Virus record (IMG/VR): IMGVR_UViG_3300024308_000016
Location: 186,001-250,000 of that record
Direction: 5' to 3' (one strand)
DNA: 64,000 bases
Shown here: positions 1 to 64,000 of the stretch, piece by piece
How positions within the stretch are numbered: the first letter of the stretch is position 1
Layout of the letters: each line of letters begins with the position of its first letter
Translations under genes and position numbers: made by a program
The notes under the pieces: model-generated
The model's input: the letters and a program-made list of their open reading frames with translations, nothing else
Database searches by the model: none
Told to the model about the DNA's origin: nothing

Positions 1-31
1 TGTGCCTAGATAAGAGGAGCTTATATCAATC

Positions 32-499
32 ATGTCTAACCAACTTCATCAACACGGCTACGTCAACAAGACGCGGCCGTGTGTATCTGTGTTCTTGCGC
101 AGTGCCGGGATTCCAGCTACTGCTCTGGGCTCGGTGTCGGGCGCCTCCTACAACACAGCTGTGGAAAAGTGGTTGCAATCGAACTGGACCACTAACTGGT
201 ATGTGATCAACACGCTGGGCGAGGAACTCACTGCAACGGGCAATCGCTTCTTTCGCGTGGCGTGCTCCAGCAAAGCGTATCTGGGAGCAGCCAACGCCGT
301 GGGTAAGTTCGCTGTGGCCAACCGCGACGCCATCGTCCATTTGTACTCCACACTGGGTGCTGGCGCGCAGATGGGTAACCATCCCGCTATCTCCAAGGCG
401 TTCAACTCCATGAGCTATCCGGAGAGGAAAGCCATCATGCGCGCTAACCTCGCCAGGCTTGAGGAAGTGCCTCAGGACGAGCCTCCTGCTAACGGCTGA
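32..499 (+). CDS. Hypothetical protein (155 aa)
   Basis: ATG preceded by AGAGGAG RBS; phage-like codon usage; no recognisable motif. Confidence 0.7.
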   Translation: MSNQLHQHGYVNKTRPCVSVFLRSAGIPATALGSVSGASYNTAVEKWLQSNWTTNWYVINTLGEELTATGNRFFRVACSSKAYLGAANAVGKFAVANRDAIVHLYSTLGAGAQMGNHPAISKAFNSMSYPERKAIMRANLARLEEVPQDEPPANG

Positions 500-637
500 G
501 CCAAGACACCAGCTCTAATAGAAAGCAGCACCTGTGCGTTCCTAGCAAGAGTATTTGGGCTCGAAACTATAGTTTGGGCACAGAGATTTTTGCCCTAATA
601 GGCACACCGATTTCCCTCCATGTGAGCTCTTAGGAGC

Positions 638-3544
638 TTGCACTACTTACCCTTTTACACCATGCAAGAAGCTAACAATTTCGACTCCCTGGCTGCCAAG
701 ATCACTCCTGACGTGATGGCTATCCCTGAGGGCTACCAAGTCCTGCGCAGGGCTGGGGATGTCGTGGAGTTCCGGCCCAACAAGATCGCTATCGCCTTGG
801 CCAAGGCGTTCATCGCTGTGCGTGGCAAGGAAGCCTGTGCGTCGGACTCCGTGCGCGACATCATCGTCGAGTGCACCAACCAAGCTGTGAAGGCGTTGGT
901 TCGCTCGCGTCCAGCTGGCGGCACCATCCATATCGAAGACATCCAAGACAATGTGGAGCTGGCGCTCATGCGTGGCGGCCACCAGGACGTGGCCCGTGCG
1001 TACGTGCTGTACCGGGAAAAGCAGCACCAAGCCCGCCAACTGGAAGTCAAGCCCGAAGAAGCGGCCAAGCAATTCATCAGCGTCGAAGACGATGGCGTCA
1101 AGCAGTCTTTGGCCTTTGCAGCTATCCGTGGCGTGGTGGTGCGTGCCTGTAAGGGTCGTCCTTCCACCGACTCCGAAGCTATCGTCCAGGAAACCATCAA
1201 GAACCTGTACGAAGGCATGCAGTTGTCGGAAGTGTACCGCGCCATGATCTTGGCTGCGCGCACTCGCATCGAGCTCGACCCCGAGTACACGTACGTGACG
1301 GCGGCTCTCCTGATGGATACCATCGTGCGTGACAACTTCTCCAGCACTCAGTACTCCAGCATGCAAGAGCTGTATGAAGGTGTGTTCGCCTCCAGTCTCA
1401 AGGAAGGCGTGGAACACGGCTTGCTTGATCCGCGTCTGCTGCAGTTCAACCTACCGCTGCTGGCTTCGAGCTTGAAGGCTGACCGTGATGGCAAGTTCGA
1501 CTACCTTGGTCTGCAGACGCTGTATGACCGCTACTTCCTGCACATCAACAAGCGTCGCATCGAACTGCCCCAGACGTTCTTCATGCGCGTGGCCATGGGT
1601 CTGGCCATCGAAGAGCCGGCCGATACCCGCGATGCCGCGGCTCGCACGTTCTACGACACGCTGTCGTCGTTCGACTTCATGAGCTCCACACCAACGCTGT
1701 TCAACGCCGGCACCATGCGGCCCCAGCTGTCGTCGTGTTACCTGACCACCATCCCCGATAGCCTGGAAGGCATCTACGACGGCATGAAGGAAAATGCGCT
1801 GCTGTCCAAGTATGCGGGCGGCCTGGGCAACGACTGGACCAATGTGCGGGCTATGGGCGCACACATCAAGGGCACCAACGGTGAATCCCAAGGCGTGGTG
1901 CCGTTTCTGAAGGTGGCCAATGATACTGCCGTTGCGGTGAACCAAGGCGGCAAGCGCAAGGGTGCCATGTGCGCGTATCTGGAAAGCTGGCACCTGGACA
2001 TCGAAGAGTTCCTGGAGCTGCGCAAGAACACGGGCGACGATCGCCGCCGCACGCACGACATGAACACCGCCAACTGGATCCCTGACCTGTTCATGAAGCG
2101 GGTGATGGCCAACGAGGACTGGACACTGTTCTCGCCCTCCGACGTGCCTGATCTGCATGACCTGTATGGTCCGGAGTTCGAGCAAGCGTACTATGAGTAC
2201 GAGCGCAAGATCGACACTGGCGAGATCAAGCTGTTCAAGAAGCTGCGCGCCGTGGATCTGTGGCGCAAAATGCTGTCGATGCTGTTCGAGACCGGCCATC
2301 CCTGGATCACGTTCAAGGATCCTATCAACATCCGCTCTCCCCAGCAGCACGTCGGTGTGGTGCATTCTTCCAACCTCTGCACCGAGATCACCCTAAATAC
2401 CAGCGAAGACGAGACCGCTGTGTGCAACCTCGGCTCCGTGAACCTGGCCAAACACATCACTGATGGCCAGCTGGACAAGCAAAAGCTGCGCGAGACCGTG
2501 CGCAAGGGCATGCGCATGCTGGACAACGTGATCGACATCAACTACTATCCGGTTGACAAGGCACGCAACTCCAACCTGCGTCATCGCCCGGTTGGCCTGG
2601 GCATGATGGGCTTCCAAGATGCACTGTACATGCTGGGCATCCCGTACGCCAGCCAAGAAGCGGTGGAGTTCGCGGACCAAGTGACTGAGGCGCTGTGCTA
2701 CTACGCCTACGAGGCATCGGCCGATCTGGCGCAAGAGCGTGGGCGTTACTCCAGTTACGAGGGCTCCCTGTGGAGCCGCGGTATCACGCCGCTGCAGTCG
2801 CTGGACATGCTCGGCGAGCAGCGCGGCTACGACTACCTGGACGTGAATCGTTCCTGGACCATGGACTGGTCGGCTCTGCGCACCAAGATCCTCAAGCAGG
2901 GCATGCGTAACTCCAACTGCGTGGCCATCGCTCCCACTGCTACGATCTCCAACATAGTGGGCGTGGACGCCTCCATCGAGCCGTCGTTCGGTAACCTGTC
3001 CGTGAAGTCCAACCTCTCGGGCGAGTTCACCGTCATCAACCAGTACCTGGTCAACGACCTCAAACGTCTGGGGCTGTGGGACGAGGTGATGGTGATGGAC
3101 CTGAAGCACTACGATGGCTCGTTGCGCCACATCGAGCGTGTGCCCGAGCGCCTGAAGCAGCTGTATGCCACTGCGTTTGAAGTGGAGCCCAAATGGCTGG
3201 TGGAAGCAGCGGCTCGTCGCCAAAAGTGGATTGATCAGGGCCAAAGCCTGAACATCTACATGGCAGGAGCGTCTGGCAAGAAGCTCGACGAGACGTACAA
3301 GCTCGCCTGGATCCGTGGCCTGAAGACCACCTACTACCTGCGTACCACCAGCGCGACTGCCGCCGAGAAGTCGACTGTGCAACGCAGCAAGCTCAATGCC
3401 GTAGCCTCCGGCCCCAGTGAGCCACCGGCCGCCAGCGCGATGAGCGCTATCGACCGCATCGCCCAGCAAGCGGCGCAGCAAGCTCCCGCGACGGACGTGA
3501 AGTTCTGTTCGCTGGATGATCCTGGCTGCGAAGCTTGCCAATAA
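638..3544 (+). CDS. nrdA: Ribonucleoside-diphosphate reductase class Ia, alpha subunit (likely start ATG 662)
   Basis: Motifs STPTLFNAG, QLSSCYL, SNLCTEI, VCNLGS, AIAPTATIS, GLKTTYY; C-terminal CxxC (CEACQ); N-terminal ATP-cone region. Confidence 0.97.
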   Translation: MHYLPFYTMQEANNFDSLAAKITPDVMAIPEGYQVLRRAGDVVEFRPNKIAIALAKAFIAVRGKEACASDSVRDIIVECTNQAVKALVRSRPAGGTIHIEDIQDNVELALMRGGHQDVARAYVLYREKQHQARQLEVKPEEAAKQFISVEDDGVKQSLAFAAIRGVVVRACKGRPSTDSEAIVQETIKNLYEGMQLSEVYRAMILAARTRIELDPEYTYVTAALLMDTIVRDNFSSTQYSSMQELYEGVFASSLKEGVEHGLLDPRLLQFNLPLLASSLKADRDGKFDYLGLQTLYDRYFLHINKRRIELPQTFFMRVAMGLAIEEPADTRDAAARTFYDTLSSFDFMSSTPTLFNAGTMRPQLSSCYLTTIPDSLEGIYDGMKENALLSKYAGGLGNDWTNVRAMGAHIKGTNGESQGVVPFLKVANDTAVAVNQGGKRKGAMCAYLESWHLDIEEFLELRKNTGDDRRRTHDMNTANWIPDLFMKRVMANEDWTLFSPSDVPDLHDLYGPEFEQAYYEYERKIDTGEIKLFKKLRAVDLWRKMLSMLFETGHPWITFKDPINIRSPQQHVGVVHSSNLCTEITLNTSEDETAVCNLGSVNLAKHITDGQLDKQKLRETVRKGMRMLDNVIDINYYPVDKARNSNLRHRPVGLGMMGFQDALYMLGIPYASQEAVEFADQVTEALCYYAYEASADLAQERGRYSSYEGSLWSRGITPLQSLDMLGEQRGYDYLDVNRSWTMDWSALRTKILKQGMRNSNCVAIAPTATISNIVGVDASIEPSFGNLSVKSNLSGEFTVINQYLVNDLKRLGLWDEVMVMDLKHYDGSLRHIERVPERLKQLYATAFEVEPKWLVEAAARRQKWIDQGQSLNIYMAGASGKKLDETYKLAWIRGLKTTYYLRTTSATAAEKSTVQRSKLNAVASGPSEPPAASAMSAIDRIAQQAAQQAPATDVKFCSLDDPGCEACQ

Positions 3545-3554
3545 CGGCATAGGC

Positions 3555-3587
3555 CCACCCGGGCTCCCTCAATAGGAGCCCGGGTGG
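3555..3587. terminator. 13-bp hairpin between nrdA and nrdB (attenuator or mRNA-processing stem)
   Basis: CCACCCGGGCTCC-7nt-GGAGCCCGGGTGG. Confidence 0.55.
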
Positions 3588-3614
3588 TTAATGTATCTTT
3601 TTCTCTGAATCGTC

Positions 3615-4700
3615 ATGTTGTCTTTTGAATCCACTCCCGAGCAGATCGCTCAATCGGCCGCTGAAGTCCCAGCACCTGTTCCTGGTCGCGTCAATGCCGC
3701 TGACAAGCGCATCATCAACGCCAAGACCGACGTCAACCAGCTGGTGCCCTTCAAATACAAGTGGGCGTGGGAGAAGTACCTGTCGACCTGTGCGAACCAC
3801 TGGATGCCCCAGGAGGTGAACATGAACCGCGACATCGCGCTGTGGAAAGACCCCAACGGCCTGACCGAGGACGAGCGCCGCATCGTCAAGCGCAATCTGG
3901 GCTTCTTCGTGACGGCTGACTCTCTGGCCGCCAACAACATCGTGCTGGGCACCTACCGCCACATCACGGCTCCCGAATGCCGTCAGTTCCTGCTGCGCCA
4001 GGCGTTCGAGGAAGCCATCCACACCCACGCCTACCAGTACATCGTGGAGTCGCTGGGCCTGGATGAAGCCGAGATCTTCAACGCCTACAACGAAGTCAAG
4101 TCCATCCGCGACAAGGACGAGTTCCTGATCCCGTTCATCGAAGCCATCATGGATCCGGCCTTCAAGACCGGCACTCCTGAGACCGACCAGACGCTGCTCA
4201 AAAGCCTGATCGTGTTCGCGTGCCTGATGGAAGGTCTGTTCTTCTACGTGGGCTTCACGCAGATCCTGGCGCTGGGCCGTCAAAACAAGATGGTGGGCGC
4301 GGCCGAGCAGTACCAGTACATCCTGCGTGACGAGTCCATGCACTGCAACTTCGGCATCGATCTGATCAATCAACTGAAGATCGAGAACCCTGGCCTGTGG
4401 ACGCCCGAATTCAAGGCCGAAATCACGGCGCTGTTCCACAAAGCCGTGGAGCTGGAATACGCGTATGCCGAAGACACTATGCCGCGCGGCGTGCTGGGCA
4501 TGAATGCCTCCATGTTCAAGGGCTATCTGCGCTACATCGCCAACCGCCGTGCAGTGCAGATCGGACTCGATCCCTTGTTCCCCAACGAGGAAAATCCTTT
4601 CCCGTGGATGAGCGAGATGATCGATCTGAAGAAGGAGCGCAACTTCTTCGAAACGCGTGTGATCGAGTACCAGACCGGCGGCGCGCTGAGCTGGGATTGA
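3615..4700 (+). CDS. nrdB: Ribonucleoside-diphosphate reductase class Ia, beta subunit
   Basis: [16 protein letters not shown] and RDESMH di-iron ligand motifs; [11 protein letters not shown]-terminus; directly follows nrdA. Confidence 0.97.
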
Positions 4701-4720
4701 TATCCCTCTGACATAGACAC

Positions 4721-4757
4721 CTTCTCCCAGACTCCCGGAAACGGGAGTCTGGGGAGG
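4721..4757 (+). terminator. Stem-loop terminator after nrdB
   Basis: TCCCAGACTCCCG-GAAA-CGGGAGTCTGGGG with GNRA loop. Confidence 0.7.
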
Positions 4758-4775
4758 GCGTTTGTAAATTGCTTT

Positions 4776-4799
4776 AGGCACTTACACCTTACTTGAGGA
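4776..4799 (+). promoter_or_regulatory. Putative phage early promoter motif, copy 1
   Basis: AGGCACTTACACCTTACTTGAGGA, identical to 36644-36667; intergenic, AT-rich upstream, precedes the nvRNAP-subunit operon. Confidence 0.65.
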
Positions 4800-4866
4800 T
4801 CAGCCGTTATCTTTTTAAGATGCGCGCTGGAAAGACTAACTTCAACAAAGGTATCGAAAGCAGATA

Positions 4867-6096
4867 ATGTCTGAAGCAAAATATGCACACCCTGGTTCAG
4901 CTCGATACATCCCGCCGCAAGCGTACGGCGACCGCCGAGCTGTGGAGATGGAGAGCTCCCTAGGCAGCTCCATAGAAGTTGCCAGCAAACGGGTGTCATT
5001 TTCTTCGACCTTAGACTATGACCTAGTCGCACTTGACCATATGAACTTCGCCACGGTGATCCGGGGTACTCGTTGTATCCACAACGAAGACAACGGCATC
5101 GTGCCTCGTGCAGTCGTTGTACACATCACCAATGTGTACAGCACCTATGAAGGCTCCCGGATGTCGGTAGACATCATGGACACCATAGGCTCCACAGTGC
5201 CGAGTTCTACCAACGCTTTCAAAGCTGTGCGCACCAACTTGCGTAAAGTGACTGAACGTGCTGCGCCCCGAGATCCCAAGATGTATCGTCGCAACGAGGT
5301 GACGTTGGATACGGAGATCCGGATACGCGATGAGATCCTGAAGGCTATGCCCGATGGCTATCTGGACGAAGTCAGTGGCTTACTGCTGGTGCCGGCATCA
5401 GTGTACATGGGAGATAAAGTCATCATCCATCCGTACAGCCAGCATGCCCAGGAGCTCGCACAGCGCAAAAACCTTATAGAGCCTGTGATGAACACAGACT
5501 CCGCCTCCATTGAGATCACCCTCGTGGACAATGCGAATCGATACGGAAAGCTGTATGGCTACTCGTTCGGACGGATTGTGGAGATCCAAGGCGTGCATCA
5601 TGAGACGCTTGCCGATGGGATCTATGTGAAGAGCAAAGGATCGGGTCAGACCGATCAAAAGGCGGTGGTGTTCAACTACACCATCGACGAAGGGATGCAA
5701 GAGCTCAAGCTCTATCCCACCAGTCATGAAGCCGAAAGTAACGGCAAACCGGACAAGATCTTGGAGCTCCGGGAGAAAGAGCTTCAGGAAGAGATCAATG
5801 CCCGAAAACGGGAGATCGACTTGAAACGAGCTGAGCTCGAAGAGAAGATCTTAGAAACTGACAAACTTAAAGCAAAACTGCAAGCACAGCTAGAGGAGAA
5901 ATCGTACACGGTAAAGGACAAGACCCTGGACTATGAACATCGCGCAGCGGTGCAGAAAGTCGAGTCCGAAACAAGGAAGGCTCAATACGAGGCCCGTAAA
6001 GAAAACGCAGACGTCATATCGGGTGCACTCAAGCTCTGCGGGATCATCGTAGGGGCTGTAGTATCAGTCTTAGGACTGATCAAAGTGTTCTTCTAA
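4867..6096 (+). CDS. Hypothetical protein with C-terminal coiled coil and membrane anchor
   Basis: 409 aa; E/K-rich heptads followed by hydrophobic C-terminus (LCGIIVGAVVSVLGLIKVFF). Confidence 0.75.
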   Translation: MSEAKYAHPGSARYIPPQAYGDRRAVEMESSLGSSIEVASKRVSFSSTLDYDLVALDHMNFATVIRGTRCIHNEDNGIVPRAVVVHITNVYSTYEGSRMSVDIMDTIGSTVPSSTNAFKAVRTNLRKVTERAAPRDPKMYRRNEVTLDTEIRIRDEILKAMPDGYLDEVSGLLLVPASVYMGDKVIIHPYSQHAQELAQRKNLIEPVMNTDSASIEITLVDNANRYGKLYGYSFGRIVEIQGVHHETLADGIYVKSKGSGQTDQKAVVFNYTIDEGMQELKLYPTSHEAESNGKPDKILELREKELQEEINARKREIDLKRAELEEKILETDKLKAKLQAQLEEKSYTVKDKTLDYEHRAAVQKVESETRKAQYEARKENADVISGALKLCGIIVGAVVSVLGLIKVFF

Positions 6097-6108
6097 AAGG
6101 AAGCCCAA

Positions 6109-7743
6109 ATGACACACTCGATACTCGCCAAGGTAGTGGCCAAACGCACCCCCAAGCTCAACCCGCACATCATGAACGGGTTGGCGGTTCACTACCTCCG
6201 GGATTCGGAAAAGGAACGGTACATCAACAACTACGCTCGCAAGACCATCCATGGCGCAGTACCCAATCTGGAGTACCATGGATACGAGCGGTGTACTCCT
6301 GAAGAAGAGTACAGGGAAGTGACCAAGCTGCGCAACAACCGGCGTCAGTACGACATGGCGAGATCGGACATGTACATGATCCGAATCAACGCGTCGTTCC
6401 CTGACAATGGCAAACAGCGCCCGCTGGCCGATAAGTACCTGTACCTGCCCTCAGTGGGACCGGGCTCGCTGATGCACATTGGTGGCTCCCTGTTCCACAT
6501 CAAGGCAGTGCTTACTGACAAGGTGATCTCCCCTGGTCATCGGTCATTGTTCGTACGGATGCTGGGGACGAAGAAGAACTTCTATCGTTCCGGTTACTCC
6601 ATACGCGCCGATGGCCAAGTCAAGCCCACCTTTGTGACTCACTCCCTGATCTACGACGCAAGGAAAGCTTCCCTGCCGCCGACGACCAAGGCCATGAGCA
6701 CGATGGTGCACTATCTTCTTCAAGCCTACGGTTTCACGGAAACATTCCGAAAATACCTGGGACATGTCCCGGTTGTCGGATATGAGGACGAGGTCAACGA
6801 GAAAAACTATCCGGCCAGCGACTGGGTGATTGTGAGCACGTATCACACGCACATCAAGCCGGCCGGGTATATTGACAACGGACCGTACACGCCATCGACG
6901 CTTCAGATGGCGGTGCGGCGTGACAAGTGGGACTACGCAACGATCGCGTTTGTCTCCGAATTCTTCTACATCGTAGACCACTTCCCGCAGAACGTTACTG
7001 TGGACAGTCTCGATGAAACTTCCAATTGGCTGATCCTGCTCGGCTACATCCTTATCGGTGGACAATACACTATTGGTCGGATCTACTCCCAGATGCAGGA
7101 ACATCTGGCGAGTTTGACCGACTTCGTCGACGACAGCGCTATGGAGAAACTCTCCGAGCGCGGTTACCTTATCGAGAACTTCTACGACTTTGTGGCCATG
7201 CTCACTGTGCAGTTTCCGAAACTGCTCGCTGAAAATGACCGGGTCGGCAACATCTATGAGAAGTACTACGATGTCACCTATCACACACTGCGGAGTATCA
7301 CATACGCGCTGACTCGGCTGCGCTACGATCTACAAAAGACCTCCAAACGCTTCAGTCCAGTTTACAATAACGTAAACAACACATGGATCCGCAAGCTGCT
7401 GCCTGGTCCCATCTTCGGCCTGTCGTCAGAAGGCCGAGTAGTAGAGGTTGTCTCCTATCCAGGGGACATGTGGTATTTCCGCCTGACCTCCAAGGTGTCT
7501 GAGCAAGAAAAGGTCGCCTCCGCCGGCAAGGGCGGTTCGCGTCGTGGCTCCAAGGAAAACAATTTCTTGGATGTCTCGATGATTGAAGGCGGCTCTATCT
7601 TGTTCTTGCCCAAATCAGACCCAACACCCGTGGGTAACATCAACCCGTATGTCGAGATCAACTTGGCTACGGGCTCGATCGTGCCCAACCCAGAGCTGGC
7701 AGACGTGCTGGCTCGAACCCGCGAGAAGCTTGACAACAAGTAA
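6109..7743 (+). CDS. Non-virion RNA polymerase beta-like subunit (phiKZ gp123-like)
   Basis: 544 aa; N-terminal TPKLNPHIMNG...ERCTP...SDMYMI and C-terminal DPTPVGNINPY match my recollection of the gp123 family; AAGGAAG RBS. Confidence 0.8.
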   Translation: MTHSILAKVVAKRTPKLNPHIMNGLAVHYLRDSEKERYINNYARKTIHGAVPNLEYHGYERCTPEEEYREVTKLRNNRRQYDMARSDMYMIRINASFPDNGKQRPLADKYLYLPSVGPGSLMHIGGSLFHIKAVLTDKVISPGHRSLFVRMLGTKKNFYRSGYSIRADGQVKPTFVTHSLIYDARKASLPPTTKAMSTMVHYLLQAYGFTETFRKYLGHVPVVGYEDEVNEKNYPASDWVIVSTYHTHIKPAGYIDNGPYTPSTLQMAVRRDKWDYATIAFVSEFFYIVDHFPQNVTVDSLDETSNWLILLGYILIGGQYTIGRIYSQMQEHLASLTDFVDDSAMEKLSERGYLIENFYDFVAMLTVQFPKLLAENDRVGNIYEKYYDVTYHTLRSITYALTRLRYDLQKTSKRFSPVYNNVNNTWIRKLLPGPIFGLSSEGRVVEVVSYPGDMWYFRLTSKVSEQEKVASAGKGGSRRGSKENNFLDVSMIEGGSILFLPKSDPTPVGNINPYVEINLATGSIVPNPELADVLARTREKLDNK

Positions 7744-7793
7744 GGCCCTTGCGGGCTCTGCCCTATTCTCTAGAGAAACAGAAAGCTTTCATC

Positions 7794-9962
7794 ATGGCAA
7801 CACCTTTTTCGTTTGACCGGCCGAATGGAAGGCCGGAGTTCTTCACCTTGCGGTCGTGGAAGTTCACGCCCGACATCAAGGTGCCCCGTGATATCGAAGA
7901 GTTCATGGACGAAGTTGCGATGACCATCGCCAACGTCGTGGCCCAGGACTCGGACAAGAACGCACTGGCGACACTGCAGTTCAACATGTACACGGACAAG
8001 GACTTCGACAATCGGGACTTCTCCGACGCTGTGCGCTTTGCGATGGAGATGCTGGAGATCGAGCTGTCGGCTCGCACCAACAGCAGCCCTCGTCGCGCTG
8101 TGGAGGCCACTGCCAACTTGGCCGTATCCATGCTGCGTGCAGCGTTGATCGATGAGTTCCCGGAACTGGAGCGCGAAGTGAGCGAAGCGGTGCGACGCGA
8201 AGCCATTTACGCAGTGCGCCAGTATCAGCGGATGATCGCCACCATCGAGGACTTCCAAAAGGAAGATCGTCGTGACCTGCGTGACGATCGCCGCGAGCGC
8301 TCGTATCGCGATGATGATGATCGGGACTACCGCGATCGTCCTCGCCGTGTGGTGCGCGAGCGCGACGATGACCGCGATCGTTCGTCTACTGGCAGCAGCT
8401 GGCGCAATCGTGGTCGTGATGACGACCGCGATCGTCCGGCGTCCGGTCGTATCGGCTGGCGTGACTCCAGGGGTCGCACCCAGGGAGCTGTGCGTCAGTA
8501 CGACACCGAAGATCCCAAGCCGGGCTGGGGGTCTGAAGAATACGACTGCGGCAATCCCGAGCGTTTCCGCGCTCAGCAATCTGAGCGTCAAGGTGGCGCA
8601 CTGTACGACCGCCGCACTCGCCGTGGTGGTATCGGTGACTGCCAACGTCCGTCCCATCGCGATGAGCCCGCTGAACCCGCACAGCGTCCTTCGGTGCACT
8701 CAGCGCGCATCAGTGCATACATGGACGATGTGGCGCCTCCAGCTCCGCCGTCTCCACCGGCTCGTCAAGAGCCTGAACAAGACAGCCGCACTTCCCAAGA
8801 ACGTGCCAATGACGTTATGCGTCAAGGCGGCCAGGCCATGCGCCAGGCTCGGGACGCGGCTGTCCAAAACCAACGCGAGGAAGAACGCGCGCGCCTGTCT
8901 TCTGAAAGGAAGCTGCGTTCGTGGGAGCCTCCGGAAATCGAAACCGTCACAGGAGAGACTGAAATGCAATTCATGGAACACAACAGTATCTATGAGCCCA
9001 CCAATCAGCAGCCCGAACCCATGGCCGCGCAGTACAAGGAACTGCTGGACCTGGCGCAGGCGCTGCAGTTCGATGGGCTGATCGAAGAATCCCAGATCGA
9101 AAAGCTCATCGATGTCCAGACCCCTGGCAAGATGGCTCAGGACGTGGATCTGCATACCGCGGTGGATACCGTGCTGGCTGACTCCATCAAGATGGCGGTC
9201 TCCAAGATCGTGGACGGCAAAGACACGCGCCGCATCTACCGCGCCGGCATCATCGTCTCCAACCCCTTCGTGGGCCGCGAATCGCTCAACGGTGTCCAAG
9301 GCCGCATCCGTCGCTCCACTTCCATGACGGATCTGCACCGCCACATGAACGAGATCGCTGCCGGCATCAAGAACCTGGGCGCCCTCGATCCCGTGGCCTC
9401 CGATGTGCGTGCAGCGGTGGACTTCGTCGACCGCTACATCACGGCCGAGTACAACCGCTACATGACGACGGTCATGGGGCTGAGCGAGCCGGGTACCGTG
9501 GTGATGAAGAGCTGGCTGTCGGATTTCGGCGATCTGGTCGATGGCATCGCCAAGAACTTCCACCAACGCCAGGTCTCCAACATCGCCGCCTTCACGAACA
9601 ACCTGTTCAAGGCGTTCAACGAGATGATCAACACCGAGCTCAAGGCCGACACCAACGTGCACGAGCTGCTGGGTGTGGACAAGGACAACATCGGTATCAT
9701 CAGCCTGCCGCGTCCGTACTACTTCACGGTCATTCCGTTCACCGGCCGCGAGCTGGGCTATGGCACCTTCAAGCCGTGCTCCATCCCGCCCAACAAGGCT
9801 CCGTTCCTTCGCAGCCTGATCCTCAACCGCGACAAGGTCGAGGAGCTCACCGGCTGCACGCAGGCGGTGCAGGTGTTCGTCACGCGCGATCGCCAGGCGT
9901 TCGAGATGTACCGCGATCCCCTGAATGCGGACAACTACATCGTCTCGCCCATCGCTCTGTAA
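7794..9962 (+). CDS. Conserved jumbo-phage protein with central Arg/Asp-rich disordered region
   Basis: ATG 7794 lies after a hairpin; folded-looking N- and C-terminal parts flank RD-rich and P/Q-rich segments. Confidence 0.75.
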   Translation: MATPFSFDRPNGRPEFFTLRSWKFTPDIKVPRDIEEFMDEVAMTIANVVAQDSDKNALATLQFNMYTDKDFDNRDFSDAVRFAMEMLEIELSARTNSSPRRAVEATANLAVSMLRAALIDEFPELEREVSEAVRREAIYAVRQYQRMIATIEDFQKEDRRDLRDDRRERSYRDDDDRDYRDRPRRVVRERDDDRDRSSTGSSWRNRGRDDDRDRPASGRIGWRDSRGRTQGAVRQYDTEDPKPGWGSEEYDCGNPERFRAQQSERQGGALYDRRTRRGGIGDCQRPSHRDEPAEPAQRPSVHSARISAYMDDVAPPAPPSPPARQEPEQDSRTSQERANDVMRQGGQAMRQARDAAVQNQREEERARLSSERKLRSWEPPEIETVTGETEMQFMEHNSIYEPTNQQPEPMAAQYKELLDLAQALQFDGLIEESQIEKLIDVQTPGKMAQDVDLHTAVDTVLADSIKMAVSKIVDGKDTRRIYRAGIIVSNPFVGRESLNGVQGRIRRSTSMTDLHRHMNEIAAGIKNLGALDPVASDVRAAVDFVDRYITAEYNRYMTTVMGLSEPGTVVMKSWLSDFGDLVDGIAKNFHQRQVSNIAAFTNNLFKAFNEMINTELKADTNVHELLGVDKDNIGIISLPRPYYFTVIPFTGRELGYGTFKPCSIPPNKAPFLRSLILNRDKVEELTGCTQAVQVFVTRDRQAFEMYRDPLNADNYIVSPIAL

Positions 9963-9976
9963 TATGAGCACATAGC

Positions 9977-10030
9977 CCTCCCGCCACCAGAGCCTCACGG
10001 CTCTGGTGGTAGGGGTGCTCTTTTTTTTTT
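9977..10030 (+). terminator. Intrinsic terminator between convergent genes
   Basis: GCCACCAGAGCC-TCAC-GGCTCTGGTGGT followed by a T10 tract. Confidence 0.85.
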
Positions 10031-10039
10031 GTCTGAAGA

Positions 10040-12931
10040 TCAGGTTTCGGGGTTGAGATTGGTGTCGGTGTTCTCGTCACCGCCTCCTTCTCCGCCTCCG
10101 AAGTCCATGTTCAGGTCCATGCCGCCAAAGCCCATGTCCCCGCCACCGAACTCATCACCGCTACCGCCACCACCGGAGCCTCCGCCTCCGAAGCCTCCCG
10201 TGTCTCCCTCGTCCCCGAGGTTCAGCGTCTTGGCATCTTCGGCAACTGCGTTGTCCAGCGGGATCATCTCCTTGGCGAAGTTGATCAGGTTCACGGCCAA
10301 GCCCTGGATGTGGTTCTTGGTCACGCTGAGCAGGTTGAACACCGGCTTACCGTCTTCCGACAGCGAGGAGATGTCCGCCAGCTCTGGCAGGATGTTGTTG
10401 CGGGCCATGTAGTCGCGCATGTACGCGGCTTTGATGGCTGGCCGCATCGTGGAGATCTTACCGATGAGCTCCTTGCCGTAGTCCACGCTCAGGATGTCCT
10501 CGGAGACGATGTAGTTCAGCGCCCTGTCCAGGAACTGTTCGTACAAGTCAAACTGAGTGGCCTGGTTCTCGATTGTCGTGGTGTCCGGAGACGGCAGCGA
10601 CACGTACAGGGAATTGATGGCTCGGTTAACGAGCTCCATCGCATAGTTCTTGGGGTTGAACTTGAAGATCTCCTTTTCCTCGTCGGGGATATTAGCAGCG
10701 ATTGCTCCCCACTTGCTCTTGATGATGTCGGCGATCTCTTGCACCAGCAGACCGTCACTGGTCGCAAGGCGTCGGATATCGTCGCTCATCAAGCCCGACA
10801 GAGTCTTTTGGTACTCAAGAATAGTCTGCGTAAAGATGATGTTGCGGTTGGCCACGGCCACGGCGAACTCAGGGTCGTACGTGGTGTCCATGAGCTCGGG
10901 CGGGATACCAAAGCCCATGTACAACTGCTGACCGAGCTTGTCGTAGAACTCACTATCAGGCAGCTTGTTCTCGTGCTGGATCTTGTTGAATTCAAAACCC
11001 GTGTCCGGGATCCGGGGATGTTCCGCAAAGCGAAACACGAAACCAGCTCGGTGGATCCAGTCCATGATGTCGTTGACCGCAAGGGTGGTCAGCGGATACT
11101 GGGGCTGGCGGGTCTGACTCATGATGTGCAGCGCTTCTTCGGCAGTCTTTTCCCAATCGGGATCCGTCTCGTCGAATCGCATCGTCACCTCTGTCAGCGG
11201 GATGGAGTTGCGCATCTCGCTGGTAGTGCGCGTCAGCAGCAGGCCAGCGCGCATGCCGATCAGCATCTTGTTGCGGTCCAGCAGCGAACGCCCCACGCCG
11301 TTGTCATGGAAGTCGAACGCAAAGTAGCTGATCATCTCAGCGGGCACAAACACGATACGTGTGCGCATGGAGCACAGCGTGCGCGCCATCATCAGAGAGT
11401 ACAGATCGTTCACATCCCCGATAGAGGCACCGCCCGGATATGCACCATTCATCATCCGGCCGATCACGTTCTCATCGATGATCTGCTCGAAGATCTTGGT
11501 GAGCTCCTGCATCTTGGTGACCTTGCCATTGGAGCCCAGGTTGCGAGCTGCCTTGGACAAGATCATCGAGCCCATGTTCTGTCCGCCAACAGCATTGGTG
11601 TTGTTGGTAGCATTGAACAGAGCTGACGCCCGAGCGATGGTTTGCTCGGAGTTGGCCAGTGTGATGGGATGACCCGTCTCATCATTCAAGATGATGTAAC
11701 CCAGGTGACGGCTTGGATCACCCGGGGCGTGGATCGGAATCACTGACTCAGACGGCAAGCTCTGCACCAAGGGGCGCCCCACCGAACGACGCGGAAGCGC
11801 CGACACACCAGGGATACGCAAGTGCGTGACGATGTTGGTGGGTGCCGCCTTGTACAAAGTAGCGCGAAACTGGTCTTCGTCGAGCTTGGAGACGTGGGCC
11901 TTTTGGTTGACCACACCGTACAGCTGCTTGCTGGAGCCCGGCACATGAGGACTTGCGCCTCCCACGGTGGGGGCGCCGATGGAGTCGTCGATGAAGTTGC
12001 CTTCTGTAGTGACCTTCAGATCTTCCTGGGTGGGTGTGGGTAGACCAAAATCGAAGCCATCCCAGTCCGAGGACGGTCGCTTCATCAGCTCATGGCGCTT
12101 GGTCGCCATGATCGCTTCCATGTACGCGGGCAGCTTCAGTGCGTCGATGTTGTCGGTGATGGTGATGAGGTCGAGCTTCTCGATCCCTTCTTCTTCCTTG
12201 CCATCAGGTCCTGTCTTGATGACCTCGAACATGATCGGCTCTTCATCGAGCATATCAGCTTCGGTGCGGTTGCCCATGGCACGCTTGAAGCTTTCCATGG
12301 TGAGCTTGCCGCCCTTGTTCTTAAACAGGGGACCGAAGTAGCCGCCCGACTTCAGGGACGTGCCACTTTCAGCAAACGAGCTCTTCAGATGCTCGATGCT
12401 CAGGGTGTGGCCGCTGTTGATGATGCGGTCGACTGCAGCTTCGGGCAGCACCAAGCGAGGGTGCGAGCCTTTGATGAACAAAGCGTCCTTGATGATGGGA
12501 TACAGACTGTTGGCGTAGTCGTAGTTCAGCTCCATCTCTTCTTTGATCTTGTCGGAGATAAGCTGTCGGATATCGGGAGGCAACCACTCCATTTTCAGGC
12601 TGTAGGTCAATTCCCGCTTGGTCATATCTTTTGGCGATAGGATCGAGGAGATCAAAACGCGGCACGCCCACTCGATCTCGGGCATCAGCTCTATGGCGTT
12701 TTGATTGTCGATCTGTCGGATCTGCTGCTCCTGGGAGATCTTCGTCATATCCGACTGGCTATGAGCGTTCACCAGTGCGGAGCCACGATTCTTTGTATCG
12801 TGGTGAGGCATGTTCCCAGCGCGCAGCTTACTTGCGAATGCAATCCGATTCACACTGGAGCCGACCGCCGACTGAGCAAGTGCTCGGCGGCGGCTATCGG
12901 ACAGTGATGTGTTGGGAAGGTTTTGATTCAT
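10040..12931 (-). CDS. Portal protein (phiKZ gp129-like)
   Basis: 963 aa; LISSILSPKDM and FAFDFHDNGVGRSLL motifs recalled from phiKZ-like portals; divergent from structural genes; Gly/acidic tail. Confidence 0.7.
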   Translation of the reverse strand: MNQNLPNTSLSDSRRRALAQSAVGSSVNRIAFASKLRAGNMPHHDTKNRGSALVNAHSQSDMTKISQEQQIRQIDNQNAIELMPEIEWACRVLISSILSPKDMTKRELTYSLKMEWLPPDIRQLISDKIKEEMELNYDYANSLYPIIKDALFIKGSHPRLVLPEAAVDRIINSGHTLSIEHLKSSFAESGTSLKSGGYFGPLFKNKGGKLTMESFKRAMGNRTEADMLDEEPIMFEVIKTGPDGKEEEGIEKLDLITITDNIDALKLPAYMEAIMATKRHELMKRPSSDWDGFDFGLPTPTQEDLKVTTEGNFIDDSIGAPTVGGASPHVPGSSKQLYGVVNQKAHVSKLDEDQFRATLYKAAPTNIVTHLRIPGVSALPRRSVGRPLVQSLPSESVIPIHAPGDPSRHLGYIILNDETGHPITLANSEQTIARASALFNATNNTNAVGGQNMGSMILSKAARNLGSNGKVTKMQELTKIFEQIIDENVIGRMMNGAYPGGASIGDVNDLYSLMMARTLCSMRTRIVFVPAEMISYFAFDFHDNGVGRSLLDRNKMLIGMRAGLLLTRTTSEMRNSIPLTEVTMRFDETDPDWEKTAEEALHIMSQTRQPQYPLTTLAVNDIMDWIHRAGFVFRFAEHPRIPDTGFEFNKIQHENKLPDSEFYDKLGQQLYMGFGIPPELMDTTYDPEFAVAVANRNIIFTQTILEYQKTLSGLMSDDIRRLATSDGLLVQEIADIIKSKWGAIAANIPDEEKEIFKFNPKNYAMELVNRAINSLYVSLPSPDTTTIENQATQFDLYEQFLDRALNYIVSEDILSVDYGKELIGKISTMRPAIKAAYMRDYMARNNILPELADISSLSEDGKPVFNLLSVTKNHIQGLAVNLINFAKEMIPLDNAVAEDAKTLNLGDEGDTGGFGGGGSGGGGSGDEFGGGDMGFGGMDLNMDFGGGEGGGDENTDTNLNPET

Positions 12932-12957
12932 TTTGATTCTCGGAAAGGGGATAAACC

Positions 12958-15144
12958 GTGGCTACTCGTAATACGAATAGCGCCATAGAGGCCTATTTGA
13001 GTGACACAGTCTCTTTGGTGCGATCTCTCGTTGTGAAGTCCGAGATCACAGCCAAAAAGATCAATCAAGCTCTCGTCAAGCAATATGGCGAAGCCGCCGT
13101 GCTCCAGGACTTTCCTGAGACCTGGAAGTACTATATGAACCTGGCCGGTGAGTACCATAAAACCGACCAGATGATGAAAGTCATATCATTGGACACCCAC
13201 GAGTGGATCGATTTCACCGTGGAAAACATGAAGTTGCATATCGCAACTGCCAAGGCTTATCAGCACGGAACACGCTACTACTACAGCCTGGCTCGGAAAT
13301 ACCCGAGCCAGGTGCCATTGATTTTGGCCATCACTAACCCCGTCAACAAGCAGCGCGCCATCGAGGCGCCGGATGTAACCATCTTGGCTTGGCGGCGTGA
13401 CTTGGTGGAGACTCAAGAAGACAACCTCATCTTGGAAATCCAGACCTATATCCGCAACTATCTGTCGCGTAATACGGTCATTGGGTTTAACAACATCTAC
13501 GACTACTACCCGGTTCTTACACTGGCTAACTTGTGGATGAGCCTACCCAGCAAGATCATGAACATCCGGCTGAGGAACTGCAAGACGGAGAAGACCCACT
13601 CCTTCCATATGACGCAGTACCTGGCCAGTCACGGGCGCCTGGATCGTTTCATCCCGTACTTGACGCTCGAACAGGTCATGTACCTGTACCACAACATCGA
13701 CCGCCTCAACAAGCACGCCGGGAAAACCGAGATCTTCAAGGAGCTGATCCACTGGATCCTTGTGCTGCGCCGGGTCCCTCTCAGCGAGTACACGATCCGC
13801 CAGTTGCAAGAGTTTGGCTCTGACATGCTGCCCACTTTGCGAGCCAAGCGAACACCACTGTCGACGCTGGACAATACGGCAGAAGCCGCATATGTGGACA
13901 TGGACATCTTCTTTAAGAAGGAAGCAGGCACCCAAAAGGGAAACCCCCGCTACTTCGAAGTGGCCCTTCCCCGTATCGAGCACTCTTTGAAAACGTTCAA
14001 CGGATCCACCATCCTTACCAAGGACCTGGAGTCAGCCATGGTGGACTACACCAACGCTGTGCCTGACCCTCTTCCAGATGTGATGATGCGCCAGTGGGCG
14101 TACATGGCCACCAACAACCTGTACAACGTGGTCGTGTCCTTCTCGCATCCAGGAAGTGGAGAGAGCTTTAGCCTCATGGCCAAGGACGCTCTGATCTACT
14201 ACAGCTACGTGTACCTGAATGCTCATGGCGTGACAGTGACGAAGATCCCGAACTTCTTCAACCTGAAGTTCCGTCTGAACCCGCTACCCAATAAGGACGA
14301 GCTATACCGCCTGGTGCCGGATAAGTTCCCGGAGCTGTATGACTGGATCGACAAGATCCTCATCCAGCAGCCTCGCCTGTATCCTTGCACATCTATCCAG
14401 ATGTTCAATGATCTCACCACCCAGATCTACAATCGAGCTCTGAGCTACTGGTTGGAAATGGGTGCGATGAATGACCCATTGAAGCGTGGTGTCGCTGGTT
14501 GCATCGTCAGCAAGCTCTATGGCGCGGAGATCATCGAGCTGGCGGAACCCGGGCAGACCATTCAGTCGTGGCTCACTGAAAACAATATGCCGGTGTATGA
14601 CTATACCCGCGAGGAAGCCAATACCATCCTCAAGCAAATCTACGAGAACGCCACAGGTATGGCGCTCGACGACACCAAGAGCTTGAAGGCGATCCAAAAG
14701 GCACTGCTGGAGCTGTTCGGTCAGCAGTCGTCCTACGCCATTCAGTTCATGCGTGAGATCAACGATTCCGACATCATCCCGCTGACGGGCGCTGCTATCC
14801 GGATCGGCGTCGACGGCGAGGAAACTCATGATGAAGTCCACATCCTGGCGCCTGTACGGATACTGGATGTCCAGCAAGAGAGTCATGACAATGTTTATGT
14901 ACCGATCGCTGATATCAAGGTCGAAGCTGACCTCGATCAAATGGCCCATGAGGTCCATCTGGAGGCGGAGGTGCATATCAATCTGGAAGGCCAGCAAGAG
15001 TACTACGTATCCTTGCCTGTGCCTGCTGTCCGCATCGAAGAGCCCGGTATGAGCCCAGACGCTCAGACCGATCGATTCTACCCGATGGACTTCTACAACA
15101 AACTGTCGCCCGCGCAGATCGCTGGTATCGCCAACAACTTGTAA
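12958..15144 (+). CDS. Virion structural protein (baseplate-wedge-like, phiKZ gp128-like)
   Basis: 728 aa; TWKYYMNLAGEYH and HSFH..QYLASH motifs; synteny with portal. Confidence 0.7.
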   Translation: MATRNTNSAIEAYLSDTVSLVRSLVVKSEITAKKINQALVKQYGEAAVLQDFPETWKYYMNLAGEYHKTDQMMKVISLDTHEWIDFTVENMKLHIATAKAYQHGTRYYYSLARKYPSQVPLILAITNPVNKQRAIEAPDVTILAWRRDLVETQEDNLILEIQTYIRNYLSRNTVIGFNNIYDYYPVLTLANLWMSLPSKIMNIRLRNCKTEKTHSFHMTQYLASHGRLDRFIPYLTLEQVMYLYHNIDRLNKHAGKTEIFKELIHWILVLRRVPLSEYTIRQLQEFGSDMLPTLRAKRTPLSTLDNTAEAAYVDMDIFFKKEAGTQKGNPRYFEVALPRIEHSLKTFNGSTILTKDLESAMVDYTNAVPDPLPDVMMRQWAYMATNNLYNVVVSFSHPGSGESFSLMAKDALIYYSYVYLNAHGVTVTKIPNFFNLKFRLNPLPNKDELYRLVPDKFPELYDWIDKILIQQPRLYPCTSIQMFNDLTTQIYNRALSYWLEMGAMNDPLKRGVAGCIVSKLYGAEIIELAEPGQTIQSWLTENNMPVYDYTREEANTILKQIYENATGMALDDTKSLKAIQKALLELFGQQSSYAIQFMREINDSDIIPLTGAAIRIGVDGEETHDEVHILAPVRILDVQQESHDNVYVPIADIKVEADLDQMAHEVHLEAEVHINLEGQQEYYVSLPVPAVRIEEPGMSPDAQTDRFYPMDFYNKLSPAQIAGIANNL

Positions 15145-15159
15145 CCCCGAGGTATCCCC

Positions 15160-16029
15160 ATGGAAAAGACCGTACGCACCGCCATCGGTGCGCTGATCCA
15201 AACTGCGCAAAAGCATAACCTGCCCTACGAGTATCCCCCGAACTCGGTGATGAACCAGATCCTGGACATCTTCCCTGATCGGCTGCCTCCCAGCAATCGC
15301 ATTCCCTACTCCCAGTACTTCGCCATCGGTGACGGTGCTCTGACAGCGACATTCGCCGCTGACAACACCCTGGAGCTGTGGCCCATTCCTCACTCGCCTC
15401 GCCACACAGGCTTGTACAGCCAGCGTCCTTTTGTGCTGCGCCCCTACAACCAGGACCTCAACACCCAAGAGCGTGCACGCTTTCGTGGCCGCAAAGTGCT
15501 GGATCTGGGCGGCAACAAGATGGTGGCATACTACCTGCGCCGCATGGACTTTGCGCAAACCCAGGCTCGCCTGGAGTACCGCGTGATCTCCAACGGTACT
15601 GTGACATCGCAGCCCTGGGCGCCTACCGCTGACGATCAAAAGCCCAAGCGGCCTACCATCAATCCGGGCGAAGTCTATGTGACGGGTGATGACTACATCG
15701 CAGCGACTGCCAAGAGCAAGCTGATCTTCACCGCCTGGGACATCAAGGAGCTGATCAACGTCTCCAACATCTTGCTGGGCACCAACAAGATCATGACCAT
15801 CTCGGAGCTGGCGATCTGTTCGGGCCTGGATGAAGCCGTCACTGGTGATGTCAACGGCTCCATGATCCAGTACCAAGAAGCCATGGGTGTGCAGATCACT
15901 GACTTCATCAGCACTCTGCTGCCGCCGGTGTACAACGAAGCGGGTGCCTCCATCAACCTGGATACGGGCTCCACTGAGCCGCTGCTGGTTCTCAAGCCCC
16001 AGACCCAGTTCACTCCCGGTACTCCGTAA
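15160..16029 (+). CDS. Virion structural protein (phiKZ gp127-like)
   Basis: 289 aa; YFAIGDG, PFVLRP and AYYLRR motifs; GAGG RBS. Confidence 0.65.
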   Translation: MEKTVRTAIGALIQTAQKHNLPYEYPPNSVMNQILDIFPDRLPPSNRIPYSQYFAIGDGALTATFAADNTLELWPIPHSPRHTGLYSQRPFVLRPYNQDLNTQERARFRGRKVLDLGGNKMVAYYLRRMDFAQTQARLEYRVISNGTVTSQPWAPTADDQKPKRPTINPGEVYVTGDDYIAATAKSKLIFTAWDIKELINVSNILLGTNKIMTISELAICSGLDEAVTGDVNGSMIQYQEAMGVQITDFISTLLPPVYNEAGASINLDTGSTEPLLVLKPQTQFTPGTP

Positions 16030-16075
16030 CAGGCGATGAGCCAGGGCCTACGGGCTCTGGCCTTCATAGAACCGT

Positions 16076-16666
16076 ATGGCATTCTTTGACGCAGACCTAT
16101 ACCGCACATGCCGACTCATGTGTGTGGACCCGGGATTGGGTAATGTGGGGGTCTCCATCTTTGAGGTGCAGACCCGCACGGGACTGATCGAGAGTATCGA
16201 TATCGAATCGTTTTGCACCGACAAGCTGTATCCGCGCTATGGCCTGGATATGGACTATACGGCAGAGCGGCACATTCGCTTGCGCAAGATCCGAGATCGC
16301 TTCTACGACATTGCCATGGAGTACAGGCCTTCGTACTTCATCCATGAGTCGCCCTTCTACAATCCCCGCAGGCCCAACGCTTACGCAGCGTTGGTGGAGG
16401 CTCTGTCCCAGATGCGGGAAGGCGTGCTGGAGGCCAACCGCTACACCTACATCGAACCCATCTCCCCGCAGGCGGTCAAGAAGGGCGTAGGCGCCGGCGG
16501 CTCCAAGGGCAAAGAAATCATGATGGAGCGGGTATTCCAGATCTCGGAAATGATGGACGTGCTCAACTACGATCGAGACGAGTTGACCGAACACTGCATC
16601 GATTCCATGGCCGTTGGCTGGACTGGTATCCGTACTGTCATACGGCACCAGGAGGGCTGGCTTTAA
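16076..16666 (+). CDS. ruvC: RuvC-like Holliday junction resolvase
   Basis: VDPGLGNVG, HESPF, AVKKGVG and EHCIDSMAVG RNase H-fold motifs. Confidence 0.85.
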   Translation: MAFFDADLYRTCRLMCVDPGLGNVGVSIFEVQTRTGLIESIDIESFCTDKLYPRYGLDMDYTAERHIRLRKIRDRFYDIAMEYRPSYFIHESPFYNPRRPNAYAALVEALSQMREGVLEANRYTYIEPISPQAVKKGVGAGGSKGKEIMMERVFQISEMMDVLNYDRDELTEHCIDSMAVGWTGIRTVIRHQEGWL

Positions 16667-16690
16667 GTAATCAACCAAGGACAGGCCTAT

Positions 16691-17188
16691 GTGCCTCTAA
16701 TATGTATGCCTGACTATATACAACAGCATGACGACCATCTGCGGCGCTATGCGGGCAAGCTTGATCTCGGCCTACTCAACAAAGTTCTGGTCGCTATCTT
16801 GATACTCCTCATGGCCTGGTGGTTGCTCACCCCGGTACGCAGCATGATCGGTACTTGGGTTGGCTACAAAAGCCGAGACACCCTGGTGGCGGAGGTAGCC
16901 CAAAAGGACAGCACCATCGAGCAGCTGATGGTGATCAATCGCAACAACGACGCGCAGCACGAGATCCGTAAGGATGTCGACAAGATCGCTGAGACCGTTC
17001 TCACTGAGGAGAAGGCTGAGTACAAGCAGCAGGTCGTCCAGACTCGGGAGCGAGTCAAACAGATGCGCGATAAGATCGAGACCATCAAGACTCAACCTCC
17101 GGATCCCGCAGTGAATGTGAACGACCGTATCTCTGAGGAGATCATCGACAGTCTGTGGGATAACTTCAACGCCCTGAACAAGGAATAG
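16691..17188 (+). CDS. Putative i-spanin (Rz-like)
   Basis: Single N-terminal TM helix, then periplasmic coiled coil; directly upstream of a lipoprotein gene. Confidence 0.7.
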   Translation: MPLICMPDYIQQHDDHLRRYAGKLDLGLLNKVLVAILILLMAWWLLTPVRSMIGTWVGYKSRDTLVAEVAQKDSTIEQLMVINRNNDAQHEIRKDVDKIAETVLTEEKAEYKQQVVQTRERVKQMRDKIETIKTQPPDPAVNVNDRISEEIIDSLWDNFNALNKE

Positions 17189-17521
17189 ATGATGCGTATC
17201 TTCACCAAGCCCCTGATTCTGACCGCGGTGGTGATGCTGTTTGCCATTTTGGCCGGCTGCTCTACAGCTCCCACTCAGGTCCCCGTATACCGGGACCGAC
17301 TCGTGCCGGTCACTGTCCCTGAGACTTATTACGTGACCGAGGACGCTCCAGCGCCGCCCCAAAAGGCGGAGTATATGGCGCTTACCGACAAGCAGCGTGA
17401 AGCCCGTCTTGCCGCTTACGCCATGGAGCTCCAACTTTATGCTCACGGCCTGAGAAAGCGCATCGATGCTATCTTCAAAGCCAGCCGTGAGATCAAGCAA
17501 CGCATCGAGGAGAGTAACTGA
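17189..17521 (+). CDS. Putative o-spanin (Rz1-like lipoprotein)
   Basis: Lipobox LAGC after a signal peptide; Pro-rich segment and C-terminal helix. Confidence 0.75.
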   Translation: MMRIFTKPLILTAVVMLFAILAGCSTAPTQVPVYRDRLVPVTVPETYYVTEDAPAPPQKAEYMALTDKQREARLAAYAMELQLYAHGLRKRIDAIFKASREIKQRIEESN

Positions 17522-18327
17522 TGAGTCAGTCCAACACCGAAACCGAACTGGTCTTCTACGCCAAGCTGTTGAGCTACGACGGCCTGGATGAGGCCGAAGT
17601 CATCGAAGACCACATCCAGCTGGAGAGCACTTTCACCACAGGTCCACGTATGCGCGTGCGACGGGTCACACCCATCAAGGGCGGCGCAGAAGGCGCTGGT
17701 GATCAGTACATCCTGACCCTGAAGGTGAAGGTGCCCGGCACCGATGAAGTCAATGCTTCCACCGAGACCGATGTGACTGTGGACCGCAACTTCTACCAGA
17801 ACTTCGGCCAGACCGCTACCCGCGGCATCAAGAAACGCCGCTACCACTTCACGGGTGAGCCACCCACCATCAACGGCCAACCCATCGCTGGTGTGCCGCC
17901 ACTGACGTACGAGGTCGATGTCTTCACCGGCCCCAACGGCAAGGTGCCCTACATCAAGATCGATGTGGAGCTGGACAAGTTCCTCCAAGCGCTCAAGCCC
18001 CACGGCTACACGCTCGACGATGTCCGGCAGAAGTTCACCTTCGAGTCACTACCCCTGCAGATGGAGGGCGTCTTCTATGGCCCCGACCAAGACGAGCAGC
18101 AAAAGGCGCTGCTCGACGATCTGTGGCAAAACCAGTTCGTCGTTCAACTGAACCCCGAGATCTACACCAAGCAAGAGGCCGAAGTTCCGACCCCGGAGCA
18201 GACGGCGGAAACTCAGGTGAAGGACGAGGAGGAACTTCAACAAGCGCAGCAGGTCCAAGAAACTGAGGAAACTCAGGACAACGAGGACCTGGAACCCGAA
18301 AGCGAATCGGGGGAGGGTAATGGATGA
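17521..18327 (+). CDS. CYTH / triphosphate tunnel metalloenzyme-like protein with acidic tail
   Basis: N-terminal ETE motif, RMRVRR, LTLKVK, IKKRRY, YEVDVF, IDVE. Confidence 0.65.
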   Translation: MSQSNTETELVFYAKLLSYDGLDEAEVIEDHIQLESTFTTGPRMRVRRVTPIKGGAEGAGDQYILTLKVKVPGTDEVNASTETDVTVDRNFYQNFGQTATRGIKKRRYHFTGEPPTINGQPIAGVPPLTYEVDVFTGPNGKVPYIKIDVELDKFLQALKPHGYTLDDVRQKFTFESLPLQMEGVFYGPDQDEQQKALLDDLWQNQFVVQLNPEIYTKQEAEVPTPEQTAETQVKDEEELQQAQQVQETEETQDNEDLEPESESGEGNG

Positions 18328-18769
18328 TCCCCAAGTAAAGTCTCATACGCTCACGGAGATCATCGACAGGTTCGTTGCCATTGGAAATGCCAAGTACAAT
18401 GGCAAGATCCACGATAATGTCCTGAACATTTTCTTTGAGATGGACCTCGAAGACCAAAAGAATCTGCTGCGTGGCGTCGTGAATGTACGAGCACTTGCAG
18501 TGACTGCGGATATCTTCAACCCCCAGATCTCTGATGCGGCAAAGATCCCTATGCCCTCAGCATCCACGACACCCAAGTCCAAGACCTCCGAATCAGGTCC
18601 GACTGAAACCTCTACTGACTCTACCTGGCTCTACCAGGTAGGCACTGTGATGGCTATTTGTTTACTGCTTGCCGTCGGCTACGCATCTGTCAACAACGAC
18701 CCAGATAGCATCAAGGTACTGGAAGCCCTTGTCAACATCATCAGTGTCGCCAGTAGCACTGTCAAATAA
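18320..18769 (+). CDS. Hypothetical membrane protein
   Basis: GGGAGG RBS; hydrophobic helix near the C-terminus. Confidence 0.6.
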   Translation: MDDPQVKSHTLTEIIDRFVAIGNAKYNGKIHDNVLNIFFEMDLEDQKNLLRGVVNVRALAVTADIFNPQISDAAKIPMPSASTTPKSKTSESGPTETSTDSTWLYQVGTVMAICLLLAVGYASVNNDPDSIKVLEALVNIISVASSTVK

Positions 18770-18783
18770 GACATGCGCATATC

Positions 18784-18820
18784 CCCTACTCCCGAGCCCT
18801 TGCGGGCCGGGAGTAGGAGG
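18784..18820. terminator. Bidirectional hairpin terminator
   Basis: CCTACTCCCG..GCCC-TTGC-GGGC.CGGGAGTAGG between convergent genes. Confidence 0.7.
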
Positions 18821-18832
18821 TATGTCTATGCC

Positions 18833-20119
18833 TTACAGAACAGCGGTGAGCTTTTTGCTCCTTTTCTTGATGTCAACGCCCCCGATCTTGAGCAGGTAGC
18901 CCGTTGTTCGAAAGTACGCCTGGTTGTACGGCATCAAGTTGTCGGAGATGGTTTTGAGCGTTGGCAAGATGGCTGAATTGAAAGCGAAGTGCTTGTAGTA
19001 AGGGTCTTGCACCCTCAGTGCCCACCAGCGGTACTCTTTGACCTTGGAGTACTCAACGTGTTTGCCGTAGCCCATGATCAATGGCCACTTCGGCTCCTGG
19101 TAGCTGGTGAGGAAACCTGGCAAATTGGACACACGCACGTTGAAGTGTTCAAAGAAGATCTCCGGCGAGTCGACCACCACCAAGAAGCTCTGGCTGAGCA
19201 TCATGAACTGCGTGATCACCTCATCACTCCATAGCGACTCTTGGTTGATAGCCTCGGCATCGACGCCATTGGTCTCGCGGATCACATTCATGGAGCTCAT
19301 GTCCAGCTCCTTGTAGGAGTTGAAGTAGCGCTGCACATAGGGGATGCCCTTGAGCTGGAAGACAAACGTCTGATCCCCATTTTGGTAGAACACGCCTTCT
19401 TGGGGAGGCACGATGTAGCCACCCAGCACCATAAAGACCGATTTGTTGGTCAGATCAACATCGGTGCGCAGAAGCATTCCGTCTTTGAGCTTGCCGTCCG
19501 GATTCAGGGGGATGATCTGTTCTTTCCTCCAAGGATGCTTTTTTACAGCTCCGATCCCCATGAAGCTCAAGATGCCGGTGTGCGAGCAACGCATCATGGT
19601 GGCGGTGGTGCCGCCTTGGATGATGTACGCTTCGTCCTCGGTGGCATCCGTTTGATGGAAATAGCCATTGACACTCAGAAGGCAGTGCGTATGCAGCAGC
19701 TCCATGTTGGTAGGCAGCCGCGGCCTGGTCAAGCGCAGGTCCGGCATATCGGCTACGGGGTAGTTGTCCGGCACATAGCGACCCAGCCATGCAGGCATGA
19801 TCTTGTAGCCGTGGAGAACTGCATTGGCATACTCGGCGTACTTGTAGTCCGCGTTGGGGAGTTCTGGCACTGTATTGAGCGGCAAGCCATTCATATCAGC
19901 GAGCCATTCGCCCACCGTTTGTTCGGACGTCGCCAGTGTGGTGACGTAGTACATCATGTTGACGTACATCTCTTTGTCCGTGTAGGAATCGTGCACGATC
20001 ACGATCGCTTTGCTGAAACGCCCGTAGACCTGGCGCAGCATAACGTTCTTTGTATCGTAGTGATTCCAGGTAGAACCGACCGATTTCTCGACGGCTAGGG
20101 TGTCAACATAGGTGTACAT
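18833..20119 (-). CDS. Virion structural protein (428 aa; real start MYTYVD at 20119)
   Basis: Phage-like codon usage only from 20119; CLLSVNGYFH and MVLGGY motifs of phiKZ-like structural proteins. Confidence 0.7.
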   Translation of the reverse strand: MYTYVDTLAVEKSVGSTWNHYDTKNVMLRQVYGRFSKAIVIVHDSYTDKEMYVNMMYYVTTLATSEQTVGEWLADMNGLPLNTVPELPNADYKYAEYANAVLHGYKIMPAWLGRYVPDNYPVADMPDLRLTRPRLPTNMELLHTHCLLSVNGYFHQTDATEDEAYIIQGGTTATMMRCSHTGILSFMGIGAVKKHPWRKEQIIPLNPDGKLKDGMLLRTDVDLTNKSVFMVLGGYIVPPQEGVFYQNGDQTFVFQLKGIPYVQRYFNSYKELDMSSMNVIRETNGVDAEAINQESLWSDEVITQFMMLSQSFLVVVDSPEIFFEHFNVRVSNLPGFLTSYQEPKWPLIMGYGKHVEYSKVKEYRWWALRVQDPYYKHFAFNSAILPTLKTISDNLMPYNQAYFRTTGYLLKIGGVDIKKRSKKLTAVL

Positions 20120-20194
20120 GATGGTCCTGATACTATGGCTTAACGCCTGAAGCCCGAATGCTTCGGGTATATGAAACTGTTTGAAGGAAGAATA

Positions 20195-21754
20195 ATGGCT
20201 ACAGCTCCGGTAACCTATCCTCTTGACCTGACGGGCAACAATCCCGCTAATCTGGTCAAGAACGAACTGCAAGTGTTGTCGCTGCCCAACGACACACCGT
20301 ATCGCTTTTTCGCTCCGACTTTCGCACCATTTTATCTCACGGATAACATGTCCATCACGGGCCTGGATCAAACCGGGGTGCGTATCGAGCTCAAGCAAGG
20401 CATCGACTACTACCCTTCGCTGATCTTCCAAGCAGCAACGTGGAGCACGGGTCGCCTGGTGTATGCTGGTATCACCATCATGAACACCAAGATCAATGGT
20501 CCGTTCTACATGACGTACCAGTGTTTGGGTGGCAAGTATTCGGCCAACCGAAACTTCGTGATGGAGCAGATCGCGGAGTACAACTACAACCCACGCACTC
20601 ATAGCTGGGACCAGATCACCAACATCCAGGAGCAGTTTCCTCCCACTGACCATCCCCAGGACATCGACACGTTCACAGGTTTCCGGGATCTTCTCGACGG
20701 CGTGTATTCCATCCGTGATGTGCTGGGTCTGCGGCCAGGGCCCAACAACATCATCTGGAAACACGTCCTGGATCTCCAAGATCCCCATGAGACGCTGCGT
20801 CTGATCCCGGCGATCGGGGACTTCGCGACCAAGAAAGATGTGGCTGATGCCATCATCAACCACGTCGCTCAGCCTGATCCTCACAGTCAGTACCTTCTGA
20901 AGGACGACTACGTGCCAGGTGGTGGTGGAGGTGAAGTAGACTGCGACAAGTGCATCAAGAAGCACACCGATGAACCCGATCCTCACCCTCAGTATCTGAC
21001 CAAGGCAGAAGCGGCCGCTACCTACCTGACCCCCGCACAGGCGGAGGCCACGTTCCTCACCGAAGACCAGGTCAAGGACCTGATCGGCAATGGCGGCAAG
21101 CCGGCAACGGACTCTACTCCCGGCATCATCAAGATCGCCACTCCGGAGGAGATGAAGGACAAGAACAACAACTCGGTGGCCGTTACCCCCAAGGGCGTCA
21201 ATGACCTGATCGACGAAAAGCTCACTGGTCAGGATCCTTTGCCGCAGTATCTGACCGAGCAAAAGGGCAATGCGCTGTACTACCCCCGGTCGGAGGCTGA
21301 CGCCACGTTCATGAAGAAGGGGGAGATCGACGCCAAGTTCTTGACCAAGACTGATGCTGATGCGAAGTTCTTGTCCAAAACAGAAGCCGATCAGAAGTAC
21401 CTCACTCCCCAGACAGCCGATCAGCGGTACATGAACCAAGAAAAGGGAGATGCCCGCTACGCGCTCAAGGGTGATCTGGGCAACTTCCTGACCAAGGAGC
21501 AGGCCGAGTCGCTGTACGGTCCCAACGGCACTAACAAGCCCGTCATCCCGGATGCCTCCATGACTGTCAAGGGTATCACTCGTTACGCCACTGAGCTGGA
21601 GACCCGCAACGGAACCATCAGTACTGCGGCAGTGACGCCTAACAATCTGAAGGTTGCCGCTCAGGAAATCGTGGATACAGCAGTGGCCAACATTGGTATT
21701 GCTGACACCACATTTGGCTCTCCGGCTCTCCGTTTGTTCTACGCGATCTACTGA
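20195..21754 (+). CDS. Tail fibre / virion structural protein with DPHxQYL and YLTxxxADxxY repeats
   Basis: N-terminal YPLDLTGNNPANLV anchor motif; His-containing fibre repeats; GAAGGAAG RBS. Confidence 0.75.
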   Translation: MATAPVTYPLDLTGNNPANLVKNELQVLSLPNDTPYRFFAPTFAPFYLTDNMSITGLDQTGVRIELKQGIDYYPSLIFQAATWSTGRLVYAGITIMNTKINGPFYMTYQCLGGKYSANRNFVMEQIAEYNYNPRTHSWDQITNIQEQFPPTDHPQDIDTFTGFRDLLDGVYSIRDVLGLRPGPNNIIWKHVLDLQDPHETLRLIPAIGDFATKKDVADAIINHVAQPDPHSQYLLKDDYVPGGGGGEVDCDKCIKKHTDEPDPHPQYLTKAEAAATYLTPAQAEATFLTEDQVKDLIGNGGKPATDSTPGIIKIATPEEMKDKNNNSVAVTPKGVNDLIDEKLTGQDPLPQYLTEQKGNALYYPRSEADATFMKKGEIDAKFLTKTDADAKFLSKTEADQKYLTPQTADQRYMNQEKGDARYALKGDLGNFLTKEQAESLYGPNGTNKPVIPDASMTVKGITRYATELETRNGTISTAAVTPNNLKVAAQEIVDTAVANIGIADTTFGSPALRLFYAIY

Positions 21755-21755
21755 T

Positions 21756-22466
21756 ATGGCATACAGTATCTGCAAAGCAGGACACGTCGCGGGGTCTATC
21801 GATCCCGTGCTCGTATACACTACCCCCAACCGCCATATGGCGATGGTGACAGTTCGGCTGCTGCCGATCTACCCTCTGGGTAGTGGGCAGACCGTGACAG
21901 CTGATGTCTATATCCGTACGGCCGGCGGTGCTGACGACATGCCGGTGGCCCTGGGTCTGCAAGTGGTTCCTGGTGTACCGTACGAGCTTAAGGCAGTGTA
22001 TATCCACGGCAACCAGACGCTGGTCATCAAGCCGTATGGTAACATGGATTGGTGCGTCGATGGATATGGTGACGCTTCCCCTACTTCGGAGGACCTTCCT
22101 CAAGGCCGGATGTTCAGCGTCTCTGGCTGGAAGACTTCGAGCAGCCCGTTCATCTTGCTGGATATCCCCGATGCCCGCAAACGCCTGACCAATGCCGTGG
22201 AGGCAGACTTCTTCATCAACGGACAAGTCAGCCAAGACGTACGTATCGATGTGAAGGTCTCCAATAGCATCATCGACACGGACACCGCTTTCAACAGCGC
22301 CATCAACACTGCGTGGCTGTTCACCACAATGCTCAAGCCCGGCGTGCCGACTCGGATTTTCCGAAAGATCACGTTTAGCTATCGGTACATCGCACTGAAG
22401 GTTTACAGTGATGCAGAAGTCAGCGCATTCGTTCAATACAACCTCAGGGACCACAATTTGCTATGA
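21756..22466 (+). CDS. Putative tail-tip/fibre accessory beta-sandwich protein 1
   Basis: ATG right after the fibre stop; beta-rich; appears internally duplicated. Confidence 0.6.
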   Translation: MAYSICKAGHVAGSIDPVLVYTTPNRHMAMVTVRLLPIYPLGSGQTVTADVYIRTAGGADDMPVALGLQVVPGVPYELKAVYIHGNQTLVIKPYGNMDWCVDGYGDASPTSEDLPQGRMFSVSGWKTSSSPFILLDIPDARKRLTNAVEADFFINGQVSQDVRIDVKVSNSIIDTDTAFNSAINTAWLFTTMLKPGVPTRIFRKITFSYRYIALKVYSDAEVSAFVQYNLRDHNLL

Positions 22467-23143
22467 GTGTCAACTTCATTAATGAGACCGGCTATATTCT
22501 GGCAGCCAATACTGCACCCGGGGCCGCGATCTACATGAACCAGTACCCTAGTACGACAGTAGTGGTGGATATAACCATTACGCCAATAGGGGCAAACACT
22601 ATCCCGTTAAAGGTGACTATCCAAATATCGGGCCAGATTTTCGAGCTCATTCCAATTCGCCAACCCGATGAAACATATCGCTTGCAAGGCATCATTGTTC
22701 GATACCTGGAGATAATCAGGGCTATCGGTAATCCTTTTACCTTCAAGGTGACCGGTCTTCAGGAGACCAATGTGCTGCCTGCCGGAATGGATAGCATCGC
22801 TACAGCCAATGCACTGCGAGAAGACCATTATGATCGCCCGCTTGGTTGGACGGAAACCGTTGCGTTGCCTTCCGCCAAATGGGGCTCGTGCATGGATGTG
22901 TGGATAACACCATTTACCGGATCTTCTTCCGTCGCCAAGCGGTTTACATTGTCAGTCCAATACCCTACTGGCGGCACCTACAAGGAGTATCGACCGTTTG
23001 ATGTTCTTCCAATTACGGCACCGATGGTGTTCAGGAAACTGACCATTCCACCTGGGTCAACAGTTAAGGGTACCCTATATGGGAACATCGCAGTGTATTA
23101 CCAATGGGCTTGGCAGCGTATTGGTCCAACTCCGGATCTGTAA
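22463..23143 (+). CDS. Putative tail-tip/fibre accessory beta-sandwich protein 2 (AT-richer)
   Basis: ATGA overlap upstream and TAATG overlap downstream; beta-rich. Confidence 0.6.
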   Translation: MSVNFINETGYILAANTAPGAAIYMNQYPSTTVVVDITITPIGANTIPLKVTIQISGQIFELIPIRQPDETYRLQGIIVRYLEIIRAIGNPFTFKVTGLQETNVLPAGMDSIATANALREDHYDRPLGWTETVALPSAKWGSCMDVWITPFTGSSSVAKRFTLSVQYPTGGTYKEYRPFDVLPITAPMVFRKLTIPPGSTVKGTLYGNIAVYYQWAWQRIGPTPDL

Positions 23144-23817
23144 TGTCATACAACATCGCTAGCGGCGATCTCGCCTCCTCCTACCAAAAGACCGTCTATG
23201 GAACCACCTGGAACGACTCTCGGGTCTACCAGGTGTGCTCCGTGAAGGTTACCGCCTACGGCACTGAGCCGTTGGTCTTCACCCTGGGCACCAAGTTCGT
23301 TGAAGGCTCCGCCAACAACGACATCCAATACCGGATGCTCGCACGCAGGATCACCATCCAGCCAGGCGAGAGCTACGAGCTCGACTGCATTCCCACGTAC
23401 TACAATCAGCAAGTGTATGTACGTCAGCTGTCGGGCAATGGGATCGCGTACATCTACGCCACGCCCTATGTCCCCAAAACCAATGCGCCTGTGCGCTTCA
23501 TCGGCACCACGTCTTACCAGACTGGCGCCGGTGGTCAGGCCATCTACTATATGCAGCCTGCTCAAGGGCACTACTGCATCATGGACATCTTCGTGGGCGC
23601 CATCAGCGGCTCCCCGACGGTGAATATCATCACAGGTGCGACTGCCCCGTCAAACCTGCAAAACCCGGATTACATCATCCGCGGCGGCAAGGTGCTGGAC
23701 TCTGAACCCTATATCTACCGCAAAGCCATGATGAAGCCATCCACCTACATGGTCGTTCAGGTTTCTAATGGCGTCGTCGATGTCACGATGCTGGGACTCG
23801 GTGTCTCGAACACATAA
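23143..23817 (+). CDS. Putative tail-tip/fibre accessory beta-sandwich protein 3
   Basis: TAATG overlap start (MSYNIASGDL); same pattern as the two preceding ORFs. Confidence 0.6.
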   Translation: MSYNIASGDLASSYQKTVYGTTWNDSRVYQVCSVKVTAYGTEPLVFTLGTKFVEGSANNDIQYRMLARRITIQPGESYELDCIPTYYNQQVYVRQLSGNGIAYIYATPYVPKTNAPVRFIGTTSYQTGAGGQAIYYMQPAQGHYCIMDIFVGAISGSPTVNIITGATAPSNLQNPDYIIRGGKVLDSEPYIYRKAMMKPSTYMVVQVSNGVVDVTMLGLGVSNT

Positions 23818-23823
23818 CCACAT

Positions 23824-23857
23824 CTCCCTGGAGCTCCCTTGCGGGGGCTCCAGGGAG
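23824..23857. terminator. Bidirectional hairpin terminator
   Basis: CTCCCTGGAGCTCCC-TTGC-GGGGGCTCCAGGGAG between convergent genes. Confidence 0.75.
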
Positions 23858-23867
23858 GTATGACGTG

Positions 23868-24674
23868 TTAGTGAGGACCGTGGCCTCCGGGAAAGTGGGC
23901 ATAGCCGCTGACTTGCAGGCTGCCTCGGATCTGTACGTTGCCACTGAAGATGGAGCTGGGAGCTTCAACATAAAAGCCCTTGGGTCCCGTGATCTTGGGG
24001 TGACCATCCCGGGTCTCAAACCGACCTCCCGATGCATCGGTGAGCGAAACGTTGTTGTTGGCGCTGTCGAGCTCGATGATGTTTCCGACGTTGTCCTTGA
24101 TGATGACTTTGTTCTCACCTGGGAAGATGTTGAACTCGTACATGAACTGCTCGCCGTCGCTTTGCGTGGTCACAAACTTGATGCTTTTGGCATTCATCGT
24201 ATCCCAGCGCATGTAGTAGGAACTGTCAAGGTCCCATGGAGTCAGCGTCGGGTCTCTCAGGTTTCCGATTCCCCAGATCACATCCTCCAGTCTTCGAAGC
24301 ATGGGTTCCCGAAACTGTGTATTCCAGTACAGTTGTTCAGAGTCAGCGTACTTGTAGATCATCACCGTCTCATTGGCCCGCACATCTGGGGAACTCATGA
24401 GGTGATTGTCGCCCATGGGGATCCAGATGGCTTCGACGATGGCGCGGGCGTCGGCCTTCACCGAAGTAGGCACTCCTTGCGCGTTGATGGGCTGCAGGTC
24501 ATATTCCACCTTGGACTCATCAACCATCCCGCTTTGCATAGTCACCCGCTCGACTGGGTAGACACGGATGGTGTCGCTGCCTTCTTCTTTGTCTGCGGTG
24601 ACGATCCCAATACTATACTCCCGAAGTCCGGACTGGAACTCATCGAGCAGTGTTCTAAATTGTGGCTGTTCCAT
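23868..24674 (-). CDS. Baseplate central spike/needle protein (phiKZ gp164-like)
   Basis: OB-fold-like N-terminus (IGIVTADK...PDVRANETV), beta-helix-like repeats, His-rich tip HFPGGHGPH. Confidence 0.65.
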   Translation of the reverse strand: MEQPQFRTLLDEFQSGLREYSIGIVTADKEEGSDTIRVYPVERVTMQSGMVDESKVEYDLQPINAQGVPTSVKADARAIVEAIWIPMGDNHLMSSPDVRANETVMIYKYADSEQLYWNTQFREPMLRRLEDVIWGIGNLRDPTLTPWDLDSSYYMRWDTMNAKSIKFVTTQSDGEQFMYEFNIFPGENKVIIKDNVGNIIELDSANNNVSLTDASGGRFETRDGHPKITGPKGFYVEAPSSIFSGNVQIRGSLQVSGYAHFPGGHGPH

Positions 24675-24732
24675 AGATCCATTCCTTTTTGATACGTTGG
24701 ATTCATGTTATGTATACTCCAGAAAGCCGGCT

Positions 24733-27234
24733 ATGCATCACGAACAATTGGTCATGAAGAAGAACAAACGAATGAAGTTGAGGGACATCGACTCATTCGT
24801 GCTTAACCCAGTAGCTAGGCTGCAGATGATCCTGGGCTCCAATGGCTCGGGCAAGAGTACAGTGCTCGAAGCGCTGTCTCTGCAACCCGCATTACCTGCC
24901 CACTATGACAGGGGGGGCTTACAGTCTCATATCGTCACTCACCGAGGCTCCAGGTACGAGCTGGTGTATGATTTCACTGGCCAAAAGAACCACTACTCCA
25001 TTACCAAGGACGACGAGGTCGTGTATTCGGGCCATGTCTCCTCAGCGTGTGCGCAATATGTGGCTGAGCATTTAGGTTTGAGCCGAGAAGTGCATGAAGT
25101 ATGCATTGGGCGCCGCCGCTTTACCAAGATGAGCACAGCGGACCGACGTGCTTGGTTCACCAAGCTGTCCCCCATCGACTACTCGTATGCGATTGGCTAC
25201 TACAAACGCCTGAGCGACGCGTATCGGGACTTGGAAGGCACAGTCACTCGTCTGAGTGATCGACTGCTCAAGGAAAAGGACAAGCAGATCGACGATATAC
25301 GAGCCGATCAGATCCGCGAAGAGATCAAACGCTTGAGAGTATCCAAAGACGAGATGCTCAAACAATGGTCTCCTGTCAATATGACGATGGACGAGGCTCT
25401 CGCCCAGGTCGATGATGTCGATCGCAGGCTCACCCAACTGCACGATGACTACATGCGGTCCCTGAGTGTGTTCTCTGACCGTGGGGACTTTAAAAGCATC
25501 GACGATGTCCGTAAATTGGACTCCGACATCCGGGGCAAAGTCGCATTCCATCAAGCCTCCATCGACAAGCTATACAACCAGGTGGAGGAAAACCGCGCAC
25601 TGATTGCTAAGAGCCAGTTCATCGCTTCCCAGGACATGGCGGAAGTGGACGAGAAGATCCGTACCTGCAATGAAGCCGTCCAGAAAGCGGAACACGGTGT
25701 GCAGATCCGAGGGTATGCAGACAATGCATACGCCCTCAATGCGCTGGTGGGTATCTGGCATGAATTGATCAAGACACTGGGCCGTATAGAACCAGATCCG
25801 TACGGCAACATCACTGATCAGGCCATCGCAACTACAACCGATGCCATCAACCAAACCCGCATCCAGATCCAAAACGTTCAATGGGGCGTCAACAAGTTGC
25901 GCGACGATCTCCATAAATGGGAGCACCGTACCGAGGACGATGTAGTCAACTGTCCAAAGTGTCGACACAGCTTCACTCCTGGAATGGACGAGGCTATGGC
26001 CGATGAGACCCGGAGGAAACTGGCTCTGCAGCTGGAGAGCCTGGACAAGAACACAACTATGCTCCGGGAGATGGAGGTGGACTTGCAACACAAGAGCGAG
26101 CAGCGGGCTTTACACAAGTATCTGTTTGCTATGATCCAGGGCACACACTCAGCACTGGAGCCTTTGTGGAACACCCTGATGGATGATAACCTCCTGAAGG
26201 GCAATCCCGGCAAAGCCATGATGCTACTAGAGATCGCTCGTACCGATCTTCAGTACCTCATCGAAGCTGACAAGGCCCGCCAGACGCTCACAGGTCTGTA
26301 CGAGCTGAGAGAGATGAGCCAAAAGACGGCAGGTGTAAACTTGCAAGAGCTCCAGCACAAGAATGCACTTTTGGAGCGTGAGCTCTACGACCACCAGCTC
26401 AAAAGCCAGACTTATTCCCGAAGACTCGATATCTTGGCTGTGATCCAAAAGGAATGGACGCTCCAGGAGAACACATTCGAGGCCCTGGATAAGCTCAAAG
26501 TCACTCGGGACTACGCCATCCTCCAGGCGGAGGAAGCTAATAAGAAGATCGTCATCAACTCCATCATGGCGCACTTGGATCAGGAGATCCTCGCTCAGGA
26601 AAAGGCCATCAGTCAGATCGATTCCCACAAAGCTGTGGTTCAAGCTTTGGAGACGGATATCGAAGAGTACAAGAGAAAGGCGAGGCTGCTCAAGAAGTCC
26701 ATGGATGCTCTATCTCCGGCCAAGGGACTGATCGCCAAGGGACTGACCGGCTTCATCAACCACTTTGTTGAGCAGATGAATGCAGTGATCGCCAAGGTCT
26801 GGCTCTACCCTCTGCGGATCTGTCCGGTAAAGATCGACGATACCGAAGGCACGGTGGATTTGAAGTACAACTTCACCTACACCTATGACGACAACCCCGG
26901 GGCAGATGACGTCAAGGACGCCTCAGGTGCTCAAAAGGAGATCTTCGATCTGGCTTTCATGTTGGTGTCGATGAAGCATCTGGGGATGGACGACTATCCG
27001 ATCTTCCTCGACGAGTTCTCCGTGAACATGGACTACGCTCACCGCAAGGAGGCGATGAAGCTGGTGCTCGATCTCCTGAACAGCTCCAACTTCTCTCAGA
27101 TCTTCATGGTCTCGCACTATGAAGGCAGCTATGGCTCGCTGCACAATGCCGACATCACGGTGCTGTGCCCCGAGAACATCGAGATGCCAGCAGGCATGGA
27201 GTACAACGTCAACTCCAACATCGAGTACGCATAA
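24733..27234 (+). CDS. sbcC: SbcC/Rad50-like SMC ATPase
   Basis: Walker A GSNGSGKS, coiled coils, CPKC zinc hook, signature ASGAQKE, Walker B IFLDE, VSH. Confidence 0.9.
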   Translation: MHHEQLVMKKNKRMKLRDIDSFVLNPVARLQMILGSNGSGKSTVLEALSLQPALPAHYDRGGLQSHIVTHRGSRYELVYDFTGQKNHYSITKDDEVVYSGHVSSACAQYVAEHLGLSREVHEVCIGRRRFTKMSTADRRAWFTKLSPIDYSYAIGYYKRLSDAYRDLEGTVTRLSDRLLKEKDKQIDDIRADQIREEIKRLRVSKDEMLKQWSPVNMTMDEALAQVDDVDRRLTQLHDDYMRSLSVFSDRGDFKSIDDVRKLDSDIRGKVAFHQASIDKLYNQVEENRALIAKSQFIASQDMAEVDEKIRTCNEAVQKAEHGVQIRGYADNAYALNALVGIWHELIKTLGRIEPDPYGNITDQAIATTTDAINQTRIQIQNVQWGVNKLRDDLHKWEHRTEDDVVNCPKCRHSFTPGMDEAMADETRRKLALQLESLDKNTTMLREMEVDLQHKSEQRALHKYLFAMIQGTHSALEPLWNTLMDDNLLKGNPGKAMMLLEIARTDLQYLIEADKARQTLTGLYELREMSQKTAGVNLQELQHKNALLERELYDHQLKSQTYSRRLDILAVIQKEWTLQENTFEALDKLKVTRDYAILQAEEANKKIVINSIMAHLDQEILAQEKAISQIDSHKAVVQALETDIEEYKRKARLLKKSMDALSPAKGLIAKGLTGFINHFVEQMNAVIAKVWLYPLRICPVKIDDTEGTVDLKYNFTYTYDDNPGADDVKDASGAQKEIFDLAFMLVSMKHLGMDDYPIFLDEFSVNMDYAHRKEAMKLVLDLLNSSNFSQIFMVSHYEGSYGSLHNADITVLCPENIEMPAGMEYNVNSNIEYA

Positions 27235-27242
27235 GACCCCAT

Positions 27243-27268
27243 CCTCAGGAGCCTTGCGGCTCCTGAGG
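27243..27268. terminator. Bidirectional hairpin terminator
   Basis: CCTCAGGAGCC-TTGC-GGCTCCTGAGG between convergent genes. Confidence 0.75.
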
Positions 27269-27286
27269 TGAGTGCTTATGTCCGTG

Positions 27287-27910
27287 CTACGGAGTGAGGT
27301 TCTGGATGATGTAGTCCTCCAGCTGCCGGATCTTGCCCTGTGCGTCGAGCAGATCGTTTTGCAGCCTGGATACCTGGGACGCAAACGTGGTGTCTGAGCC
27401 GATCACCACCTTGCGGCTGGCTTGCTCGGTCAGGTGCTTGTTCACATCCACCATCTGTACAGCAGTGGTCTCCACCATCTCGTGCGTGGCATCTACTCCT
27501 GCCTGGCTCTTGATCACTTCCTTCATGGAGTTGACCAAGAAGTCCAAGTTCTGCTGCACAGGCATGGGCGGCAGCTTCATGAAGACGCCGACGCCATGGT
27601 AGGGGACGCCATCTTGGATGGGATAGCCTTCCACGTAACTGACCGGCACCTGGATACGGTAGCCCCGGGTAGTAACCAGGACTGCGATTTCCAAGTTGCG
27701 AGCCAGATCTGTCTCGTACTCGCTTTTTTGCAGACCAGCGGGCTCGTAGATCTCCGCCCACGGGTCTTGGTTCTCAGCGATGTACTCCGACAGTTTGCGA
27801 AGTGCGATACACTCGCAGCGCTCCCGAGGTAGTGTGGTAAAGGGGGTTTTCAGCTGAAAGACCCCCGTCACTCCGGGAGACGGCGCCATGAATTGCAGTT
27901 GTACACTCAT
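27287..27910 (-). CDS. Conserved hypothetical, probable virion protein (207 aa)
   Basis: P.PGVTGVFQLKTPF N-terminus; C-terminal coiled coil; co-oriented with the upstream structural gene. Confidence 0.65.
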   Translation of the reverse strand: MSVQLQFMAPSPGVTGVFQLKTPFTTLPRERCECIALRKLSEYIAENQDPWAEIYEPAGLQKSEYETDLARNLEIAVLVTTRGYRIQVPVSYVEGYPIQDGVPYHGVGVFMKLPPMPVQQNLDFLVNSMKEVIKSQAGVDATHEMVETTAVQMVDVNKHLTEQASRKVVIGSDTTFASQVSRLQNDLLDAQGKIRQLEDYIIQNLTP

Positions 27911-27916
27911 AGCTGC

Positions 27917-29227
27917 TTACTTGTTGTAGAAGGGGTTGGAGCGAGCGGCCATCAGGTACGATGCCGACGCATGCGTGGCTGTGATGAACAGCTTGCCACC
28001 GCGGTTGATCTTGCGGATGCCCTGAGGCACGACACTCATGTTGGTGACCTTCTCCGCCTCGATGGTCATCCACAGCATGAACTGTACCCATTCCTGGGTC
28101 TCGGGCTTCATGCGCTGGAAGTCCGGAGATGTAGAAGGCACATCGATGAAGTCCGGATACAGGGTCTTCAGATCCTTCATGCCGGGCTGGTTGTTTTCCC
28201 CGTTCACGCTCAGCAGCGTCACCGACTTGTACGTCATGGGGAAGACGTTCAGATTGGCGCGCACATGGTTGGCGTTCATGAAATTGGTCAGCGTCACTGC
28301 GAAGTTCATGGACTCCTGGACATTGCTCATTGGCGAGTACAGGCCACTGAGCGTAGTCATGTTGGGGACCGAATGCAGATCCCAGCGTGGGTAAATCACG
28401 AATTCGGTACGCTTGAACAGGTCCGGGAACCAGGGTTCGAGCTCATGCTCCGGCGCTCCCGTGGATTCGACCAAGTCCTTGATCACTGCGTCCTTGATGG
28501 CGTCGGTGTTGTCACCGGCGGCTCCATAGATCAAGATACCCCAGTTGGTGGTGATCCGCTGGTCGGGATTGAACTTGTTGACGTAGTCAGTCTCGAAGAT
28601 CGTGAAGACCGTCTCGGGCTTCAGGTTCTTGGCGGTCTGTGCCTCCAGCACAATGTCAGTGACGCTCTTTTTGTTGAGCTCATTGACGGCGAGCTGCCAG
28701 TCGCGCAGGAAGATCCGAGGATCTGGCACCGGACGGATGATCTTGTGATGATACTCCGGATACTCGGTGAGAAACACATCGTTGCTCATCCAGATCTTGA
28801 AGTTGCTCAGATCTTCAAGCTTGGAGGTGAAGCTGAACCAGCTGGGAAGAGCGATGCCGGCGCCGTCGACCAAATCACCGAACTGAAGATCCTCGATCTC
28901 AGCGTAGTACTCAGCGGCAATGGCTGCGAGGAAATCCTGTGGGTTCGTCACCCCCAAGTGTGCCAGCGCATACTCATGGATGGACCGGATCACCCGAAGG
29001 CCCTGATTGCTTTCGATGGTCGACAGCATCACTTCTTGGTTGCTGTTGGCATCTCGGCTGCTCATGGAGATCAGACGGTAGCCGGAGATCGAAGGATCCC
29101 AGTACTCGCCCTTCTCCATACTGTAGGTCTCACCCCACGTCGACAGCTCACCCACCGGGGAGTTGATCCCGGGGGTATTGATCAGCAAATCTGCGATCGT
29201 CGAAAAGCCTAGTATTTTCTTACGCAC
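27917..29227 (-). CDS. Virion structural protein (phiKZ gp157-like)
   Basis: SPVGELSTWGETYS and FPDLFKRTEFVIYPRW motifs; GGAG RBS before GTG. Confidence 0.65.
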   Translation of the reverse strand: MRKKILGFSTIADLLINTPGINSPVGELSTWGETYSMEKGEYWDPSISGYRLISMSSRDANSNQEVMLSTIESNQGLRVIRSIHEYALAHLGVTNPQDFLAAIAAEYYAEIEDLQFGDLVDGAGIALPSWFSFTSKLEDLSNFKIWMSNDVFLTEYPEYHHKIIRPVPDPRIFLRDWQLAVNELNKKSVTDIVLEAQTAKNLKPETVFTIFETDYVNKFNPDQRITTNWGILIYGAAGDNTDAIKDAVIKDLVESTGAPEHELEPWFPDLFKRTEFVIYPRWDLHSVPNMTTLSGLYSPMSNVQESMNFAVTLTNFMNANHVRANLNVFPMTYKSVTLLSVNGENNQPGMKDLKTLYPDFIDVPSTSPDFQRMKPETQEWVQFMLWMTIEAEKVTNMSVVPQGIRKINRGGKLFITATHASASYLMAARSNPFYNK

Positions 29228-29269
29228 GCTAGGTACTCCTATTTAAGTATATTCCCTACGGAGGTAACG

Positions 29270-29653
29270 ATGGGATTGTTAAAGATTCTGATGTCCATCA
29301 TCCGGGACACATTAAGCATCCGAACCGGGGAGCTGAGGCTCCAAAGCAAGACGTTCAATGCCAAGAAGCTCTTTGCATTGACGCTGATGATAGTGCTGAG
29401 TGTCTCATGTGTGATGCTGAGCAAAAAGCTCATCAAGACCACGAACTTGCTACGCAAAGAGCGCGCAGAACACGCCAAAATGGTCCAGGATTGCGAGTCA
29501 AAAAACAAGACATCCAAGTCATCTGATAGCGGGAATGGCCTTAGGCCTACGTCGACTTGGATCTACCAAGACGGCAGCACGAATTACTCCGGATGCCGGG
29601 CAGATGAGTGCGCATTTCTCAATCAGCAGTCCGTTTACGGAGAAACACATTGA
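29270..29653 (+). CDS. Small membrane protein (single TM)
   Basis: GGAGG RBS; one hydrophobic helix; stop overlaps the RNase H start. Confidence 0.6.
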   Translation: MGLLKILMSIIRDTLSIRTGELRLQSKTFNAKKLFALTLMIVLSVSCVMLSKKLIKTTNLLRKERAEHAKMVQDCESKNKTSKSSDSGNGLRPTSTWIYQDGSTNYSGCRADECAFLNQQSVYGETH

Positions 29654-31197
29654 TCGAACTTGACCAGACCAAGAACTGGGGCATCGTCGCCTACACTGAC
29701 GGTGGCGCACGTCCCAATCCCGGCGCCACCGGCGCTGGGATACACGCCTATCTGTACGAGATAGATGCCAAGCCCGATCGCATCAAAGCCATGCGCTTTA
29801 CCGTGGAAGATGTCTCACGTTACGCCATCCCCACGGTCAATGGCTATAAATACACCGACAAGGACGGAAAGATCTCGGCAGCCAAGGATAAGGAAGCCGT
29901 CCCTGTCAAGCCATCGTTCTTCCTGGAGATCTCCAAGAGCTCTTCAGGACAGCTGTCGAACAACTACGCCGAGCTCGAAGCCTTTCACCAAGTGCTGCTC
30001 ACGTGCCGAGCGTACCTGTTCAAGCGCCTGCATGTCTGCGCGGACTCCATGTATGTGATCAATGGGATCACCGACTGGTGCAAGGGATGGGAGCGTAACG
30101 GCTTTCGCAACCGCTTCGGCGAACATATCAGCAACCGCGATCTATGGATGGCAGTCTGGGATCAGTTCAAGCTCATGCGCACTGAGGGCTACCAGATCTC
30201 GATCTCTCACGTCAAAGGTCATGCCGGACATCCGGGCAACAACCAAGCAGATTGGCTCGCTACCATCGGAGTGCTCCGAAGTCGAGACCTGCTGGACCAG
30301 ACTGATGTGCGGCTGTACACGCCCAAGGAGTACTGGGAGCCCAAGCGAGAGCGCCATCCACTTCTGTGCCTGAAGCGCTTGTACTTCGACCGCCTGGGTG
30401 AGAACTACCAGCCGGGCAAGTATTTCATGGCTGACCCTGGTAAAGACGAGTCGTTGATCGGCAAACCCATGCCCGAGACCGTGTATGCCATCGTCCGCAT
30501 GCATGAGCCTCACCCTATCATCGAGGCAGTGATGCGCAAGCAGTTCAACTACGGACAAGACTTCAACGAAGTCATGCGGATCAAGACGGACAACTTGTTC
30601 GTGCCGGATGTGTACCGCATCATCCAGTCGCATGGTGCTTACGGGATGCTGCAGTTGTCATCAGCCAACAGCAATATCTACTGCGTCAATGAAGTGCCAC
30701 TGACCCAGGAGCTGCGGCCTATCGGAATCATGATGCGAGCCATCGATTCCCTGAACTCCCTCGACGGCGTCTTTGACCAGTATCTGGAGATGAAGAAGTC
30801 GCCCGAGGCATTTGCGCTCACCAACAACCAGCTGCTCCAAGCTCATGATCTCACAGGTGAGTTCTACGAGACAGTGGAAAAGAAGGTCGGAAAGGAAGTC
30901 CGGCTTTCCAAGGTCTTGAAGAAGACCATTGGTGTGGGCTACAAAGACCATCCCATCGAGTTCAGTCTTGCCAACAAGGACGGCACTTCCCAGGATCGCA
31001 AGCTCAAGCTCAAGCTCGCTCTCGACCTTCCGGAACGTAATATGCTGAAACAATTGGAAACCGAGGATGTAACAGTAGAACTTATCACTTGGAGAGAGTC
31101 CGAACTCTCCGTCCGCTACGCGACTGTGATAAGCTGCTCAGCTGGGATGGCTATCTGGTCGAACTTTTATGCTGACCGCCTGATCTTGAAAGAGTGA
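29650..31197 (+). CDS. rnhA: Ribonuclease H with C-terminal extension (phiKZ gp155-like)
   Basis: AYTDGGARPNPG, SNNYAELEA, ADSMYV, NRDLW, HVKGHAGHPGNNQAD; TTG start at 29650 after GGAG. Confidence 0.9.
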   Translation: MIELDQTKNWGIVAYTDGGARPNPGATGAGIHAYLYEIDAKPDRIKAMRFTVEDVSRYAIPTVNGYKYTDKDGKISAAKDKEAVPVKPSFFLEISKSSSGQLSNNYAELEAFHQVLLTCRAYLFKRLHVCADSMYVINGITDWCKGWERNGFRNRFGEHISNRDLWMAVWDQFKLMRTEGYQISISHVKGHAGHPGNNQADWLATIGVLRSRDLLDQTDVRLYTPKEYWEPKRERHPLLCLKRLYFDRLGENYQPGKYFMADPGKDESLIGKPMPETVYAIVRMHEPHPIIEAVMRKQFNYGQDFNEVMRIKTDNLFVPDVYRIIQSHGAYGMLQLSSANSNIYCVNEVPLTQELRPIGIMMRAIDSLNSLDGVFDQYLEMKKSPEAFALTNNQLLQAHDLTGEFYETVEKKVGKEVRLSKVLKKTIGVGYKDHPIEFSLANKDGTSQDRKLKLKLALDLPERNMLKQLETEDVTVELITWRESELSVRYATVISCSAGMAIWSNFYADRLILKE

Positions 31198-31222
31198 GGG
31201 CTCGCTAAAGTAGAGTCCATGA

Positions 31223-31684
31223 ATGCACAGTTTCCTTAACGCTACCGCTCCTGTCGGGGTTCCATCGATCTCCGCCGCTGCGCTTTCCGTGATGGGTAAG
31301 ATATTCCCGTCACGCATCAAACGACTCATGTTCGTCTTCAGTGTCCTTGGTTTCGTAGACGAGGCCATCGAAGATGACATGAAACTCATCGATCAGCTCA
31401 ATGGTCTACTGCGCTTACCTAAATCGCCAGACGTCTGCAAGGCGTCCATGCAAGTCAAGCATGCGATCTGGCAGGGCACAGGGATCAACTTCGAGTACAT
31501 GGACCTTCATAGGCCCATGGAGGCGAGGAGAGCTGCTCTTGCCAATGACCGCGATCGCATGGTCACGTACTTTATCGACAACTGCCCCAAGTGGTTGCGA
31601 TATGGACACGAGACTGCCGACATGCGCCGTGATCTCAACCATCTGTTCAAAGTCGTCGGGGAACTCCAACCCGAACTGGCTTGA
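31223..31684 (+). CDS. Hypothetical protein (153 aa)
   Basis: Fills the gap between RNase H and a terminator; consistent codon usage. Confidence 0.65.
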   Translation: MHSFLNATAPVGVPSISAAALSVMGKIFPSRIKRLMFVFSVLGFVDEAIEDDMKLIDQLNGLLRLPKSPDVCKASMQVKHAIWQGTGINFEYMDLHRPMEARRAALANDRDRMVTYFIDNCPKWLRYGHETADMRRDLNHLFKVVGELQPELA

Positions 31685-31700
31685 TGGCAGCAGGCCATAT

Positions 31701-31737
31701 ACCTATACCCCGTCCCCACAAGGGACGAGGTATAGGT
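31701..31737. terminator. Bidirectional hairpin terminator
   Basis: ACCTATACC.CGTCCC-loop-GGGACG.GGTATAGGT. Confidence 0.7.
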
Positions 31738-31768
31738 TCTATGATGTCCAGTTTTCGGAAGATGTGCC

Positions 31769-32635
31769 TTAACCGGCGACGTTCTTCAGGCCGGTCAGCC
31801 GTTCAGCCATCTTGCCCACTGCGCCGATGGCTTCTTCCAGACGGTGGCGGAACACCCCCAGGAACTCGACATAATGGGCCACAGCCAAGGCACCCTGGGC
31901 GATGGAGTTTGCCGCAGGTGCCGAGATGTTCTCGATGGCCTGTTCGTTGGAGCGCTCGATCACCAGGTTCAGGAGAGCAGAGATGTCCTTGACGTTACCC
32001 ATCACGTCCTTACGGTCGGTCTGGATGCGGACTTTGTTGACGTCCTTGGCCAGGTTGACCGTATCCACGATGTCCATGCCTTGGTCAAACACAGCGTACA
32101 GAGGCAGGACGCTGACGGTGCTCTTGGGGTTGAAGTAGCTCGCCAGCTGCTTGCGCTGCTCGTTCATCCGCCTTTCGATCCCTTGATAAACAGACGAATA
32201 ATCGCGAAGCGCCGTTTTAGCGTCGGCAGAAGAGATGAAAGCAGAAAGCGCACGACGGTAGTCCTCCAGTAGTTTGTCGCGTTCCTTGAGGATCTCGTTG
32301 CCGGTCTCCTTGAGGAATTTCAGATAGGGTACATACTTTGCGTTCAGCCCCTGCGGCACCGCCACCAGCAGCTCGTCCATGGCGACGAAGTTCATCGCCA
32401 GCGCGTTGTGCTCATAGGTGGAGAAGGCGCGGGTCTGCTTGTCGAAGTCAAACTCCACGTCGTCCTTGGCGGTGAATGCCCGGATGGAGTCCTCCAGATA
32501 CTGGGACACCGAGGGGAAGACATTTCGAAACACATTGATCACATTGGCTGTGACCAGACCCTCCAAATTGAGGGTGTTGACCGCAGTGACGGCGGCTCGC
32601 TCGATGGGCGGGAGAGTGGAGAGTTCAATCGTCAT
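31769..32635 (-). CDS. Probable virion (head) protein, phiKZ gp153-like; start MTIELS
   Basis: AAAGGA RBS before ATG 32635; helical protein; divergent from UvsX as in phiKZ-like phages. Confidence 0.65.
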   Translation of the reverse strand: MTIELSTLPPIERAAVTAVNTLNLEGLVTANVINVFRNVFPSVSQYLEDSIRAFTAKDDVEFDFDKQTRAFSTYEHNALAMNFVAMDELLVAVPQGLNAKYVPYLKFLKETGNEILKERDKLLEDYRRALSAFISSADAKTALRDYSSVYQGIERRMNEQRKQLASYFNPKSTVSVLPLYAVFDQGMDIVDTVNLAKDVNKVRIQTDRKDVMGNVKDISALLNLVIERSNEQAIENISAPAANSIAQGALAVAHYVEFLGVFRHRLEEAIGAVGKMAERLTGLKNVAG

Positions 32636-32732
32636 TTTACGTCCTTTGCTCCCCGATTTCGGGCAGCAGAAAAATAGCTGAGGATGCCATAGTATGGCGT
32701 AACTGACACCCCTGAGTATACAAGGAAAATCA

Positions 32733-34220
32733 ATGCAACATAAAGCAAGAGTCGCATTTCCGGTGGCCAACCAAATGCCGTCTTCGCCAAACGTTAAGGT
32801 GATGCTTAACGTCGGCGCCGGTATGGATATCCCTACCGGTCGCTGGCTGCCTGGCAAGTTCGGTGAGCAGATCCTCAATGGGGGTCTAGCCATCGTGGAG
32901 GCCATCGCTGGCAAGGGCAACAACTTCAAGAGCACAATCTTGGAGTACAAGATGCACAAGGCGGCATCTCGTGTGGTTCGGGAGATGGATACCAACATCA
33001 CCACCCACGATACCGAGGAAAACAAAGACGAAGACCGGATCACCAGTCTTTATCAGCGTATCCCGGAGTTCGCTGATCGGGACTTGTTCGCTGAAGGCGT
33101 GTACGTCATTACTGGCAAGAGCCAGCTCAAGGGCGAGCAGTGGTGGGAAAACCTCAAGGATTTCCTGGAGAACAAGAAGAAGAATGCCAAGGACTTGATG
33201 GTCGAGACGCCGTTTCTCATGCGGGACCGCGTCACACGCCTGAAGATCATGCAGCCGACGTTCTCGCTGGTGGATTCCATCTCCGAGTTCGAGACATCGG
33301 ACGTCTCCAAGATCCTCGACGAGAACGTGATCGGTGACTCCGCGGGCAACATGGTCCACATGCGCGCAGGTCTTGCCAAGACGCGATTCCTGATGGAGTA
33401 CCCCACTCAGGGCATCGCCAACCAGCACTACCTGACCATGGCTGGTCACTGGGGCAAGGACGGCATGATCGCACAGGGTCCGCACTCGGCGCCTCCGGAG
33501 AAGAAGATGAACTCCATGCCCCAAGGCGAGAAGGTCAAGGGCGTGCCGGACAAGTTCTACTACCTGATCCACTGGGCTGGTCTGGCCACGGGCTCTCGAC
33601 TGCACCTGAACAAGGATACACGGGCATGCGACTACCCCGCTGATGAGCACGACAAGGAAAAGGGTCACACCGACCTGTGGCTGGTGCCCATCACCACTCT
33701 GCGCTCGAAGTTCGGGTCGTCTAGCTGGTCATTCAACCTGCTGATCTCCCAAGCCGAAGGTGTGCAGCCTGGTCTGACCGAGTTTCACATGCTCAAGGAG
33801 TCCAGGTATGGCCTGGATGGTAACCTGATCAACTACTGGTGCGATCTGATCCCAGATGTGAAACTGTCGCGCTCTGTGATCCGCGGCAAGATCAACACCA
33901 ACGCCAAGCTGCGTCGTGCGATCAACATCTGTTCGGAAATGTACCAGATGACGATCTTTCACCGGGACATCCGCTACGAGATCCCATCTCCCAAGGAGCT
34001 GTACGAAAAGCTCAAAGCCGCCGGCTACGACTGGGACATGATCTTGGGCCGCACTCGTGGCTGGTGGAAGCCCAACAACGAGAGCCATCCACTGCTGTTC
34101 TTGTCGACAATGGACCTTATCAATATGGCGGCTGGCAAATACCATCCATATTGGTTGGAAGATGACAAGAAGACGATCAAACCTGAATACATCGTCGACG
34201 AGCCATACGAGTTCGTGTAA
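32733..34220 (+). CDS. uvsX: UvsX/RecA-like recombinase (phiKZ gp152-like)
   Basis: LNVGAGMDIPTG, P-loop GKGNNFKST, Walker B SLVDSISE. Confidence 0.8.
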   Translation: MQHKARVAFPVANQMPSSPNVKVMLNVGAGMDIPTGRWLPGKFGEQILNGGLAIVEAIAGKGNNFKSTILEYKMHKAASRVVREMDTNITTHDTEENKDEDRITSLYQRIPEFADRDLFAEGVYVITGKSQLKGEQWWENLKDFLENKKKNAKDLMVETPFLMRDRVTRLKIMQPTFSLVDSISEFETSDVSKILDENVIGDSAGNMVHMRAGLAKTRFLMEYPTQGIANQHYLTMAGHWGKDGMIAQGPHSAPPEKKMNSMPQGEKVKGVPDKFYYLIHWAGLATGSRLHLNKDTRACDYPADEHDKEKGHTDLWLVPITTLRSKFGSSSWSFNLLISQAEGVQPGLTEFHMLKESRYGLDGNLINYWCDLIPDVKLSRSVIRGKINTNAKLRRAINICSEMYQMTIFHRDIRYEIPSPKELYEKLKAAGYDWDMILGRTRGWWKPNNESHPLLFLSTMDLINMAAGKYHPYWLEDDKKTIKPEYIVDEPYEFV

Positions 34221-34238
34221 CTCCATCCACCACCATGC

Positions 34239-34258
34239 CCTAGAGCTTCGGCTCTAGG
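34239..34258 (+). terminator. Hairpin with UUCG loop after uvsX
   Basis: CCTAGAGC-TTCG-GCTCTAGG. Confidence 0.6.
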
Positions 34259-34301
34259 ACATATGGTGCCTCTTTGTTTACTCTCAGTTAGGGAATCCCA
34301 A

Positions 34302-34664
34302 ATGTCGGAACTCAAAAACAACTATGAAGCGGGCGTGGCTCTGTACCACGAACCCAAGCCCGAAAACGATCGGGACCTGGTCAAGGAAGTGCGCGGCATC
34401 TTCAAGGACGCCGGCGTCTCCGAGGAAGGCCTCAAGCGCAACTACGATGAGCACCGCCATATCGCCACCAGCGTGGACAAGGTCTCGGTCGTGCAGCAAG
34501 TCATGATCAACCGCTACATGGACGTGACGCTCAAGCGCAGCCCCAAGAGCACCATCCAGCTGCGCGCGGAACTCCTGGCCAATGGCAATATCGACAACTG
34601 GGTCGGCCAGGTCAAGAACAAGATCGCTCCCTTCATGACCGAGACTCGGCTGCTGGAGCGATGA
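34302..34664 (+). CDS. Hypothetical protein (120 aa)
   Basis: ATG 34302; ATGA overlap with the next gene. Confidence 0.7.
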   Translation: MSELKNNYEAGVALYHEPKPENDRDLVKEVRGIFKDAGVSEEGLKRNYDEHRHIATSVDKVSVVQQVMINRYMDVTLKRSPKSTIQLRAELLANGNIDNWVGQVKNKIAPFMTETRLLER

Positions 34665-35320
34665 ACCGCAAGGCCTTTGAGAAGGTCGTCCTGTCGGGCA
34701 TCCAGGAGCTCACGCGCAGCAAAGAAAACGTGGCGTTTTACCAAAACCTGTTTGCGTCCATGAACGACAAGCAGTTGGCGGTGTTCGTCAACGATCTGAA
34801 GGAGCGTCGTAAGCGCCTGTCGATCATCGTACCTAACTTTTCGGAAAGTCCCTCCAATGAGGAGATCAAGGACTTTGGCAAGAAGATCGGCTACGAGCCT
34901 ATGGAGCAGCTATACGTGGAAGGCCAAGACGGCAAGCCCACGTACCTGACTCCGGTGGCTTTTTTGATCCTGATGATCCCGGTGCGGCGAGCTTCACAGC
35001 TGCTGACCAAAAAGATCAGCGTCCCCCCACACACCAAGGTGCGGGACATATTGACTGGCCAAGTCACTGGCGAGTCCAAAGGCACACGGGTCTCTGGCCC
35101 TGAAGTGCAGATCTTGGCTGGCATGGGCGCGACAGCGTCAGCCATCGAGATGATGAAGTTCCGAGGCGGCGACTTGCGGGGCGAGGCTGCTTTGGTGGCG
35201 ATGCTCTCCAAGTACGGCAGGGCCAGCCAAGAGGTGCTGGACAACTTCTCGTCTGGCGTGCAAGCGAAGACCGCTCTTCGCACTTATCTGACTGCAGCAA
35301 TGCATAGGACCAACTTGTGA
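34661..35320 (+). CDS. Virion RNA polymerase beta C-terminal subunit (phiKZ gp149-like)
   Basis: [21 protein letters not shown] parallels bacterial beta [29 protein letters not shown]. Confidence 0.8.
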   Translation: [219 protein letters not shown]

Positions 35321-36165
35321 TCGAAGGAAAACCATCGCAGATTGGAGCGATGCTGATATCTCTGGACTGTGTCTTGGACACAGTCCAGGGTACATTGGCT
35401 GCCATCTCTCCGACACTCTACGCTACCAACGCAGCCAAGGGCTACTTCAGCCGCCTAAGAGATGAGTTCGAAGGCATCTCCAAGGAAGACTTCCAAAAGG
35501 CGTACGCCAATCGAGGAGCCAAGGAGCTAATGCTCTCGACCGCCACACCGGCGCTCGCACTGATCATCGACTTTGTCAAGAAGGTCAACACCCTATCCAT
35601 CCACTCCCCAGTGGCTATGGTCCCGAGGGTGGATGTGAACTTCTTTCCCTTCATGCCGCCTGAGCATGTCCGGGAATCCATCCTGATGGCGATTCGCGCG
35701 CATGTCAAAGAGCGTTTTGACCTGAATGCGATTTGTGTGGACCCCAAACACATCACGTTCGACTACGTGCGGGTGAACTACGACCATATCGTCATGTACG
35801 ATCTGGGTCCGTGGCTGGAAGCGCAGGTGCAGGATGGCAAACTCGAACGCGCCATACCGAACGTCACGCTGATGGGGCCCATCATCAACCGCAGTGACGA
35901 AGAGCTCACGCTCGATGAACTGCACAACCGAGCAATGGTCGCAGGAGAGGACTTTGCACCCTTGTTCAACCTTGTGCTCATTCCGCTGGAAGCATTTTGC
36001 AGCGCTATGAATCCCAATCGCATCAAACCCCCACCGCCCAGAGCCGAAGCTCCGAGCAGTGGGGATGTGTCAAAATCGGACCAAGAAGATATACCTAATG
36101 AGGTTTTGCCTGCAAATGAGGCCGAGCCGACAGATGAGGATATCTTCGGGCCGCAGTTCAGTTAA
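35317..36165 (+). CDS. Conserved hypothetical protein (HAD-like N-terminus ISLDCVLDT)
   Basis: GTGA overlap; 282 aa with acidic tail. Confidence 0.65.
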   Translation: MIEGKPSQIGAMLISLDCVLDTVQGTLAAISPTLYATNAAKGYFSRLRDEFEGISKEDFQKAYANRGAKELMLSTATPALALIIDFVKKVNTLSIHSPVAMVPRVDVNFFPFMPPEHVRESILMAIRAHVKERFDLNAICVDPKHITFDYVRVNYDHIVMYDLGPWLEAQVQDGKLERAIPNVTLMGPIINRSDEELTLDELHNRAMVAGEDFAPLFNLVLIPLEAFCSAMNPNRIKPPPPRAEAPSSGDVSKSDQEDIPNEVLPANEAEPTDEDIFGPQFS

Positions 36166-36608
36166 GCGGTGATCTTGATCGATTCGTCAGCCAAGATGGC
36201 CGCCGTGTCGATTGGCTGAGTGCCGATGTGAGACATGCCTGGCACTTCCTCGAACTCCTCGTCTACCAAGACCTCCCTGATGCCGCCTGCCGGCATCGGG
36301 GGGCGTTGACGCAGCACGTCTGCCGTGCTTTGCGCGATTGCGATGGCCAGCGCTTCCTGAGACTGGGCCTGCTTCTCGGTGCTCTTGATGCGCTTGACGC
36401 CAATCGCCGCACCAGACATGTCCTTCAATGCCGCCAGGAAGAAGATTCGATCTTCCTTGTCCTTGGGCATCTTGCCATCTTCACCGATTATGTCTTCAAC
36501 AAACTTCTTGCGCAGATCCTGGGTATACTGGATCAAGCGATCGTTTTCATCCGTCTCCTCGGTAGCCGCCGATTGGCGGATGGGAGCATTGCTGCTTTGG
36601 TCTGACAT
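36162..36608 (-). CDS. Hypothetical protein (148 aa)
   Basis: AAGGAG RBS; helical, charged. Confidence 0.7.
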   Translation of the reverse strand: MSDQSSNAPIRQSAATEETDENDRLIQYTQDLRKKFVEDIIGEDGKMPKDKEDRIFFLAALKDMSGAAIGVKRIKSTEKQAQSQEALAIAIAQSTADVLRQRPPMPAGGIREVLVDEEFEEVPGMSHIGTQPIDTAAILADESIKITA

Positions 36609-36643
36609 AGGTGGGCTCCTTAATGCCGTTTTGAAAAGTGTTC

Positions 36644-36667
36644 AGGCACTTACACCTTACTTGAGGA
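36644..36667 (+). promoter_or_regulatory. Putative phage early promoter motif, copy 2
   Basis: Exact 24-bp match to 4776-4799 with similar flanks. Confidence 0.65.
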
Positions 36668-36708
36668 CACAGCCCGTTGTTTCTTGTCTCAAGGAGGAGT
36701 ATCATGGC

Positions 36709-37173
36709 CTGACGCATATTGAAACCATCTCACCAGCCCACGAAGAGCTGGCGTACTTATTAGCGAAGATTGACGTCTCGCAAATTCGGACGTATAGCTC
36801 ACTGGATAATACGTCGGCTACCACGGTCTACGGAAAAAACATAGAGACGCACACTACGTTCATTGGCGAGATCACCGCCGTGATCGGCAAGGGAAAGGCC
36901 GTGACTCGTAAAAAGGTCAGAGAAGCCGAGCATCTATACAACGACCGGGACTACTTCATCTCACAGGACGGATTCATCATTGATCGCCACTTTGCACTGG
37001 AGCGCTTGTTCCTGCGCATGCAGTTGCTGATCGATGCATACGCCCGGCTTTTGGCAAGTGCCGATGACTCCATCACCGCTACTCATAACAGGGAGCTGGT
37101 GGCGCCGATCATTGATAACTGCCTGAAGATGGTCAAATCTATCCAACTTAAACCAAATGGCACAAGCTACTGA
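36709..37173 (+). CDS. Hypothetical protein; start uncertain (CTG 36709 proposed)
   Basis: Open frame downstream of the promoter motif and AAGGAGGAG RBS; overlaps the next gene's start. Confidence 0.55.
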   Translation: MTHIETISPAHEELAYLLAKIDVSQIRTYSSLDNTSATTVYGKNIETHTTFIGEITAVIGKGKAVTRKKVREAEHLYNDRDYFISQDGFIIDRHFALERLFLRMQLLIDAYARLLASADDSITATHNRELVAPIIDNCLKMVKSIQLKPNGTSY

Positions 37174-37921
37174 TTTTCGTGATATCCGCACGGGAGAGCC
37201 GGATGCAGTGCTGGCTGGCATATGGCGCCAGATCATGCGCAACTACGGAATGGACTTTGCCCGCTTGGACGATCTGGTCACAGATTACTCCAAGATGATG
37301 ACGTTCATGACGCCGGAGAAACAAAGCCAGTATCGTGGCAATGTTTTATCCGATCTCAAGAGCGAGAAGATGACCTGGGGGACCTTCCTTCGGGGTATCC
37401 GTTGCTTGAAGATGCAGAAGATGGATTTCATCCTTCACCTGCACCATTTGCAGTACATCACCGAGCATACGCTGGTCAAGGAGTTTGCGCCTCCTGAGGT
37501 GGACATCGACTTGCCGCTGCCTAATGGCGACAAGCCTCCCACCGAGCTGTACTACCTGTATACTTCGATCCGTCATGATCTTGGTATATCGGTGGCTGAC
37601 ACCCAGCAGCTGCTCACCAAGTACATGATCCGCTGTCAGATACCACTGACACACAAGAACAAGACCAGTGTCCGGGGAAACATCAAGAAGGACTTATTTG
37701 GGGAACGCCTATCATGGGCCTCCCTGATACGAGGCTTGAACTTCCTGGAGATTGTCAAGTTCGATGTAGAGATCGTCCTGTATCCGAAGAAAGGCAAAAG
37801 CACCCGACATCGTCGCACTATCATTTTGAATGACCCGCACGATCTTAGGGAAGAGCTCGAAGCCATCAACGAGAGAAAGGACGCAAATGACACTCAACTC
37901 AAACCAGCTACCCCTACTTGA
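37157..37921 (+). CDS. Hypothetical protein with internal duplication
   Basis: Two halves: RGNVLSDLKSEKMTWGTFLRGIRCL and RGNIKKDLFGERLSWASLIRGLNFL. Confidence 0.75.
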   Translation: MAQATDFRDIRTGEPDAVLAGIWRQIMRNYGMDFARLDDLVTDYSKMMTFMTPEKQSQYRGNVLSDLKSEKMTWGTFLRGIRCLKMQKMDFILHLHHLQYITEHTLVKEFAPPEVDIDLPLPNGDKPPTELYYLYTSIRHDLGISVADTQQLLTKYMIRCQIPLTHKNKTSVRGNIKKDLFGERLSWASLIRGLNFLEIVKFDVEIVLYPKKGKSTRHRRTIILNDPHDLREELEAINERKDANDTQLKPATPT

Positions 37922-38411
37922 CCGCGTCGTCAAGGAAGCCAACGATCTGATCTCGCAACATCTGAAGCTGATGATCTCGTTGAGCTCCACTGAGAACGAT
38001 AAAGCTCTCAGCATTGTACGTATCTTGGTAAGCATGACCATAGAAACCGGACCGTCCATGTTCTTCAGTGAGCAAAACATCCGGGATCTGGAAGACCATG
38101 TCGACAAGAACATGGCTTTCCGGTCGCTTGTTGATAAAGTTGCAGGCCGTGTCTGCGACTTGTTGGTGTTCTCGGGGTCTTCGCACCGCGCGTTCTCCAA
38201 CAGCATCATCGAGGGCTTCATAGCCAAGGAGCAGCCAGCGACAGAAAGCAGCTCCGGCACCTGGCCCGGTATGTTCCGTGATGACGAAGGGAAATTCCTT
38301 TGTGCTCGTGAGAACTTCTGGATCATCTGCCTGTACATCGTTACCAGTACCTTTCACTACGCTAACTGGCACGACCAGTTCGACGTTTTGGAAACACCGC
38401 CTTCTAATTGA
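37887..38411 (+). CDS. Hypothetical protein
   Basis: AAAGGA RBS before ATG 37887. Confidence 0.6.
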   Translation: MTLNSNQLPLLDRVVKEANDLISQHLKLMISLSSTENDKALSIVRILVSMTIETGPSMFFSEQNIRDLEDHVDKNMAFRSLVDKVAGRVCDLLVFSGSSHRAFSNSIIEGFIAKEQPATESSSGTWPGMFRDDEGKFLCARENFWIICLYIVTSTFHYANWHDQFDVLETPPSN

Positions 38412-38423
38412 AAGACTCGACAA

Positions 38424-39986
38424 ATGGCACTCGCTGACAACATCTCTCGCCGCAACAAGAACAATGGCGCTCGCAAGAGCGAAGCGGCTGTGGAACGCCT
38501 GCTGGATCTGGACGCACGCAAGAGCCAGGGCATGTACCATGATGCATCGGCCGGCATCTATCGCCAAGCGCCTGCGTGGACATCAACTACGCCGCTGGAT
38601 GAATCGATCCGTCATCTGAACATCAGCCTGAGCAGCCGCTCGGACCTGGGCAAGGCCCTGGATCCGGAGTTCAACCTGGAATGGGAGCACCCGGACTTTG
38701 GCCGTTTCATGAGCCTGAAGGCCTTTTGGCATTATGTGCTGGGCAGGGAAGCAGACAACCGCATTCGCATGCTTCGGTCCCGGGAACTGCGTGAGTTTGC
38801 GGCCAATCGGCGTGGCACGCTCGACCGCAACAAGATCCCCAACTTCCAGGCGCTGATCCTCAAGGCAGCCTACGACCGCATCACATCGCTGCCGGGGCTG
38901 TACAAGCTGGTCATGGACTCCAACCTCCCGTTTGAGAACTACATTCCTGGCACTCGGGACAGCGGCGCTCGCCGTGCCGATCATGCCAGTTGGTTTATTC
39001 CGGGCATGGAGATCATCCGCTTTGCACTGATCAAGGGCGAGCATCCGGACTTCACGGACTTCCTGAATTCCCAAGAGACCTACGATGACATCGTTCGTCA
39101 GCTCAAGAGCCGTGAAGTTGTGGATGTGCCCAAGGTCGCATCCATCCCCAACCTGTCGCAGTTCCTGAGCCACGGACCCGCGGCCAACGATCCCAAGGTC
39201 CCCAGGGCCAAGGGCGTCAAGGCCGCTCCTGCCCAAACCCCCAAGGCAAAGCCTACCCAGCCCAGGGCAGCCAAGCCAGCGGGCCCCATGTCCACCCTGG
39301 CGGCCAAGGACGTGATGGACTGGGTCGATCGCGGCGGCTATATCGCAGGTCAAAAGCCCGACCCCAAAGCAGCCAAGTCTGCCGACAAGAAGGGACCCAA
39401 GCCCGCGCCTGTGAAAACCAAGGAAGACCGTATGGTCGAGATCAAGACCTACATCAACACCCTGGACGGCGCCTACCCGGTGGCCATCGTGACGTTCGAA
39501 GAACGCGCACATGCCATCCGCTTCATCTTCGGGGCGATGGACAAGCTGGCCAAGGCCAACAGCAATGAGCTGGATGTGGATCTGGGCGGCGGAACGCTGT
39601 ACATGGGTGACGCCATGGAAGGTGTGCAAGCCAATGACGGCACCACCAAGGTCGTGATCTATGATCACAACGGCCAGACCAACCTCATGCGTCTGCAGGA
39701 CGGCTCCTTCGACAACCCCTTCAATGACTCGATCCAGATCGGGCTGGAGTTGCCTGAAGGCGAGGACCTGCTGGACTATGTGGTCAATGAGTCGCGGTGC
39801 CCGGCTAGCTTCATCCATCACTGGCGTCGGCCCCAGTCCAGGAAGGAAGCAACGCTGATCGACGAGGAGAAATTCCGTCGTGAATGCCTGAAGATCGCCC
39901 AAGAAGCGGGCGCGCCAGAAGCTGTGGCTGCGGTGCTGGATGTGGAACCTGTCAGCGAACCCACTGCTGAGCCTGCTGCCGAGTAA
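38424..39986 (+). CDS. Two-domain hypothetical protein with Pro/Ala/Lys-rich linker
   Basis: N-domain HLNIS...LGKAL...EHPDFGRFMSLKAFWHY; strong codon bias. Confidence 0.75.
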   Translation: MALADNISRRNKNNGARKSEAAVERLLDLDARKSQGMYHDASAGIYRQAPAWTSTTPLDESIRHLNISLSSRSDLGKALDPEFNLEWEHPDFGRFMSLKAFWHYVLGREADNRIRMLRSRELREFAANRRGTLDRNKIPNFQALILKAAYDRITSLPGLYKLVMDSNLPFENYIPGTRDSGARRADHASWFIPGMEIIRFALIKGEHPDFTDFLNSQETYDDIVRQLKSREVVDVPKVASIPNLSQFLSHGPAANDPKVPRAKGVKAAPAQTPKAKPTQPRAAKPAGPMSTLAAKDVMDWVDRGGYIAGQKPDPKAAKSADKKGPKPAPVKTKEDRMVEIKTYINTLDGAYPVAIVTFEERAHAIRFIFGAMDKLAKANSNELDVDLGGGTLYMGDAMEGVQANDGTTKVVIYDHNGQTNLMRLQDGSFDNPFNDSIQIGLELPEGEDLLDYVVNESRCPASFIHHWRRPQSRKEATLIDEEKFRRECLKIAQEAGAPEAVAAVLDVEPVSEPTAEPAAE

Positions 39987-40000
39987 TCGGTAACTACCAC

Positions 40001-40049
40001 TTCCCCAGACGCCTTCGGGCGTCTGGGGGAGAGGCTCTCTTTTTTTTTT
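40001..40049 (+). terminator. Intrinsic terminator
   Basis: TCCCCAGACGCC-TTCG-GGCGTCTGGGGG followed by a T-tract. Confidence 0.85.
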
Positions 40050-40086
40050 GTCCCGATGCTATGACTTATTTGAATAGGAGTGTATA

Positions 40087-41139
40087 ATGATCCCAGCACA
40101 GCGGATGCAGTTTCTGGACAAAGAAACCAACGTCGGCTTGGTCGACCCTCTGAAGGTCAAAGCCAATGACATCCTGAACGTCGCAACCAACCAGCTCAAC
40201 GAGATCACCTCGGGACTGGCGGACTTTATCAAGAACATCCAGCAGCAAGCATCAGCTCCGGCAGGTATGCTGCAAAGCCTGCTGGATCAAGGCATACGCC
40301 TGACACGCGATGCCTTCAGTGCTATGAGCGACATCTCCAAGCTCAACCCCCGAGCCATCGAGTCAGCCATCGCATCCATGCTGCCAGGAAATGCAGCAGT
40401 GCAAAACGCCTTCAAGAACATCACTGCCCAGTGTCGCAACAAGGGTCTGGGAACCAACTCAGGCTTCAAGCCCTACAACGACTCGTTCGGCTGCGGCAAG
40501 GGCCAAGGCGCTTGCAACAGCTCTGAGGTACGGGGATTGCTCGACAAGATCACTGGGGGCGCGGCTTCTCAGTTCACCCGTTCCCTGAACTCCATGCTCA
40601 AGAGTGTGTTGGCTCTTGGCCGAATGGGCTATGACGCAGGTCTGTGCAAGGTGTTCGGTGAACTCATCAAGGGCATGCCTGGTAACATCGTCCAGCGCGG
40701 CGCAGCTGGCTTGCTTGGCCTGATGGGCTCCAATGGCAATACCTCGGCTGTACTGGACATCACTGCCAACATGGGAAATGCCATCCCCAGCTTGGAGATC
40801 CCGGGACTGGTCGGCATCGCCATGAGCAACTTCACCACGCCCAAGAACTACAACCCCAACACCTTCTCGGATCTTGCCGACGGCTATATGACTGCGATGG
40901 ATGGGATCCAGCCCGGCTGGAACAAGACAGCCGATGGCATGACCACCATGGCCAACGTAGGTGATACCCGCAGTGGCGACTTCATGAATGTGCTGGACAA
41001 CGTGTGCTCGCGTACTCCGTTTGATCCGGACGATCTGACCGGTGTGGTGGGTGGTCCACTCGACGCCTTCACCGGTGCTTACAAGTCGGTCTCCTCTGTC
41101 AAAGGTCTGACCAGTGGTCTGAGCTCTTTGTTTGGCTAA
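40087..41139 (+). CDS. Probable virion structural protein (350 aa)
   Basis: AGGAG RBS; Gly/Ala/Asn-rich helical; located next to tail genes. Confidence 0.6.
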   Translation: MIPAQRMQFLDKETNVGLVDPLKVKANDILNVATNQLNEITSGLADFIKNIQQQASAPAGMLQSLLDQGIRLTRDAFSAMSDISKLNPRAIESAIASMLPGNAAVQNAFKNITAQCRNKGLGTNSGFKPYNDSFGCGKGQGACNSSEVRGLLDKITGGAASQFTRSLNSMLKSVLALGRMGYDAGLCKVFGELIKGMPGNIVQRGAAGLLGLMGSNGNTSAVLDITANMGNAIPSLEIPGLVGIAMSNFTTPKNYNPNTFSDLADGYMTAMDGIQPGWNKTADGMTTMANVGDTRSGDFMNVLDNVCSRTPFDPDDLTGVVGGPLDAFTGAYKSVSSVKGLTSGLSSLFG

Positions 41140-41154
41140 AGCGCCATACATACT

Positions 41155-41187
41155 CCACTACCCGCCCCTTTCGGGGACGGGTAGTGG
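41155..41187. terminator. Bidirectional hairpin terminator
   Basis: CCACTACCCG.CCCC-loop-GGGG.CGGGTAGTGG between convergent genes. Confidence 0.75.
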
Positions 41188-41199
41188 GTATATGCCGTG

Positions 41200-43293
41200 C
41201 TATCGGCCGATAGCGGTTTCAGTGCCTCGCACAGCGCCTTCCAATACGTGCCCTGCTCCCAGAGTGACGTACTGCAAGAAACCGGTTGTGGCGCTGTTGT
41301 GGGTGGCGGCTGCCCAGAACGCGGGAGACGTCCATTTGCCGTAGTTGATAGCAGCCTTGGCCAAACGCAGACGCGCTGCGCTCATAGGGAAGATCTGCGA
41401 GTAGATGTCCTGGGACGCAAGTACTGCCAGGTAGTCGGACAAGATGTTGTCCTCATCGAGCGTCATGTCCACGCCGAAAATCTCGCCCCCGGACACAGGC
41501 ATATGCATCACACTGGACAGATCGACCACGGAGAACGACACCTCAAACGCCAGTGGGTTACCACGAGAGTCAAAGCCGATGTTGGCTCCAGCCCCAGCTG
41601 TGATGGTCAGCGACTCGATCATCCCCAGTCGGATCTGAGCGCGACCCTTATCGAAGATCTGGCACAGGAAGGGAGCCGTGTACGCCTGCTTGCCGATGGA
41701 GCGTGGGAGCGTCCCTGCCAAGATCATCGCTAGCGGGATGTACAGCTTCATCATGCGCTGCATGGGCGTGTTGTACGTCGCCATCAAGGTGAACGAGTAC
41801 GTGGTCCGGGGCAGCGACACCGAGGAGCTTTGCCAGTGCTTGGGGACATCCACATAACCGTCACCTAGGATACCCTGCACGAAGGATGCCATATCAAGGG
41901 TCACGCCGTTGATCAGGCCCGACGCTGCATCGCCCAGAGCACCCATCACATCCTTGACGGTCTCGCCAATGAAGTTGCCTTCAGCCAGCGCAAAGCGCGC
42001 AGAGCGAACAGTCGAGGATGCATTGTTGAGCTTTTGCTGCAGCTGCGATTCCACAGCAGAGTTGTTGAAGCTCGTCGCCTGTGGACCTGTGAAGTCCACA
42101 TTGAACGTTGCAAACTGAGACCCCATCCGGAACTCCGCATCGAAGTACTCGGCATACTGGTGCAGCCAGGACTTGTCTTGCTCCTTGCCCTCCGGGGAGT
42201 TGGTATCGATGCGCGGGTCGGTCTCACTAACGGCTGAGGAGTTGTCCTCCGCCCGAAACACGTTGGCCAACTTCAGCGTCTCATCGAGCAAATCCGCCAG
42301 CCGGTGCTTGCCCTGTTTGTTGGTGACCTTGGTGGAGTGAGTGCCGTCTCCAGACAGCTCACGCTTCAAGTATCCCACATAGTCAGTAGCTGTGCCGTTG
42401 TCAGCAGCGTTGTACTCCTGGGTGTGGATCTCGTTGGCCAAGCGTTGGGCGCGATTGGCGATGGAGTGGACGTCGAAGTAGTTCTGTTCGCCGAACACAT
42501 CGGGCATGATGCGATTCAATTGGGTCAGGTAGTCTTGGTCGATCGTAAACGGCCTGCCCAACTTTTGAGTGTCGTCCGCATTGGCGCCCAAGATAGCTGG
42601 AAAGATACCGATATTCACCGCCAGCGTGTTGGCCAGTGTGTTCACCGTGGACCAATACGCGAACATCAGCGGCTTCATGGTGTAGAACTTGCTAGTGCTT
42701 CGGTTGAAGAAGAACCCAGCCACCCGTCCAGCCAACACAGTGATCGCCACTGCTGGGAACGTCACTACCGTGATGAAGGTACCCAGCAGTTTACCTGCCG
42801 TATAAAAGGCGCTCGGCATACGGCCTGTGCGAGCAAACGTGGATTGACCTGGATCAAATGCTCGACTGAGGAAATTCACCAAGGAGTTGAACCTGGGGAC
42901 ACCGAAGCGCAAAAAGATCGTCTGCTTGGTGTCGTCCACTGCCTCGGAGTAGTAGTGACCCCAACCATAGTTGCCCGAGGAGTTGTAGATCGACAGCTCT
43001 GCACGGTCAGCCATGCGGCCTGGCACCGGGAAGTCGGCGTACGGTGTGTACTGCGGGGCGTTGTTGATGCCGATGTTTCCACCTAGACGCGAGTCGGTGA
43101 ACTTGCTCGACGCAGTGGACCAAAAGCGGTTGGTCTTGTCGACTTCATCTTCAAAGTCATCATTGGTCAGCATGAACGACGTGCGGACCCAATCGGAGTC
43201 CAGCAGGTCGTAGGGGTTTTCTCCGCCGATGGCGGTGTTGGTTTTTTGGATCGCCTTGCCAGAGCGGAAGGCGTCGCGAAGATTGGAAGCCAT
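41200..43293 (-). CDS. Virion structural (tail/baseplate hub) protein, phiKZ gp182-like; start MASNLR
   Basis: Follows the tape-measure gene; KFTDSRLGGNIGIN and LRFGVPRFNSL motifs. Confidence 0.7.
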   Translation of the reverse strand: MASNLRDAFRSGKAIQKTNTAIGGENPYDLLDSDWVRTSFMLTNDDFEDEVDKTNRFWSTASSKFTDSRLGGNIGINNAPQYTPYADFPVPGRMADRAELSIYNSSGNYGWGHYYSEAVDDTKQTIFLRFGVPRFNSLVNFLSRAFDPGQSTFARTGRMPSAFYTAGKLLGTFITVVTFPAVAITVLAGRVAGFFFNRSTSKFYTMKPLMFAYWSTVNTLANTLAVNIGIFPAILGANADDTQKLGRPFTIDQDYLTQLNRIMPDVFGEQNYFDVHSIANRAQRLANEIHTQEYNAADNGTATDYVGYLKRELSGDGTHSTKVTNKQGKHRLADLLDETLKLANVFRAEDNSSAVSETDPRIDTNSPEGKEQDKSWLHQYAEYFDAEFRMGSQFATFNVDFTGPQATSFNNSAVESQLQQKLNNASSTVRSARFALAEGNFIGETVKDVMGALGDAASGLINGVTLDMASFVQGILGDGYVDVPKHWQSSSVSLPRTTYSFTLMATYNTPMQRMMKLYIPLAMILAGTLPRSIGKQAYTAPFLCQIFDKGRAQIRLGMIESLTITAGAGANIGFDSRGNPLAFEVSFSVVDLSSVMHMPVSGGEIFGVDMTLDEDNILSDYLAVLASQDIYSQIFPMSAARLRLAKAAINYGKWTSPAFWAAATHNSATTGFLQYVTLGAGHVLEGAVRGTETAIGR

Positions 43294-43319
43294 AAAAATA
43301 GTTCTCGCAAAAGGTGACA

Positions 43320-43347
43320 GCAGTAGCTCCCTTGCGGGAGCTACTGC
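43320..43347 (-). terminator. Hairpin after the tape-measure gene
   Basis: GCAGTAGCTCCC-TTGC-GGGAGCTACTGC (GCAA loop on the minus strand). Confidence 0.6.
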
Positions 43348-43357
43348 GGTCGGTGGA

Positions 43358-46300
43358 TCAAAGCACTCGCCGGTTATCAAAGGATGAGGTCGACGCTTCC
43401 GCAAACTTCGGTGTCTTGTACACCGGAGCGACGGGTTGCGGGGCCTCGGGCTTGGCGCCTCCTTGTTCAACCATGACTTGTCCCAGTCCGGTCAGTGCCT
43501 GACTCATGCCCTGCAGTATCGGAACGATCTGCGTGACAAGCGTCTCACTGATGGTGGCTACGTACTTATTGGAGTCATTGCCGATTTGGACCAGCTCATC
43601 GATGCCTTGGCTATTTTGGCCCTTGGCGATGGCGGTCAGTGCGGGATCAGGTCTTGCCATGGAGGGGACAGTGATCCGACGCTCAGCTGCTGCCGAAGCT
43701 TTAGCTGGTGCGGCGCTCGCTGTACTCACCGTCCGCATAGCGGAGCTGGGTACATTGAACGACGCGGTCGTGGTAGCGGTAGGTGTCGATCGATCAGCGT
43801 CAGCCGCCACAGCCTTGCCGGTAGTGTTACCTACCTTGGGGCCTCCCATGCCCTTAGGGGCGTAGGGAATGTTGAACTGCTGTGCCTTGTTCTCGATCTT
43901 GTTTTCGATGCGGTCGTACATCTCCGAGGTGGTCAGAGGACGATTGTTCGCATAGAACAGTTTGGCGTTGATGGGGTTGGCCGCTGCCTTTTGGAAGAGG
44001 CTGGCTGCCGGTGTATCGGGAGAGGCACTGAAGAACTTCCTGGCTCCGCCCAGACCCAGGTAGTGGGCCATGTAGCCGTCAGTGAAGTCGGGGTTTGGAC
44101 GTACAGACTCCAAACCCTTCAGATTTTGCTTCAGATACTCCGCACCCATCAAGGTGTTGGCTCTTGGATCAGTGCGATCTTCGTTGCCCTTCAAGCCGTA
44201 CTTGGAGCCGGTCTTGCGCATGGTGTCGTTCCATGCAGCGGGGAAGAACTGGTTCAAGCCGACCGCATTGCCAGCTTTGGCAGCGGGGTTCATACTCGAC
44301 TCCATCGCGCTCATCAAGAGCATGTCGTTGGGATTGACGCCTGCTTCCTTGGCAGCGGAGGTGATGGTGCCTCGGATGCCTTGCTCTGCAGGTTTTCCAC
44401 CACCCACAGATTCGGAAGGACGGGTTTCTCCGTCTTCGGCAAGTTTGCCCTTGTCAGTGTCGATCTTAGCACTTGGCTTGTAGGCCACTTGCTGCGTGCC
44501 CGAGGAGAACTTGTCTGGAGCGCCAGTGGTGGCGATCGCAGCCGCTGTAGGCGCTTGAGCCTGAGCGGTCATGCTCTTTTCCTCGGTGACTCCGGTCTTG
44601 GCCTTGATGCCTTGGTCCGCCTGGCTTGCAGTCTCGCCTGGAACCTGGGGCATTTTCAGATCGTTGATCGGAGAAGCTCCCTTGACCGCTGGGTCAGTGA
44701 CAGTAGCACCGCCCTTGGCGTTGTACAGGTCACGAGCGAGCTTGGGGTTGCGGGTGCCGAGCTTGGAACCCTTGATAGAGCCTTGGCCTCCGCCTCCTCG
44801 TCCCAGCGACGACTGGATCGCAATGTCCGCATAACTCTTGTCGGTTTTGGCCAGTTTCTCCGAGCCTTGGTAGCCGGCTGCTTCGATGTGCCACGTCTCT
44901 CCGCCCACAGGGCGAGTGAAGCCGTACTTGCGAAGCAATCCCATCTGCTCGAGTTCTTCCAGTTGGACGCTGGAGACGTCAAGCGCCAGGCCATGCTCGT
45001 GCATGGAGTTGCCGGGCTTGGCTGCCTTGGCTGGGTTTTGTCGGTGAAGCGCTGCTTGTCTTTGATAGCTTCGGAAAGCCTCATTGACTTGCAAGCTTTT
45101 GCCAGTGGCCTCCCCATACTCCTGGGCCATAGACAAGAAGTGCTTGAGCAGGCGCGGTTGCATCCCTTCCAGGACGGCGTCCTTGCCCAACTTCACGTAC
45201 TTCATGCCGCCGGAGCCATCCGCCATTTGACCACCCGCCAGTGCAGGCACCTTGGTCATCCCGGTGGAGGAGTCCGAGCCATCGGCCTGGCCATTGGAGA
45301 TGATGGTGGAGTTTTGGGTCTTGGACTGGGGAGGATCCTCAGGAGTGGCCACATCGAAGGGCTTGGCACTCGGAGCTTTGTTGAGCTCTCCGACTTGCTT
45401 GGACTCCACCGCAGGGGTGTTGGGGATCGCCTCACTCTTGATCTGATCGCCAGCCGCCACGATGACTGCCTTGGCATTCTTCTTGTCAGCTCCCTTAGGA
45501 TCGATCTCCCCAGCTTTGATCGCCGCTTTGACGCTCTTTTGCTGCTCCAGTCCCAGCGTCTTGATCTTGGCGTTGACCAGATTGAACGCAGGCTGGACGT
45601 TCGTGTTCAGAGAGTTCAGTCCCTTGAACGGAGAAACCGTCACGTCGTAGGGGCCCGACTCGAACGCTGCCTTGGACAGGTATTCGAGCTTTTGTTCGGG
45701 CTTGAGCTTGTCGAGTTCATCGAGCTTGACCTTCATGTCCACCTGAGCCAAGATAGCCAGGTGGTGCAAGAATACGGGTTTGAATCGCTGGTCGATCCAC
45801 TCCGTCAGGTTCTGAACCATCTGCGACTCCTTGGGATCGATGGAGAAGATCTCCAAGATGTCCTTGGTGTCGATGGCACGCTCGTTGATGTAGGGCTGCT
45901 TGCCACGGTATCCGATACGGCCGTCCAGCAGGTACTTCTCCAGGCCCATGACCTGGCTGTTGTACATCTCGGTAGCGTCAGTGCCGTCCAGACCGTACTG
46001 GATCACGCGGATGCGTTGCCAATCGTCGAGTCGGTTGCGGGTGAGGTACTTGTACAGCTTGTAGCCGCCATAAGCGGTTCCAGCCACAGCAGCGGCGCCG
46101 AGCACGACCGGAGAAGTGAGAACAGCCGCCAGCGAAGTGGCTGCGGCTCCCAAAGCGCCGATGATAGCACCGCCGGAACCACCAGCTGCCAGACCTACGG
46201 TCATAGCTGCACGAGCTGCGAAGCCACCGAAGCGGGCAACAGAGGCTGCACCTGGCAGTCGGGCCAACAGACCACCACCTGCCTTAGCGGCACCCGCCAA

Positions 46301-49300
46301 AGGTGTGCCCACTGTCCGAAAAGCTGTCGGGATCTTGCTCAGACCGGAGCCGAGCAAGCTCGCGCCTCCCATCAAGCCGCGACCGAGCAGTCCAGCTCCG
46401 CCTTTGAGGCCGCGACCCAGCAAGGAACCCGCGCCCTTGAGCAGTCCGCCCTTTCCACCCAGACCAAGCAATCCTATCGCCCCACTCATGATAGAGCCAG
46501 CGGCTGATGCGATAGTACCCATCATGCCGGTAGCCATCTTAAAGATGGTACTGAGCATGTCTGAGCCTTCCATGTACTTGTTCTTCTCCAGCCCTGCTTC
46601 GGACTTTTGCTGGGCTTCGAGCTTGCGCTGCTCATTGGCTTGGCGCATGTCTTCGTTTTGTTGCATGCGGTCAGCAGCTCCGCCATCGCGCTGTCCATCA
46701 CCGTCTCGGTCGTTGAACTGGCCCGTAGCCTTGCGGTACGCCTTCATAGCGCGTTGCTTGGCTTTGTTGACCATGTTGCGCATGCCGGAGCCAGACTCTT
46801 GAGAAGTCTCCTCCTGAGCGGGGCCTTGCTGCTGATTGCCGGCTTGGTCCTTATTGCCGGAGAACATACCAGACAAGAAACCTGCACCCTTGGCCAAACT
46901 TCCACCCAGACCTCCGAGCAATCCTGCTCCACGACCGAGCAAGCCTCCCAGACGACCTCCGCGTTTAGCGCCCAGGCCTGCGACCCTGGAGCCAGCCTTA
47001 GAGGCCATAGAGCCGATACCGCCGATGGCGCCCGGAAGCATAGAGGCGACACCTCCGAGCAATCCACCCAAGTTGCCACCAGCGTACTTGTTCATGATAC
47101 GCTGGCCAGTCGGGATCTGGGGACCTAGATCCACGCCAGATGGGAACATGGGACCTACGAAGTCGTCCGTTCCAGGCTGAGGAGCCGAGCCAAACATCTT
47201 GGCCCAGTCTTTCATCTTCTTGATGGTGCTGGAGTTGGCAGCTCCCGTGGTCTTGTCCTTGAGGAAGTCCCCGATACGAGCGCCTTGACCCAAGATAGAG
47301 TCCACGATCTTGGAGTCTTTGCCCACCAAGCTGATGTCCCGGATCTGAGTGAGCAGCGAGCGGTTGGTCTTGTCGACCGAGTCGTCCGATACTTCCTCAG
47401 GTGTCGCCGCCTGCATGGGCTTGGCCCCTGTGCGGTTCAAGATAGAACGCACGCGTCGACCACCCTTGCCCATTGCCAGGAGATCCCGGATCTGTTCGAG
47501 CACTTCTGTGGGCTTTTGCCAGCAGGTGCAGTCTCCGCCGGCTTGGAGCTGGGGAAGAGCTTGCAGTGCCTTGGAGACAGACTCTCCGATAGATGCCGAC
47601 AGCTCTCCCATACGCTCCTTCGACGATGCCCACATTGCGGCCATCCCTTCAGCGGAGTTTTGCCACGCTTGTCCAGCCATGGCTTTACCGTCTTCGTACA
47701 TCTGGCCCGCGCCCTGCACTCCGTGCTGGTACATGCTCTTGGCTTTACCGCCGAAGGACTTGGCTCTATCGCGAGCGAAGTCATACGCCTTGGATGCGCC
47801 GCTCATGAGCATGCCTGCAGCTCCTCGGCCCCGAGTGAACGCCTCGCCGGCCTTCTTCTTGATCCAGTCCAGCGCTTGGCGGGTCAAGGTACGCACAGGC
47901 TTGCCGTCTGCAGTAAACAGGCCGTCGACCATGTCGTCGATCGTCAGAACCACCTTGCCGTGGTGATCGATCACGTTGCCGGAGATGCGCGACAGGTCCT
48001 CCAAGTTCTTGATGGGCTTTCCGGTGCTCTCGTCCTTGTAAGCACCGAGCTCCATGAGCTTGGCGCGCAACACCGGTGCGGGATTGCCCGGCATGTACAC
48101 GTCCTGGGGACCGTTGACCAAGTTGATAGCCATGCCCTTGGCCTTATCGAGCATCATCCGTGCGGTCTTGACGGTGGCGGGCACCTTTTGGAACAACACG
48201 TCAGAACCAAAATCCACAGCTCTGCGAGTAGCGTTGACCGCTGCCTCGTAGACGCTGGACATCAGATTCTTGGCAGGCTCCTTAGCTGCTCCAGCAGCCG
48301 ACTTGCCCATATCCCACCCAGGCATGATCACCTTGTCCTTGAGCCAAGATGCCGTATCGATGGTGGTGCCTGTGAGTTTGGCAGCACCAGCAGCGGCTGC
48401 GTTGACCACACCAGCGATCAGGTTACCCATCAGGCCTTGGCCCTTCAGACCAAACCCGCGGGAAGCCATAGAACCGCCTTCTTGACCGCCCTCGCCCCCA
48501 AAGCCCATGAAACCACCGCCCTTGGCTTGTTGGGCGGAGATCTTCTTGACTTGCTCATCGATACTCTTGAGGTATTGAACGCCTTCTGAACCCACACCAC
48601 TGTCGAACTTCTCACCCAGCGCCTTGATGGCGGCGAGCATGTGACCTTGGGCCGAGATCGGATCGATGGAGGTGCCCCCTGGTGCTGTCTCCTCTCCCAG
48701 ATTTCGGTTCACGTCCTGAGCCATAGGACCGAAGTGCGTGGACTTGCCCAATCCCGCAGCTGCTTTGTAGTTCCAGCTGTAGTTGTCAGTGTTCATGATC
48801 CCCTTCAGGCTAGCTGTGGGGTTCTTGGGTGCGTAGGAGCGGATGTTCTCCTTTTGGGTCTGGTCAGACGTCATCCGGCCGCCTTGGTCGATGAGCTTGT
48901 AGTACTCATCTTCCACGATCTCGTAGTTGCCGTCCTTGTCACGCTTCAAGAAGCCCGCTTCCACCAGTCCTTCAGCATTGCCGTCAGCGATGGCTTGCTG
49001 GATAACGCCTCGGTGGTCCTTCACAGAGCTTCTGAGCTCCGAAGACCGGGACGTGAGCGAATACTTGCGGGTCAGCGCCTCCAGGGAGTCGCCGCTGTAG
49101 TTGGTCTGCAAGATCTTCCTGACCGTTTCCTGGGCTGAAGGGCTCAGGTTGCGGAACTCCACGGTGTCCATCATCCGGTCACCGTCATAGTCGAAGTTGC
49201 GCCTGCGGCTCAACTTGCCCAGATAGTCCTTTACTTCGTCTCGGTCCGCGTCTGGAACAGTGGCACCCTTGGTGAAGTCGTCGTAGGTCTCATTCAGGCG

Positions 49301-50869
49301 ATCCTTGTAACTGGACTCAGATGCTGCCTTCTTGATACCCATCAAGATGTCCGAGGACAGCTCGCGTTGGGTCTTGAACTTGCCGGTGTTGGGATCGTAC
49401 ACAGTCAGTGCCGTGGAGGTGTCTCCAGTGCGCAGCACGGTGATCTCTCGCAAGATGCGGGCCAAGTAGCCTGGGATCACATCGACCTGCGCGCGAGCCA
49501 CTCTCTTGGCGGTGTACAGGGCATCTTCCCCTTCTCCCCCGATGCCAGAGTTCTTGATAGTCATATCCGGCGTTTGATCACCGAAGATATCCATCAGGCC
49601 TTCGAGCATCTCTCGGATAAGACCAGAGGGACCTCCCGCGTAGCCGAAGTCCTGGAACTTGTCAGAGCGTTTGATCCGATCGATCAGACCGCCGGGGTTG
49701 TGCCCATAGCGGCCAGCCAGCATGGAGGCGCGCATGATGTTGGGGTTCTTCTCGGCAAGGGCTTTCAAGCGCTTGGAGACGTTCTTGCTCACCCACTCAC
49801 CAGCGGCAGCCCCCACGCCAGAGCCCACTGTGCGCCACCCCGAGTGCTTTTCCCCGGTGATCTCCGCCATGTCCCGGGCCATTTCGTTTTCGGAGATGAT
49901 GTTCTCCAGCATGTCATCGACCAAGGAGATGTTGTCCTTGAAGTCGTCCATCTGCTCTTTGATCTTGGCTCGGATCTTCTTGCTGGCGTTGGCGATTCGG
50001 TCGGTGGTACCAAACAGGCTGTCCTGGATCGCGCCGAACGCCTTGTTCTTGGCGATGTTGGAGAAACGCTCGGTTTCCTTGATCTTGGCAGCATCCGGCA
50101 GTCCGGTATTCTTCAAGATCCCAGCACCCGTGGTCTCAGCGACCTTGCGGTACTCGTTGAAGCTCTTGACCAGCGAGGCCATAGCGAAGTAGCTCCGGTA
50201 CTGCAGCTCAAGCGACTTCTTTTGGAAGTTCATGTTGAACGTCTGCTGGTAATCCCGGATGCTGTTGACACCGACGGCGATCTGCTGCTGGACCTTAAAC
50301 GAAGTGTTGAAGCGCTTGGTGTCGATCTTGTCGCTCAAGATCTTGCGGGCCTCATCCTCGACGCGATCTTCCTCGGTCTGAGCCATCATGCGCCCAAACG
50401 TCTCACCCAGCATACGCTCCACGCCCTGGTCCACCGCATCGGTGTTGTCCCAGTCGGTCTTGCGCGAGCCGCTCAGGGAGTCCGCCAGTGCCTTGGTCGT
50501 TTGCTTCAGACGCGTGGCCGAATCAGGTACGAGCTTGTCGATCTTTCTCATGATGGAAGCCAGCTGAGGCTTGACTTCCGAGATAGATTGATCGTATAGA
50601 CGCGAGGCATCTGACGTGATCTGATCCGTCGCCTCCCATGCTTTGCCGATGCCCTCGGGCAATGCGTCACGCGCTATCTGCGTATAGGTGGAGGGATCAG
50701 TGAACTTGTTACGCATGCTGGTCTTGACGCCTTCGAGGACGTGGTCGACTGGCTTGCGGTCGCGCTTGGGGCGCTCATCAGGGAAGTCTCCCCCGGAATA
50801 ATCAAAGTCAAGATCCCGATCAAATTCGAAATCCCCGTAATCATTACGGTTATCATCACGAGTCGCCAT
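43358..50869 (-). CDS. Tape-measure / structural peptidoglycan hydrolase (phiKZ gp181-like) with S74-like, M15-peptidase and SLT domains
   Basis: About 2,503 aa; long Gly/Ala helical repeats; SLT motifs AMESSMNP, GLNQF, YMAHYLG; M15 motifs FRS..RQ, SMHEHGLALD, ETWHIE. Confidence 0.85.
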   Translation of the reverse strand: MATRDDNRNDYGDFEFDRDLDFDYSGGDFPDERPKRDRKPVDHVLEGVKTSMRNKFTDPSTYTQIARDALPEGIGKAWEATDQITSDASRLYDQSISEVKPQLASIMRKIDKLVPDSATRLKQTTKALADSLSGSRKTDWDNTDAVDQGVERMLGETFGRMMAQTEEDRVEDEARKILSDKIDTKRFNTSFKVQQQIAVGVNSIRDYQQTFNMNFQKKSLELQYRSYFAMASLVKSFNEYRKVAETTGAGILKNTGLPDAAKIKETERFSNIAKNKAFGAIQDSLFGTTDRIANASKKIRAKIKEQMDDFKDNISLVDDMLENIISENEMARDMAEITGEKHSGWRTVGSGVGAAAGEWVSKNVSKRLKALAEKNPNIMRASMLAGRYGHNPGGLIDRIKRSDKFQDFGYAGGPSGLIREMLEGLMDIFGDQTPDMTIKNSGIGGEGEDALYTAKRVARAQVDVIPGYLARILREITVLRTGDTSTALTVYDPNTGKFKTQRELSSDILMGIKKAASESSYKDRLNETYDDFTKGATVPDADRDEVKDYLGKLSRRRNFDYDGDRMMDTVEFRNLSPSAQETVRKILQTNYSGDSLEALTRKYSLTSRSSELRSSVKDHRGVIQQAIADGNAEGLVEAGFLKRDKDGNYEIVEDEYYKLIDQGGRMTSDQTQKENIRSYAPKNPTASLKGIMNTDNYSWNYKAAAGLGKSTHFGPMAQDVNRNLGEETAPGGTSIDPISAQGHMLAAIKALGEKFDSGVGSEGVQYLKSIDEQVKKISAQQAKGGGFMGFGGEGGQEGGSMASRGFGLKGQGLMGNLIAGVVNAAAAGAAKLTGTTIDTASWLKDKVIMPGWDMGKSAAGAAKEPAKNLMSSVYEAAVNATRRAVDFGSDVLFQKVPATVKTARMMLDKAKGMAINLVNGPQDVYMPGNPAPVLRAKLMELGAYKDESTGKPIKNLEDLSRISGNVIDHHGKVVLTIDDMVDGLFTADGKPVRTLTRQALDWIKKKAGEAFTRGRGAAGMLMSGASKAYDFARDRAKSFGGKAKSMYQHGVQGAGQMYEDGKAMAGQAWQNSAEGMAAMWASSKERMGELSASIGESVSKALQALPQLQAGGDCTCWQKPTEVLEQIRDLLAMGKGGRRVRSILNRTGAKPMQAATPEEVSDDSVDKTNRSLLTQIRDISLVGKDSKIVDSILGQGARIGDFLKDKTTGAANSSTIKKMKDWAKMFGSAPQPGTDDFVGPMFPSGVDLGPQIPTGQRIMNKYAGGNLGGLLGGVASMLPGAIGGIGSMASKAGSRVAGLGAKRGGRLGGLLGRGAGLLGGLGGSLAKGAGFLSGMFSGNKDQAGNQQQGPAQEETSQESGSGMRNMVNKAKQRAMKAYRKATGQFNDRDGDGQRDGGAADRMQQNEDMRQANEQRKLEAQQKSEAGLEKNKYMEGSDMLSTIFKMATGMMGTIASAAGSIMSGAIGLLGLGGKGGLLKGAGSLLGRGLKGGAGLLGRGLMGGASLLGSGLSKIPTAFRTVGTPLAGAAKAGGGLLARLPGAASVARFGGFAARAAMTVGLAAGGSGGAIIGALGAAATSLAAVLTSPVVLGAAAVAGTAYGGYKLYKYLTRNRLDDWQRIRVIQYGLDGTDATEMYNSQVMGLEKYLLDGRIGYRGKQPYINERAIDTKDILEIFSIDPKESQMVQNLTEWIDQRFKPVFLHHLAILAQVDMKVKLDELDKLKPEQKLEYLSKAAFESGPYDVTVSPFKGLNSLNTNVQPAFNLVNAKIKTLGLEQQKSVKAAIKAGEIDPKGADKKNAKAVIVAAGDQIKSEAIPNTPAVESKQVGELNKAPSAKPFDVATPEDPPQSKTQNSTIISNGQADGSDSSTGMTKVPALAGGQMADGSGGMKYVKLGKDAVLEGMQPRLLKHFLSMAQEYGEATGKSLQVNEAFRSYQRQAALHRQNPAKAAKPGNSMHEHGLALDVSSVQLEELEQMGLLRKYGFTRPVGGETWHIEAAGYQGSEKLAKTDKSYADIAIQSSLGRGGGGQGSIKGSKLGTRNPKLARDLYNAKGGATVTDPAVKGASPINDLKMPQVPGETASQADQGIKAKTGVTEEKSMTAQAQAPTAAAIATTGAPDKFSSGTQQVAYKPSAKIDTDKGKLAEDGETRPSESVGGGKPAEQGIRGTITSAAKEAGVNPNDMLLMSAMESSMNPAAKAGNAVGLNQFFPAAWNDTMRKTGSKYGLKGNEDRTDPRANTLMGAEYLKQNLKGLESVRPNPDFTDGYMAHYLGLGGARKFFSASPDTPAASLFQKAAANPINAKLFYANNRPLTTSEMYDRIENKIENKAQQFNIPYAPKGMGGPKVGNTTGKAVAADADRSTPTATTTASFNVPSSAMRTVSTASAAPAKASAAAERRITVPSMARPDPALTAIAKGQNSQGIDELVQIGNDSNKYVATISETLVTQIVPILQGMSQALTGLGQVMVEQGGAKPEAPQPVAPVYKTPKFAEASTSSFDNRRVL

Positions 50870-50925
50870 AGTGCGAACCCTTTCTTTTATTATGCGGACC
50901 AAAAAACACTCAAAGGATCACAGCC

Positions 50926-52946
50926 ATGGCAAAAGACATTGACCCACTGAAGATAGAGCTGCTCATCCCCATGAAGACGGACTTGCAGGGTGTCAAGCCC
51001 GTGCTGGTCATGGACATCATGAGCGGCATGAGCAAGAACTTCCACCCTGAGGGCTTGTTCTCGGTGGAGATCTTCGGTAAAGTCGGAGAAACTACACGCT
51101 CGGCCACCTTCGCCTATATCAACTTGAATATCCCGGTGTTTCACCCGCTGCTGTTCAAGGTGATCTGCGATTTGAAGGAGCTGTACCAAGACATCATGGC
51201 CGGTAAGGCCTACGCAGTGTTCGATGAGGAAAAGAAGGACTTCTTCAAGAGCAACATTGCAGAAGGTGAAACCGGCTTTGCGTTCTTTTTGAAGCACTTC
51301 CCCAAGCTGCAGTTCGAAGAGCGTAAATCCATCACCCGGGCTGAGTACATCCGTCTGGTGGAGATGTACCGCGATAACCCCTTCATCGAGCAACTGGTCA
51401 TCTTGCCCGCCGGTGTGCGGGACTATGTGGTCGAAGAAGACGGCAAGCCTTCGGAAGACGAGATCAACGGTATGTACCGCTCCATCATGGCAGTGGCTGG
51501 CTCCATGGAGAACGTGCGCGCTGATGTGAACCCTGAGTTCATCGATGCGTCCAGATACAACCTGCAAGTCAAGCTGCTGGAGATCTACCGATACCTGATC
51601 GGCCTGATCTTGGGCAAGCACAAGATGGTCCAAGGCGCGTTCTTGAGCCGCAAGGTCTCCAACACCACGCGAAACGTGATCACCTCTTATATCCCGAACG
51701 TGCAAGAGTTCGGCGATGCCAGAAGCGTGCGTGCTGACCAGACGGTGATCGGCCTGTACCAGTTCACCCGAGACATCATGCCGCTGGCGGTGCATGCCAT
51801 TGTGGGCAAGTACCTGCCCAAGGTTTTCACGGGTCCCAATACCCCGGCTCAGCTGGTCAATCCAAAAACCCTGCACAAGGAAATGGTGACCGTCAACCCC
51901 CGGGAGTACAAGAAGTGGATGACCTACGAAGGCATCGAGAAGATGGCCGATCGATTCTCCGAAGAGTCGATGCGCCATTACCCGATCATGATCGAAGGCT
52001 ACTACATGGGCCTCGTGTACAAGGGCAATGACGGCACGTTCAAGTTCATCCAGGACATCGACGAGATCCCGGAGTCCCGCTCCAAAGATAGCGTCACTCC
52101 CATCACCATGGCGGAGTTCCTGTACATGTGCCTGTACGAGGAAGCCCTGGACGCCTGGGGTTATACCACTCGGTATCCTATCTCCGGCTATGGATCGACC
52201 TACCCGGGTGGGGTCGCTCTGAGAACTACCGTGCGATCGGAAGTGCGCACTGAGCTGGACGACTACTGGCAACCGATGCCTCACCAAGCGGTGAGCTTTC
52301 CGTTGCCGGGTGCGCAGTTCTTCAACTCCATGAGCCCAGCTGTCCGCCAAATTGGCCGGCTGGGGGCTGATATAAATACAGCTTTCACTCCCCTAAATCG
52401 CATATACAGCTATCCCAGACGAGGGATGTGAGTGACTAAGGGTGTAAGCGTATATGTCCTTCTGTCTAGTAATAGACAGTCGAAACTTCTTTAATTGCTG
52501 GAAACCCCTGAGAGCCGACCACACCACTGCGAGCGGTAACGTAAAGCGACGGTTTTAAGAAATGGGCGGATTGGGCAATCAGCAGCCAAGCCTCTTACTG
52601 AGAGGAAGGTCCAACGATCATCGGGTAGCTCCGAGTAAAGCCCCAAGCGGGGAAGAAATGGGAAGGGTCCTACCAGGTCATGCTGGGGATCTTGATATGA
52701 TCTGCTCCTCATGGAAACATGAGGCGGGTGTCTGTAGCACACCGGGACTGCGTAGCGAGCAGTCTGGACAATAGGTACGACGGGGACCAATGTTCTCACT
52801 ATTGTGTACTGACCCAGGAAGCCAAGCGAGAAGTCAAGCGTATGCTCGCTAGCAGGGATTATTACATGAACCTGGACGGCACCATGGCGTTCAGCCAAAA
52901 CAACGACTACATCTCTTTGGCGCTCAAGTATCTTACTGCGCGCTGA
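50926..52946 (+). CDS. Virion RNA polymerase beta'-like catalytic subunit (phiKZ gp180-like), spliced: join(50926..52371,52776..52946), 538 aa
   Basis: FHPEGLFSVEIFG, ILPAGVRD and TTRYPI motifs; exon joining restores the RLGAD-YDGD catalytic motif in frame. Confidence 0.9.
52372..52775 (+). ncRNA. Group I self-splicing intron, 404 nt, no homing endonuclease ORF
   Basis: 5' exon ends in U and intron ends in G; P AATTGCTGGAAA, Q AATCAGCAG, R TCCAACGATCA, S TGATATGATC; IGS CGTATATGTC pairs with both exons. Confidence 0.92.
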
Positions 52947-52963
52947 TCTTTGAGGATTTCACA

Positions 52964-55900
52964 ATGGGCTTTCAGCAATACAAGGATTGGTATCGGGATC
53001 ATGGCACACGCAATGCGCTGAGCCTGATGAACGTCGATCCCACGCCGGTCAAGAACCTGCCCCAGGGCTCGACCCTGCACTACCTGGGCTCCGATGATGC
53101 CCCACTGCCTGATCTGTCTGATCCCCTGTTTGCTGGGTACTCTAATAAGATCGAGCTGCACTCCATCACGGAGTACAACGGAGCCACCGAGCCCCACGGC
53201 TCCAAGCTAGCGGTACAGGTGGTCAAACAAACCACGGACTTTGCGTCTCGCAGCAAGCTGTTCCACTACTTGAAGACCCTGAACCTGTCCACAGTCTCCA
53301 ACAGCCAGCTGGTGGTGGTGAGCTACGGCTTCTTGGATTTGATGTACCGCTATCCGGCAGTATCGACTTCCAAGTACTATCAGTTTCGCAACAAACTGCA
53401 GACGTTTGTCTCCACGGTGAACTTCCTGAACCGGGACAAGCCCAGGAACAACTTCATTGTGCTGACGGTGCCATCCGAGCTGGTAGGCCGCAACACGCTG
53501 GACAACCGGGCGCTGGGCCAACCCAAGCAAGTCGCCAGCATCTTTGACACCGAGGAGAAGGTGGTGTTGCGCGAGATGTGGCTGTGGTGTAATCCCGATA
53601 CCCGGGACCATTCGGTCTTCGCTGACATGAGCGAGACTGATATGCGGCACTTGAACTTGATGTTCAAGACTTACACAGGTGAATACACCACGGTCTCGTT
53701 TGGCTATCTGTACAGCTGGATGAAGGGCAACCCCAACTACACCACAGTCTCTGCTGTGATGCAGGTGAGCTTCATCGAGCTGCAAAAGTACTGGCTCAAG
53801 TACTTGATGGTGCTGCAAACTATCAACGCCAATGGTGCATCGCTGGCCGAGCAGGAGAAAGCCGCAGCCGAGGCGATGGTCAAGGCAGAGACCGCCACTG
53901 ATCCCGACAAGGAGGCTCCTGAGGGCGACCAGCCCCAGGAAGAGCGATTTCCCGAAGTACCGACTGAAGGACACTCTGGACTGGGAACAAGTAGCTCAGG
54001 CGACGGGCGTGACACCGCAACAAGCAAGGCTACTGCTGGCGACACTATTGAAGCCGAGATCGATATTACCCAGCAGCTCAAAGAACTCGACGCGGATATA
54101 GCCGCGCTCGATGCACTGGACAAGCGCAAGTTCGACAACAAGTTCGTGGTCAAGAAAGACGCCGATGGTGAAGAGCTCATCGACGTCAAGGACGTGACAC
54201 CGGAAGTATATACCTCCGACATCCCGGAGACTGCTGAAGCCATCGCGGCGAAGATCTTCACCGCCAAGACCGCCAAGCAAGCTCTCCTGGACAAGATCGA
54301 CGCAGCCGCTGATGAAGGCCGCATCTCCGTGTCCGACTACCGCAAGCTCAGCGAGCAAGCCAGGAAGTCCGACCAAGCGCAAGACCCCTTCGGCTCCGAC
54401 AAGACTATTGCCGAGGCTATGAAGATCGAGCCCGGGGAGCTGGAGATCACCCAGCAAGAAGCAGCACTGAATGTGCCGCCCACTGTGCTCGATCCGTCGA
54501 TGGCCGCAGCTCCCCTGTCGGTGATGGATCGCAAGTACAACACCTCTATCATCTACAAGGATGTGCTGAGGTCGGTGCAGGCTATCCAAAAGGCTGGCAT
54601 CATCGTACGTCGCCATGAGGTGGAGACCAAGTACTCGGAAATGGGTACGTTCGATGTGCACACCATCGAGCTCAAACCCGTCAACGGCAACCCCTCCATC
54701 ATCCGGGCACGCATACCGCGCGTCGACGAAGAAGGCATCTTCGTGGTGCGGGGTGTGCGCTACTTGGCGCGTAGCCAGATGGTGGACAAGCCCATCCGCC
54801 GCATCGGTGTCAACCGTGTGGGCCTGACCAGCTACTACGGCAAGAGCTTCGTAGACCGGGCAACCAAGAAAGCCGATAGCTACTTGGAGACCATCATCCG
54901 ACGCCTGAACCGTGGCACCATCGAGCCAGACCAAGACATCCGGGACGTCTCTCCGGGTGATGTGTTCGACAACTACTTCGAAGCGCCCTACATCTACAAC
55001 GGTCTGGCGGCAAAGTTCCGTTCGTTCAGAGCTGGTCCGTACTTGCTGAACATGAACCACAAGGACCGGGAAAAGGCAACGACTCCCGAGATCCTCGCCA
55101 AGCTGGAAGTCAAAGGACGACGCCTGATCGGTCAGGGCCCTGGCTCTCGTCCGCTGGTGGTGGACATGGACAACCAGTTTTACCTGATCGGCCCTGACGG
55201 GGAGACTCCCGTAGGAGACATCTTTGACATCATGAAGATGGACCGCCACAATGCACCTGTGGACTTTGCGGAAGTGAAGGTCTTCTCCAAGGGGATTCCG
55301 GTCGGTGTGTTCATCGGCTACAACCTGGGATTTCGGGCACTGGTCAAGTACCTGGGAGCTCGCCACCGTCTGGTGGAAGGACGCCAGCAAAAGAAGATGG
55401 GACCCTACGAGTACGCCGTGCAGTTCAAGGACGTGGCCTACATCTTTGACCGCAGGGACAAGGCTGCATCATTGGTGCTCGCTGGTTTCCGGGCGTTTGA
55501 GAAGGACACCAAGGCGTACGACGCCGTCGAGTTCGACAACAAGGCCGTCTATACCCGACTGATGGAGTCCCGGGGTCTGACGAGTATCTATCTCAAGGAG
55601 ATGGAGAACTTGGTGGACATGTTCGTTGACCCGATCACCGAGGACTTGCTCAAGGAGCTCAACGAGCCACAGACCTTTATGGGGCTGCTGGTGCGCTCGT
55701 GCGAGTTGCTCGACACCTACCACCATCCGGCGTCCCAGGACATGAACAACCAGCGTGTGCGGGGCTATGAGCGCTTCGCTGGCTTCCTGTACAAGGAGAT
55801 GGCCAACTCGGTAAGGGCATTCAAGTCCAAGAACACGACAGGACGCGCTAAGGTGGACATGAGTCCGTTTGCAGTGTGGTCGCTTGTCACGCGTGACAAC

Positions 55901-57658
55901 TCCGTCAAGCAAGCCGAGGACATCAATCCCATCCAGGCGCTGAAAGGCTCGGAAGCCATCACCTATGTGGGAGAAGGTGGCCGCTCCAAGGAGTCGATGA
56001 ACAAGGCATCCCGCGCTCTGCACACCTCCAACCTGGGCGTGGTGTCGGTCGATGCTTCCGTAGACTCTTCGGACGTGGGTATCAACATCTTTACCTCCGC
56101 CAACCCTGGCTTCAACTCCGTGCGTGGAATGAGCAAGAAGGGTCGTGAGATGGGACCCGCCAACCTCCTGGGCACCAGCGCGATGCTGGCACCCTTTGCG
56201 ATCAATGACGATCAAACAGGTCCGCACTACTGGAGACGGTATTGTGTATCTCCCTCAATTGCGAGAACCCCCTGAGAGCTCCACTACCACTGCTAGCCGC
56301 GAGGCGAAGCGAAGGTTCTAACAAAGCTGGAGATTGGGAAACCCGCAGCCAAGCCTCTCTAGTCAGAGGAAGGTTCAACGACTATGGCAGTTTGTCAGCC
56401 ATAGGGCCGAAGTGGCCCGAAACAGGGAGCATCTCTTAATCTAGAGATGAAGATATAGTCTCGACATCTGGGGAAAACCCAGAGCTGCTCTTATACTAGA
56501 GCGGGGCAAGCGTAACGAACTTGCCTGAAGGTATCGCCAAAACGTGTCGCATTTATCTCCATCCAGCAGGCCCACACCGTGGCCACCACTGGCTACCACG
56601 CACCCGTGGTGCGTACTGGCTACGAGTCCGTGATCGGACAGCGTACTGGTGAGATGTTCGCTTCGGCTGCTCGGATGGACGGCAAGGTGATCTCGGTATC
56701 GGACTCCGGCATCTTGGTGGAGTACGCAGACGGTGAACAAAAGGGCTACACCTTGGGCACGATGTACGGACGTGCGGAAGGCTCCACCTATCCACACAAC
56801 CTCATCACTGAGATGAAGCCCGGTCAGAAGTTCAAGAAAGGCGAGTACATCTCGTACAACACCAACTTCTTTGAACCCGACCCGATCTTGCCAGGCTCCG
56901 TGGTCTACAAGGGTTCCATGCTTACGCGTGTGGCTCTGATCGAATCCTCCAACACCCATGAGGACTCCTCGACTATCAGTGAAGAACTGTCCAAGTCGAT
57001 GACCACCACCACCGCCAAGGTCAAGAAGTACGCCGTGAACTTCCGGCAAAACCTGCTCAACATGGTCAAGATCGGCCAGCAGGTCAACCCTGAAGACATC
57101 ATCATGACCATCGAAGATGAGATCACTGCGATGGACGACAGCTTCGGAGATGCGTCGATGGAGATCCTGGCCGCCCGTGCCAAGAACTCTCCGACGTCCG
57201 GCTACCGTGGCCGAGTCTCTGACATCGATGTGATCTACCACGGCGACAAATCCGATATGTCCGCATCTTTGAAAGCCTTGGCTGATCGCTCCGATCGCCG
57301 AAGAGCCGACAAGGCCAAGGCCACGGGTCGACCTGCTGTGACCGGAGCTGTTGACTCCGACTACTCGCACGACGGTGCACCGCTGATGCTCAACAAAGCG
57401 ATCATCATCGTCTACATCACCGTCTCTGAAGGAGCGGGCGTTGGTGACAAGTTGGTATTCTCCAACCAGCTCAAGAGCGTGATCGGTGAGGTCATGCCCT
57501 ACAAGCTCACCACCAAGTCTGGCCTTCCCGTGCATGCCAAGTTCGGTGCCAAGAGCTTCGCTGCCCGTATCGTGAACTCTATGATCTCGATCGGATTGCG
57601 GGGCGCAGTCCTCGACCGGCTGACTGATGTCGCCGTCGAAGCTTACGAAGGAAAGTAA
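52964..57658 (+). CDS. Virion RNA polymerase beta-like subunit (phiKZ gp178-like), spliced: join(52964..56212,56537..57658), 1456 aa
   Basis: QRVRGYERF, TYVGEGGRS, SVDSSDVG and GVGDKLVFSNQLKSVI motifs; exon joining gives NDD-PKRVAFISIQ. Confidence 0.9.
56213..56536 (+). ncRNA. Group I self-splicing intron, 324 nt, no homing endonuclease ORF
   Basis: P1 GAU|C-AAACA-GGUC with U-G pair; P AATTGCGAGAA, Q AACCCGCAG, R GTTCAACGACTA, S AAGATATAGTCT; terminal G. Confidence 0.94.
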
Positions 57659-57670
57659 GTAAAAGATGTC

Positions 57671-57703
57671 CCAGATCTGGCACCCCAAAAGGGTGCCAGA
57701 TCC
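57671..57703 (+). terminator. Hairpin after the vRNAP operon
   Basis: GATCTGGCACCC-loop-GGGTGCCAGATC. Confidence 0.65.
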
Positions 57704-57781
57704 GGTGCATTGTATGCAATCAAGTGGGCGTTTTGCCGTAATGGCACAAGCGCAGAATTTCTACCCCTTATAGAGGACATC

Positions 57782-58021
57782 ATGCAAGACAAGAGCACTC
57801 TCCCTGTCCAGCCGCAGCCGGTGGACCAAACCACTACCATGGCGCTGGCCAACTGTGCAGCCATCGCCGTGGGTGTGGTGCAGCACATCTCGGGAACGTC
57901 GATCTCAAAGACCATCAACAACAGCCCGATGACCCAAGAAGCGATCGCCAACATGGCGCTGCAGCGCATCGTTCGCAACCTCACCAATCGCAGCCTGCGC
58001 GCCAGCGCCATCGGAGCCTGA
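57782..58021 (+). CDS. Small hypothetical protein (79 aa)
   Basis: GAGGA RBS before ATG; strong codon bias. Confidence 0.7.
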   Translation: MQDKSTLPVQPQPVDQTTTMALANCAAIAVGVVQHISGTSISKTINNSPMTQEAIANMALQRIVRNLTNRSLRASAIGA

Positions 58022-58023
58022 AC

Positions 58024-59469
58024 ATGATCTCGCAAGCAATCTACAACGTCGCACAAGCGCAGTCCGCTGGCCTGAAGGCAGCCATCGGCAAACAGGTGCT
58101 GCCTGGCTCCAAGAGCCTGCTCAACGCACTGATCAACATGAGCTTCGTATCGGCCTCGCCCTCCGACGTGGCCGTGCAGATCGAAGAAGTCACTACTGGC
58201 GCCCCCGGTCAAGTCACCGGCCATACGGCAGCGCTGGGCGCCATCGTCGATGAACTGGCCACTGCCGCTCAGACGCACGTCGAGTATGTGCAAAACACCG
58301 TGCGTCCGGCGGTCACCGCCATGATGGACGAGCTGTACAACTTCCGCAAGGAAAACGAAGCTCAGGGTCCAGGCTCTTTGTTCGACATCCAGGTGGTGGT
58401 GCCTCCTCCGTCCATGACGGATGACTCCCTGCGCACCATGATCGACTCCATGGCTCAGGAAGGCATGCAGGAACCCATGCGCCTGATGACGCTGCCGGCG
58501 GCCACCTATGAGCAGATCGTCGAGTGGATGAGCGTCTCCAGCGCCTCGGTCAACAAGACCGTGCAGGAATGGCTGGCCACGCGTGGCCAAGAATGGCTCA
58601 CCAACATCTACGCCTACTACTTCGCCAGCTCCAACATGGCCGTGACCACGCCAGGCCTGTACAAGGGCGGCCTGGCTGAAATCAATGCACTGCCTGCATT
58701 CACTCGCGTGGAACTGGGCACCGTGCTGTACCTGATCAGCCGCGGCTTGTACAACGTCGCGCTTGATGAGCCCACTGGCATGAACGCCAACCAGTGGAAG
58801 CAGGCCATGGATGCCTATTCCCGTTATGCGGCGCTCACGTTCAAGTTCGCCTCTCGTGTGGTGGACGTGTACGAGCGCAACAAGACACTGATCATGAGCG
58901 TGCTGGACCAAGGCAAAGTCGGGATCGTGTATGGCCCTGTCTACAACGCGTGGCTCGCCGAGGGCAACGATGCGGCGACCATCCTGGGCGCCATGATCTC
59001 GGGCAAGGCCACGTCGTTCACCGTGCAGGACATCAACGACTCCGACGTGTGCTATGGCGACGTGTGGTGCAACTACGAAAAGACCGCCGAAGCGACGCTG
59101 CGTGCTCGTCTGGATGTGGCCATGCGCGCCCATGCACTGGGTATCATGCAGGGCATGTGCGGCAAGTTCACTCCCGCGGAGCAGGCTCTGTTCGGCGAGG
59201 ACAACACCTCCGTGTTCAACACCATGGTGTCGGAAGCTCGCAACTGGCTCAGCCAGATCCCCACGGACACGGCGCTGGACCCCGAGAAGGTGGCTCTGAA
59301 GCTGGTCGCCGGCATCCGCTACAAGCATACGCCCGCCTTCCAGTTCCTGAGCGACATGCTGGAGCTGGGCCGCCAAGGTGTGGAAGATCCCCGCGAAGCC
59401 GCAGCTATCGCAGCGATCAACTACATCGCCGACTACCTGTCCACTGAGCTGGCTCTGACGCAGGCATGA
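58024..59469 (+). CDS. Conserved head-morphogenesis-region protein (phiKZ gp177-like)
   Basis: 481 aa; lies between vRNAP beta and prohead protease. Confidence 0.7.
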   Translation: MISQAIYNVAQAQSAGLKAAIGKQVLPGSKSLLNALINMSFVSASPSDVAVQIEEVTTGAPGQVTGHTAALGAIVDELATAAQTHVEYVQNTVRPAVTAMMDELYNFRKENEAQGPGSLFDIQVVVPPPSMTDDSLRTMIDSMAQEGMQEPMRLMTLPAATYEQIVEWMSVSSASVNKTVQEWLATRGQEWLTNIYAYYFASSNMAVTTPGLYKGGLAEINALPAFTRVELGTVLYLISRGLYNVALDEPTGMNANQWKQAMDAYSRYAALTFKFASRVVDVYERNKTLIMSVLDQGKVGIVYGPVYNAWLAEGNDAATILGAMISGKATSFTVQDINDSDVCYGDVWCNYEKTAEATLRARLDVAMRAHALGIMQGMCGKFTPAEQALFGEDNTSVFNTMVSEARNWLSQIPTDTALDPEKVALKLVAGIRYKHTPAFQFLSDMLELGRQGVEDPREAAAIAAINYIADYLSTELALTQA

Positions 59470-60185
59470 ACTACAAGCGCAACCCCGAGGCCGTGAGGGC
59501 GAACTTTGCGGTCAACAAGGCCAAGCAGGTCATCTGCCGACAGCCTTGCACCATCCAGGTGCCCAAGACGTACTTTGACTCCGGCCTGGGGCAGCTGGGC
59601 GTAGACACCAAGATCTATGGCCTGTTTCCCGTCATCTTGGAGGACGGTCAGTACTCCTTGGTGAACACCACTGCCATGTTCTCGATCTCTCCGTCGGCGA
59701 CCACCATCCGCACGGTCGATGAGATCGAGTACTATGAGTTCTACTTCGCCAAGGACACGGTGGTCTGGAAAACGACAGGCTTGCTGAGCGATGCCAAGCT
59801 GATCTATGAAGTGTTCCAAGCGTTCTTCTTCATGGGTCGGGTGCCCTGGTATGTCAGCTACGACGATCACGGGCGGGTGCTGGATACAGCACCTACCTTC
59901 GCAGGCTTCGGTGCTGTGAAGAATCCCGAGGTGGTGGAATTCCTCACCGCCATGATCGCCCGAAAGGCCAACTCCATCGACAACGAGTTCCTGCGTCTGC
60001 TCATCAAGAGCTACGAGGACACGAAGATCGGCAAGGTGGAGTTCGTGCCCATGGGCTCTGTCGTAGCCTCTGTCAAGAGCTCGCTCAACAAGATCTCGGC
60101 CGCCTACGCTCAGGACGGCATCATCAGCGCCATCGTCTCCCCAGGAGAAGATGTCGGTGTCGTCGAGAAGATCGTACGAGCATAA
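59466..60185 (+). CDS. Conserved hypothetical protein (phiKZ gp176-like)
   Basis: ATGA overlap; GRVPWYVSYDD motif; synteny. Confidence 0.7.
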   Translation: MNYKRNPEAVRANFAVNKAKQVICRQPCTIQVPKTYFDSGLGQLGVDTKIYGLFPVILEDGQYSLVNTTAMFSISPSATTIRTVDEIEYYEFYFAKDTVVWKTTGLLSDAKLIYEVFQAFFFMGRVPWYVSYDDHGRVLDTAPTFAGFGAVKNPEVVEFLTAMIARKANSIDNEFLRLLIKSYEDTKIGKVEFVPMGSVVASVKSSLNKISAAYAQDGIISAIVSPGEDVGVVEKIVRA

Positions 60186-60204
60186 CTCAAGAAAGGCATC
60201 TGTC

Positions 60205-60975
60205 GTGAGCGACATCATCTACACATCCACCATGCTCGCCGGCACTGGCCGCAAGGGCATCATCAAGCCAGACGCTGCGGGCTACTACACCTCGTGCATC
60301 GGGGCACTCGGCATCAAGAACGCCGCCGGCGTCATCTATGATGCCAAGATCGGCGCCAAGCTGTTCGAGTCCAACAGTGACCTGATGCGGCGCATCGCCA
60401 CGGGCAACCTGCGAGGAGAAGTCGGCCATCCTCGGCGCCAAGCTGGTATGAGCGACGACGAGTTCTTCCAGCGTTGCCTGGACATCGCTGAGCCCAACGT
60501 CTGCGTGTACTGGGCCGAGATCGGCCTGGACGAACAGTACGGCAGGAAGAACCCTGAGCTGGGCCTTCCAGAGATGGTCGGCATCATGGCGCGTTTCCGT
60601 CCAGGCGGCGCTCGTGGTGACTTCCTGGCGCGCGATATGGAAGACCCCAACACCAACGTGTGCTTCTCCATCCGCGCGTTCTCGGTGCCCTTCAAGCAAA
60701 TGGGCCGCCCCATGTACGGGCTGCAGACCATTGCTACCTGGGACTACGTCAATGAGCCGGGCTTGTCGCCAGCCAACAAGTTCCAATCGCTGACCTGCGA
60801 GGCCCTGAACACGGAAGTGATCAAGGACGCCACCGTGCAGCGCGCTTTGCGCGAGATCGAATCCGGTCATCTGACCGTGAGCTTCGAGTCGGCTGCGGCT
60901 ATCCGCACGCTGGCACAACTGAGCCGCCGTCCTGCAGACGTCGCCGCTCCCACCACTTTCCTGACTGGCTGGTAA
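60205..60975 (+). CDS. Prohead (head maturation) protease, phiKZ gp175 / T4 gp21-like
   Basis: LRGEVGHP (His), CFSIRA (Ser), TWDYVNEPG (Asp). Confidence 0.88.
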   Translation: MSDIIYTSTMLAGTGRKGIIKPDAAGYYTSCIGALGIKNAAGVIYDAKIGAKLFESNSDLMRRIATGNLRGEVGHPRRQAGMSDDEFFQRCLDIAEPNVCVYWAEIGLDEQYGRKNPELGLPEMVGIMARFRPGGARGDFLARDMEDPNTNVCFSIRAFSVPFKQMGRPMYGLQTIATWDYVNEPGLSPANKFQSLTCEALNTEVIKDATVQRALREIESGHLTVSFESAAAIRTLAQLSRRPADVAAPTTFLTGW

Positions 60976-60997
60976 GCCAAAAAGAAAAGACCATATC

Positions 60998-61027
60998 CTC
61001 CAGGGCCCCCGAAAGGGGGCCCTGGAG
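60998..61027 (+). terminator. Hairpin terminator
   Basis: CTCCAGGGCCCCC-GAAA-GGGGGCCCTGGAG. Confidence 0.75.
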
Positions 61028-61058
61028 TGGTATGTTCTATGCCGCACGTAAACAATTT

Positions 61059-61083
61059 CAGTCACATATACCTTACCTGAGGA
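61059..61083 (+). promoter_or_regulatory. Putative phage early promoter motif, copy 3
   Basis: CAGTCACATATACCTTACCTGAGGA with AT-rich upstream. Confidence 0.55.
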
Positions 61084-61227
61084 TGGCCACGATCTTTTCG
61101 TAGCTGTCTCCATTCCCTCTTCCCGGAGTCCATAGAGACTCCCGTAATATAAACGAGATATCGCACCAGTGCAGGAATTCTCCTGGCTGGTTCCTCAGGT
61201 TTAACTGTCGTATACCCGGCAGAAAGG

Positions 61228-61818
61228 TTGGCTATTATGTTCGTCGCTCCTAACACCTTCAAGCAAGCTGCATACAATGCGTTTGTTCCTGTCTTGATTG
61301 CGGACCATCTGTTCCGTACTTTGCTGATCGCCAGCTACCTGGCTGTGTGCCTGATGATCTCCTTCATCAAGGTCGATGGCTTGTTTCTTGTGATCTACTC
61401 TTTGCTGTGCGCTGGCGTCTATGCGCTTACCTATGTGCACCTGGGCATCGCTAACCACCTGCGTTTGTATTTCGACCTCCAAGAGCTCGAACTCGCAGAT
61501 GAGGTCAAGTACTGCCGAGAAGCCTACCGCGTCGTGGTGGGCCGCGTACACGCCTTGCTGCGTGTGTTCACGGTGATGGTACTGTTCACTTCTGGTATGA
61601 CGGTGTTTTGCACGCTGGGCGCTGTGATGAAAGTCCACGACTCGCTGCTGAGCATCGCCATCGGTGGTAACTTGGTCAGTGCCGCCATCATGCTGGTGCT
61701 GGGTCTGACGGGTGCTTATAAGTACATGTCCACCAACTTCATCCAAGAACGTCTGGAGGACATCAGCTTCCCCCATATCCGCATCATGCTCAGCCGCGTC
61801 AAGCGCGAAGGCGTGTAA
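61228..61818 (+). CDS. Hypothetical multi-pass membrane protein (about 4 TM)
   Basis: Two pairs of hydrophobic helices; start may be ATG 61237. Confidence 0.7.
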   Translation: MAIMFVAPNTFKQAAYNAFVPVLIADHLFRTLLIASYLAVCLMISFIKVDGLFLVIYSLLCAGVYALTYVHLGIANHLRLYFDLQELELADEVKYCREAYRVVVGRVHALLRVFTVMVLFTSGMTVFCTLGAVMKVHDSLLSIAIGGNLVSAAIMLVLGLTGAYKYMSTNFIQERLEDISFPHIRIMLSRVKREGV

Positions 61819-61842
61819 AGGGAACCAGGTAGCCATATCACT

Positions 61843-62211
61843 ATGGCTATCTTAATTCCCTTAGTTTCGATGTTCAAACCCGATCCTACAGCTAAGGTGG
61901 TGTTTTACGCGATACGCCAAAACCTCAGCTCTGGGGTCTTGGATTGTTACCCGTACCCTACACCCCGATTTGATGTAGAGAGACTCCCAGTAGAGAAAGG
62001 TGCCAGATGGAGAGTTAATCTAGTTCTTGATCCCGACCTCGGGTTTACGGACAATATGACGTCTAGATCCGACGTCCTCAGCTATTTGCTGCGAGCGCCC
62101 AAGTACATCGATGATACAGATGCATCGACGGTCCGGTCTTCGGTGACCCGGCTGCTGATGCACTGGGCTGAGATGTTTCCTTGTGGCGTACCAGATCGCA
62201 TCCTCGACTGA
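61843..62211 (+). CDS. Hypothetical protein (122 aa, AT-richer)
   Basis: AGGT RBS-like sequence; atypical codon usage. Confidence 0.5.
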   Translation: MAILIPLVSMFKPDPTAKVVFYAIRQNLSSGVLDCYPYPTPRFDVERLPVEKGARWRVNLVLDPDLGFTDNMTSRSDVLSYLLRAPKYIDDTDASTVRSSVTRLLMHWAEMFPCGVPDRILD

Positions 62212-62300
62212 AAAAGTGGTGGAAAAAATCTGGCTCTATCCCATCGCTGTGGGAGGATGAGCGAGATCGCGAAAGGATCCCCCTTTCTAAATTGGTCAAA

Positions 62301-62322
62301 GCACATATACTCTACTTGAGGA
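62301..62322 (+). promoter_or_regulatory. Putative phage early promoter motif, copy 4
   Basis: GCACATATACTCTACTTGAGGA preceded by TAAATT. Confidence 0.55.
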
Positions 62323-62441
62323 GTGCGCGTTGACTTCTTTAGTTTCGCGAACGAACCTCCCCTATTGGCATACTTGCGTTTTGCGATTCGCCTTTAGCTT
62401 TTAGCTTTTTCCCTTTTCAACAAAGACTTTCTGGAGAGATC

Positions 62442-62903
62442 ATGTCCGATACCAAAACCCTGAGCGCCACTGCTGCCAAGGTTTCCGAAATGCTGGTCAA
62501 CGATGCCGCGGCCCGCGATACCGTTTTCGAAAAGACCCTGCCCGAACACCTGAACATGGGCATCGTCGAAGAAGTCGCTCAACACCATGTCGACGTGGCC
62601 GCGGGCACCGTCAATGCCGTCACCATCCTGGGCATCAAGGCAGCCAAGGAAAGCGGCGACAACAAGACCCAGACCTCGCTGCGCGTCAAGACCGGCAAGG
62701 GCAGCCACATCGACGCCACCTACACCCCCAAGAAGGAAGGCACCCTGCCGGCACGCAACGGCGGCGAACCCACGCACTACACCAGCTGGGGCGCTGTGAG
62801 CGTGGGCGTCAAGACCTCCATGGACTCCAAGGGCGGCCAGATGGGCACCGCGCTGGACCTGGCCAAGTCGATGACCGAAGAAGCGCTGGGCGGCACCAAG
62901 TAA
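62442..62903 (+). CDS. Hypothetical protein, probably highly expressed (153 aa)
   Basis: GGAGA RBS, very strong codon bias, own promoter motif and terminator. Confidence 0.8.
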   Translation: MSDTKTLSATAAKVSEMLVNDAAARDTVFEKTLPEHLNMGIVEEVAQHHVDVAAGTVNAVTILGIKAAKESGDNKTQTSLRVKTGKGSHIDATYTPKKEGTLPARNGGEPTHYTSWGAVSVGVKTSMDSKGGQMGTALDLAKSMTEEALGGTK

Positions 62904-62956
62904 TCACTGGGCAGCCGGCATGACGGGCTAAGCCTGTCTTAGAACGTCAAAGATAC

Positions 62957-63007
62957 CTCCCTCCCACCAGCCGCGAGGCTGGTGGGAGAGGGGCTCTTTA
63001 TTTTTTG
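62957..63007. terminator. Bidirectional terminator
   Basis: CTCCCACCAGCC-GCGA-GGCTGGTGGGAG followed by a T-rich tract. Confidence 0.8.
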
Positions 63008-63021
63008 CCTGCTTTTGCCGA

Positions 63022-63897
63022 TTACGCGCCGGTGAGCACGTTCTCGTCAGCAGTGCGGCGCATACCTGCGTACAGGCCGGTGTTGGCAGCAGCTGCCACG
63101 TCAGGTGCGATCTCGTTGAGCCACGCACGACGGTTGTAGGGATCAGCGCCCACACGGCTGGAGCTGTTCATGATCTCCTGGGCAAACGCATTGATGCCGT
63201 TGCCCACAGCCGAGATGCCGGAGAAGGGGATCGACAGACGCGTCAGGGCCGAGGGTTCGGTCAGGTCGCGCAGGCCGATGATTTCACCGGTACCCAGAGG
63301 GTAGAAGTTGGTGGTGAGCCACGCCTTCTCAATGCCGTTGTGCACGGGGTCTGCTTCGTAGGCCAGGATCGTTGCCGAGTACCAGTCAGCCAGCAGGTCC
63401 GAGGGGACGTTGGACGGCAGCGTGGTGAGCATGGCATACTTGACTTCCGGGTCCATGATGGCGTAGCGGATCCAGATGTCGATGAAGCGCTGGATGGGGC
63501 GGCCGTACTTCTCGATGAAGTTGAGCACAGGCTCGGTACGGGCGCGCTTGGAGTCAACAGGCTCCTGCATCATTTCACCAGCGCCACCCACAGCGTGATC
63601 GTCGGTGGACACCGTCAGAGCGGCGTTGAAGCCTTCTGCGCGGATGACCTTGGTCTCCATCATGTTGCGGAACGATGCTTGCCAGCGAAGCGGGTCGGGC
63701 ATCAGGTTGAAGAAGCGCGGCGACTCCAGCACCACCAGCTCCAGTGGCTTGCGGACATACGCTTGGTCAGACAGGTAGTTGCCCAGGTCAGGGGACCAAC
63801 CAAAGAAACCGCCAACGTCCAGGGACACTGCGTTGGGGTTGCCACCCATCAGGCCATAAGCCGATTGTCCGATAATGGTATCTTCTCTACGTGCCAT
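63022..63897 (-). CDS. Tail tube protein (phiKZ gp30-like)
   Basis: 291 aa; DQAYVR, VGGAGEMMQEP, EKYGRPI and AWLTTNFYP motifs; AGGAG RBS. Confidence 0.75.
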   Translation of the reverse strand: MARREDTIIGQSAYGLMGGNPNAVSLDVGGFFGWSPDLGNYLSDQAYVRKPLELVVLESPRFFNLMPDPLRWQASFRNMMETKVIRAEGFNAALTVSTDDHAVGGAGEMMQEPVDSKRARTEPVLNFIEKYGRPIQRFIDIWIRYAIMDPEVKYAMLTTLPSNVPSDLLADWYSATILAYEADPVHNGIEKAWLTTNFYPLGTGEIIGLRDLTEPSALTRLSIPFSGISAVGNGINAFAQEIMNSSSRVGADPYNRRAWLNEIAPDVAAAANTGLYAGMRRTADENVLTGA

Positions 63898-63970
63898 TTC
63901 GGTTTAACTCCTAATCTTGTCAAATAAGCAGCGAGAAGCCCGAAGGCTCTCGCTATTGCTTTGCTAGAGC

Positions 63971-64000
63971 TTACTGCTCGGCTTCCAGGCGCTTGCGGCG
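63971..64000 (-). CDS. 3' end of the upstream gene (probably tail sheath), partial
   Basis: Minus-strand frame ...RRKRLEAEQ* followed by a hairpin; identity inferred from synteny only. Confidence 0.35.
   Translation of the reverse strand, partial: RRKRLEAEQ

What the first reader, a model, noticed from the sequence alone, without database searches (positions are those of the whole stretch)
48600..48870. Peptidase-S74-like autocleaving chaperone domain inside the tape-measure/lytic protein
Seen: TSDQTQKENI...LKGIMNTDNYSWNYK...HFGPMAQDV...IDPISAQGHMLAAIKAL at about residues 668-757 of the 2,503-aa protein. Known: this matches the intramolecular chaperone (S74/ICA) pattern SDxxxKxNI...Y.Y...G..AQ...L.AIKEL. 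That domain trimerises and self-cleaves through a Ser-Lys dyad, and is normally C-terminal on tailspikes and fibres (internal in MYRF). The dyad is intact here (Ser668 at 48866-48868, Lys673). Inference: the protein may self-process into an N-terminal ~667-aa part and a C-terminal part carrying the TM-like and muralytic domains, coupling trimerisation to tail assembly or ejection. I am not aware of this architecture being described for gp181-like proteins.
Basis: partly seen in the sequence, partly recalled or inferred. Interest (0 to 1): 0.8.

Follow-up and report, generated by a model that had tools for sequence, protein, structure and literature searches.

The report
Self-cleaving trimerisation domain inside jumbo-phage tail protein
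The giant tail protein (tape-measure/cell-wall-lysin, phiKZ gp181-like) of this uncultured jumbo phage really does carry, in its middle, the small self-cutting "intramolecular chaperone" domain normally found at the end of phage tail fibres. The same arrangement recurs with an untouched catalytic Ser-Lys pair in about 185 related metagenomic proteins but in none of the cultured phages tested, so the protein most likely trims itself into a 75-kDa and a 192-kDa piece.

Summary
Window 50869..43358 (-) encodes a 2,503-aa protein. Residues 668-722 match Pfam PF13884 (Peptidase_S74) at 35 bits, above the cut-off of 22. Ser668 (48866-48868) and Lys673 (48851-48853) form the canonical SDxxxK motif.

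An AlphaFold2 model of residues 570-860 finds only intramolecular-chaperone structures as top PDB matches: MyRF ICA 7dc3, phi29 gp12 3gud and endoNF 3gw6. The gene is the phiKZ gp181 equivalent. It matches PHROG 3201, has VanY and SLT lysin domains at the C-terminal end, and lies between virion-RNA-polymerase genes and a gp182-like gene.

The domain sits at the same place in 185 metagenomic homologues, which share only 22-48% identity with the window in the flanking N-terminal part, apart from one close relative at 85%. All 185 keep SDxxxK. Seven cultured relatives lack the domain: RSF1, RTH11, FLC9, 201phi2-1, a phiKZ-like phage and 2050HW by profile search, SPN3US by BLASTP only. Three tblastn searches of 50,697 phage records found no other cultured example. 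No paper I could search describes it.

Best explanation: a MYRF-like, trimerisation-gated self-cleavage splits the protein into an acidic 75-kDa N-terminal part and a basic 192-kDa part. The larger part carries the glycine-rich hydrophobic segments and both lysins. Cleavage itself is inferred, not shown. This is a new variant of a known kind, of moderate interest.

The parts
43358..50869 (-). Gene for the 2,503-aa (266.5 kDa) gp181-like virion tail lysin / tape-measure candidate
   Evidence: ORF and translation. PHROG 3201 E 3.5e-188 over residues 13-860. tblastn hits gp181-like genes of 292 phage records at 25-29% identity. M1 is invariant among homologues.
48869..50869 (-). Predicted N-terminal fragment, residues 1-667 (74.8 kDa, pI 5.6). 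Almost entirely alpha-helical, with long helices in 40-340 and a confidently modelled helical domain in 350-665.
   Evidence: AF2 model with mean pLDDT 71.6, above 90 for about 370-440 and 500-660. No PDB fold or sequence match. Mass and pI.
48866..48871 (-). Predicted scissile bond Thr667|Ser668. Ser668 is the nucleophile (codon 48868..48866).
   Evidence: Ser aligns with Ser1 of the released phi29 gp12 chaperone 3gud and with position 587 of the MyRF S587A crystal construct 7dc3. Ser is present in 164 of 164 aligned homologues, and in an upstream SDxxxK in the other 21. The model's pLDDT drops below 50 exactly here, at model residues 98-100.
48851..48853 (-). Lys673, the general base of the Ser-Lys dyad (SDQTQK)
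   Evidence: Lys aligns with the Lys of 8jov, 7dc3 and 3gud. It is invariant in alignment A1 and present in 170 of 172 aligned homologues.
48524..48868 (-). Peptidase_S74 / intramolecular chaperone autocleavage domain, residues 668 to about 782. It comprises the SDxxxK motif, helix 684-692, strands 697-700 and 711-714, the GPMAQ motif at 714-718, AP.G at 729-732, and a long C-terminal helix at 737-782.
   Evidence: Pfam PF13884. Conserved columns. AF2 secondary structure. Foldseek top hits 7dc3, 3gud and 3gw6.
48365..48436 (-). First hydrophobic Gly/Ala-rich segment (residues 812-835), after a Gly-rich linker (about 783-811)
   Evidence: Kyte-Doolittle 19-residue window of 1.2 or more, and Gly fraction up to 0.34.
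47003..47071 (-). Second hydrophobic glycine-zipper-like segment (residues 1267-1289), inside a Gly-rich stretch at about 1231-1360
46439..46525 (-). Third hydrophobic glycine-zipper-like segment (residues 1449-1477)
46067..46210 (-). Fourth and longest hydrophobic segment (residues 1554-1601, KD maximum 1.81)
44888..45163 (-). VanY-type (M15) peptidoglycan peptidase domain, residues 1903-1994, with SMHEHGLALD and ETWH metal-ligand motifs
   Evidence: Pfam PF02557 E 4.3e-7, 30.2 bits against a cut-off of 25. PHROG 13118 endolysin. Motifs.
44054..44365 (-). SLT lytic transglycosylase domain, residues 2169-2272, with MESS, GLNQ and AHYLG motifs
   Evidence: Pfam PF01464 E 3.6e-10. PHROG 4067. 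32% identity to the SLT region of SPN3US gp239. Motifs.

Best explanation
The window's gp181-like tail protein carries a working Peptidase_S74 intramolecular-chaperone/autocleavage (ICA) domain at residues 668 to about 782. Three copies of the protein are brought into register when the long C-terminal helices of the domain (737-782) form a trimeric bundle. Only in the trimer is the Ser668-Lys673 dyad assembled. It then cuts the chain once, between Thr667 and Ser668.

This gives an acidic, all-helical 75-kDa N-terminal fragment and a basic 192-kDa C-terminal fragment. The C-terminal fragment starts with the ICA domain. It continues with four hydrophobic glycine-zipper-like segments, a VanY-type peptidase and an SLT transglycosylase.

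The topology is that of eukaryotic MYRF (soluble N-terminal part, then ICA, then hydrophobic segments), not that of tail fibres, where the chaperone is the C-terminal end and is discarded. I infer that both fragments stay in the tail as a trimer in the tube lumen or hub. I also infer that the cut uncouples the two halves, so that the C-terminal lysin and membrane-active part can be expelled at infection.

Shown: domain identity, dyad, fold class, position, conservation, and absence from cultured relatives. Inferred: trimerisation, cleavage, and the fate and role of the fragments.
For: PF13884 scores above Pfam's gathering threshold at residues 668-722. A profile of 70 homologous segments hits solved ICDs 8jov, 7dc3 and 3gud with Ser and Lys aligned. 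In the AF2 model, the domain core (about 680-750) has pLDDT 87-96 and the following long helix about 68-89. The only Foldseek PDB hits with probability above 0.5 are MyRF ICA 7dc3 (E 8e-4, TM 0.46-0.49 per target), phi29 gp12 ICD 3gud and endoNF ICD 3gw6.

The domain lies at the same place (median start 673) in 185 proteins with a median length of 2,439 aa. All 185 keep SDxxxK: 164 in the alignment and 21 with an insertion after the motif. The flanking N-terminal part of the 93 homologues aligned with the window is only 19-48% identical to it, apart from one close relative at 85%. W699, Y701, GPMAQ, G725 and AP.G are also nearly invariant.

229 cluster representatives at 50% identity match the segment profile at E<=1e-30, and the best 150 are almost all 2,000-3,600-aa proteins matched around residues 555-960. 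All hydrophobic segments and both lysin domains lie C-terminal of the site.

Family knowledge from the MyRF ICA structure paper (PMC8326128): S587/K592 are equivalent to endoNF S911/K916, both are indispensable, cleavage happens only in the trimer, and the C-terminal helix drives trimerisation. Syntenic relatives are virion or tail proteins: 201phi2-1 gp276 by mass spectrometry, and SPN3US gp239, called the 'tail tape measure protein'.
Against: No experiment or proteomic data exist for any S74-bearing member, because none is from a cultured phage in the collection searched. The structure tool models monomers only, so trimer formation and dyad geometry were not tested. Foldseek TM-scores are modest (0.43-0.49 per target), partly because the model includes flanks.

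The segment just upstream of Ser668 is a helical domain with a beta-hairpin, not a triple beta-helix or fibre. The classical 'chaperone for a trimeric beta-stalk' role therefore has no obvious client. Many relatives, including all cultured ones tested, do without the domain, so it is not essential to the family's core function.
Confidence: 0.7

Rival explanations
1. The domain is a real S74 homologue but works only as a trimerisation or register module. The chain stays in one piece.
For: Trimerisation by the C-terminal helix is separable from cleavage in MyRF. Tape-measure-like proteins need to oligomerise in the tube (general knowledge). No cleavage data exist.
Against: Ser and Lys have no known role other than catalysis, yet SDxxxK is kept in 185 of 185 homologues while the surrounding positions (667, 670-672, 674) vary freely. 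Several homologues even duplicate the motif.
Confidence: 0.12
2. Classical fibre-type behaviour: cleavage occurs and everything C-terminal of Ser668 is released and left out of the virion. Only the 75-kDa N-terminal part would then be structural.
For: In endosialidases, T5 pb1 and phi29 gp12 the released C-terminal chaperone is not part of the mature particle (family knowledge; PMC8326128 introduction).
Against: The C-terminal 1,836 residues hold the parts that define the family as a virion lysin: the SLT domain shared with SPN3US gp239 and with phiKZ gp181, a structural peptidoglycan hydrolase (PMC5380687). Discarding 72% of the protein, including glycine-zipper segments and two lysins, would defeat the conserved architecture.
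Confidence: 0.08
3. A recently inserted, functionless fibre module, or a chance or composition-driven Pfam hit.
For: Cultured gp181-like proteins lack it, and low-complexity linker occupies the same place in them.
Against: The Pfam score is above the curated threshold and there is independent structural agreement. The domain is at the same position in two deep groups of the family tree, with about 20 nearly invariant columns across 185 proteins. That pattern is long-term purifying selection, not a recent passenger.
Confidence: 0.02

Closest known systems
Phage intramolecular chaperone / Peptidase S74 domains (endosialidase endoNF 3gw6, phi29/GA-1 gp12 3gud, T5 L-shaped fibre pb1, tail fibre 8jov)
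   Same: Same Pfam family, same SDxxxK Ser-Lys dyad, same fold class with a long C-terminal helix. The nearest sequence relatives among cultured phages are C-terminal ICDs on proteins of about 400 aa in roughly 60-kb phages such as Parlo, PEp14, CF418P1 and POI1126, at 32-41% identity.
   Different: Those domains form the C-terminal end of a fibre or spike, follow a trimeric beta-structure and are discarded after cleavage. Here the domain is internal (residues 668-782 of 2,503), follows a helical domain, and is followed by 1,700 residues that include the protein's enzymatic and hydrophobic parts.
MYRF / MrfA ICA domain (eukaryotic membrane-bound transcription factor; PDB 7dc3)
   Same: Best structural match. 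The topology is the same: a soluble N-terminal part, an internal ICA domain, then hydrophobic segments, with trimerisation-gated cleavage separating the two halves (PMC8326128; PMC3742443).
   Different: No homology outside the ICA domain: there is no Ndt80-type DNA-binding domain and no beta-helical stalk. The context is a phage tail protein, and the hydrophobic segments are glycine-zipper-like rather than a single transmembrane helix.
phiKZ gp181 / 201phi2-1 gp276 / SPN3US gp239 (chimallivirus giant tail lysin, 'cell-puncturing device' or tape-measure protein)
   Same: Homologous N-terminal 640 aa (PHROG 3201; tree), C-terminal SLT, similar size, and the same gene neighbourhood between virion RNA-polymerase genes and gp182.
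   Different: The cultured members have no S74 domain and no detectable remnant of one. Six were tested with Pfam and a family profile; SPN3US gp239 showed no match to the domain by BLASTP. Their alignment shows a variable low-complexity linker at that place.
Processed tape-measure proteins (lambda gpH to H*, T5 Pb2 to Pb2*)
   Same: Long helical tail-lumen proteins that are proteolytically processed. Pb2 also has muralytic activity (PMC5380687 table). The processing itself is from my own knowledge.
   Different: Their cleavage is not known to be made by a built-in S74 domain. There is no sequence relation.

Membership tests
Peptidase_S74 / intramolecular chaperone autocleavage (ICA) domain | Sequence match to PF13884 above the curated threshold | tested here: met
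   35.0 bits against a gathering score of 22, E 1.7e-8, residues 668-722, profile positions 1-51 of 58
Peptidase_S74 / intramolecular chaperone autocleavage (ICA) domain | Ser-Lys catalytic dyad in an S-x4-K arrangement at the start of the domain | tested here: met
   SDQTQK at 668-673. It aligns to the dyad of 8jov, 7dc3 and 3gud. SDxxxK is present in 185 of 185 homologues.
Peptidase_S74 / intramolecular chaperone autocleavage (ICA) domain | ICD fold: short helices and strands, then a long C-terminal helix able to form a triple coiled coil | tested here: met
   The AF2 model has helix 684-692, strands 697-700 and 711-714, helix 717-724, and a long helix at 737-782. Foldseek top hits are 7dc3, 3gud and 3gw6, with TM 0.43-0.49 per target for the first two.
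Peptidase_S74 / intramolecular chaperone autocleavage (ICA) domain | Homotrimerisation | not testable with these tools
   Only monomer prediction is available.
Peptidase_S74 / intramolecular chaperone autocleavage (ICA) domain | Autoproteolysis at the conserved Ser | not testable with these tools
   Needs expression of wild type against S668A/K673A, or virion proteomics. Supported only by invariance of the dyad.
Phage tail-fibre/tailspike type ICD (architecture) | Domain is the C-terminal end of the protein and follows a trimeric beta-helix or fibre | tested here: not met
   The domain ends about 1,720 residues before the C-terminus. The upstream residues 570-665 are modelled as helices plus one beta-hairpin at pLDDT above 90.
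phiKZ gp181-like giant tail lysin / tape-measure candidate | Homology of the N-terminal region to the family | tested here: met
   PHROG 3201 E 3.5e-188. tblastn hits gp181-like genes in RSF1, 201phi2-1 and phiKZ-like phages.
phiKZ gp181-like giant tail lysin / tape-measure candidate | Conserved neighbourhood: divergent virion RNAP beta'/beta genes upstream, gp182-like gene downstream | tested here: met
   PHROG 2986 and 3148 RNAP subunits at 50926-57658 (+), and PHROG 3181 at 41200-43470 (-). The layout is the same in six isolates and in SPN3US.
phiKZ gp181-like giant tail lysin / tape-measure candidate | C-terminal peptidoglycan hydrolase domain | tested here: met
   SLT at 2169-2254, plus VanY at 1903-1974. 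Catalytic motifs are present.
phiKZ gp181-like giant tail lysin / tape-measure candidate | Location in the tail and a length-measuring role | not testable with these tools
   Known only for relatives: 201phi2-1 gp276 is a virion protein by MS, and SPN3US gp239 is assigned to the tail and called tape measure.

The most novel reading that the evidence does not exclude
A phage counterpart of the MYRF switch. Trimerisation-gated self-cleavage would turn one giant tail protein into two separately acting ejected proteins. One would be a membrane-inserting, wall-digesting C-terminal trimer that builds the conduit. The other would be a free acidic 75-kDa N-terminal trimer delivered into the cell with the virion RNA polymerase, whose genes flank it, with a role in the first steps of infection. 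If so, the internal ICA-plus-membrane-segment architecture that eukaryotes use in MYRF already exists in phages, and could be the kind of gene from which MYRF's ICA-transmembrane module was taken.
Probability: 0.12. Interest if true: 0.8.

Novelty: new variant of a known kind. Interest (0 to 1): 0.5.

Why it matters
S74 chaperone domains are textbook C-terminal, throw-away folding aids of tail fibres. MYRF was until now the notable case of an internal one that separates two functional halves. This finding shows the same internal layout in the largest tail protein of a broad, uncultured branch of phiKZ-like jumbo phages, with perfect conservation of the catalytic pair.

It gives a concrete, cheap test (wild type against S668A/K673A fragments) for how these 250-kDa proteins are trimerised and processed. 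That matters because nothing structural is known for their N-terminal halves: there is no PDB match. It also provides a natural comparison set, since close relatives with and without the domain exist. Finally, it warns annotators that a PF13884 hit here does not mean 'tail fibre'.

Tried and rejected
1. Near-identical DNA in 50,697 phage records: none. The window is from an uncultured phage. An identical-length member of its 90% protein cluster sits on a 272-kb metagenomic contig.

2. I looked for the domain in cultured gp181-like proteins. A Pfam scan of residues 551-950 of six isolates found no PF13884. A family HMM run with filters off on the full proteins gave nothing better than E 0.07, and never at the right place. 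The same search on residues 601-950 of all 52 S74-less homologues found no remnant (best E 0.035). Short look-alikes in the MAFFT alignment (DINVK in RTH11, GPM in the phiKZ-like protein) are therefore treated as chance.

3. tblastn of S74 segments from three branches (window, P0068, P0026) against all phage records found only small fibre-type proteins of roughly 60-kb phages.

4. I tested whether the domain was gained once. The tree of the N-terminal 640 aa needs 6 changes (at least 4 on well-supported branches) and is unrooted, so one old gain with several losses cannot be told from other histories.

5. The fold of the N-terminal 667 aa is all-helical, with no PDB match by sequence or structure. 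It gave no functional lead.

6. Nine literature searches for gp181, tape measure, S74 or jumbo-phage combinations found no description of this architecture. The jumbo-phage survey PMC7824862 mentions S74 only for its 'group 2' (T4-like) phages. PMC13037316 mentions an unrelated 1,410-aa S74 protein. The phiKZ proteome paper PMC3323674 is not held.
Full report
**What is there.** The finding lies in a single long ORF on the minus strand (43358..50902). From the ATG at 50869 it encodes 2,503 aa. That start is supported by an invariant M1 in an alignment of 94 homologues. Ser668 is codon 48868..48866 and Lys673 is 48853..48851. Residues 668-757 correspond to 48599-48868, so the coordinates are correct.

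**Is it a real S74 domain?**
- Pfam finds four families in the protein. SLT hits 2169-2254 (E 3.6e-10). Peptidase_S74 (PF13884) hits 668-722 at 35.0 bits, against a gathering score of 22, E 1.7e-8. VanY hits 1903-1974 (30.2 bits against 25). DUF5715 (1922-1973) is a sub-threshold hit under VanY.
- A profile built from 70 homologous segments (alignment A1) hits three solved intramolecular chaperone domains in the PDB. These are tail fibre 8jov, MyRF ICA 7dc3 and phi29 gp12 3gud. The family's SDxxxK lines up with their dyad, and 3gud begins exactly at that Ser, the cleavage product.
- An AlphaFold2 model of residues 570-860 has mean pLDDT 74.6. The domain core (about 680-750) is at 87-96 and the following long helix at about 68-89. 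Its secondary structure is helix 684-692, strands 697-700 and 711-714, helix 717-724, and a long helix at 737-782.
- Foldseek against the PDB returns only ICDs with probability above 0.5. These are 7dc3 (E 8e-4, TM 0.46-0.49 per target), 3gud and 3gw6. The next hits are noise.
- The model's confidence collapses exactly at residues 667-669, as expected for a linker that becomes ordered only in the trimer.

**What the host protein is.** PHROG 3201 matches residues 13-860 with E 3.5e-188. tblastn finds the gp181-like genes of 292 phage records at 25-29% identity, including RSF1, 201phi2-1 and phiKZ-like phages. The neighbourhood is the conserved one. A divergent gp180-like and a gp178-like virion RNA-polymerase gene lie upstream, and a gp182-like gene lies downstream. 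Six isolates and SPN3US have the same layout.

Evidence on the relatives is as follows.
- 201phi2-1 gp276 is a virion protein by mass spectrometry.
- The syntenic SPN3US gp239 (259 kDa) is assigned to the tail and called the tape-measure protein (PMC10052503; homology of the C-terminal part).
- phiKZ gp181 is listed in a review table as a needle-like cell-puncturing device in the baseplate and a putative trimer (PMC5380687).

There is no near DNA match in 50,697 phage records. An identical-length member (P0129) of the window protein's 90% cluster lies on a 272-kb metagenomic contig. The window is therefore an uncultured phiKZ-like jumbo phage.

**Architecture around the site.**
- The predicted N-terminal fragment (1-667) is 74.8 kDa with pI 5.6. 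It is almost entirely helical, with long helices up to 67 residues and a confident helical domain at 350-665. It has no PDB relative by sequence or fold.
- The predicted C-terminal fragment (668-2503) is 191.7 kDa with pI 9.5. It holds the ICA domain and a Gly-rich linker. It also holds four hydrophobic Gly/Ala-rich, glycine-zipper-like segments at 812-835, 1267-1289, 1449-1477 and 1554-1601.
- It also holds the VanY domain with SMHEHGLALD and ETWH, and the SLT domain with MESS, GLNQ and AHYLG.
- The layout is therefore soluble part, then ICA, then hydrophobic segments, then enzymes. This is the layout of MYRF, not of a tail fibre.

**Relatives elsewhere.**
- A word-indexed search returned 120 homologues of 1,638-3,480 aa, all but a handful from metagenomes. 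The listed longest contigs range from about 6 to 322 kb, and about twenty are 170-322 kb.
- An iterated HMM search finds the domain in 74 of them at about residues 655-870.
- An exhaustive profile search of 1.84 billion cluster representatives finds 229 at E<=1e-30. The best 150 are almost all 2,000-3,600-aa proteins matched around residues 555-960.
- Over the pooled set, 185 proteins carry the domain, with median start 673 and median length 2,439 aa.
- Ser is present in 164 of 164 aligned rows and Lys in 170 of 172. The 21 rows with a gap at the Ser column all have an SDxxxK 25-70 residues upstream, separated from the rest of the domain by an insertion.
- W699, Y701, GPMAQ 714-718, G725, A729-P730, G732, D736 and G742 are also kept in about 93-100% of rows. 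Positions next to the dyad vary freely.
- The flanking N-terminal part of the 93 homologues aligned with the window is only 19-48% identical to it, apart from one close relative at 85%. This is strong purifying selection on the catalytic pair.

**Cultured relatives lack it.**
- Pfam finds no PF13884 in residues 551-950 of the gp181-like proteins of RSF1, RTH11, FLC9, 201phi2-1, PhiPizzaParty (Phikzvirus) and 2050HW.
- The family HMM finds nothing significant in the full proteins or in any of the 52 S74-less homologues.
- In the alignment, the conserved block just upstream is shared by all. The S74-less proteins have a variable low-complexity linker where the domain would be.
- tblastn with S74 segments from three branches finds only C-terminal ICDs on proteins of about 400 aa in roughly 60-kb phages such as Parlo, PEp14 and CF418P1.
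- On a FastTree of the N-terminal 640 aa, the domain is strongly clustered: 0 of 500 label shuffles reach as few changes. It still needs 6 changes, at least 4 on well-supported branches. It occurs in two deep groups, and all isolates fall in S74-less groups.
- The identical position and the shared subfamily motifs argue for one origin followed by losses. The tree is unrooted, however, and gain cannot be told from loss.

**Mechanism.** The following comes from the family's established biochemistry as summarised in the MyRF ICA structure paper (PMC8326128). MyRF S587/K592 are equivalent to endoNF S911/K916. Both residues are indispensable. Cleavage is activated only in the trimer. The C-terminal helix drives trimerisation.

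On that basis I infer that three chains are brought into register by helix 737-782. The Ser668-Lys673 dyad then cuts Thr667|Ser668 once, and the protein is split into the 75-kDa and 192-kDa parts. The C-terminal part contains what makes relatives virion lysins. I therefore consider it more likely that both parts stay in the tail than that the C-terminal part is discarded as in fibres.

Domain identity, the dyad, conservation, position and distribution are shown. Trimerisation, cleavage and the fate of the fragments are inferred.

**Novelty.** Nine full-text searches found no description of an S74 domain in gp181-like or tape-measure proteins. The comparative survey of jumbo phages mentions S74 only for its group 2, T4-like phages (PMC7824862).

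The architecture is nevertheless abundant in metagenomic protein sets, and many members already carry automatic PF13884 labels. It is therefore a new variant of a known kind, not a new kind. Interest is moderate: a clear, cheap experiment could establish a MYRF-like self-processing step in the largest tail protein of a large uncultured jumbo-phage branch.

Noticed in passing
window 52436-52724 (+) and 56203-56484 (+): Two group I introns (Rfam RF00028, 58.3 and 65.2 bits against a gathering score of 50). The first follows directly on the stop of the gp180-like virion RNAP beta' ORF (50926-52431), which covers only positions 2-496 of the 539-position PHROG profile. The second lies between the two pieces of the gp178-like RNAP beta gene: 52964-56275 covers profile positions 3-1051 and 56579-57658 covers 1065-1422. 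Both virion-RNAP genes next to the gp181-like gene therefore look intron-split.
   Followed up: partly
homologues P0035 (682, 722, 771), P0082 (687, 703), P0037 (727, 745), P0025 (672, 726), P0027 (672, 702); 21 others such as P0034 and P0043: Some S74-bearing gp181-like proteins carry two or three tandem copies of the SDxxxK cleavage motif a few tens of residues apart. Twenty-one have an insertion of about 25-70 aa between the motif and the rest of the domain. These could be alternative or multiple cleavage sites, or a split domain. This is unexplained.
   Followed up: partly
L008 (Serratia phage Parlo) 5056-6312; L007 (Achromobacter phage CF418P1) 5218-6405: The closest S74 domains among cultured phages (32-41% identity) are at the C-terminal end of proteins of about 400 aa in roughly 60-kb phages (Parlo, PEp14, SopranoGao, LASTA, POI1126, PBC5, Atu_ph08, Skulduggery). 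These proteins are encoded near a giant virion protein, which is DarB-like in Parlo.
   Followed up: no
window 44888-45163 (-): A VanY-type (M15) peptidase domain sits upstream of the SLT domain. It is present in many but not all metagenomic homologues. It is not listed for phiKZ gp181 in the review table, which names only a glycosidase. This phage's tail protein would therefore attack both the peptide and the glycan part of the wall.
   Followed up: no
RefSeq and PHROG annotation of gp181-like genes: PHROG 3201 and many RefSeq records call gp181-like proteins 'tail fiber protein'. Other records call the same gene tail lysozyme, transglycosylase, cell-puncturing device or tape measure. The 'tail fiber' label is probably propagated annotation and is not supported by anything seen here.
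   Followed up: no
window 32733-34220 (+): A UvsX-like recombinase ORF (PHROG 97, E 8.4e-22), seen while scanning the neighbours.
   Followed up: no

What the first reader, a model, noticed from the sequence alone, without database searches (positions are those of the whole stretch)
52362..52458. Long structured insert in the P1 loop of intron 1 with a competing hairpin: possible splicing switch
Seen: the guide sequence lies ~75 nt from the 5' splice site, versus 5 nt in intron 2. The insert holds TCACTC/GAGTGA and ATCCC/GGGAT stems and a repeated ATACAGCT. Exon GGGGCTG can pair with the proximal CAGCTTT, putting the splice site in a loop and competing with the weak true P1. The exon reading frame continues 19 codons to a stop (52429-52431) inside this insert. 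Known: translation of the upstream exon assists folding of the T4 td intron, and a riboswitch-controlled group I intron exists in C. difficile. Inference: splicing here may be controlled by ribosome passage, a protein or a ligand. Alternatively the insert is a decayed endonuclease remnant.
Basis: inference. Interest (0 to 1): 0.65.

Follow-up and report, generated by a model that had tools for sequence, protein, structure and literature searches.

The report
Expanded P1 loop in phage intron
A self-splicing intron in a giant phage's RNA polymerase gene carries an extra 78-base hairpin in a loop where its relatives carry a homing-endonuclease gene; it looks like a harmless, splicing-compatible leftover, not a splicing switch.

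Summary
The insert is real. Intron 1 (52372-52775) splits the catalytic GAD|YDGD motif of a jumbo-phage virion RNA polymerase beta' gene. Its guide strand (52453-52458) lies 81 nt from the 5' splice site. The gap is 5 nt in intron 2 and 8 nt to the guide G in three introns at the same site elsewhere.

The splicing-switch reading is not supported:
- No relative shares the insert, and no known aptamer matches it.
- In folding models the insert forms a 25-bp interrupted rod stacked on P1. P1 is then in the minimum-energy structure (probability 0.43-0.48, against 0.02-0.08 for short-loop relatives).
- The native insert favours P1 more than 93% of shuffled inserts. Two other long-loop relatives behave the same way.
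- The proposed competing hairpin is predicted only in nascent RNA.
- The 19-codon read-through is what chance gives.

In three same-site introns, including the window's closest relative, this P1 loop holds an I-HmuI-like HNH homing-endonuclease gene. The 78 nt is most likely what remains of that cargo loop, partly remodelled by a local duplication. Sequence proof of this descent is lacking (p about 0.05-0.2).

This is an ordinary feature of a known kind and of low interest.

The parts
50926..52371 (+). Exon 1 of the virion-RNAP beta' N-terminal subunit gene, ending ...RLGAD
   Evidence: ORF and translation. 46% identity to Burkholderia phage FLC9 and hits to 289 jumbo-phage beta' genes. Junction alignment.
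52362..52386 (+). It is at most a transient co-transcriptional structure.
   Evidence: The GCUG/CAGC core has probability 0.2-1.0 (mostly above 0.7, depending on transcript ends) in transcripts ending before 52452. The full 7 bp has probability about 4e-7 when the guide strand is present.
52369..52374 (+). P1 5' strand GAU|AUA. The 5' splice site follows U52371.
   Evidence: U-G wobble with G52456. GAU/GUC is invariant and the +1 pair covaries (A-U, U-A, C-G) in seven same-site introns.
52375..52452 (+). 78-nt insert in the P1 loop (L1). It is predicted to form a 25-bp interrupted rod of seven short helices stacked on P1.
   Evidence: Absent from L030b and L036b. Helix list. P(P1) 0.48 against a median of 0.015 for shuffled inserts.
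52376..52386 (+). Direct repeat copy 1, ATACAGCTTTC
   Evidence: p=0.017 against dinucleotide shuffles.
52404..52414 (+). Direct repeat copy 2, ATACAGCTATC
52412..52427 (+). Apical hairpin AUCCC-AGACGA-GGGAU of the rod
   Evidence: Ensemble probability 0.54. Present in the minimum-energy structure.
52429..52431 (+). First in-frame stop (UGA) of the exon-1 frame, 19 codons into the intron and 22 nt before the guide strand
   Evidence: The chance expectation is a mean run of 17 codons.
52453..52458 (+). P1 3' strand, the internal guide sequence UAUGUC
   Evidence: Aligns with the guide of intron 2 and of the same-site introns.
52462..52479 (+). P2 hairpin with a GUAA tetraloop
   Evidence: 7-bp inverted repeat. 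Compensatory changes in relatives keep a hairpin with a GNRA loop.
52436..52724 (+). Catalytic core matched by Rfam RF00028, P3-P9 with P7.1 and P7.2 hairpins
   Evidence: 58.3 bits against a gathering score of 50.
52725..52775 (+). 3' peripheral hairpins and the terminal G (52775). This is the signature domain of the lineage.
   Evidence: Conserved in PhiPA3, L014-16, L030, L036 and L050-55.
52776..52946 (+). Exon 2, YDGD... to the stop codon
56213..56536 (+). Intron 2, the paralogous comparison intron with a 5-nt P1 loop, in the beta gene after ...INDD

Best explanation
Intron 1 is an ordinary subgroup-IA group I intron. It belongs to a lineage that homes to the NAD|F/YDGD site of phage beta' genes.

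In that lineage the P1 loop (L1) is the cargo loop. It is either tiny or holds an I-HmuI-like HNH homing-endonuclease gene. The window's copy has no endonuclease. Its 78-nt L1 is most likely the vestige of that cargo loop, partly rebuilt by a local duplication.

The insert folds on itself into an interrupted rod that starts 2 nt beyond P1. The 5' splice site and the guide strand therefore stay juxtaposed, and the weak 6-bp P1 is closed and stacked rather than outcompeted. The insert is tolerated, and selected only for being compatible with splicing. It is not a regulatory switch.

Shown: the splice junctions, the P1 assignment, the insertion, its absence in relatives, and endonuclease genes in L1 of relatives.

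Inferred: descent from an endonuclease gene, the stabilising effect on P1, and the absence of regulation.
For: - Junctions.
- P1 covariation across seven same-site introns.
- Clean insertion relative to L030b and L036b.
- Distance from the 5' splice site to the guide G is 84 nt (window), 61 (L051), 8 (L030b, L036b, L055), 1039 (L052) and 1078 (L053).
- The ORFs in L1 of L052, L053 and L054 are HNH_3 plus NUMOD proteins, 30-38% identical to one another.
- The window's core is closest to the endonuclease-bearing L053 (67% identity). Endonuclease-bearing and endonuclease-free members are interleaved in the same-site clade (support 85/92).
- P1 is in the minimum-energy structure with probability 0.48 (5' region) and 0.43 (whole intron), against 0.02-0.08 for short-loop relatives.
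- The native loop beats 93% (window), 99% (L051) and 94% (PhiPA3) of shuffled loops for P1 formation.
- The internal repeat has p=0.017.
- Large inserts in L1 are tolerated or natural elsewhere: PMC2926621 and PMC4964425.
Against: - No significant sequence similarity links the 78 nt to any endonuclease gene or its flanks. The best cases are 15/20 matches and a gapped 25-column match to the 3' end of the L053 ORF, with p 0.05-0.2.
- The window-L053 pairing in the tree is unsupported (45/8).
- The thermodynamic models ignore tertiary structure, kinetics and proteins.
- The window's own shuffle test gives p=0.07, which is not significant alone.
- Splicing was not observed.
Confidence: 0.6

Rival explanations
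1. The L1 rod arose de novo by duplication or slippage, with no endonuclease history. It persists because it clamps an unusually weak, AU-rich P1.
For: - Significant internal direct repeat.
- Higher predicted P1 probability than in short-loop relatives and than 93% of shuffled inserts.
- No detectable endonuclease-derived sequence.
Against: - L1 is the endonuclease site in three same-site relatives, including the nearest one.
- Short-loop relatives with equally weak P1 helices exist, so a clamp is not required.
Confidence: 0.25
2. The proximal hairpin (52362-86) or the internal mimic CAUAUAC (52401-07), which pairs with the guide strand, traps the pre-mRNA until a ribosome, protein or ligand resolves it.
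For: - The proximal hairpin is predicted in nascent RNA.
- A 7-nt perfect complement to the guide strand exists inside the insert.
- P1 is weak.
- Translation-assisted splicing is known for T4 introns (PMC3073962).
Against: - Equilibrium probabilities of the competitors are 4e-7 and 2e-4.
- The insert favours P1.
- There is no conservation in any relative.
- There is no aptamer match.
- The stop position is at chance level, and intron 2 lets the frame run 20 codons into the catalytic core.
- If this is a nucleus-forming chimallivirus, transcription is separated from ribosomes (PMC12908238). That was inferred here, not shown.
Confidence: 0.1
3. The splice site or guide strand is misassigned, or the intron is dead, so the insert has no RNA-level meaning.
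For: - The Rfam score is only 8 bits above threshold, and the model misplaces P1.
- J8/7 begins UU where relatives have AA.
Against: - The junction restores the universal catalytic motif exactly.
- The GAU/GUC pairing is shared by all same-site introns, with covariation at +1.
- The P7 changes are compensatory and shared with L053.
- The gene is essential for a virion RNA polymerase.
Confidence: 0.03

Closest known systems
Same-site group I introns in phage beta' genes carrying an I-HmuI-like HNH endonuclease gene in the P1 loop (metagenomic loci L052, L053, L054 found here)
   Same: They share the insertion site (NAD|F/YDGD), the GAU/GUC P1 pairing, a P2 hairpin capped by a four-base loop, a homologous core and the same 3' domain. 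Core identity to L053 is 67%.
   Different: The window has 78 nt and no ORF where they have about 1 kb encoding a 330-344 aa endonuclease. No significant residual similarity was found.
PhiPA3 gp210 intron in the virion-RNAP beta gene (Birkholz et al., Science 2024, PMC11620839) and the PhiPA3 gp065 intron
   Same: These are group I introns in jumbo-phage RNA polymerase genes at catalytic-site codons. The window's intron 2 occupies the same two-aspartate site as the gp210 intron. The gp065 intron shares intron 1's 3' domain and also has a long (118-nt) ORF-less P1 loop that favours P1.
   Different: The gene or site differs from intron 1. The gp210 intron carries an active endonuclease. The inserts are not alignable.
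Large P1-loop inserts in other group I introns: LAGLIDADG-motif coding sequence in the P1 loop of a fungal cox3 intron (PMC4964425), aptamers engineered into the Tetrahymena P1 loop (PMC2926621), and the I-PpoI gene in P1 of the Physarum PpLSU3 intron (my own recollection)
   Same: L1 points away from the core and accepts tens to hundreds of extra nucleotides.
   Different: Those cases are eukaryotic or organellar introns of other subgroups. Here the insert is short, non-coding and in a phage mRNA.
Translation-assisted splicing of T4 td, nrdB and sunY introns, and the 5'-exon hairpin that competes with P1 in the Tetrahymena intron (Woodson and Cech 1991, my own recollection)
   Same: An exon or intron hairpin can in principle mask the 5' splice site. 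The upstream frame ends inside the intron before the core.
   Different: Nothing here shows dependence on translation. The competitor is predicted to be only transient. Same-site relatives L030b and L036b have the stop as the very first intron codon. The host phage may separate transcription from translation.
c-di-GMP-II riboswitch-controlled group I intron of Clostridioides difficile
   Same: A structured RNA lies next to the 5' splice site of a group I intron.
   Different: No aptamer is detectable, the insert is not conserved, and it lies inside the P1 loop rather than upstream.

Membership tests
Group I intron (Rfam RF00028) | Covariance-model score above the curated threshold | tested here: met
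   58.3 bits against 50 for 52436-52724.
Group I intron (Rfam RF00028) | The 5' exon ends in U, paired as a U-G wobble with an internal guide sequence (P1) | tested here: met
   U52371-G52456. GAU/GUC is invariant and the +1 pair covaries in seven same-site introns.
Group I intron (Rfam RF00028) | Terminal G at the 3' splice site, and excision restores the host reading frame | tested here: met
   G52775. GAD+YDGD aligns without a gap to ADFDGD of homologues, and an intron-less allele exists in L006.
Group I intron (Rfam RF00028) | Self-splicing activity | not testable with these tools
   No transcript data are available. This needs RT-PCR or in vitro splicing.
Subgroup IA (phage type) | Extra hairpins P7.1 and P7.2 between the P7 5' strand and the P3 3' strand | tested here: met
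   The 36-nt insertion at that place in the Rfam alignment holds two hairpins, UCGG..CCGA and GCCCC..GGGG (by inspection).
Mobile intron carrying a homing endonuclease | Endonuclease ORF inside the intron | tested here: not met
   No ORF of the plus strand lies wholly within the intron except one of 70 aa (52562-52774), which was not examined. No similarity anywhere in the window to the L1 endonucleases of relatives. The relatives L052, L053 and L054 do meet this feature.
Riboswitch- or ligand-controlled group I intron | Recognisable, conserved aptamer next to the splice-site helix | tested here: not met
   The only Rfam match at E<=10 is a spurious snoRNA hit at 13.8 bits. The insert is absent from all relatives.
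Translation-dependent phage intron (T4 td type) | Splicing efficiency depends on ribosomes translating the upstream exon up to an early in-frame stop | not testable with these tools
   The stop lies 19 codons in and is consistent with chance. The dependence itself needs an experiment.

The most novel reading that the evidence does not exclude
After losing its endonuclease gene, the P1 loop was re-used as a kinetic gate. The nascent proximal hairpin and the internal guide-strand mimic (CAUAUAC) hold the pre-mRNA of the virion RNA polymerase subunit unspliced until a phage factor or export to ribosomes resolves them. This would time production of a late, packaged enzyme.
Probability: 0.07. Interest if true: 0.6.

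Novelty: new member of a known kind. Interest (0 to 1): 0.22.

Why it matters
As a regulatory switch this would have been notable, but the evidence points the other way.

Two modest points remain:
- It documents a group I intron lineage that targets the catalytic DFDGD codons of phage RNA polymerase beta' genes and keeps its homing-endonuclease gene inside the P1 loop.
- In this small sample, long ORF-less P1 loops (the window, L051, PhiPA3) are non-randomly folded so that P1 can still close. This fits selection for splicing competence after cargo loss.

This helps with annotating split polymerase genes in jumbo phages. It also adds natural examples of how much the substrate helix loop can carry.

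Tried and rejected
- I looked for relatives of the insert. The phage database search, blastn and tblastx against about 350 kb of fetched loci and the rest of the window, and collection scans recovered only the window's own contig.
- The closest phage relative (65% amino-acid identity, L006) is intron-less.
- All 60 listed jumbo-phage matches are single pieces at this site, so they are intron-less there (190 of 199 matching records cover at least 80% of the query in one place).
- ATACAGCT as a promoter-like genome motif: the other five copies lie in unrelated coding context.
- Alignment of L1 sequences and flanks between the window, L051, L052 and L053 gave nothing convincing.
- Endonuclease proteins against the window gave nothing.
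- PhiPA3 relatives that share its L1 insert: none found.
- Chimallin in the 64-kb window: not found, so nucleus formation by this phage remains an inference from its polymerase genes.
- A literature check for an AR9 polymerase intron gave no mention.

Full report
**Context.** The window is part of a 272-kb viral contig. The ORF at 50926-52431 encodes the N-terminal beta' subunit of a phiKZ-type multisubunit RNA polymerase. It is 46% identical to Burkholderia phage FLC9 and matches 289 jumbo-phage records, some annotated as virion RNAP. Rfam finds two group I introns, at 52436-52724 (58.3 bits) and 56203-56484 (65.2 bits).

**Splice junctions.** Exon 1 ends ...RLGAD, and the frame after G52775 reads YDGD.... 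Together they align without a gap to LGADFDGD of FLC9 and RP12. A 65%-identical relative, L006, has the uninterrupted allele. Intron 1 is therefore 52372-52775 (404 nt). It sits inside the catalytic metal-binding motif.

**P1 and the insert.**
- The only guide strand that gives a U-G wobble at U52371 is UAUGUC (52453-58), pairing with GAU|AUA (52369-74).
- This strand aligns with the guide of the paralogous intron 2, which is GAU|C/GGUC with a 5-nt loop.
- Scans with the conserved 3' domain and with the 3' junction recovered seven further introns at the same NAD|F/YDGD site.
- For the seven introns whose 5' splice site lies within the sequence held, GAU/GUC is invariant and the +1 pair covaries: A-U, U-A, C-G. 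The P1 assignment is therefore sound.
- The 78 nt at 52375-52452 lie in the P1 loop. An alignment with L030b and L036b shows them as one clean insertion.

- The named stems and the repeat exist. The repeat is 11 nt with one mismatch and is unlikely by chance (p=0.017), but it is not a genome-wide motif.
- The region is not unusually stable (z -1.4 and -1.3).
- The read-through of 19 codons is as expected (P=0.32).
- Intron 2 lets the frame run 20 codons into the catalytic core. Same-site relatives L030b and L036b have TAA as the first intron codon. There is thus no consistent pattern in where the stop falls.

**Does the insert compete with P1?**
- With 40 nt of exon context, the minimum-energy structure contains P1 exactly. 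It is followed by a 25-bp interrupted rod made of the insert.
- P(P1) is 0.48 for the 5' region and 0.43 for the whole intron. It is 0.02-0.08 for intron 2 and L030b.
- Only 7% of dinucleotide-shuffled inserts do as well, and their median is 0.015.
- The same test on the two other long ORF-less P1 loops gives 0.7% (L051, 61 nt) and 6% (PhiPA3 gp065 intron, 118 nt). By my own Fisher combination of the three values, made outside any tool call, p is about 0.002.
The internal mimic CAUAUAC paired with the guide strand has probability 2e-4. UCACUC/GAGUGA has probability 0.013.
- The core of the proximal hairpin is predicted only while the 3' arm of the rod is still untranscribed.
- These are secondary-structure models without tertiary contacts or kinetics.

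**Comparative evidence on origin.**
- In L052 a 330-aa ORF lies between the 5' splice site and the guide strand. In L053 a 344-aa ORF does so and runs through the guide strand into P2. In L054 the same arrangement is cut by the contig end.
- These ORFs are HNH_3 plus NUMOD (I-HmuI-like) proteins, 30-38% identical to one another.
- L055, L030b and L036b have loops of a few nucleotides. L051 has 61 nt.
- The window's core is closest to L053 (67%). In a tree, six of the eight same-site introns (L036b was left out as 99% identical to L030b) form a moderately supported clade (85/92) in which endonuclease-bearing and endonuclease-free members are interleaved. L052 falls outside it with PhiPA3 and intron 2, at low resolution.
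- The simplest reading is repeated loss of the endonuclease from the P1 loop. This fits the known gain-and-loss cycle of homing-endonuclease genes (my own knowledge), with the window's insert as a remnant.
- Direct sequence evidence is weak. The best similarities to the 3' end of the L053 ORF have p 0.05-0.2. Nothing else matches.

**Regulation.**
- No aptamer family matches the insert, and no relative conserves it.
- Translation-assisted splicing and early in-frame stops are known for phage introns (PMC3073962).
- If this phage is nucleus-forming like its polymerase relatives, transcription is separated from ribosomes (PMC12908238). I could not verify this, because chimallin is not in the window.

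**Verdict.** The switch interpretation is unsupported. The insert is best read as a splicing-compatible vestige or expansion of the endonuclease cargo loop of an otherwise ordinary phage group I intron.

Noticed in passing
window 56213-56536: Intron 2 interrupts the beta subunit gene right after ...AINDD. This is the two-aspartate site (E. coli HDD|ANR) where the PhiPA3 gp210 endonuclease intron sits and which that enzyme cuts in phiKZ gp178 (PMC11620839). The window's copy has no endonuclease ORF.
   Followed up: partly
L052 533-1948; L053 (minus strand) and L054: A lineage of group I introns at the DFDGD codons of phage beta' genes keeps an I-HmuI-like HNH endonuclease gene inside the P1 loop. 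In L053 the ORF runs through the guide sequence and ends in P2.
   Followed up: partly
L036 (minus strand) around 13778-13789; L030 2141-2623; L055: Tandem introns in one beta' gene. In L036 two introns appear to be separated by a 12-nt micro-exon (TTCAATGCTGAT, encoding FNAD). In L030 two introns lie about 130 nt apart; in L055 a second intron core lies upstream, but its end was not mapped.
   Followed up: no
L009 2247-2700 (PhiPA3 gp065, annotated as a polymerase beta 'fragment'): A group I intron splits HGG|KGVV of the non-virion polymerase beta gene. It shares intron 1's 3' domain and has an ORF-less 118-nt P1 loop. The GenBank record annotates the gene only as a misc_feature.
   Followed up: partly
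window 52687-52703 and 52620-52626: J8/7 begins UU where all relatives have AA. P7 is GAUCA/UGAUC instead of the usual GACUA/UAGUC, a compensatory change shared only with L053.
   Followed up: no
window 43358-50902 (minus strand): A 2514-aa ORF lies head-to-head with the polymerase genes. FLC9 and RP12 also have very large hypothetical ORFs at this position.
   Followed up: no
L014-L016, L028, L029: Relatives with the same 3' domain sit in a different gene, apparently structural (exon ...GKGQVMSEELKQQL). They carry an ORF with an HNH-type motif in the P6 loop rather than in P1.
   Followed up: no

What the first reader, a model, noticed from the sequence alone, without database searches (positions are those of the whole stretch)
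52372..52775. Group I intron splits the catalytic DxDGD motif of the virion RNA polymerase
Seen: the gp180-like ORF reads ...RLGAD and then runs into non-conserved residues, while YDGDQ... resumes 404 nt later in another frame. The intervening sequence has group I P/Q/R/S elements, a terminal G, a P7 pairing GATCA/TGATC, and an internal guide (52449-52458) that pairs GAU|AUA (U-G at the cut) and UACG of exon 2. Known: the three Asp residues of this motif bind the catalytic Mg2+. Inference: every virion-packaged RNAP depends on splicing, because the unspliced product lacks two of the three catalytic aspartates. ORF callers miss this structure.
Basis: partly seen in the sequence, partly recalled or inferred. 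Interest (0 to 1): 0.85.

Follow-up and report, generated by a model that had tools for sequence, protein, structure and literature searches.

The report
Self-splicing intron in phage RNA polymerase
A 404-base self-splicing (group I) intron sits inside the codons for the metal-binding active site of a giant phage's virion RNA polymerase, which is real but not new in kind, because the model phage phiKZ has an intron at exactly the same codon boundary.

Summary
Window 52372-52775 is a group I intron (Rfam RF00028, 58.3 bits, threshold 50). It splits the phiKZ-gp180-like virion RNA polymerase beta' gene between ...LGAD (exon 1, 50926-52371) and YDGDQ... (exon 2, 52776-52946).

Intron-less relatives, one 92% identical, align across GAD|YDGD without a gap. 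The proposed guide sequence pairs GAU|AUA with a U.G at the cut. Exon 2 is under purifying selection (28 synonymous against 3 replacement codon changes).

It is not a new kind. phiKZ gp180 ends ...LGAD* and is followed by the HNH gene gp179, a group I core and an unannotated FDGD... exon. That is the same site, with an endonuclease gene.

It lies in the adjacent gp178-like beta gene, at the site of the published PhiPA3 gp210 intron.

In relatives the DxDGD codons are an intron hot-spot: four main insertion points plus a one-base variant, about 45% of the 120 closest gene calls truncated there, and tandem introns separated by 6- or 12-nt micro-exons.

Verdict: new member of a known kind. Splicing itself is inferred, not shown.

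The parts
50926..52371 (+). Exon 1 of the gp180-like virion RNAP beta' (N-terminal part) gene, 482 codons, ending ...GRLGAD
   Evidence: PHROG 2986 positions 2-484/539, E 3e-163. 33% identical end-to-end to phiKZ gp180. 92% identical to intron-less P0001.
52372..52775 (+). Group I intron 1 (404 nt, no endonuclease ORF)
   Evidence: RF00028 at 58.3 bits. Family covariation. No Pfam domain in internal ORFs.
52369..52374 (+). P1 5' strand: exon GAU + intron AUA. The splice-site U is 52371.
   Evidence: Pairs with 52453-52458. GAU/GUC is invariant in all 13 homologues, and intron +1 covaries with the base 5' of GUC.
52375..52448 (+). Long structured P1 loop (L1). This is where relatives carry their endonuclease genes.
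   Evidence: Local fold z = -2.6. phiKZ gp179, the L048 208-aa ORF and the L053 597-aa ORF lie between the 5' splice site and the guide.
52449..52458 (+). Internal guide sequence: CGUA (possible P10) + UAUGUC (P1 3' strand)
   Evidence: Read from the sequence. Family alignment columns 47-57 of A3.
52462..52479 (+). P2 hairpin CUGUCUA-GUAA-UAGACAG
   Evidence: Fold. Covarying helix 1 in A3.
52486..52665 (+). P3 (52486-91/52660-65) enclosing P4 (52496-501/52580-84), P5 and extensions, P6 (52585-87/52608-10, 52591-94/52602-05), the P7 5' strand, P7.1 (52621-25/52630-34) and P7.2 (52641-44/52649-52)
   Evidence: RNAalifold consensus and pair counts. P7.1/P7.2 coordinates in this copy were read by eye from the sequence.
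52616..52620 (+). P7 5' strand GAUCA (G-binding helix)
   Evidence: Pairs with 52698-52702. 100% paired in 13 introns, with two covarying positions (helix 11).
52666..52691 (+). P8
   Evidence: Helix 14: 5 of 6 pairs show compensatory change.
52698..52702 (+). P7 3' strand UGAUC
52707..52763 (+). P9 (52707-13/52718-24, GAAA loop), P9.1 (52727-31/52739-43), P9.2 (52747-51/52759-63)
   Evidence: Helices 15-16. P9.2 was read from the sequence.
52775..52775 (+). Terminal (omega) G. The tail CUGGACAAUAGG is shared with homologous introns.
52776..52946 (+). Exon 2, 56 codons + stop: YDGDQCSHYCVLTQEAK...
   Evidence: PHROG 2986 positions 485-538. 53/56 identical to P0001, with 28 synonymous against 3 replacement codon differences.
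52964..56212 (+). Exon 1 of the gp178-like vRNAP beta gene, ending ...AINDD
   Evidence: PHROG 3148. Aligns to phiKZ gp178 up to D1071-D1072.
56213..56536 (+). Group I intron 2 (324 nt, ORF-less), same family as intron 1
   Evidence: RF00028 at 65.2 bits. It is a row of alignment A3.
56537..57658 (+). Exon 2 of the gp178-like gene, starting PKRVAFISIQQ
   Evidence: Aligns to phiKZ gp178 PKRINFISIQQ. PHROG 3148 positions 1065-1422.
43358..50902 (-). gp181-like giant virion protein (2514 aa), divergently transcribed. Serves as a synteny marker.
   Evidence: Same arrangement in phiKZ, RP12, FLC9 and L005, with VanY/SLT domains in relatives.

Best explanation
Window 52372-52775 is a group I intron of the phage IA type (it has P7.1/P7.2) with no endonuclease gene. 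[quoted passage not shown]

Proposed mechanism:
1. The guide sequence UAUGUC (52453-58) pairs with exon GAU + intron AUA to form P1, with U52371.G52456 at the cut.
2. Exogenous G bound in P7 attacks after U52371.
3. The freed exon then attacks after G52775, joining GCUGAU to UACGAC.
4. The mRNA now encodes a 538-aa protein with ...LGADYDGDQ....

Without splicing, translation ends 19 codons into the intron. That product carries only one of the three catalytic aspartates.

Shown here: family membership, boundaries, conserved covarying structure, orthology, the empty site in relatives, and selection on exon 2. Inferred: that it splices efficiently, by itself, in vivo.

The adjacent beta gene carries a second intron of the same family, so two vRNAP subunits need splicing.
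For: - Rfam: RF00028 full-length match above threshold, and the only family hit in the window even at E 0.1.
- Exon contiguity: the two exons occupy adjacent positions of PHROG 2986. P0001, P0002, P0004-6, P0008, P0010, RP12 and FLC9 proteins align without a gap across the junction.
- Empty site: the DNA empty site in the 92%-identical relative reads GCTGAC|TATGAC.
- Covariation: in 13 homologous introns 92.6% of cells are paired, against 36-45% when partners are slid. The covariation score is 0.643 against 0.05-0.14, with 0/500 shuffles reaching it and 45 of 63 pairs showing compensatory change. P7 is 100% paired.
- P1: all 13 introns follow GAT and carry GTC in the guide. Intron +1 pairs with the base 5' of GTC in 11/13, using four pair types.
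- Same site in phiKZ: phiKZ gp180 is split at this codon boundary by an HNH-bearing group I intron (92 bits).
- Selection: exon 2 has 28 synonymous against 3 replacement codon changes versus the intron-less relative.
- Literature: gp180 is a virion RNAP subunit carrying DFDGD (PMC10612078).
Against: - No RNA evidence. The spliced 24-mer junction was not found in the metagenome contig collection, which is uninformative.
- This copy has the lowest Rfam score of the family (58 bits, against 55-92 for the relatives that reached the threshold). It deviates at a nearly invariant J6/7 base and in J8/7 (CUU instead of GAA/GGU).
- P1 is short (6 bp). An alternative local pairing of the exon with GUCCU is thermodynamically preferred in isolation.
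- P10 is not conserved in relatives.
- For phiKZ itself, long-read RNA data did not show spliced reads (PMC10914365).
Confidence: 0.9

Rival explanations
1. The intron is a decayed, no longer splicing relic, and the gene is a pseudogene. The phage would then rely on something else or be defective.
For: Lowest Rfam score in its family and a few deviations at conserved joining bases. It has no endonuclease ORF, so no homing pressure maintains it.
Against: Every core helix is intact. Exon 2 keeps its frame and shows 28 synonymous against 3 replacement changes. vRNAP is needed for early transcription in this phage group (PMC10612078, PMC11620839). ORF-less introns at the same site recur in L014, L050, L065 and L089.
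Confidence: 0.05
2. The gene is truly split. A 501-aa N-terminal piece and a separately translated C-terminal piece, starting at the in-frame ATG 52719 (75 aa), assemble without RNA splicing.
For: ATG 52719 is in frame with exon 2. Jumbo-phage RNAP subunits are already split into separate polypeptides (PMC7598289).
Against: The active-site loop would be cut between Asp1 and Asp2. ATG 52719 lies inside the P9 stem with no Shine-Dalgarno sequence. The intervening RNA is a covarying group I ribozyme with U.G at the cut and a terminal G placed exactly to restore the motif. Neither the 19 read-through codons nor the 19 codons before Y are conserved in relatives.
Confidence: 0.02
3. It is a genuine group I intron, but splicing in vivo needs a protein helper (a phage or host factor, or an endonuclease/maturase supplied in trans). 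It would then act as a regulated step that times vRNAP production.
For: Short P1 and a competing local helix. A long 78-nt L1 insert. No splicing reads were reported for the phiKZ introns under one set of conditions (PMC10914365).
Against: There is no evidence for any cofactor. Related phage IA introns are generally self-splicing (established knowledge). The core is complete.
Confidence: 0.1

Closest known systems
phiKZ gp180/gp179 intron (Pseudomonas phage phiKZ, NC_004629)
   Same: Same gene (vRNAP beta' N-terminal part). Same codon boundary (LGAD|FDGD against LGAD|YDGD). Same intron family, with GAU/GUC P1, the insert in the P1 loop, and P7.1/P7.2.
   Different: The phiKZ intron is 1443 nt and carries the HNH_3 endonuclease gene gp179 in the P1 loop. 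The window's intron is 404 nt with no ORF. The cores are only about 52% identical.
PhiPA3 gp210 intron in the vRNAP beta gene gp211/209 (Birkholz et al. 2024, PMC11620839)
   Same: A group I intron in a virion RNAP gene, placed right after catalytic-region aspartates. The window's second intron (56213-56536) sits at this very site, after DD = phiKZ gp178 D1071-D1072.
   Different: It is in a different subunit from intron 1. The PhiPA3 intron encodes a nicking HNH endonuclease shown to act in phage-phage competition. Both window introns lack an endonuclease. The 92% relative L005 has an HNH_3 ORF at that site.
phiKZ gp55/gp56 intron (nvRNAP beta')
   Same: It splits the same catalytic motif of the paralogous polymerase, N|ADFDGD. 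Its 3' part is nearly identical to that of the phiKZ gp180 intron.
   Different: It lies 6 nt upstream of the window's site, in the non-virion enzyme, and it carries an HNH ORF.
Classical phage group I introns (T4 td/nrdB, SPO1 and Bastille DNA polymerase, LUZ24, Twort)
   Same: Self-splicing IA-type introns inserted at conserved catalytic codons of essential nucleotide-metabolism or polymerase genes. Core sequence similarity to many of them.
   Different: The host gene is a multisubunit RNAP subunit. The optional insert sits in the P1 loop rather than in the P6/P8/P9 loops (the loop positions in the classical introns are from my own knowledge).

Membership tests
Group I intron (Rfam RF00028) | Scores above the curated covariance-model threshold over the full model | tested here: met
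   58.3 bits against a threshold of 50, model positions 1-253, E 3e-12.
Group I intron (Rfam RF00028) | Conserved core helices P3-P8 supported by compensatory changes in homologues | tested here: met
   13-intron alignment A3: 92.6% of cells paired, 45/63 pairs with changes on both sides, 0/500 shuffles reach the observed score, slid controls 36-45% paired.
Group I intron (Rfam RF00028) | P7 pseudoknot helix forming the G-binding site | tested here: met
   GAUCA 52616-20 / UGAUC 52698-702. Covaries as GACUA/UAGUC and GACCA/UGGUC. 100% paired.
Group I intron (Rfam RF00028) | P1 with a U.G wobble at the 5' splice site, formed by an internal guide sequence | tested here: met
   GAU|AUA pairs with UAUGUC, with U52371.G52456. 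GAU/GUC is invariant in 13 introns, and +1 covaries with four pair types in 11/13.
Group I intron (Rfam RF00028) | Terminal guanosine at the 3' splice site, with exon ligation restoring the reading frame | tested here: met
   G52775. The joined exons match intron-less proteins residue for residue.
Group I intron (Rfam RF00028) | P10 pairing between the guide and the 3' exon | tested here: inconclusive
   CGUA 52449-52 / UACG 52776-79 exists, but no equivalent pairing was seen in L089, L009A, L014 or phiKZ.
Group I intron (Rfam RF00028) | GTP-dependent self-splicing | not testable with these tools
   No RNA data. The junction 24-mer is absent from metagenome contigs.
Subgroup IA (phage-type) group I introns | Extra hairpins P7.1/P7.2 between P7 and P3' | tested here: met
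   52621-34 and 52641-52. Helices 12 and 13 covary across the family. The finer assignment IA2 was not tested.
Mobile (homing) group I intron | Intron-encoded homing endonuclease | tested here: not met
   No ORF with a Pfam domain inside the intron. Relatives at the same site do carry ORFs: phiKZ gp179 (HNH_3), L048 and L053.
phiKZ gp180-type vRNAP beta' subunit | End-to-end similarity and conserved neighbourhood (gp181-like gene divergent, gp178-like gene downstream) | tested here: met
   E 4e-95 over residues 1-482 against 1-490. Synteny. Virion packaging itself is known only for phiKZ (PMC10612078).
Intein | In-frame protein insert without stops, with a Hint domain | tested here: not met
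   Stop at 52429-31 in the exon 1 frame, a frame change of 2, and no Pfam hit.
Group II intron | Match to group II models | tested here: not met
   No Rfam hit other than RF00028 at E up to 0.1.

The most novel reading that the evidence does not exclude
The two ORF-less introns of this window may belong to one intron lineage whose guide core GUC recognises the Asp codon GAU. That lineage may have spread among the catalytic-aspartate codons of both vRNAP genes by guide-directed (reverse-splicing-like) transposition, as well as by endonuclease homing.

What fits this reading:
- In relatives the GUC-guided lineage occupies D|x, xD|G and DGD| in beta' and DD| in beta. A group I intron with a different guide (GCCGUC, pairing with exon GACGGU) sits at DG|D.
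- Tandem copies occur, separated by 6-nt (TTCGAT) or 12-nt micro-exons.
- The tandem pair in L046 are each other's closest relatives.

This would make the polymerase active-site codons an intron hot-spot of a kind I did not find described in the held literature.
Probability: 0.3. Interest if true: 0.6.

Novelty: new member of a known kind. Interest (0 to 1): 0.4.

Why it matters
For annotation, the gene is routinely mis-called. 54 of the 120 closest database proteins stop inside the DxDGD motif. Even the phiKZ RefSeq record ends gp180 at ...LGAD and leaves the FDGD exon unannotated. Active-site residues of the virion polymerase are therefore missing from protein sets used for structure prediction and phylogeny.

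For biology, early infection by these phages depends on a packaged polymerase, two of whose subunits can be made only after RNA splicing. The intron lineage marks catalytic Asp codons in both subunits.

The related PhiPA3 intron endonuclease has been shown to act as a weapon between co-infecting phages. The pattern of occupied, ORF-less and empty sites among close relatives is therefore a record of such conflicts. The window's own case adds a clean ORF-less example, not a new principle.

Tried and rejected
- Megablast of the gene against cultured phages found nothing. The nearest isolates are only about 42% identical in protein.
- An MFE fold of the whole intron is not better than shuffles (z = -0.7). 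Single-sequence folding is uninformative here, so I used comparative analysis instead.
- The first automated guide-sequence finder failed on several introns and showed that three of my hand-set intron coordinates were wrong. I redid it from alignment columns with corrected boundaries.
- Ceyssens 2014 (PMC4178840) could not be read. The prior description of the phiKZ gp180 intron therefore rests on a secondary citation (PMC11512511) and on my own reading of the phiKZ sequence.
- The spliced-junction search in metagenome contigs found nothing.
- A search for the intron's 3' tail in IMG/VR found only the source contig.
- Intein, group II intron, split gene with an internal start, and translational bypass were considered and rejected on the grounds given in the membership tests and rival explanations.
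- Co-conversion next to the site: identity to the 92% relative drops to 62% in the 60 nt upstream of the junction, while that relative matches a 64% relative almost perfectly there. This is suggestive of local recombination but too weak to claim.

Full report
**What is at the coordinates**

The + strand ORF 50926-52431 reads ...AVRQIGRLGAD, then 19 unrelated codons (INTAFTPLNRIYSYPRRGM), then a stop. At 52776, in another frame, the sequence reads YDGDQCSHYCVLTQEAKREVK... to a stop at 52944-52946.

Rfam's group I intron model (RF00028) matches 52436-52724 over its full length at 58.3 bits (threshold 50, E 3e-12). A second match lies at 56203-56484 (65.2 bits). Nothing else in the 64 kb scores even at E 0.1.

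**The two protein pieces are one gene**

PHROG 2986 ('RNA polymerase beta subunit') matches exon 1 at profile positions 2-484 and exon 2 at 485-538 of 539. A search of the large protein collection gave 425 relatives. The closest, P0001, is 92% identical, 538 aa long and uninterrupted.

P0001, six other full-length relatives and the proteins of Ralstonia phage RP12 and Burkholderia phage FLC9 align across ...GAD|YDGD... with no gap and no overlap. At the DNA level the empty site of the 92% relative reads GCTGAC|TATGAC where the window has GCTGAT-[404 nt]-TACGAC.

The last exon base is U52371, the last intron base is G52775, and no other choice of a U/G pair of boundaries restores the motif.

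**Which gene it is**

Exon 1 aligns end-to-end with phiKZ gp180 (33% identity, E 4e-95), and both end on LGAD. Exon 2 aligns with the unannotated phiKZ sequence FDGDTVSF....

The neighbourhood is that of phiKZ gp181/gp180/gp178. A 2514-aa protein is transcribed divergently (43358-50902), and a gp178-like gene lies just downstream. RP12, FLC9 and the metagenomic relative L005 have the same arrangement.

gp180 is a subunit of the virion-packaged RNA polymerase and carries the Mg-binding DFDGD motif (PMC10612078). Virion packaging for the window's own phage is inferred from this orthology. The window itself is part of IMG/VR contig IMGVR_UViG_3300024308_000016, 272,393 bp. No cultured phage is close to it.

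**Structure of the intron**

I collected homologous introns from 80 related IMG/VR loci, from phiKZ and from the window's second intron, and aligned 13 of them (A3). RNAalifold recovers P2, P3, P4, P5 with extensions, P6, P7.1, P7.2, P8, P9 and P9.1.

With P7 added as a pseudoknot, the pair counts were as follows:
- 92.6% of cells form standard pairs, against 36-45% when the partners are slid by 1-3 columns.
- 45 of 63 pairs show compensatory changes.
- The covariation score is 0.643, against 0.05-0.14 for the slid controls.
- None of 500 shuffles reaches the observed values.

The hairpins P7.1 and P7.2 place the intron in subgroup IA, the usual phage type.

**P1 and the guide sequence**

All 13 introns follow the Asp codon GAU, and all carry GUC at the same alignment position just 5' of P2. 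This gives G-C, A-U and the U.G wobble at the cut. The first intron base pairs with the base 5' of GUC in 11 of 13 introns, using four pair types: A-U seven times, U-A twice, G-C once and C-G once.

In the window the pairing is the longest of the set: GAU|AUA with UAUGUC (52453-58). I found no equivalent in the closest homologue L089 or in other family members, so I regard it as unproven.

Between the splice site and the guide lie 78 nt that fold into an extended hairpin (z = -2.6). In relatives this same position, the P1 loop, holds the endonuclease genes: phiKZ gp179 (HNH_3), a 208-aa ORF in L048 and a 597-aa ORF in L053. The window's intron has no ORF with any Pfam match.

**Is it functional?**

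Direct evidence is lacking. Indirect evidence is good. All core helices are intact. Exon 2, which can be translated only after splicing, differs from the intron-less relative in 31 codons, of which 28 are synonymous.

Three points argue for caution. This copy has the lowest Rfam score in its family and deviates at a few conserved joining bases. A competing local helix exists. Long-read RNA data for phiKZ did not show spliced reads for its predicted introns (PMC10914365).

**Comparison with what is known**

phiKZ gp180 is annotated as 490 aa ending ...LGAD*. Downstream lie gp179 (HNH_3), a group I core (RF00028, 92 bits), and then TTCGACGGGGAC... = FDGD..., directly after a G. phiKZ therefore has an endonuclease-bearing intron at the identical codon boundary.

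Intron endonucleases gp56, gp72 and gp179 were predicted in 2002. Introns in gp55 and gp180 are cited from Ceyssens 2014 by PMC11512511. I could not read the primary paper.

phiKZ gp55, the paralogous non-virion beta' gene, is split 6 nt further upstream (N|ADFDGD) by the gp56 intron.

The window's second intron (56213-56536, 324 nt, ORF-less) follows ...AINDD, which corresponds to phiKZ gp178 D1071-D1072. This is the site of the PhiPA3 gp210 intron, whose endonuclease mediates competition with phiKZ (PMC11620839). The 92% relative L005 has an empty site 1 but carries an HNH_3 ORF at site 2.

**Context seen in relatives**

Of the 120 closest proteins, 65 are at least 520 aa and full length. 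One 514-aa call (P0092) is short but still reads through the motif. The other 54 stop inside the motif. By my hand tally of the tails printed, they divide as follows:
- about 28-30 after GAD
- 16 after GADxD
- 7 after GADxDG
- 1 after GADxDGD

The third position was verified in L088. There a group I intron with guide GCCGUC pairs with exon GACGGU.

Of the 80 IMG/VR loci, 14 are split.

L009 and L012 each hold two threshold-passing group I introns separated by the 6-nt micro-exon TTCGAT. L046 holds two separated by the 12-nt micro-exon TTCGACGGAGAT. L062 seems shifted by one base.

In a tree of the cores, the two L046 introns are sisters (99/98 support). The window's intron 1 is closest to a site-2 intron, L009B, at 66% identity. 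So introns do not sort strictly by site.

No paper in the held library contained both 'group I intron' and 'DFDGD'.

**Verdict**

The feature is a new, ORF-less member of a known kind. Its interest is moderate and comes mainly from the hot-spot pattern around it.

Noticed in passing
window 56213-56536 (+): Second ORF-less group I intron (RF00028, 65.2 bits) in the adjacent gp178-like vRNAP beta gene. It sits after ...AINDD and before PKRVAF..., the same site as the PhiPA3 gp210 intron (phiKZ gp178 D1071-D1072). It belongs to the same intron family as intron 1 (GAU/GUC P1).
   Followed up: yes
L009 7429-8182; L012 7429-8324; L046 7450-8456: Tandem group I introns inside the DxDGD codons of relatives, separated by micro-exons of 6 nt (TTCGAT = F-D) or 12 nt (TTCGACGGAGAT = F-D-G-D). 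The two L046 introns are each other's closest relatives.
   Followed up: partly
proteins P0003-P0114; L088 5420-5840; L062: Four main intron insertion points within the 15 nt encoding DxDGD (D|x, xD|G, DG|D, DGD|), plus a possible +1-nt variant in L062. 54 of the 120 closest gene calls are truncated inside the motif.
   Followed up: partly
L004 (phiKZ NC_004629) 10165-10346 (-) and 11787-13259 (-): The RefSeq record ends gp180 at ...LGAD (490 aa). It leaves the 60-codon exon 2 (FDGDTVSF...) unannotated, and the intron is not annotated either.
   Followed up: yes
L096 (phiKZ) 11186-12542: phiKZ nvRNAP beta' gp55 is split N|ADFDGD by the gp56 HNH intron. Its last roughly 75 nt are almost identical to the 3' end of the phiKZ gp180 intron, which suggests recent exchange between the two introns.
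   Followed up: partly
L017 6352-6833: A relative whose exon 1 ends GADFD and whose next matching exon starts after DGD. I could not find codons for G-D, so the joined product would lack the third aspartate. This is unexplained: it could be an assembly error, a dead gene or a missed micro-exon.
   Followed up: partly
window 52312-52371 against L005 and L089: In the 60 nt upstream of the insertion site, identity to the 92% relative falls to 62%. In the same stretch that relative is nearly identical to a 64% relative (CACGTCCCCCGTATGGGCGCTGA). This is possible local recombination or co-conversion next to the intron site.
   Followed up: partly
L091, L092, L095 (metagenome contigs): The intron tail CTGGACAATA[AG]G followed by TAYGAYGG (YDGD) also occurs in genes that do not match the gp180 profile. 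These may be other RNAP beta' paralogues.
   Followed up: no
window 52719-52946 (+): An ATG inside the P9 stem is in frame with exon 2 (75-aa ORF). It has no ribosome-binding site. I considered it only as a rival reading.
   Followed up: yes
L005 12955-13884: The closest relative (92% identical gp180-like protein) has an empty site 1 but carries a 309-aa HNH_3/NUMOD1 ORF between the two halves of its gp178-like gene. Occupancy of the two sites therefore differs between near-identical phages.
   Followed up: partly

What the first reader, a model, noticed from the sequence alone, without database searches (positions are those of the whole stretch)
56213..56536. Second, related group I intron in the adjacent vRNAP beta gene; both lack ORFs and both follow a GAT codon
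Seen: textbook R (GTTCAACGACTA) and S (AAGATATAGTCT) motifs, a compact P1 with U-G pair, and splicing that fuses the 1103-aa and 359-aa ORFs into a 1456-aa subunit at NDD|PKR, equivalent to bacterial beta HDDANR. The two introns share blocks (CCCCTGAGAGC; GCAGCCAAGCCTCT...AGAGGAAGGT.CAACGA) and both use a GUC guide against exon GAU. Neither encodes a nuclease, and none is evident in the window. Inference: one intron lineage colonised two conserved sites of the same enzyme, by reverse splicing or with a lost or trans-acting endonuclease. Both core subunits of the virion transcription machine would then be gated by ribozymes.
Basis: partly seen in the sequence, partly recalled or inferred. Interest (0 to 1): 0.8.

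Follow-up and report, generated by a model that had tools for sequence, protein, structure and literature searches.

The report
Self-splicing intron in phage RNA polymerase
A 324-base group I intron with no gene of its own interrupts the virion RNA polymerase beta gene of an uncultured jumbo phage, at the same codon boundary already known as an intron site in phages PhiPA3 and 201phi2-1, so it is real but is a new example of a known thing.

Summary
Window 56213-56536 is a group I intron (Rfam RF00028, 65.2 bits, E 3e-14). Removing it joins the 1103-aa and 359-aa ORFs into a 1456-aa protein. The two exon ends are exactly adjacent in intron-less homologues such as Ralstonia phage RP12.

The site is not new. 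An intron after the conserved Asp-Asp (E. coli RpoB D675) is published for PhiPA3, where it carries the HNH homing endonuclease gp210. It is annotated for 201phi2-1 gp273/274. I found it unannotated in EL, HPP-Temi, Serratia 2050HW and several IMG/VR contigs.

The upstream intron (52372-52775) follows the first catalytic Asp of the beta' NADFDGD motif. Both introns have the same IA-type architecture and the same GUC guide against exon GAU. They are 79% identical in the P4-P6 domain, but their 3' domains match different relatives, and trees neither support nor reject them as sisters.

No endonuclease gene lies in either intron or in the window. A near-identical phage in another metagenome lacks the beta' intron, and all nine flanking codons differ synonymously. 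That points to exchange by DNA recombination rather than reverse splicing. No spliced RNA was seen.

Verdict: new member of a known kind, moderate interest.

The parts
50926..52371 (+). vRNAP beta' (N-terminal part, phiKZ gp180-like) exon 1. It ends ..RLGAD with GAT at 52369-52371.
   Evidence: PHROG 2986 at 8e-164 and a weak Pfam Rpb1 domain 1 hit. The spliced 538-aa product aligns as a single HSP to RP12 ORF042.
52372..52775 (+). Intron 1, a 404-nt ORF-less group I intron after the first Asp of the NADFDGD motif. P1 is GAU|AUA paired with UAUGUC (52453-52458), with a 78-nt P1 loop. The last base is G 52775.
   Evidence: Rfam 58.3 bits. A DNA contig from run X3 skips it exactly. Homologues are colinear across the site. 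P7 covaries with intron 2: GAUCA/UGAUC against GACUA/UAGUC.
52776..52946 (+). beta' exon 2, which begins YDGDQC (the rest of the catalytic motif).
52964..56212 (+). vRNAP beta (phiKZ gp178-like) exon 1, 1083 codons, ending ..AINDD.
   Evidence: PHROG 3148 at 1.7e-244. tblastn to RP12 and others ends exactly here.
56213..56536 (+). Intron 2 (the finding), a 324-nt ORF-less group I intron.
   Evidence: Rfam 65.2 bits, exon colinearity, and a covarying structure shared with five introns at the same site.
56210..56222 (+). P1 hairpin. Exon GAU plus intron C pairs with GGUC (guide GUC at 56220-22), and U56212 pairs with G56220 as a wobble at the 5' splice site.
56223..56246 (+). P2, 9 bp, capped by the GNRA tetraloop GAGA.
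   Evidence: Local fold. P2 columns 5-29 carry compensatory changes.
56250..56255 (+). P3 5' strand CUCCCU. It pairs with AGGGAG at 56424-56429.
   Evidence: Rfam alignment and direct reading of the sequence.
56259..56374 (+). P4-P6 domain: P4 56260-65/56343-47, P5 56270-72/56336-38, a P5 extension hairpin 56279-56332 with a GCGA loop, and P6/P6a 56348-58/56365-74.
   Evidence: This domain is 79% identical to intron 1.
56373..56384 (+). R element: J6/7 plus the P7 5' strand GACUA.
   Evidence: P7 is invariant in six introns at this site.
56385..56418 (+). P7.1 (56385-88/56398-401) and P7.2 (56404-08/56414-18), the extra hairpins typical of subgroup IA.
56430..56449 (+). P8 hairpin.
56450..56461 (+). 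S element: J8/7 plus the P7 3' strand UAGUC.
56467..56536 (+). P9 (with a GAAAA loop), P9.1, P9.2 (loop CGUAACGAA), the tail UGAAGGUAUC and the terminal G 56536.
   Evidence: The motifs are shared with the PhiPA3, 2050HW and HPP-Temi introns.
56537..57658 (+). beta exon 2, 373 codons, beginning PKRVAFISIQQ. Its first 14 codons precede any start codon.

Best explanation
Window 56213-56536 is an ORF-less group I intron of IA-type architecture in the beta gene of the virion RNA polymerase of an uncultured phiKZ-like jumbo phage (IMG/VR contig 3300024308_000016). It should splice in the standard way. The guide GUC pairs with the exon's GAU codon, forming a U-G wobble at the 5' splice site. An outside guanosine attacks there. 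The freed exon then attacks after the terminal G at 56536, and the ligated mRNA encodes one 1456-aa beta subunit. The intron belongs to a family that sits at this same Asp-Asp boundary in other jumbo phages. Some members carry an I-HmuI-like HNH homing endonuclease in the P1 loop (PhiPA3 gp210, Serratia 2050HW, IMG/VR L023). Others carry none (201phi2-1, EL, HPP-Temi, this one). The neighbouring beta' intron (52372-52775) belongs to the same broad family but has a different 3' domain. The most likely history is two separate acquisitions by DNA-level homing or recombination, followed by loss of the endonuclease gene or dependence on one supplied in trans. A copy-and-paste event within this genome is less likely. 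Shown here: the ribozyme signature, the exact junction, the family membership, the occupied and empty sites in relatives, and the absence of a nuclease gene. Inferred: that splicing actually occurs, and the route of acquisition.
For: Ribozyme: Rfam scores are above the gathering threshold for both introns. P1, P2, P4-P6, P7.1/7.2, P8 and P9-P9.2 fold locally. RNAalifold on six introns from this site predicts 62 pairs, 39 of them with compensatory changes.
Junction: the exon ends are adjacent bases in six intron-less phages. The spliced products align as single HSPs to intact RP12 genes. The 14 codons before the first possible start of the 359-aa ORF are conserved.
[quoted passage not shown] 201phi2-1 gp273/274 is a joined CDS in RefSeq, was identified by mass spectrometry, and has two spliced long reads. 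I confirmed the identical DD| boundary in PhiPA3, 201phi2-1, EL, HPP-Temi, 2050HW, L023 and L031.
Endonucleases of relatives: NUMOD4 + HNH_3 + NUMOD1 domains.
Kinship: the 3' half of intron 2 is 80% identical to 2050HW and 75% to PhiPA3. The 3' domain of intron 1 matches L023, L031, L034 and a PhiPA3 intron elsewhere in that genome (region of the phiKZ gp71 homologue).
DNA-level exchange: a contig from run X3 (97-99% identical phage) lacks intron 1 exactly, and all 9 codons around the site differ synonymously.
Against: No spliced RNA was observed. The only contig across a splice site in a run labelled RNA is unspliced (56522-56751), and the tool judged that run to be probably DNA. P1 has only 3 exon base pairs and P10 is minimal. 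The trees are poorly resolved, so they do not exclude that the two window introns are sisters (p-AU 0.28 and 0.14). Only 64 kb of the 272-kb genome was scanned for endonucleases. The direction of the intron 1 polymorphism, gain or loss, cannot be told.
Confidence: 0.85

Rival explanations
1. One reading: one intron copied itself within this genome from one RNA polymerase gene to the other by reverse splicing into a second GAU site, with no endonuclease involved.
For: Both introns have the same GUC guide against GAU, the same architecture and 79% identity in P4-P6. The two target sites share little DNA beyond GAT, which argues against one endonuclease recognising both. In related IMG/VR phages, introns at three different GAT sites (beta' AD|, beta' FD|, beta DD|) form one starred clade, 97/98*. 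The AU test does not reject the two window introns as sisters.
Against: The 79% identity in P4-P6 is no higher than to a Litunavirus intron (79-83%). From P7.1 onward the two differ strongly, and each has closer relatives in other phages. The intron-less beta' allele differs at all nine flanking codons, which reverse splicing would not cause. HNH-bearing relatives exist at the same beta site.
Confidence: 0.12
2. The ribozyme is dead and the gene is effectively split. Two separate beta polypeptides would be made, as with the naturally split RNA polymerase genes of jumbo phages.
For: No spliced RNA was seen. Jumbo phage RNA polymerase genes are often split (PMC7598289). One study found no splicing at the predicted phiKZ introns under its conditions (PMC10914365).
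Against: All core elements are intact and covary with relatives. The 14 conserved codons PKRVAFISIQQAHT have no start codon ahead of them and would be lost. The break falls inside a conserved catalytic-region motif. The same-site intron in 201phi2-1 gives a joined protein seen by mass spectrometry.
Confidence: 0.04
3. The introns are kept because they regulate when or whether the virion polymerase subunits are made (ribozyme gating), or because they protect the site from a competitor's endonuclease.
For: Both subunits of one enzyme are interrupted. Three other IMG/VR contigs also carry introns in both genes. In PhiPA3 the intron and its endonuclease give a competitive advantage (PMC11620839). 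An occupied site is immune to cutting.
Against: There is no endonuclease here to act as a weapon. A near-identical phage does without intron 1. About 92% of GenBank relatives have the beta site uninterrupted or joined across only a short insert (265 of 288 records). No data here bear on regulation.
Confidence: 0.1

Closest known systems
PhiPA3 gp210 mobile intron in the vRNAP beta gene gp211/gp209 (Birkholz et al., Science 2024, PMC11620839)
   Same: Same gene and the same boundary (..NDD|). Same guide GUC. Shared P9 (UCGACAUCU..), P9.2 loop (UAACGAA) and UGAAG tail. The 3' half is 75% identical.
   Different: The PhiPA3 intron is 1352 nt and carries an HNH nicking endonuclease in its P1 loop. 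The window intron is 324 nt with a 5-nt P1 loop and no ORF.
201phi2-1 gp273/274 intron and the EL gp186/gp187 intron
   Same: ORF-less group I introns (336 and 415 nt) at the same DD| boundary. 201phi2-1 has protein-level and some RNA-level evidence for splicing.
   Different: 201phi2-1 lacks the P5 extension and EL has larger insertions. The host phages are only 36-42% identical in the flanking protein.
Unannotated same-site introns in Serratia phage 2050HW (Moabitevirus) and Pseudomonas phage HPP-Temi (Pawinskivirus)
   Same: These give the best blastn matches, about 72% over 240 nt. The boundary is the same. In the tree 2050HW is the nearest row to intron 2.
   Different: 2050HW carries a 328-aa NUMOD4/HNH_3 endonuclease. 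Both records annotate the exons as separate genes.
Predicted phiKZ introns (endonuclease genes gp56, gp72, gp179; RNAP subunits gp55, gp180) and introns found here in phiKZ-like OMKO1 (near the gp71-74 homologues) and in PhiPA3 (gp71-homologue region)
   Same: Same intron family and the same GUC/GAU rule. The OMKO1 introns interrupt a beta'-like reading frame, one of them directly after NADFDGD.
   Different: Different genes and different codon positions. I did not verify which polymerase these genes belong to, and splicing was not detected in phiKZ long-read data (PMC10914365).
Classical phage IA2 introns (T4 td/nrdB/sunY, SPO1, Twort)
   Same: Group I introns in essential phage genes at conserved motifs, with P7.1/P7.2, with or without homing endonucleases. 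This comparison rests on my own knowledge.
   Different: Different genes. No sequence-level comparison was made here, and the subgroup was inferred from architecture, not from a classifier.

Membership tests
Group I intron (Rfam RF00028) | Conserved catalytic core (P3-P8 with the R and S elements) scoring above the curated threshold | tested here: met
   65.2 bits against a gathering score of 50, E 2.9e-14, full model 1-253.
Group I intron (Rfam RF00028) | 5' splice site after a U that forms a U-G wobble with the internal guide in P1 | tested here: met
   U56212 pairs with G56220. GAUC/GGUC is the predicted local hairpin. The same GUC guide occurs in all relatives examined.
Group I intron (Rfam RF00028) | Terminal G at the 3' splice site, and exact restoration of the reading frame on removal | tested here: met
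   G56536. The product is 1456 aa without an internal stop. There is a zero-base gap in six intron-less homologues.
Group I intron (Rfam RF00028) | Helices supported by covariation among homologues | tested here: met
   39 of 62 RNAalifold pairs have compensatory changes in six same-site introns. P7 covaries between the two window introns. P3 could not be scored because it forms a pseudoknot with P7.
Group I intron (Rfam RF00028) | Self-splicing activity, meaning ligated exons in RNA | tested here: inconclusive
   No spliced joint was found in four public runs. There is one unspliced contig in a run labelled RNA that is probably DNA, and one intron-only contig in a run labelled RNA.
Subgroup IA (IA2-like phage introns) | Extra hairpins P7.1 and P7.2 between P7 and the P3 3' strand | tested here: met
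   Two hairpins at 56385-56418. P7.2 covaries. No formal subgroup classifier was available.
Mobile (homing) group I intron | Intron-encoded homing endonuclease | tested here: not met
   The internal ORFs have no Pfam hit. There is no HNH, GIY-YIG or LAGLIDADG family among 50 window ORFs. tblastn with five intron endonucleases found nothing below E 0.1.
Mobile (homing) group I intron | Presence/absence polymorphism at a fixed site, with altered flanking exon sequence | tested here: met
   For intron 2 the same site is occupied or empty across phages. For intron 1 an exact intron-less allele exists with nine synonymous flank changes. No intron-less allele of intron 2 was seen in a close relative.
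vRNAP beta subunit (phiKZ gp178 family) | Homology and gene order matching the virion polymerase locus | tested here: met
   PHROG 3148. tblastn to PhiPA3 gp209 and phiKZ. Same neighbours as in PhiPA3 and HPP-Temi: a large tail-fibre-like gene, then beta', beta, structural genes and the head protease.

The most novel reading that the evidence does not exclude
This is a family of group I introns with a fixed GUC guide that has repeatedly settled on GAU (Asp) codons in the catalytic motifs of jumbo-phage RNA polymerases. The sites are beta DD|, beta' NAD|, FD| and GD|, and in relatives include twin introns around a 6-nt micro-exon. In this reading the family moves between sites by reverse splicing, which needs only the 3-nt guide match, and then spreads between phages by recombination. 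Separation of transcription from translation in nucleus-forming phages could be what lets ORF-less introns accumulate in these genes.
Probability: 0.2. Interest if true: 0.6.

Novelty: new member of a known kind. Interest (0 to 1): 0.35.

Why it matters
In itself this adds one more occupant to a homing site that is already characterised experimentally in PhiPA3. The wider value is comparative. The survey shows that this site and the beta' NADFDGD motif are recurrent intron targets across cultured and uncultured jumbo phages. Several GenBank records annotate the exons as separate genes and should be corrected. All these introns share a GUC guide against GAU. Natural populations hold both intron-plus and intron-minus alleles with a recombination signature. 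This gives a tractable system for asking how ORF-less introns persist and switch sites, and whether intron occupancy protects phages from competitors' homing endonucleases.

Tried and rejected
- Megablast of window 50900-57700 against GenBank phages found nothing. The phage is known only from metagenomes. Its best protein relatives, Ralstonia RP12/RP31 and Burkholderia FLC9, are about 43% identical.
- I first placed the 5' end of intron 1 after the GAT at 52425-52427, guided by the ORF end and the Rfam start. The intron-less X3 contig and the homologues move it to 52371|52372.
- A global MAFFT alignment of 33 intron cores gave misleading identities of 56-64%. I replaced it with anchored segment alignments.
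- Maximum-likelihood trees of 32 and 16 introns left both window introns without a supported sister. AU tests did not discriminate.
- Laying reads from four runs gave no spliced joint. Most joints in run X6 were chimeric matches to other group I introns.
- I did not build a covariance model, because a model of about 300 positions would exceed the calibration limit. I did not use the count of structure pairs, to avoid typing long structure strings. RNAalifold pair counts were used instead.
- An intein, a frameshift or a simple split gene were considered and rejected, given the ribozyme signature and the exact colinearity.

Full report
**What is there**

Rfam's group I model matches the window twice above its curated threshold. 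One match is at 56203-56484 (65.2 bits, E 2.9e-14) and the other at 52436-52724 (58.3 bits). These are the only Rfam hits in the 64 kb.

The flanking ORFs 52964-56275 and 56579-57658 match consecutive parts of one PHROG family, 'RNA polymerase beta subunit', at profile positions 3-1051 and 1065-1422.

**The junction**

Removing 56213-56536 gives a 1456-aa product that reads ..AINDD|PKRVAF.. with no internal stop. In tblastn, the last residue of exon 1 and the first of exon 2 fall on adjacent bases in RP12, RP31, FLC4-3B, FLC1-1B, LucasX and Xoo-sp14.

The exon ends with U56212, which can pair with G56220 of a GUC guide, and the intron ends with G56536. A one-base shift would give the same mRNA but would break both rules.

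The 14 codons PKRVAFISIQQAHT lie ahead of the first possible start of the 359-aa ORF and are conserved in homologues. They would be lost without splicing.

**Structure**

Local folds give the following elements:
- a 4-bp P1 hairpin
- a GNRA-capped P2
- P4-P6 with a long P5 extension
- P7.1 and P7.2
- P8
- three 3' hairpins, P9, P9.1 and P9.2

P7.1 and P7.2 are the mark of subgroup IA. That assignment rests on architecture and on my own knowledge of the subgroups, not on a classifier. RNAalifold on six introns from the same site predicts 62 pairs, 39 of them with compensatory changes.

**The site is already known**

Birkholz et al. [quoted passage not shown] They show that its HNH endonuclease gp210 nicks the intron-less site in PhiPA3 and in phiKZ gp178.

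RefSeq annotates 201phi2-1 gp273/274 as a joined CDS that was identified by mass spectrometry. A long-read study saw two spliced reads there.

I confirmed the identical DD| boundary in the phages below.

| Phage or locus | Intron length (nt) | Endonuclease ORF |
|---|---|---|
| PhiPA3 | 1352 | yes (HNH, gp210) |
| 201phi2-1 | 336 | no |
| EL | 415 | no |
| HPP-Temi | 348 | no |
| Serratia 2050HW | 1371 | yes (HNH) |
| IMG/VR L023/L024 | 1363 | yes (HNH) |
| IMG/VR L031 | 577 | not examined |

A junction-spanning RP12 protein segment finds 288 GenBank phage records. In 265 of them one place covers at least 80% of the query. Among the rest, the rows shown break at the junction residue. So roughly one record in twelve is interrupted there.

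**The neighbouring intron**

A DNA contig from run X3 comes from a 97-99% identical phage in an invertebrate gut metagenome. It jumps from 52349 to 52779 with 25 other bases in between. That is exactly the length of the window's exon sequence on the two sides of 52372-52775, and the contig reads QIGRLGAD|YDGDQC.

Intron 1 is therefore 404 nt and follows the GAT codon of the first Asp of NADFDGD. Homologues agree. Its guide is also GUC (52456-52458), at the end of a 78-nt P1 loop. That loop is where relatives carry their endonuclease genes.

The same beta' boundary is occupied in IMG/VR L042. In L034, L035, L038 and L039 two tandem introns flank a 6-nt micro-exon, TTCGAT. Three IMG/VR contigs carry introns in both genes, as the window does.

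**Are the two window introns one lineage?**

At family level they are. They share the same architecture, the same guide and 79% identity in P4-P6. That identity is matched or exceeded by a Litunavirus intron in an N4-type polymerase gene (79-83%). Fourteen IMG/VR stretches, from 13 contigs including the window's own, share the P6 block exactly.

From P7.1 onward intron 2 is closest to 2050HW (80%) and PhiPA3 (75%). Its P9, its P9.2 loop and its UGAAG tail are theirs. Intron 1 instead has a P9.1 and a GGACAAUAGG tail of the type seen in L023, L031, L034 and a PhiPA3 intron in the region of the phiKZ gp71 homologue.

Trees place intron 2 with 2050HW and EL (85/87) and leave intron 1 unplaced. 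A sister relationship is not rejected (p-AU 0.28 and 0.14). In the IMG/VR relatives, introns at three different GAT sites do form one clade with strong support (97/98*). Cross-site movement therefore happens in this family.

**Mechanism of spread**

No endonuclease gene lies in either intron, among 50 window ORFs scanned against Pfam, or by tblastn with five intron endonucleases. The endonucleases of relatives are I-HmuI-like (NUMOD4, HNH_3, NUMOD1).

The intron-less X3 allele differs from the window at the third position of all nine codons around the site, including GAC in place of GAT. Divergence is about 6% in the 250 nt upstream and 1.2% in the 495 nt downstream. This is what gene conversion from a diverged donor leaves behind. 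The direction, gain or loss, cannot be told. Reverse splicing would not alter the flanks.

X3 also carries intron 2 up to 56481 with three differences, then diverges after 56488. X4 carries intron 2 with the same ends.

**RNA evidence**

None of the four runs shows ligated exons. Run X6 is labelled RNA but is probably DNA, and it has an unspliced contig across the 3' splice site. Run X11 is labelled RNA and has a single 268-nt contig that equals 56220-56487 exactly, with no exon cover. That would fit a stable excised intron, but it is weak evidence.

**Verdict**

The feature is a new member of a known, experimentally studied kind.

Noticed in passing
L034 3095-3850 (also L035, L038, L039): In related IMG/VR jumbo phages the beta' catalytic motif is split as AD | FD | GD by two tandem group I introns. 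They flank a 6-nt micro-exon, TTCGAT. Both introns follow GAT and both have a GUC guide.
   Followed up: partly
window 52349-52779: A contig from DNA run X3 (a 97-99% identical phage) lacks intron 1 exactly. It differs at the third position of all nine flanking codons, including GAC instead of GAT at the insertion point.
   Followed up: partly
window 56488-56661: In run X3 intron 2 matches up to 56481, then continues with unlike sequence. The match resumes only at 56662. This suggests a mosaic 3' domain and exon flank in a close relative.
   Followed up: no
window 56220-56487: Run X11, labelled RNA, holds one 268-nt contig identical to the intron interior and nothing from the exons. This would fit an accumulating excised intron, but DNA carry-over is not excluded.
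   Followed up: no
L025 3604-3993 (also L026, L027; L028 has a 1399-nt insert): Some relatives leave the DD| site empty but carry an insert about five codons downstream, after DDPKRV. L025 scores as a group I intron. L028 has no Rfam hit, and its 356-aa ORF gave only a weak HNH_3 match.
   Followed up: partly
L007 3750-4600 (Pseudomonas phage OMKO1, phiKZ-like): Two unannotated group I introns interrupt a beta'-like reading frame, after ..SIDD| and directly after NADFDGD|. Both follow GAT.
   Followed up: partly
L005 2952-3960 (Pseudomonas phage phPLST, Litunavirus): An intron of the same family splits an N4-type RNA polymerase subunit gene. Its P4-P6 domain is 79-83% identical to the window introns, and an endonuclease ORF follows the core.
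   Followed up: partly
L001 2704-7413, L002 1-5436, L048 1-3619: The GenBank records of HPP-Temi, Serratia 2050HW and EL annotate the two beta exons as separate 'RNA polymerase beta subunit' genes and do not annotate the intron.
   Followed up: yes
window 52375-52452: Intron 1 has a 78-nt P1 loop at the position where relatives carry HNH genes, while intron 2 has a 5-nt loop. The loop may be what remains of a deleted endonuclease gene.
   Followed up: no
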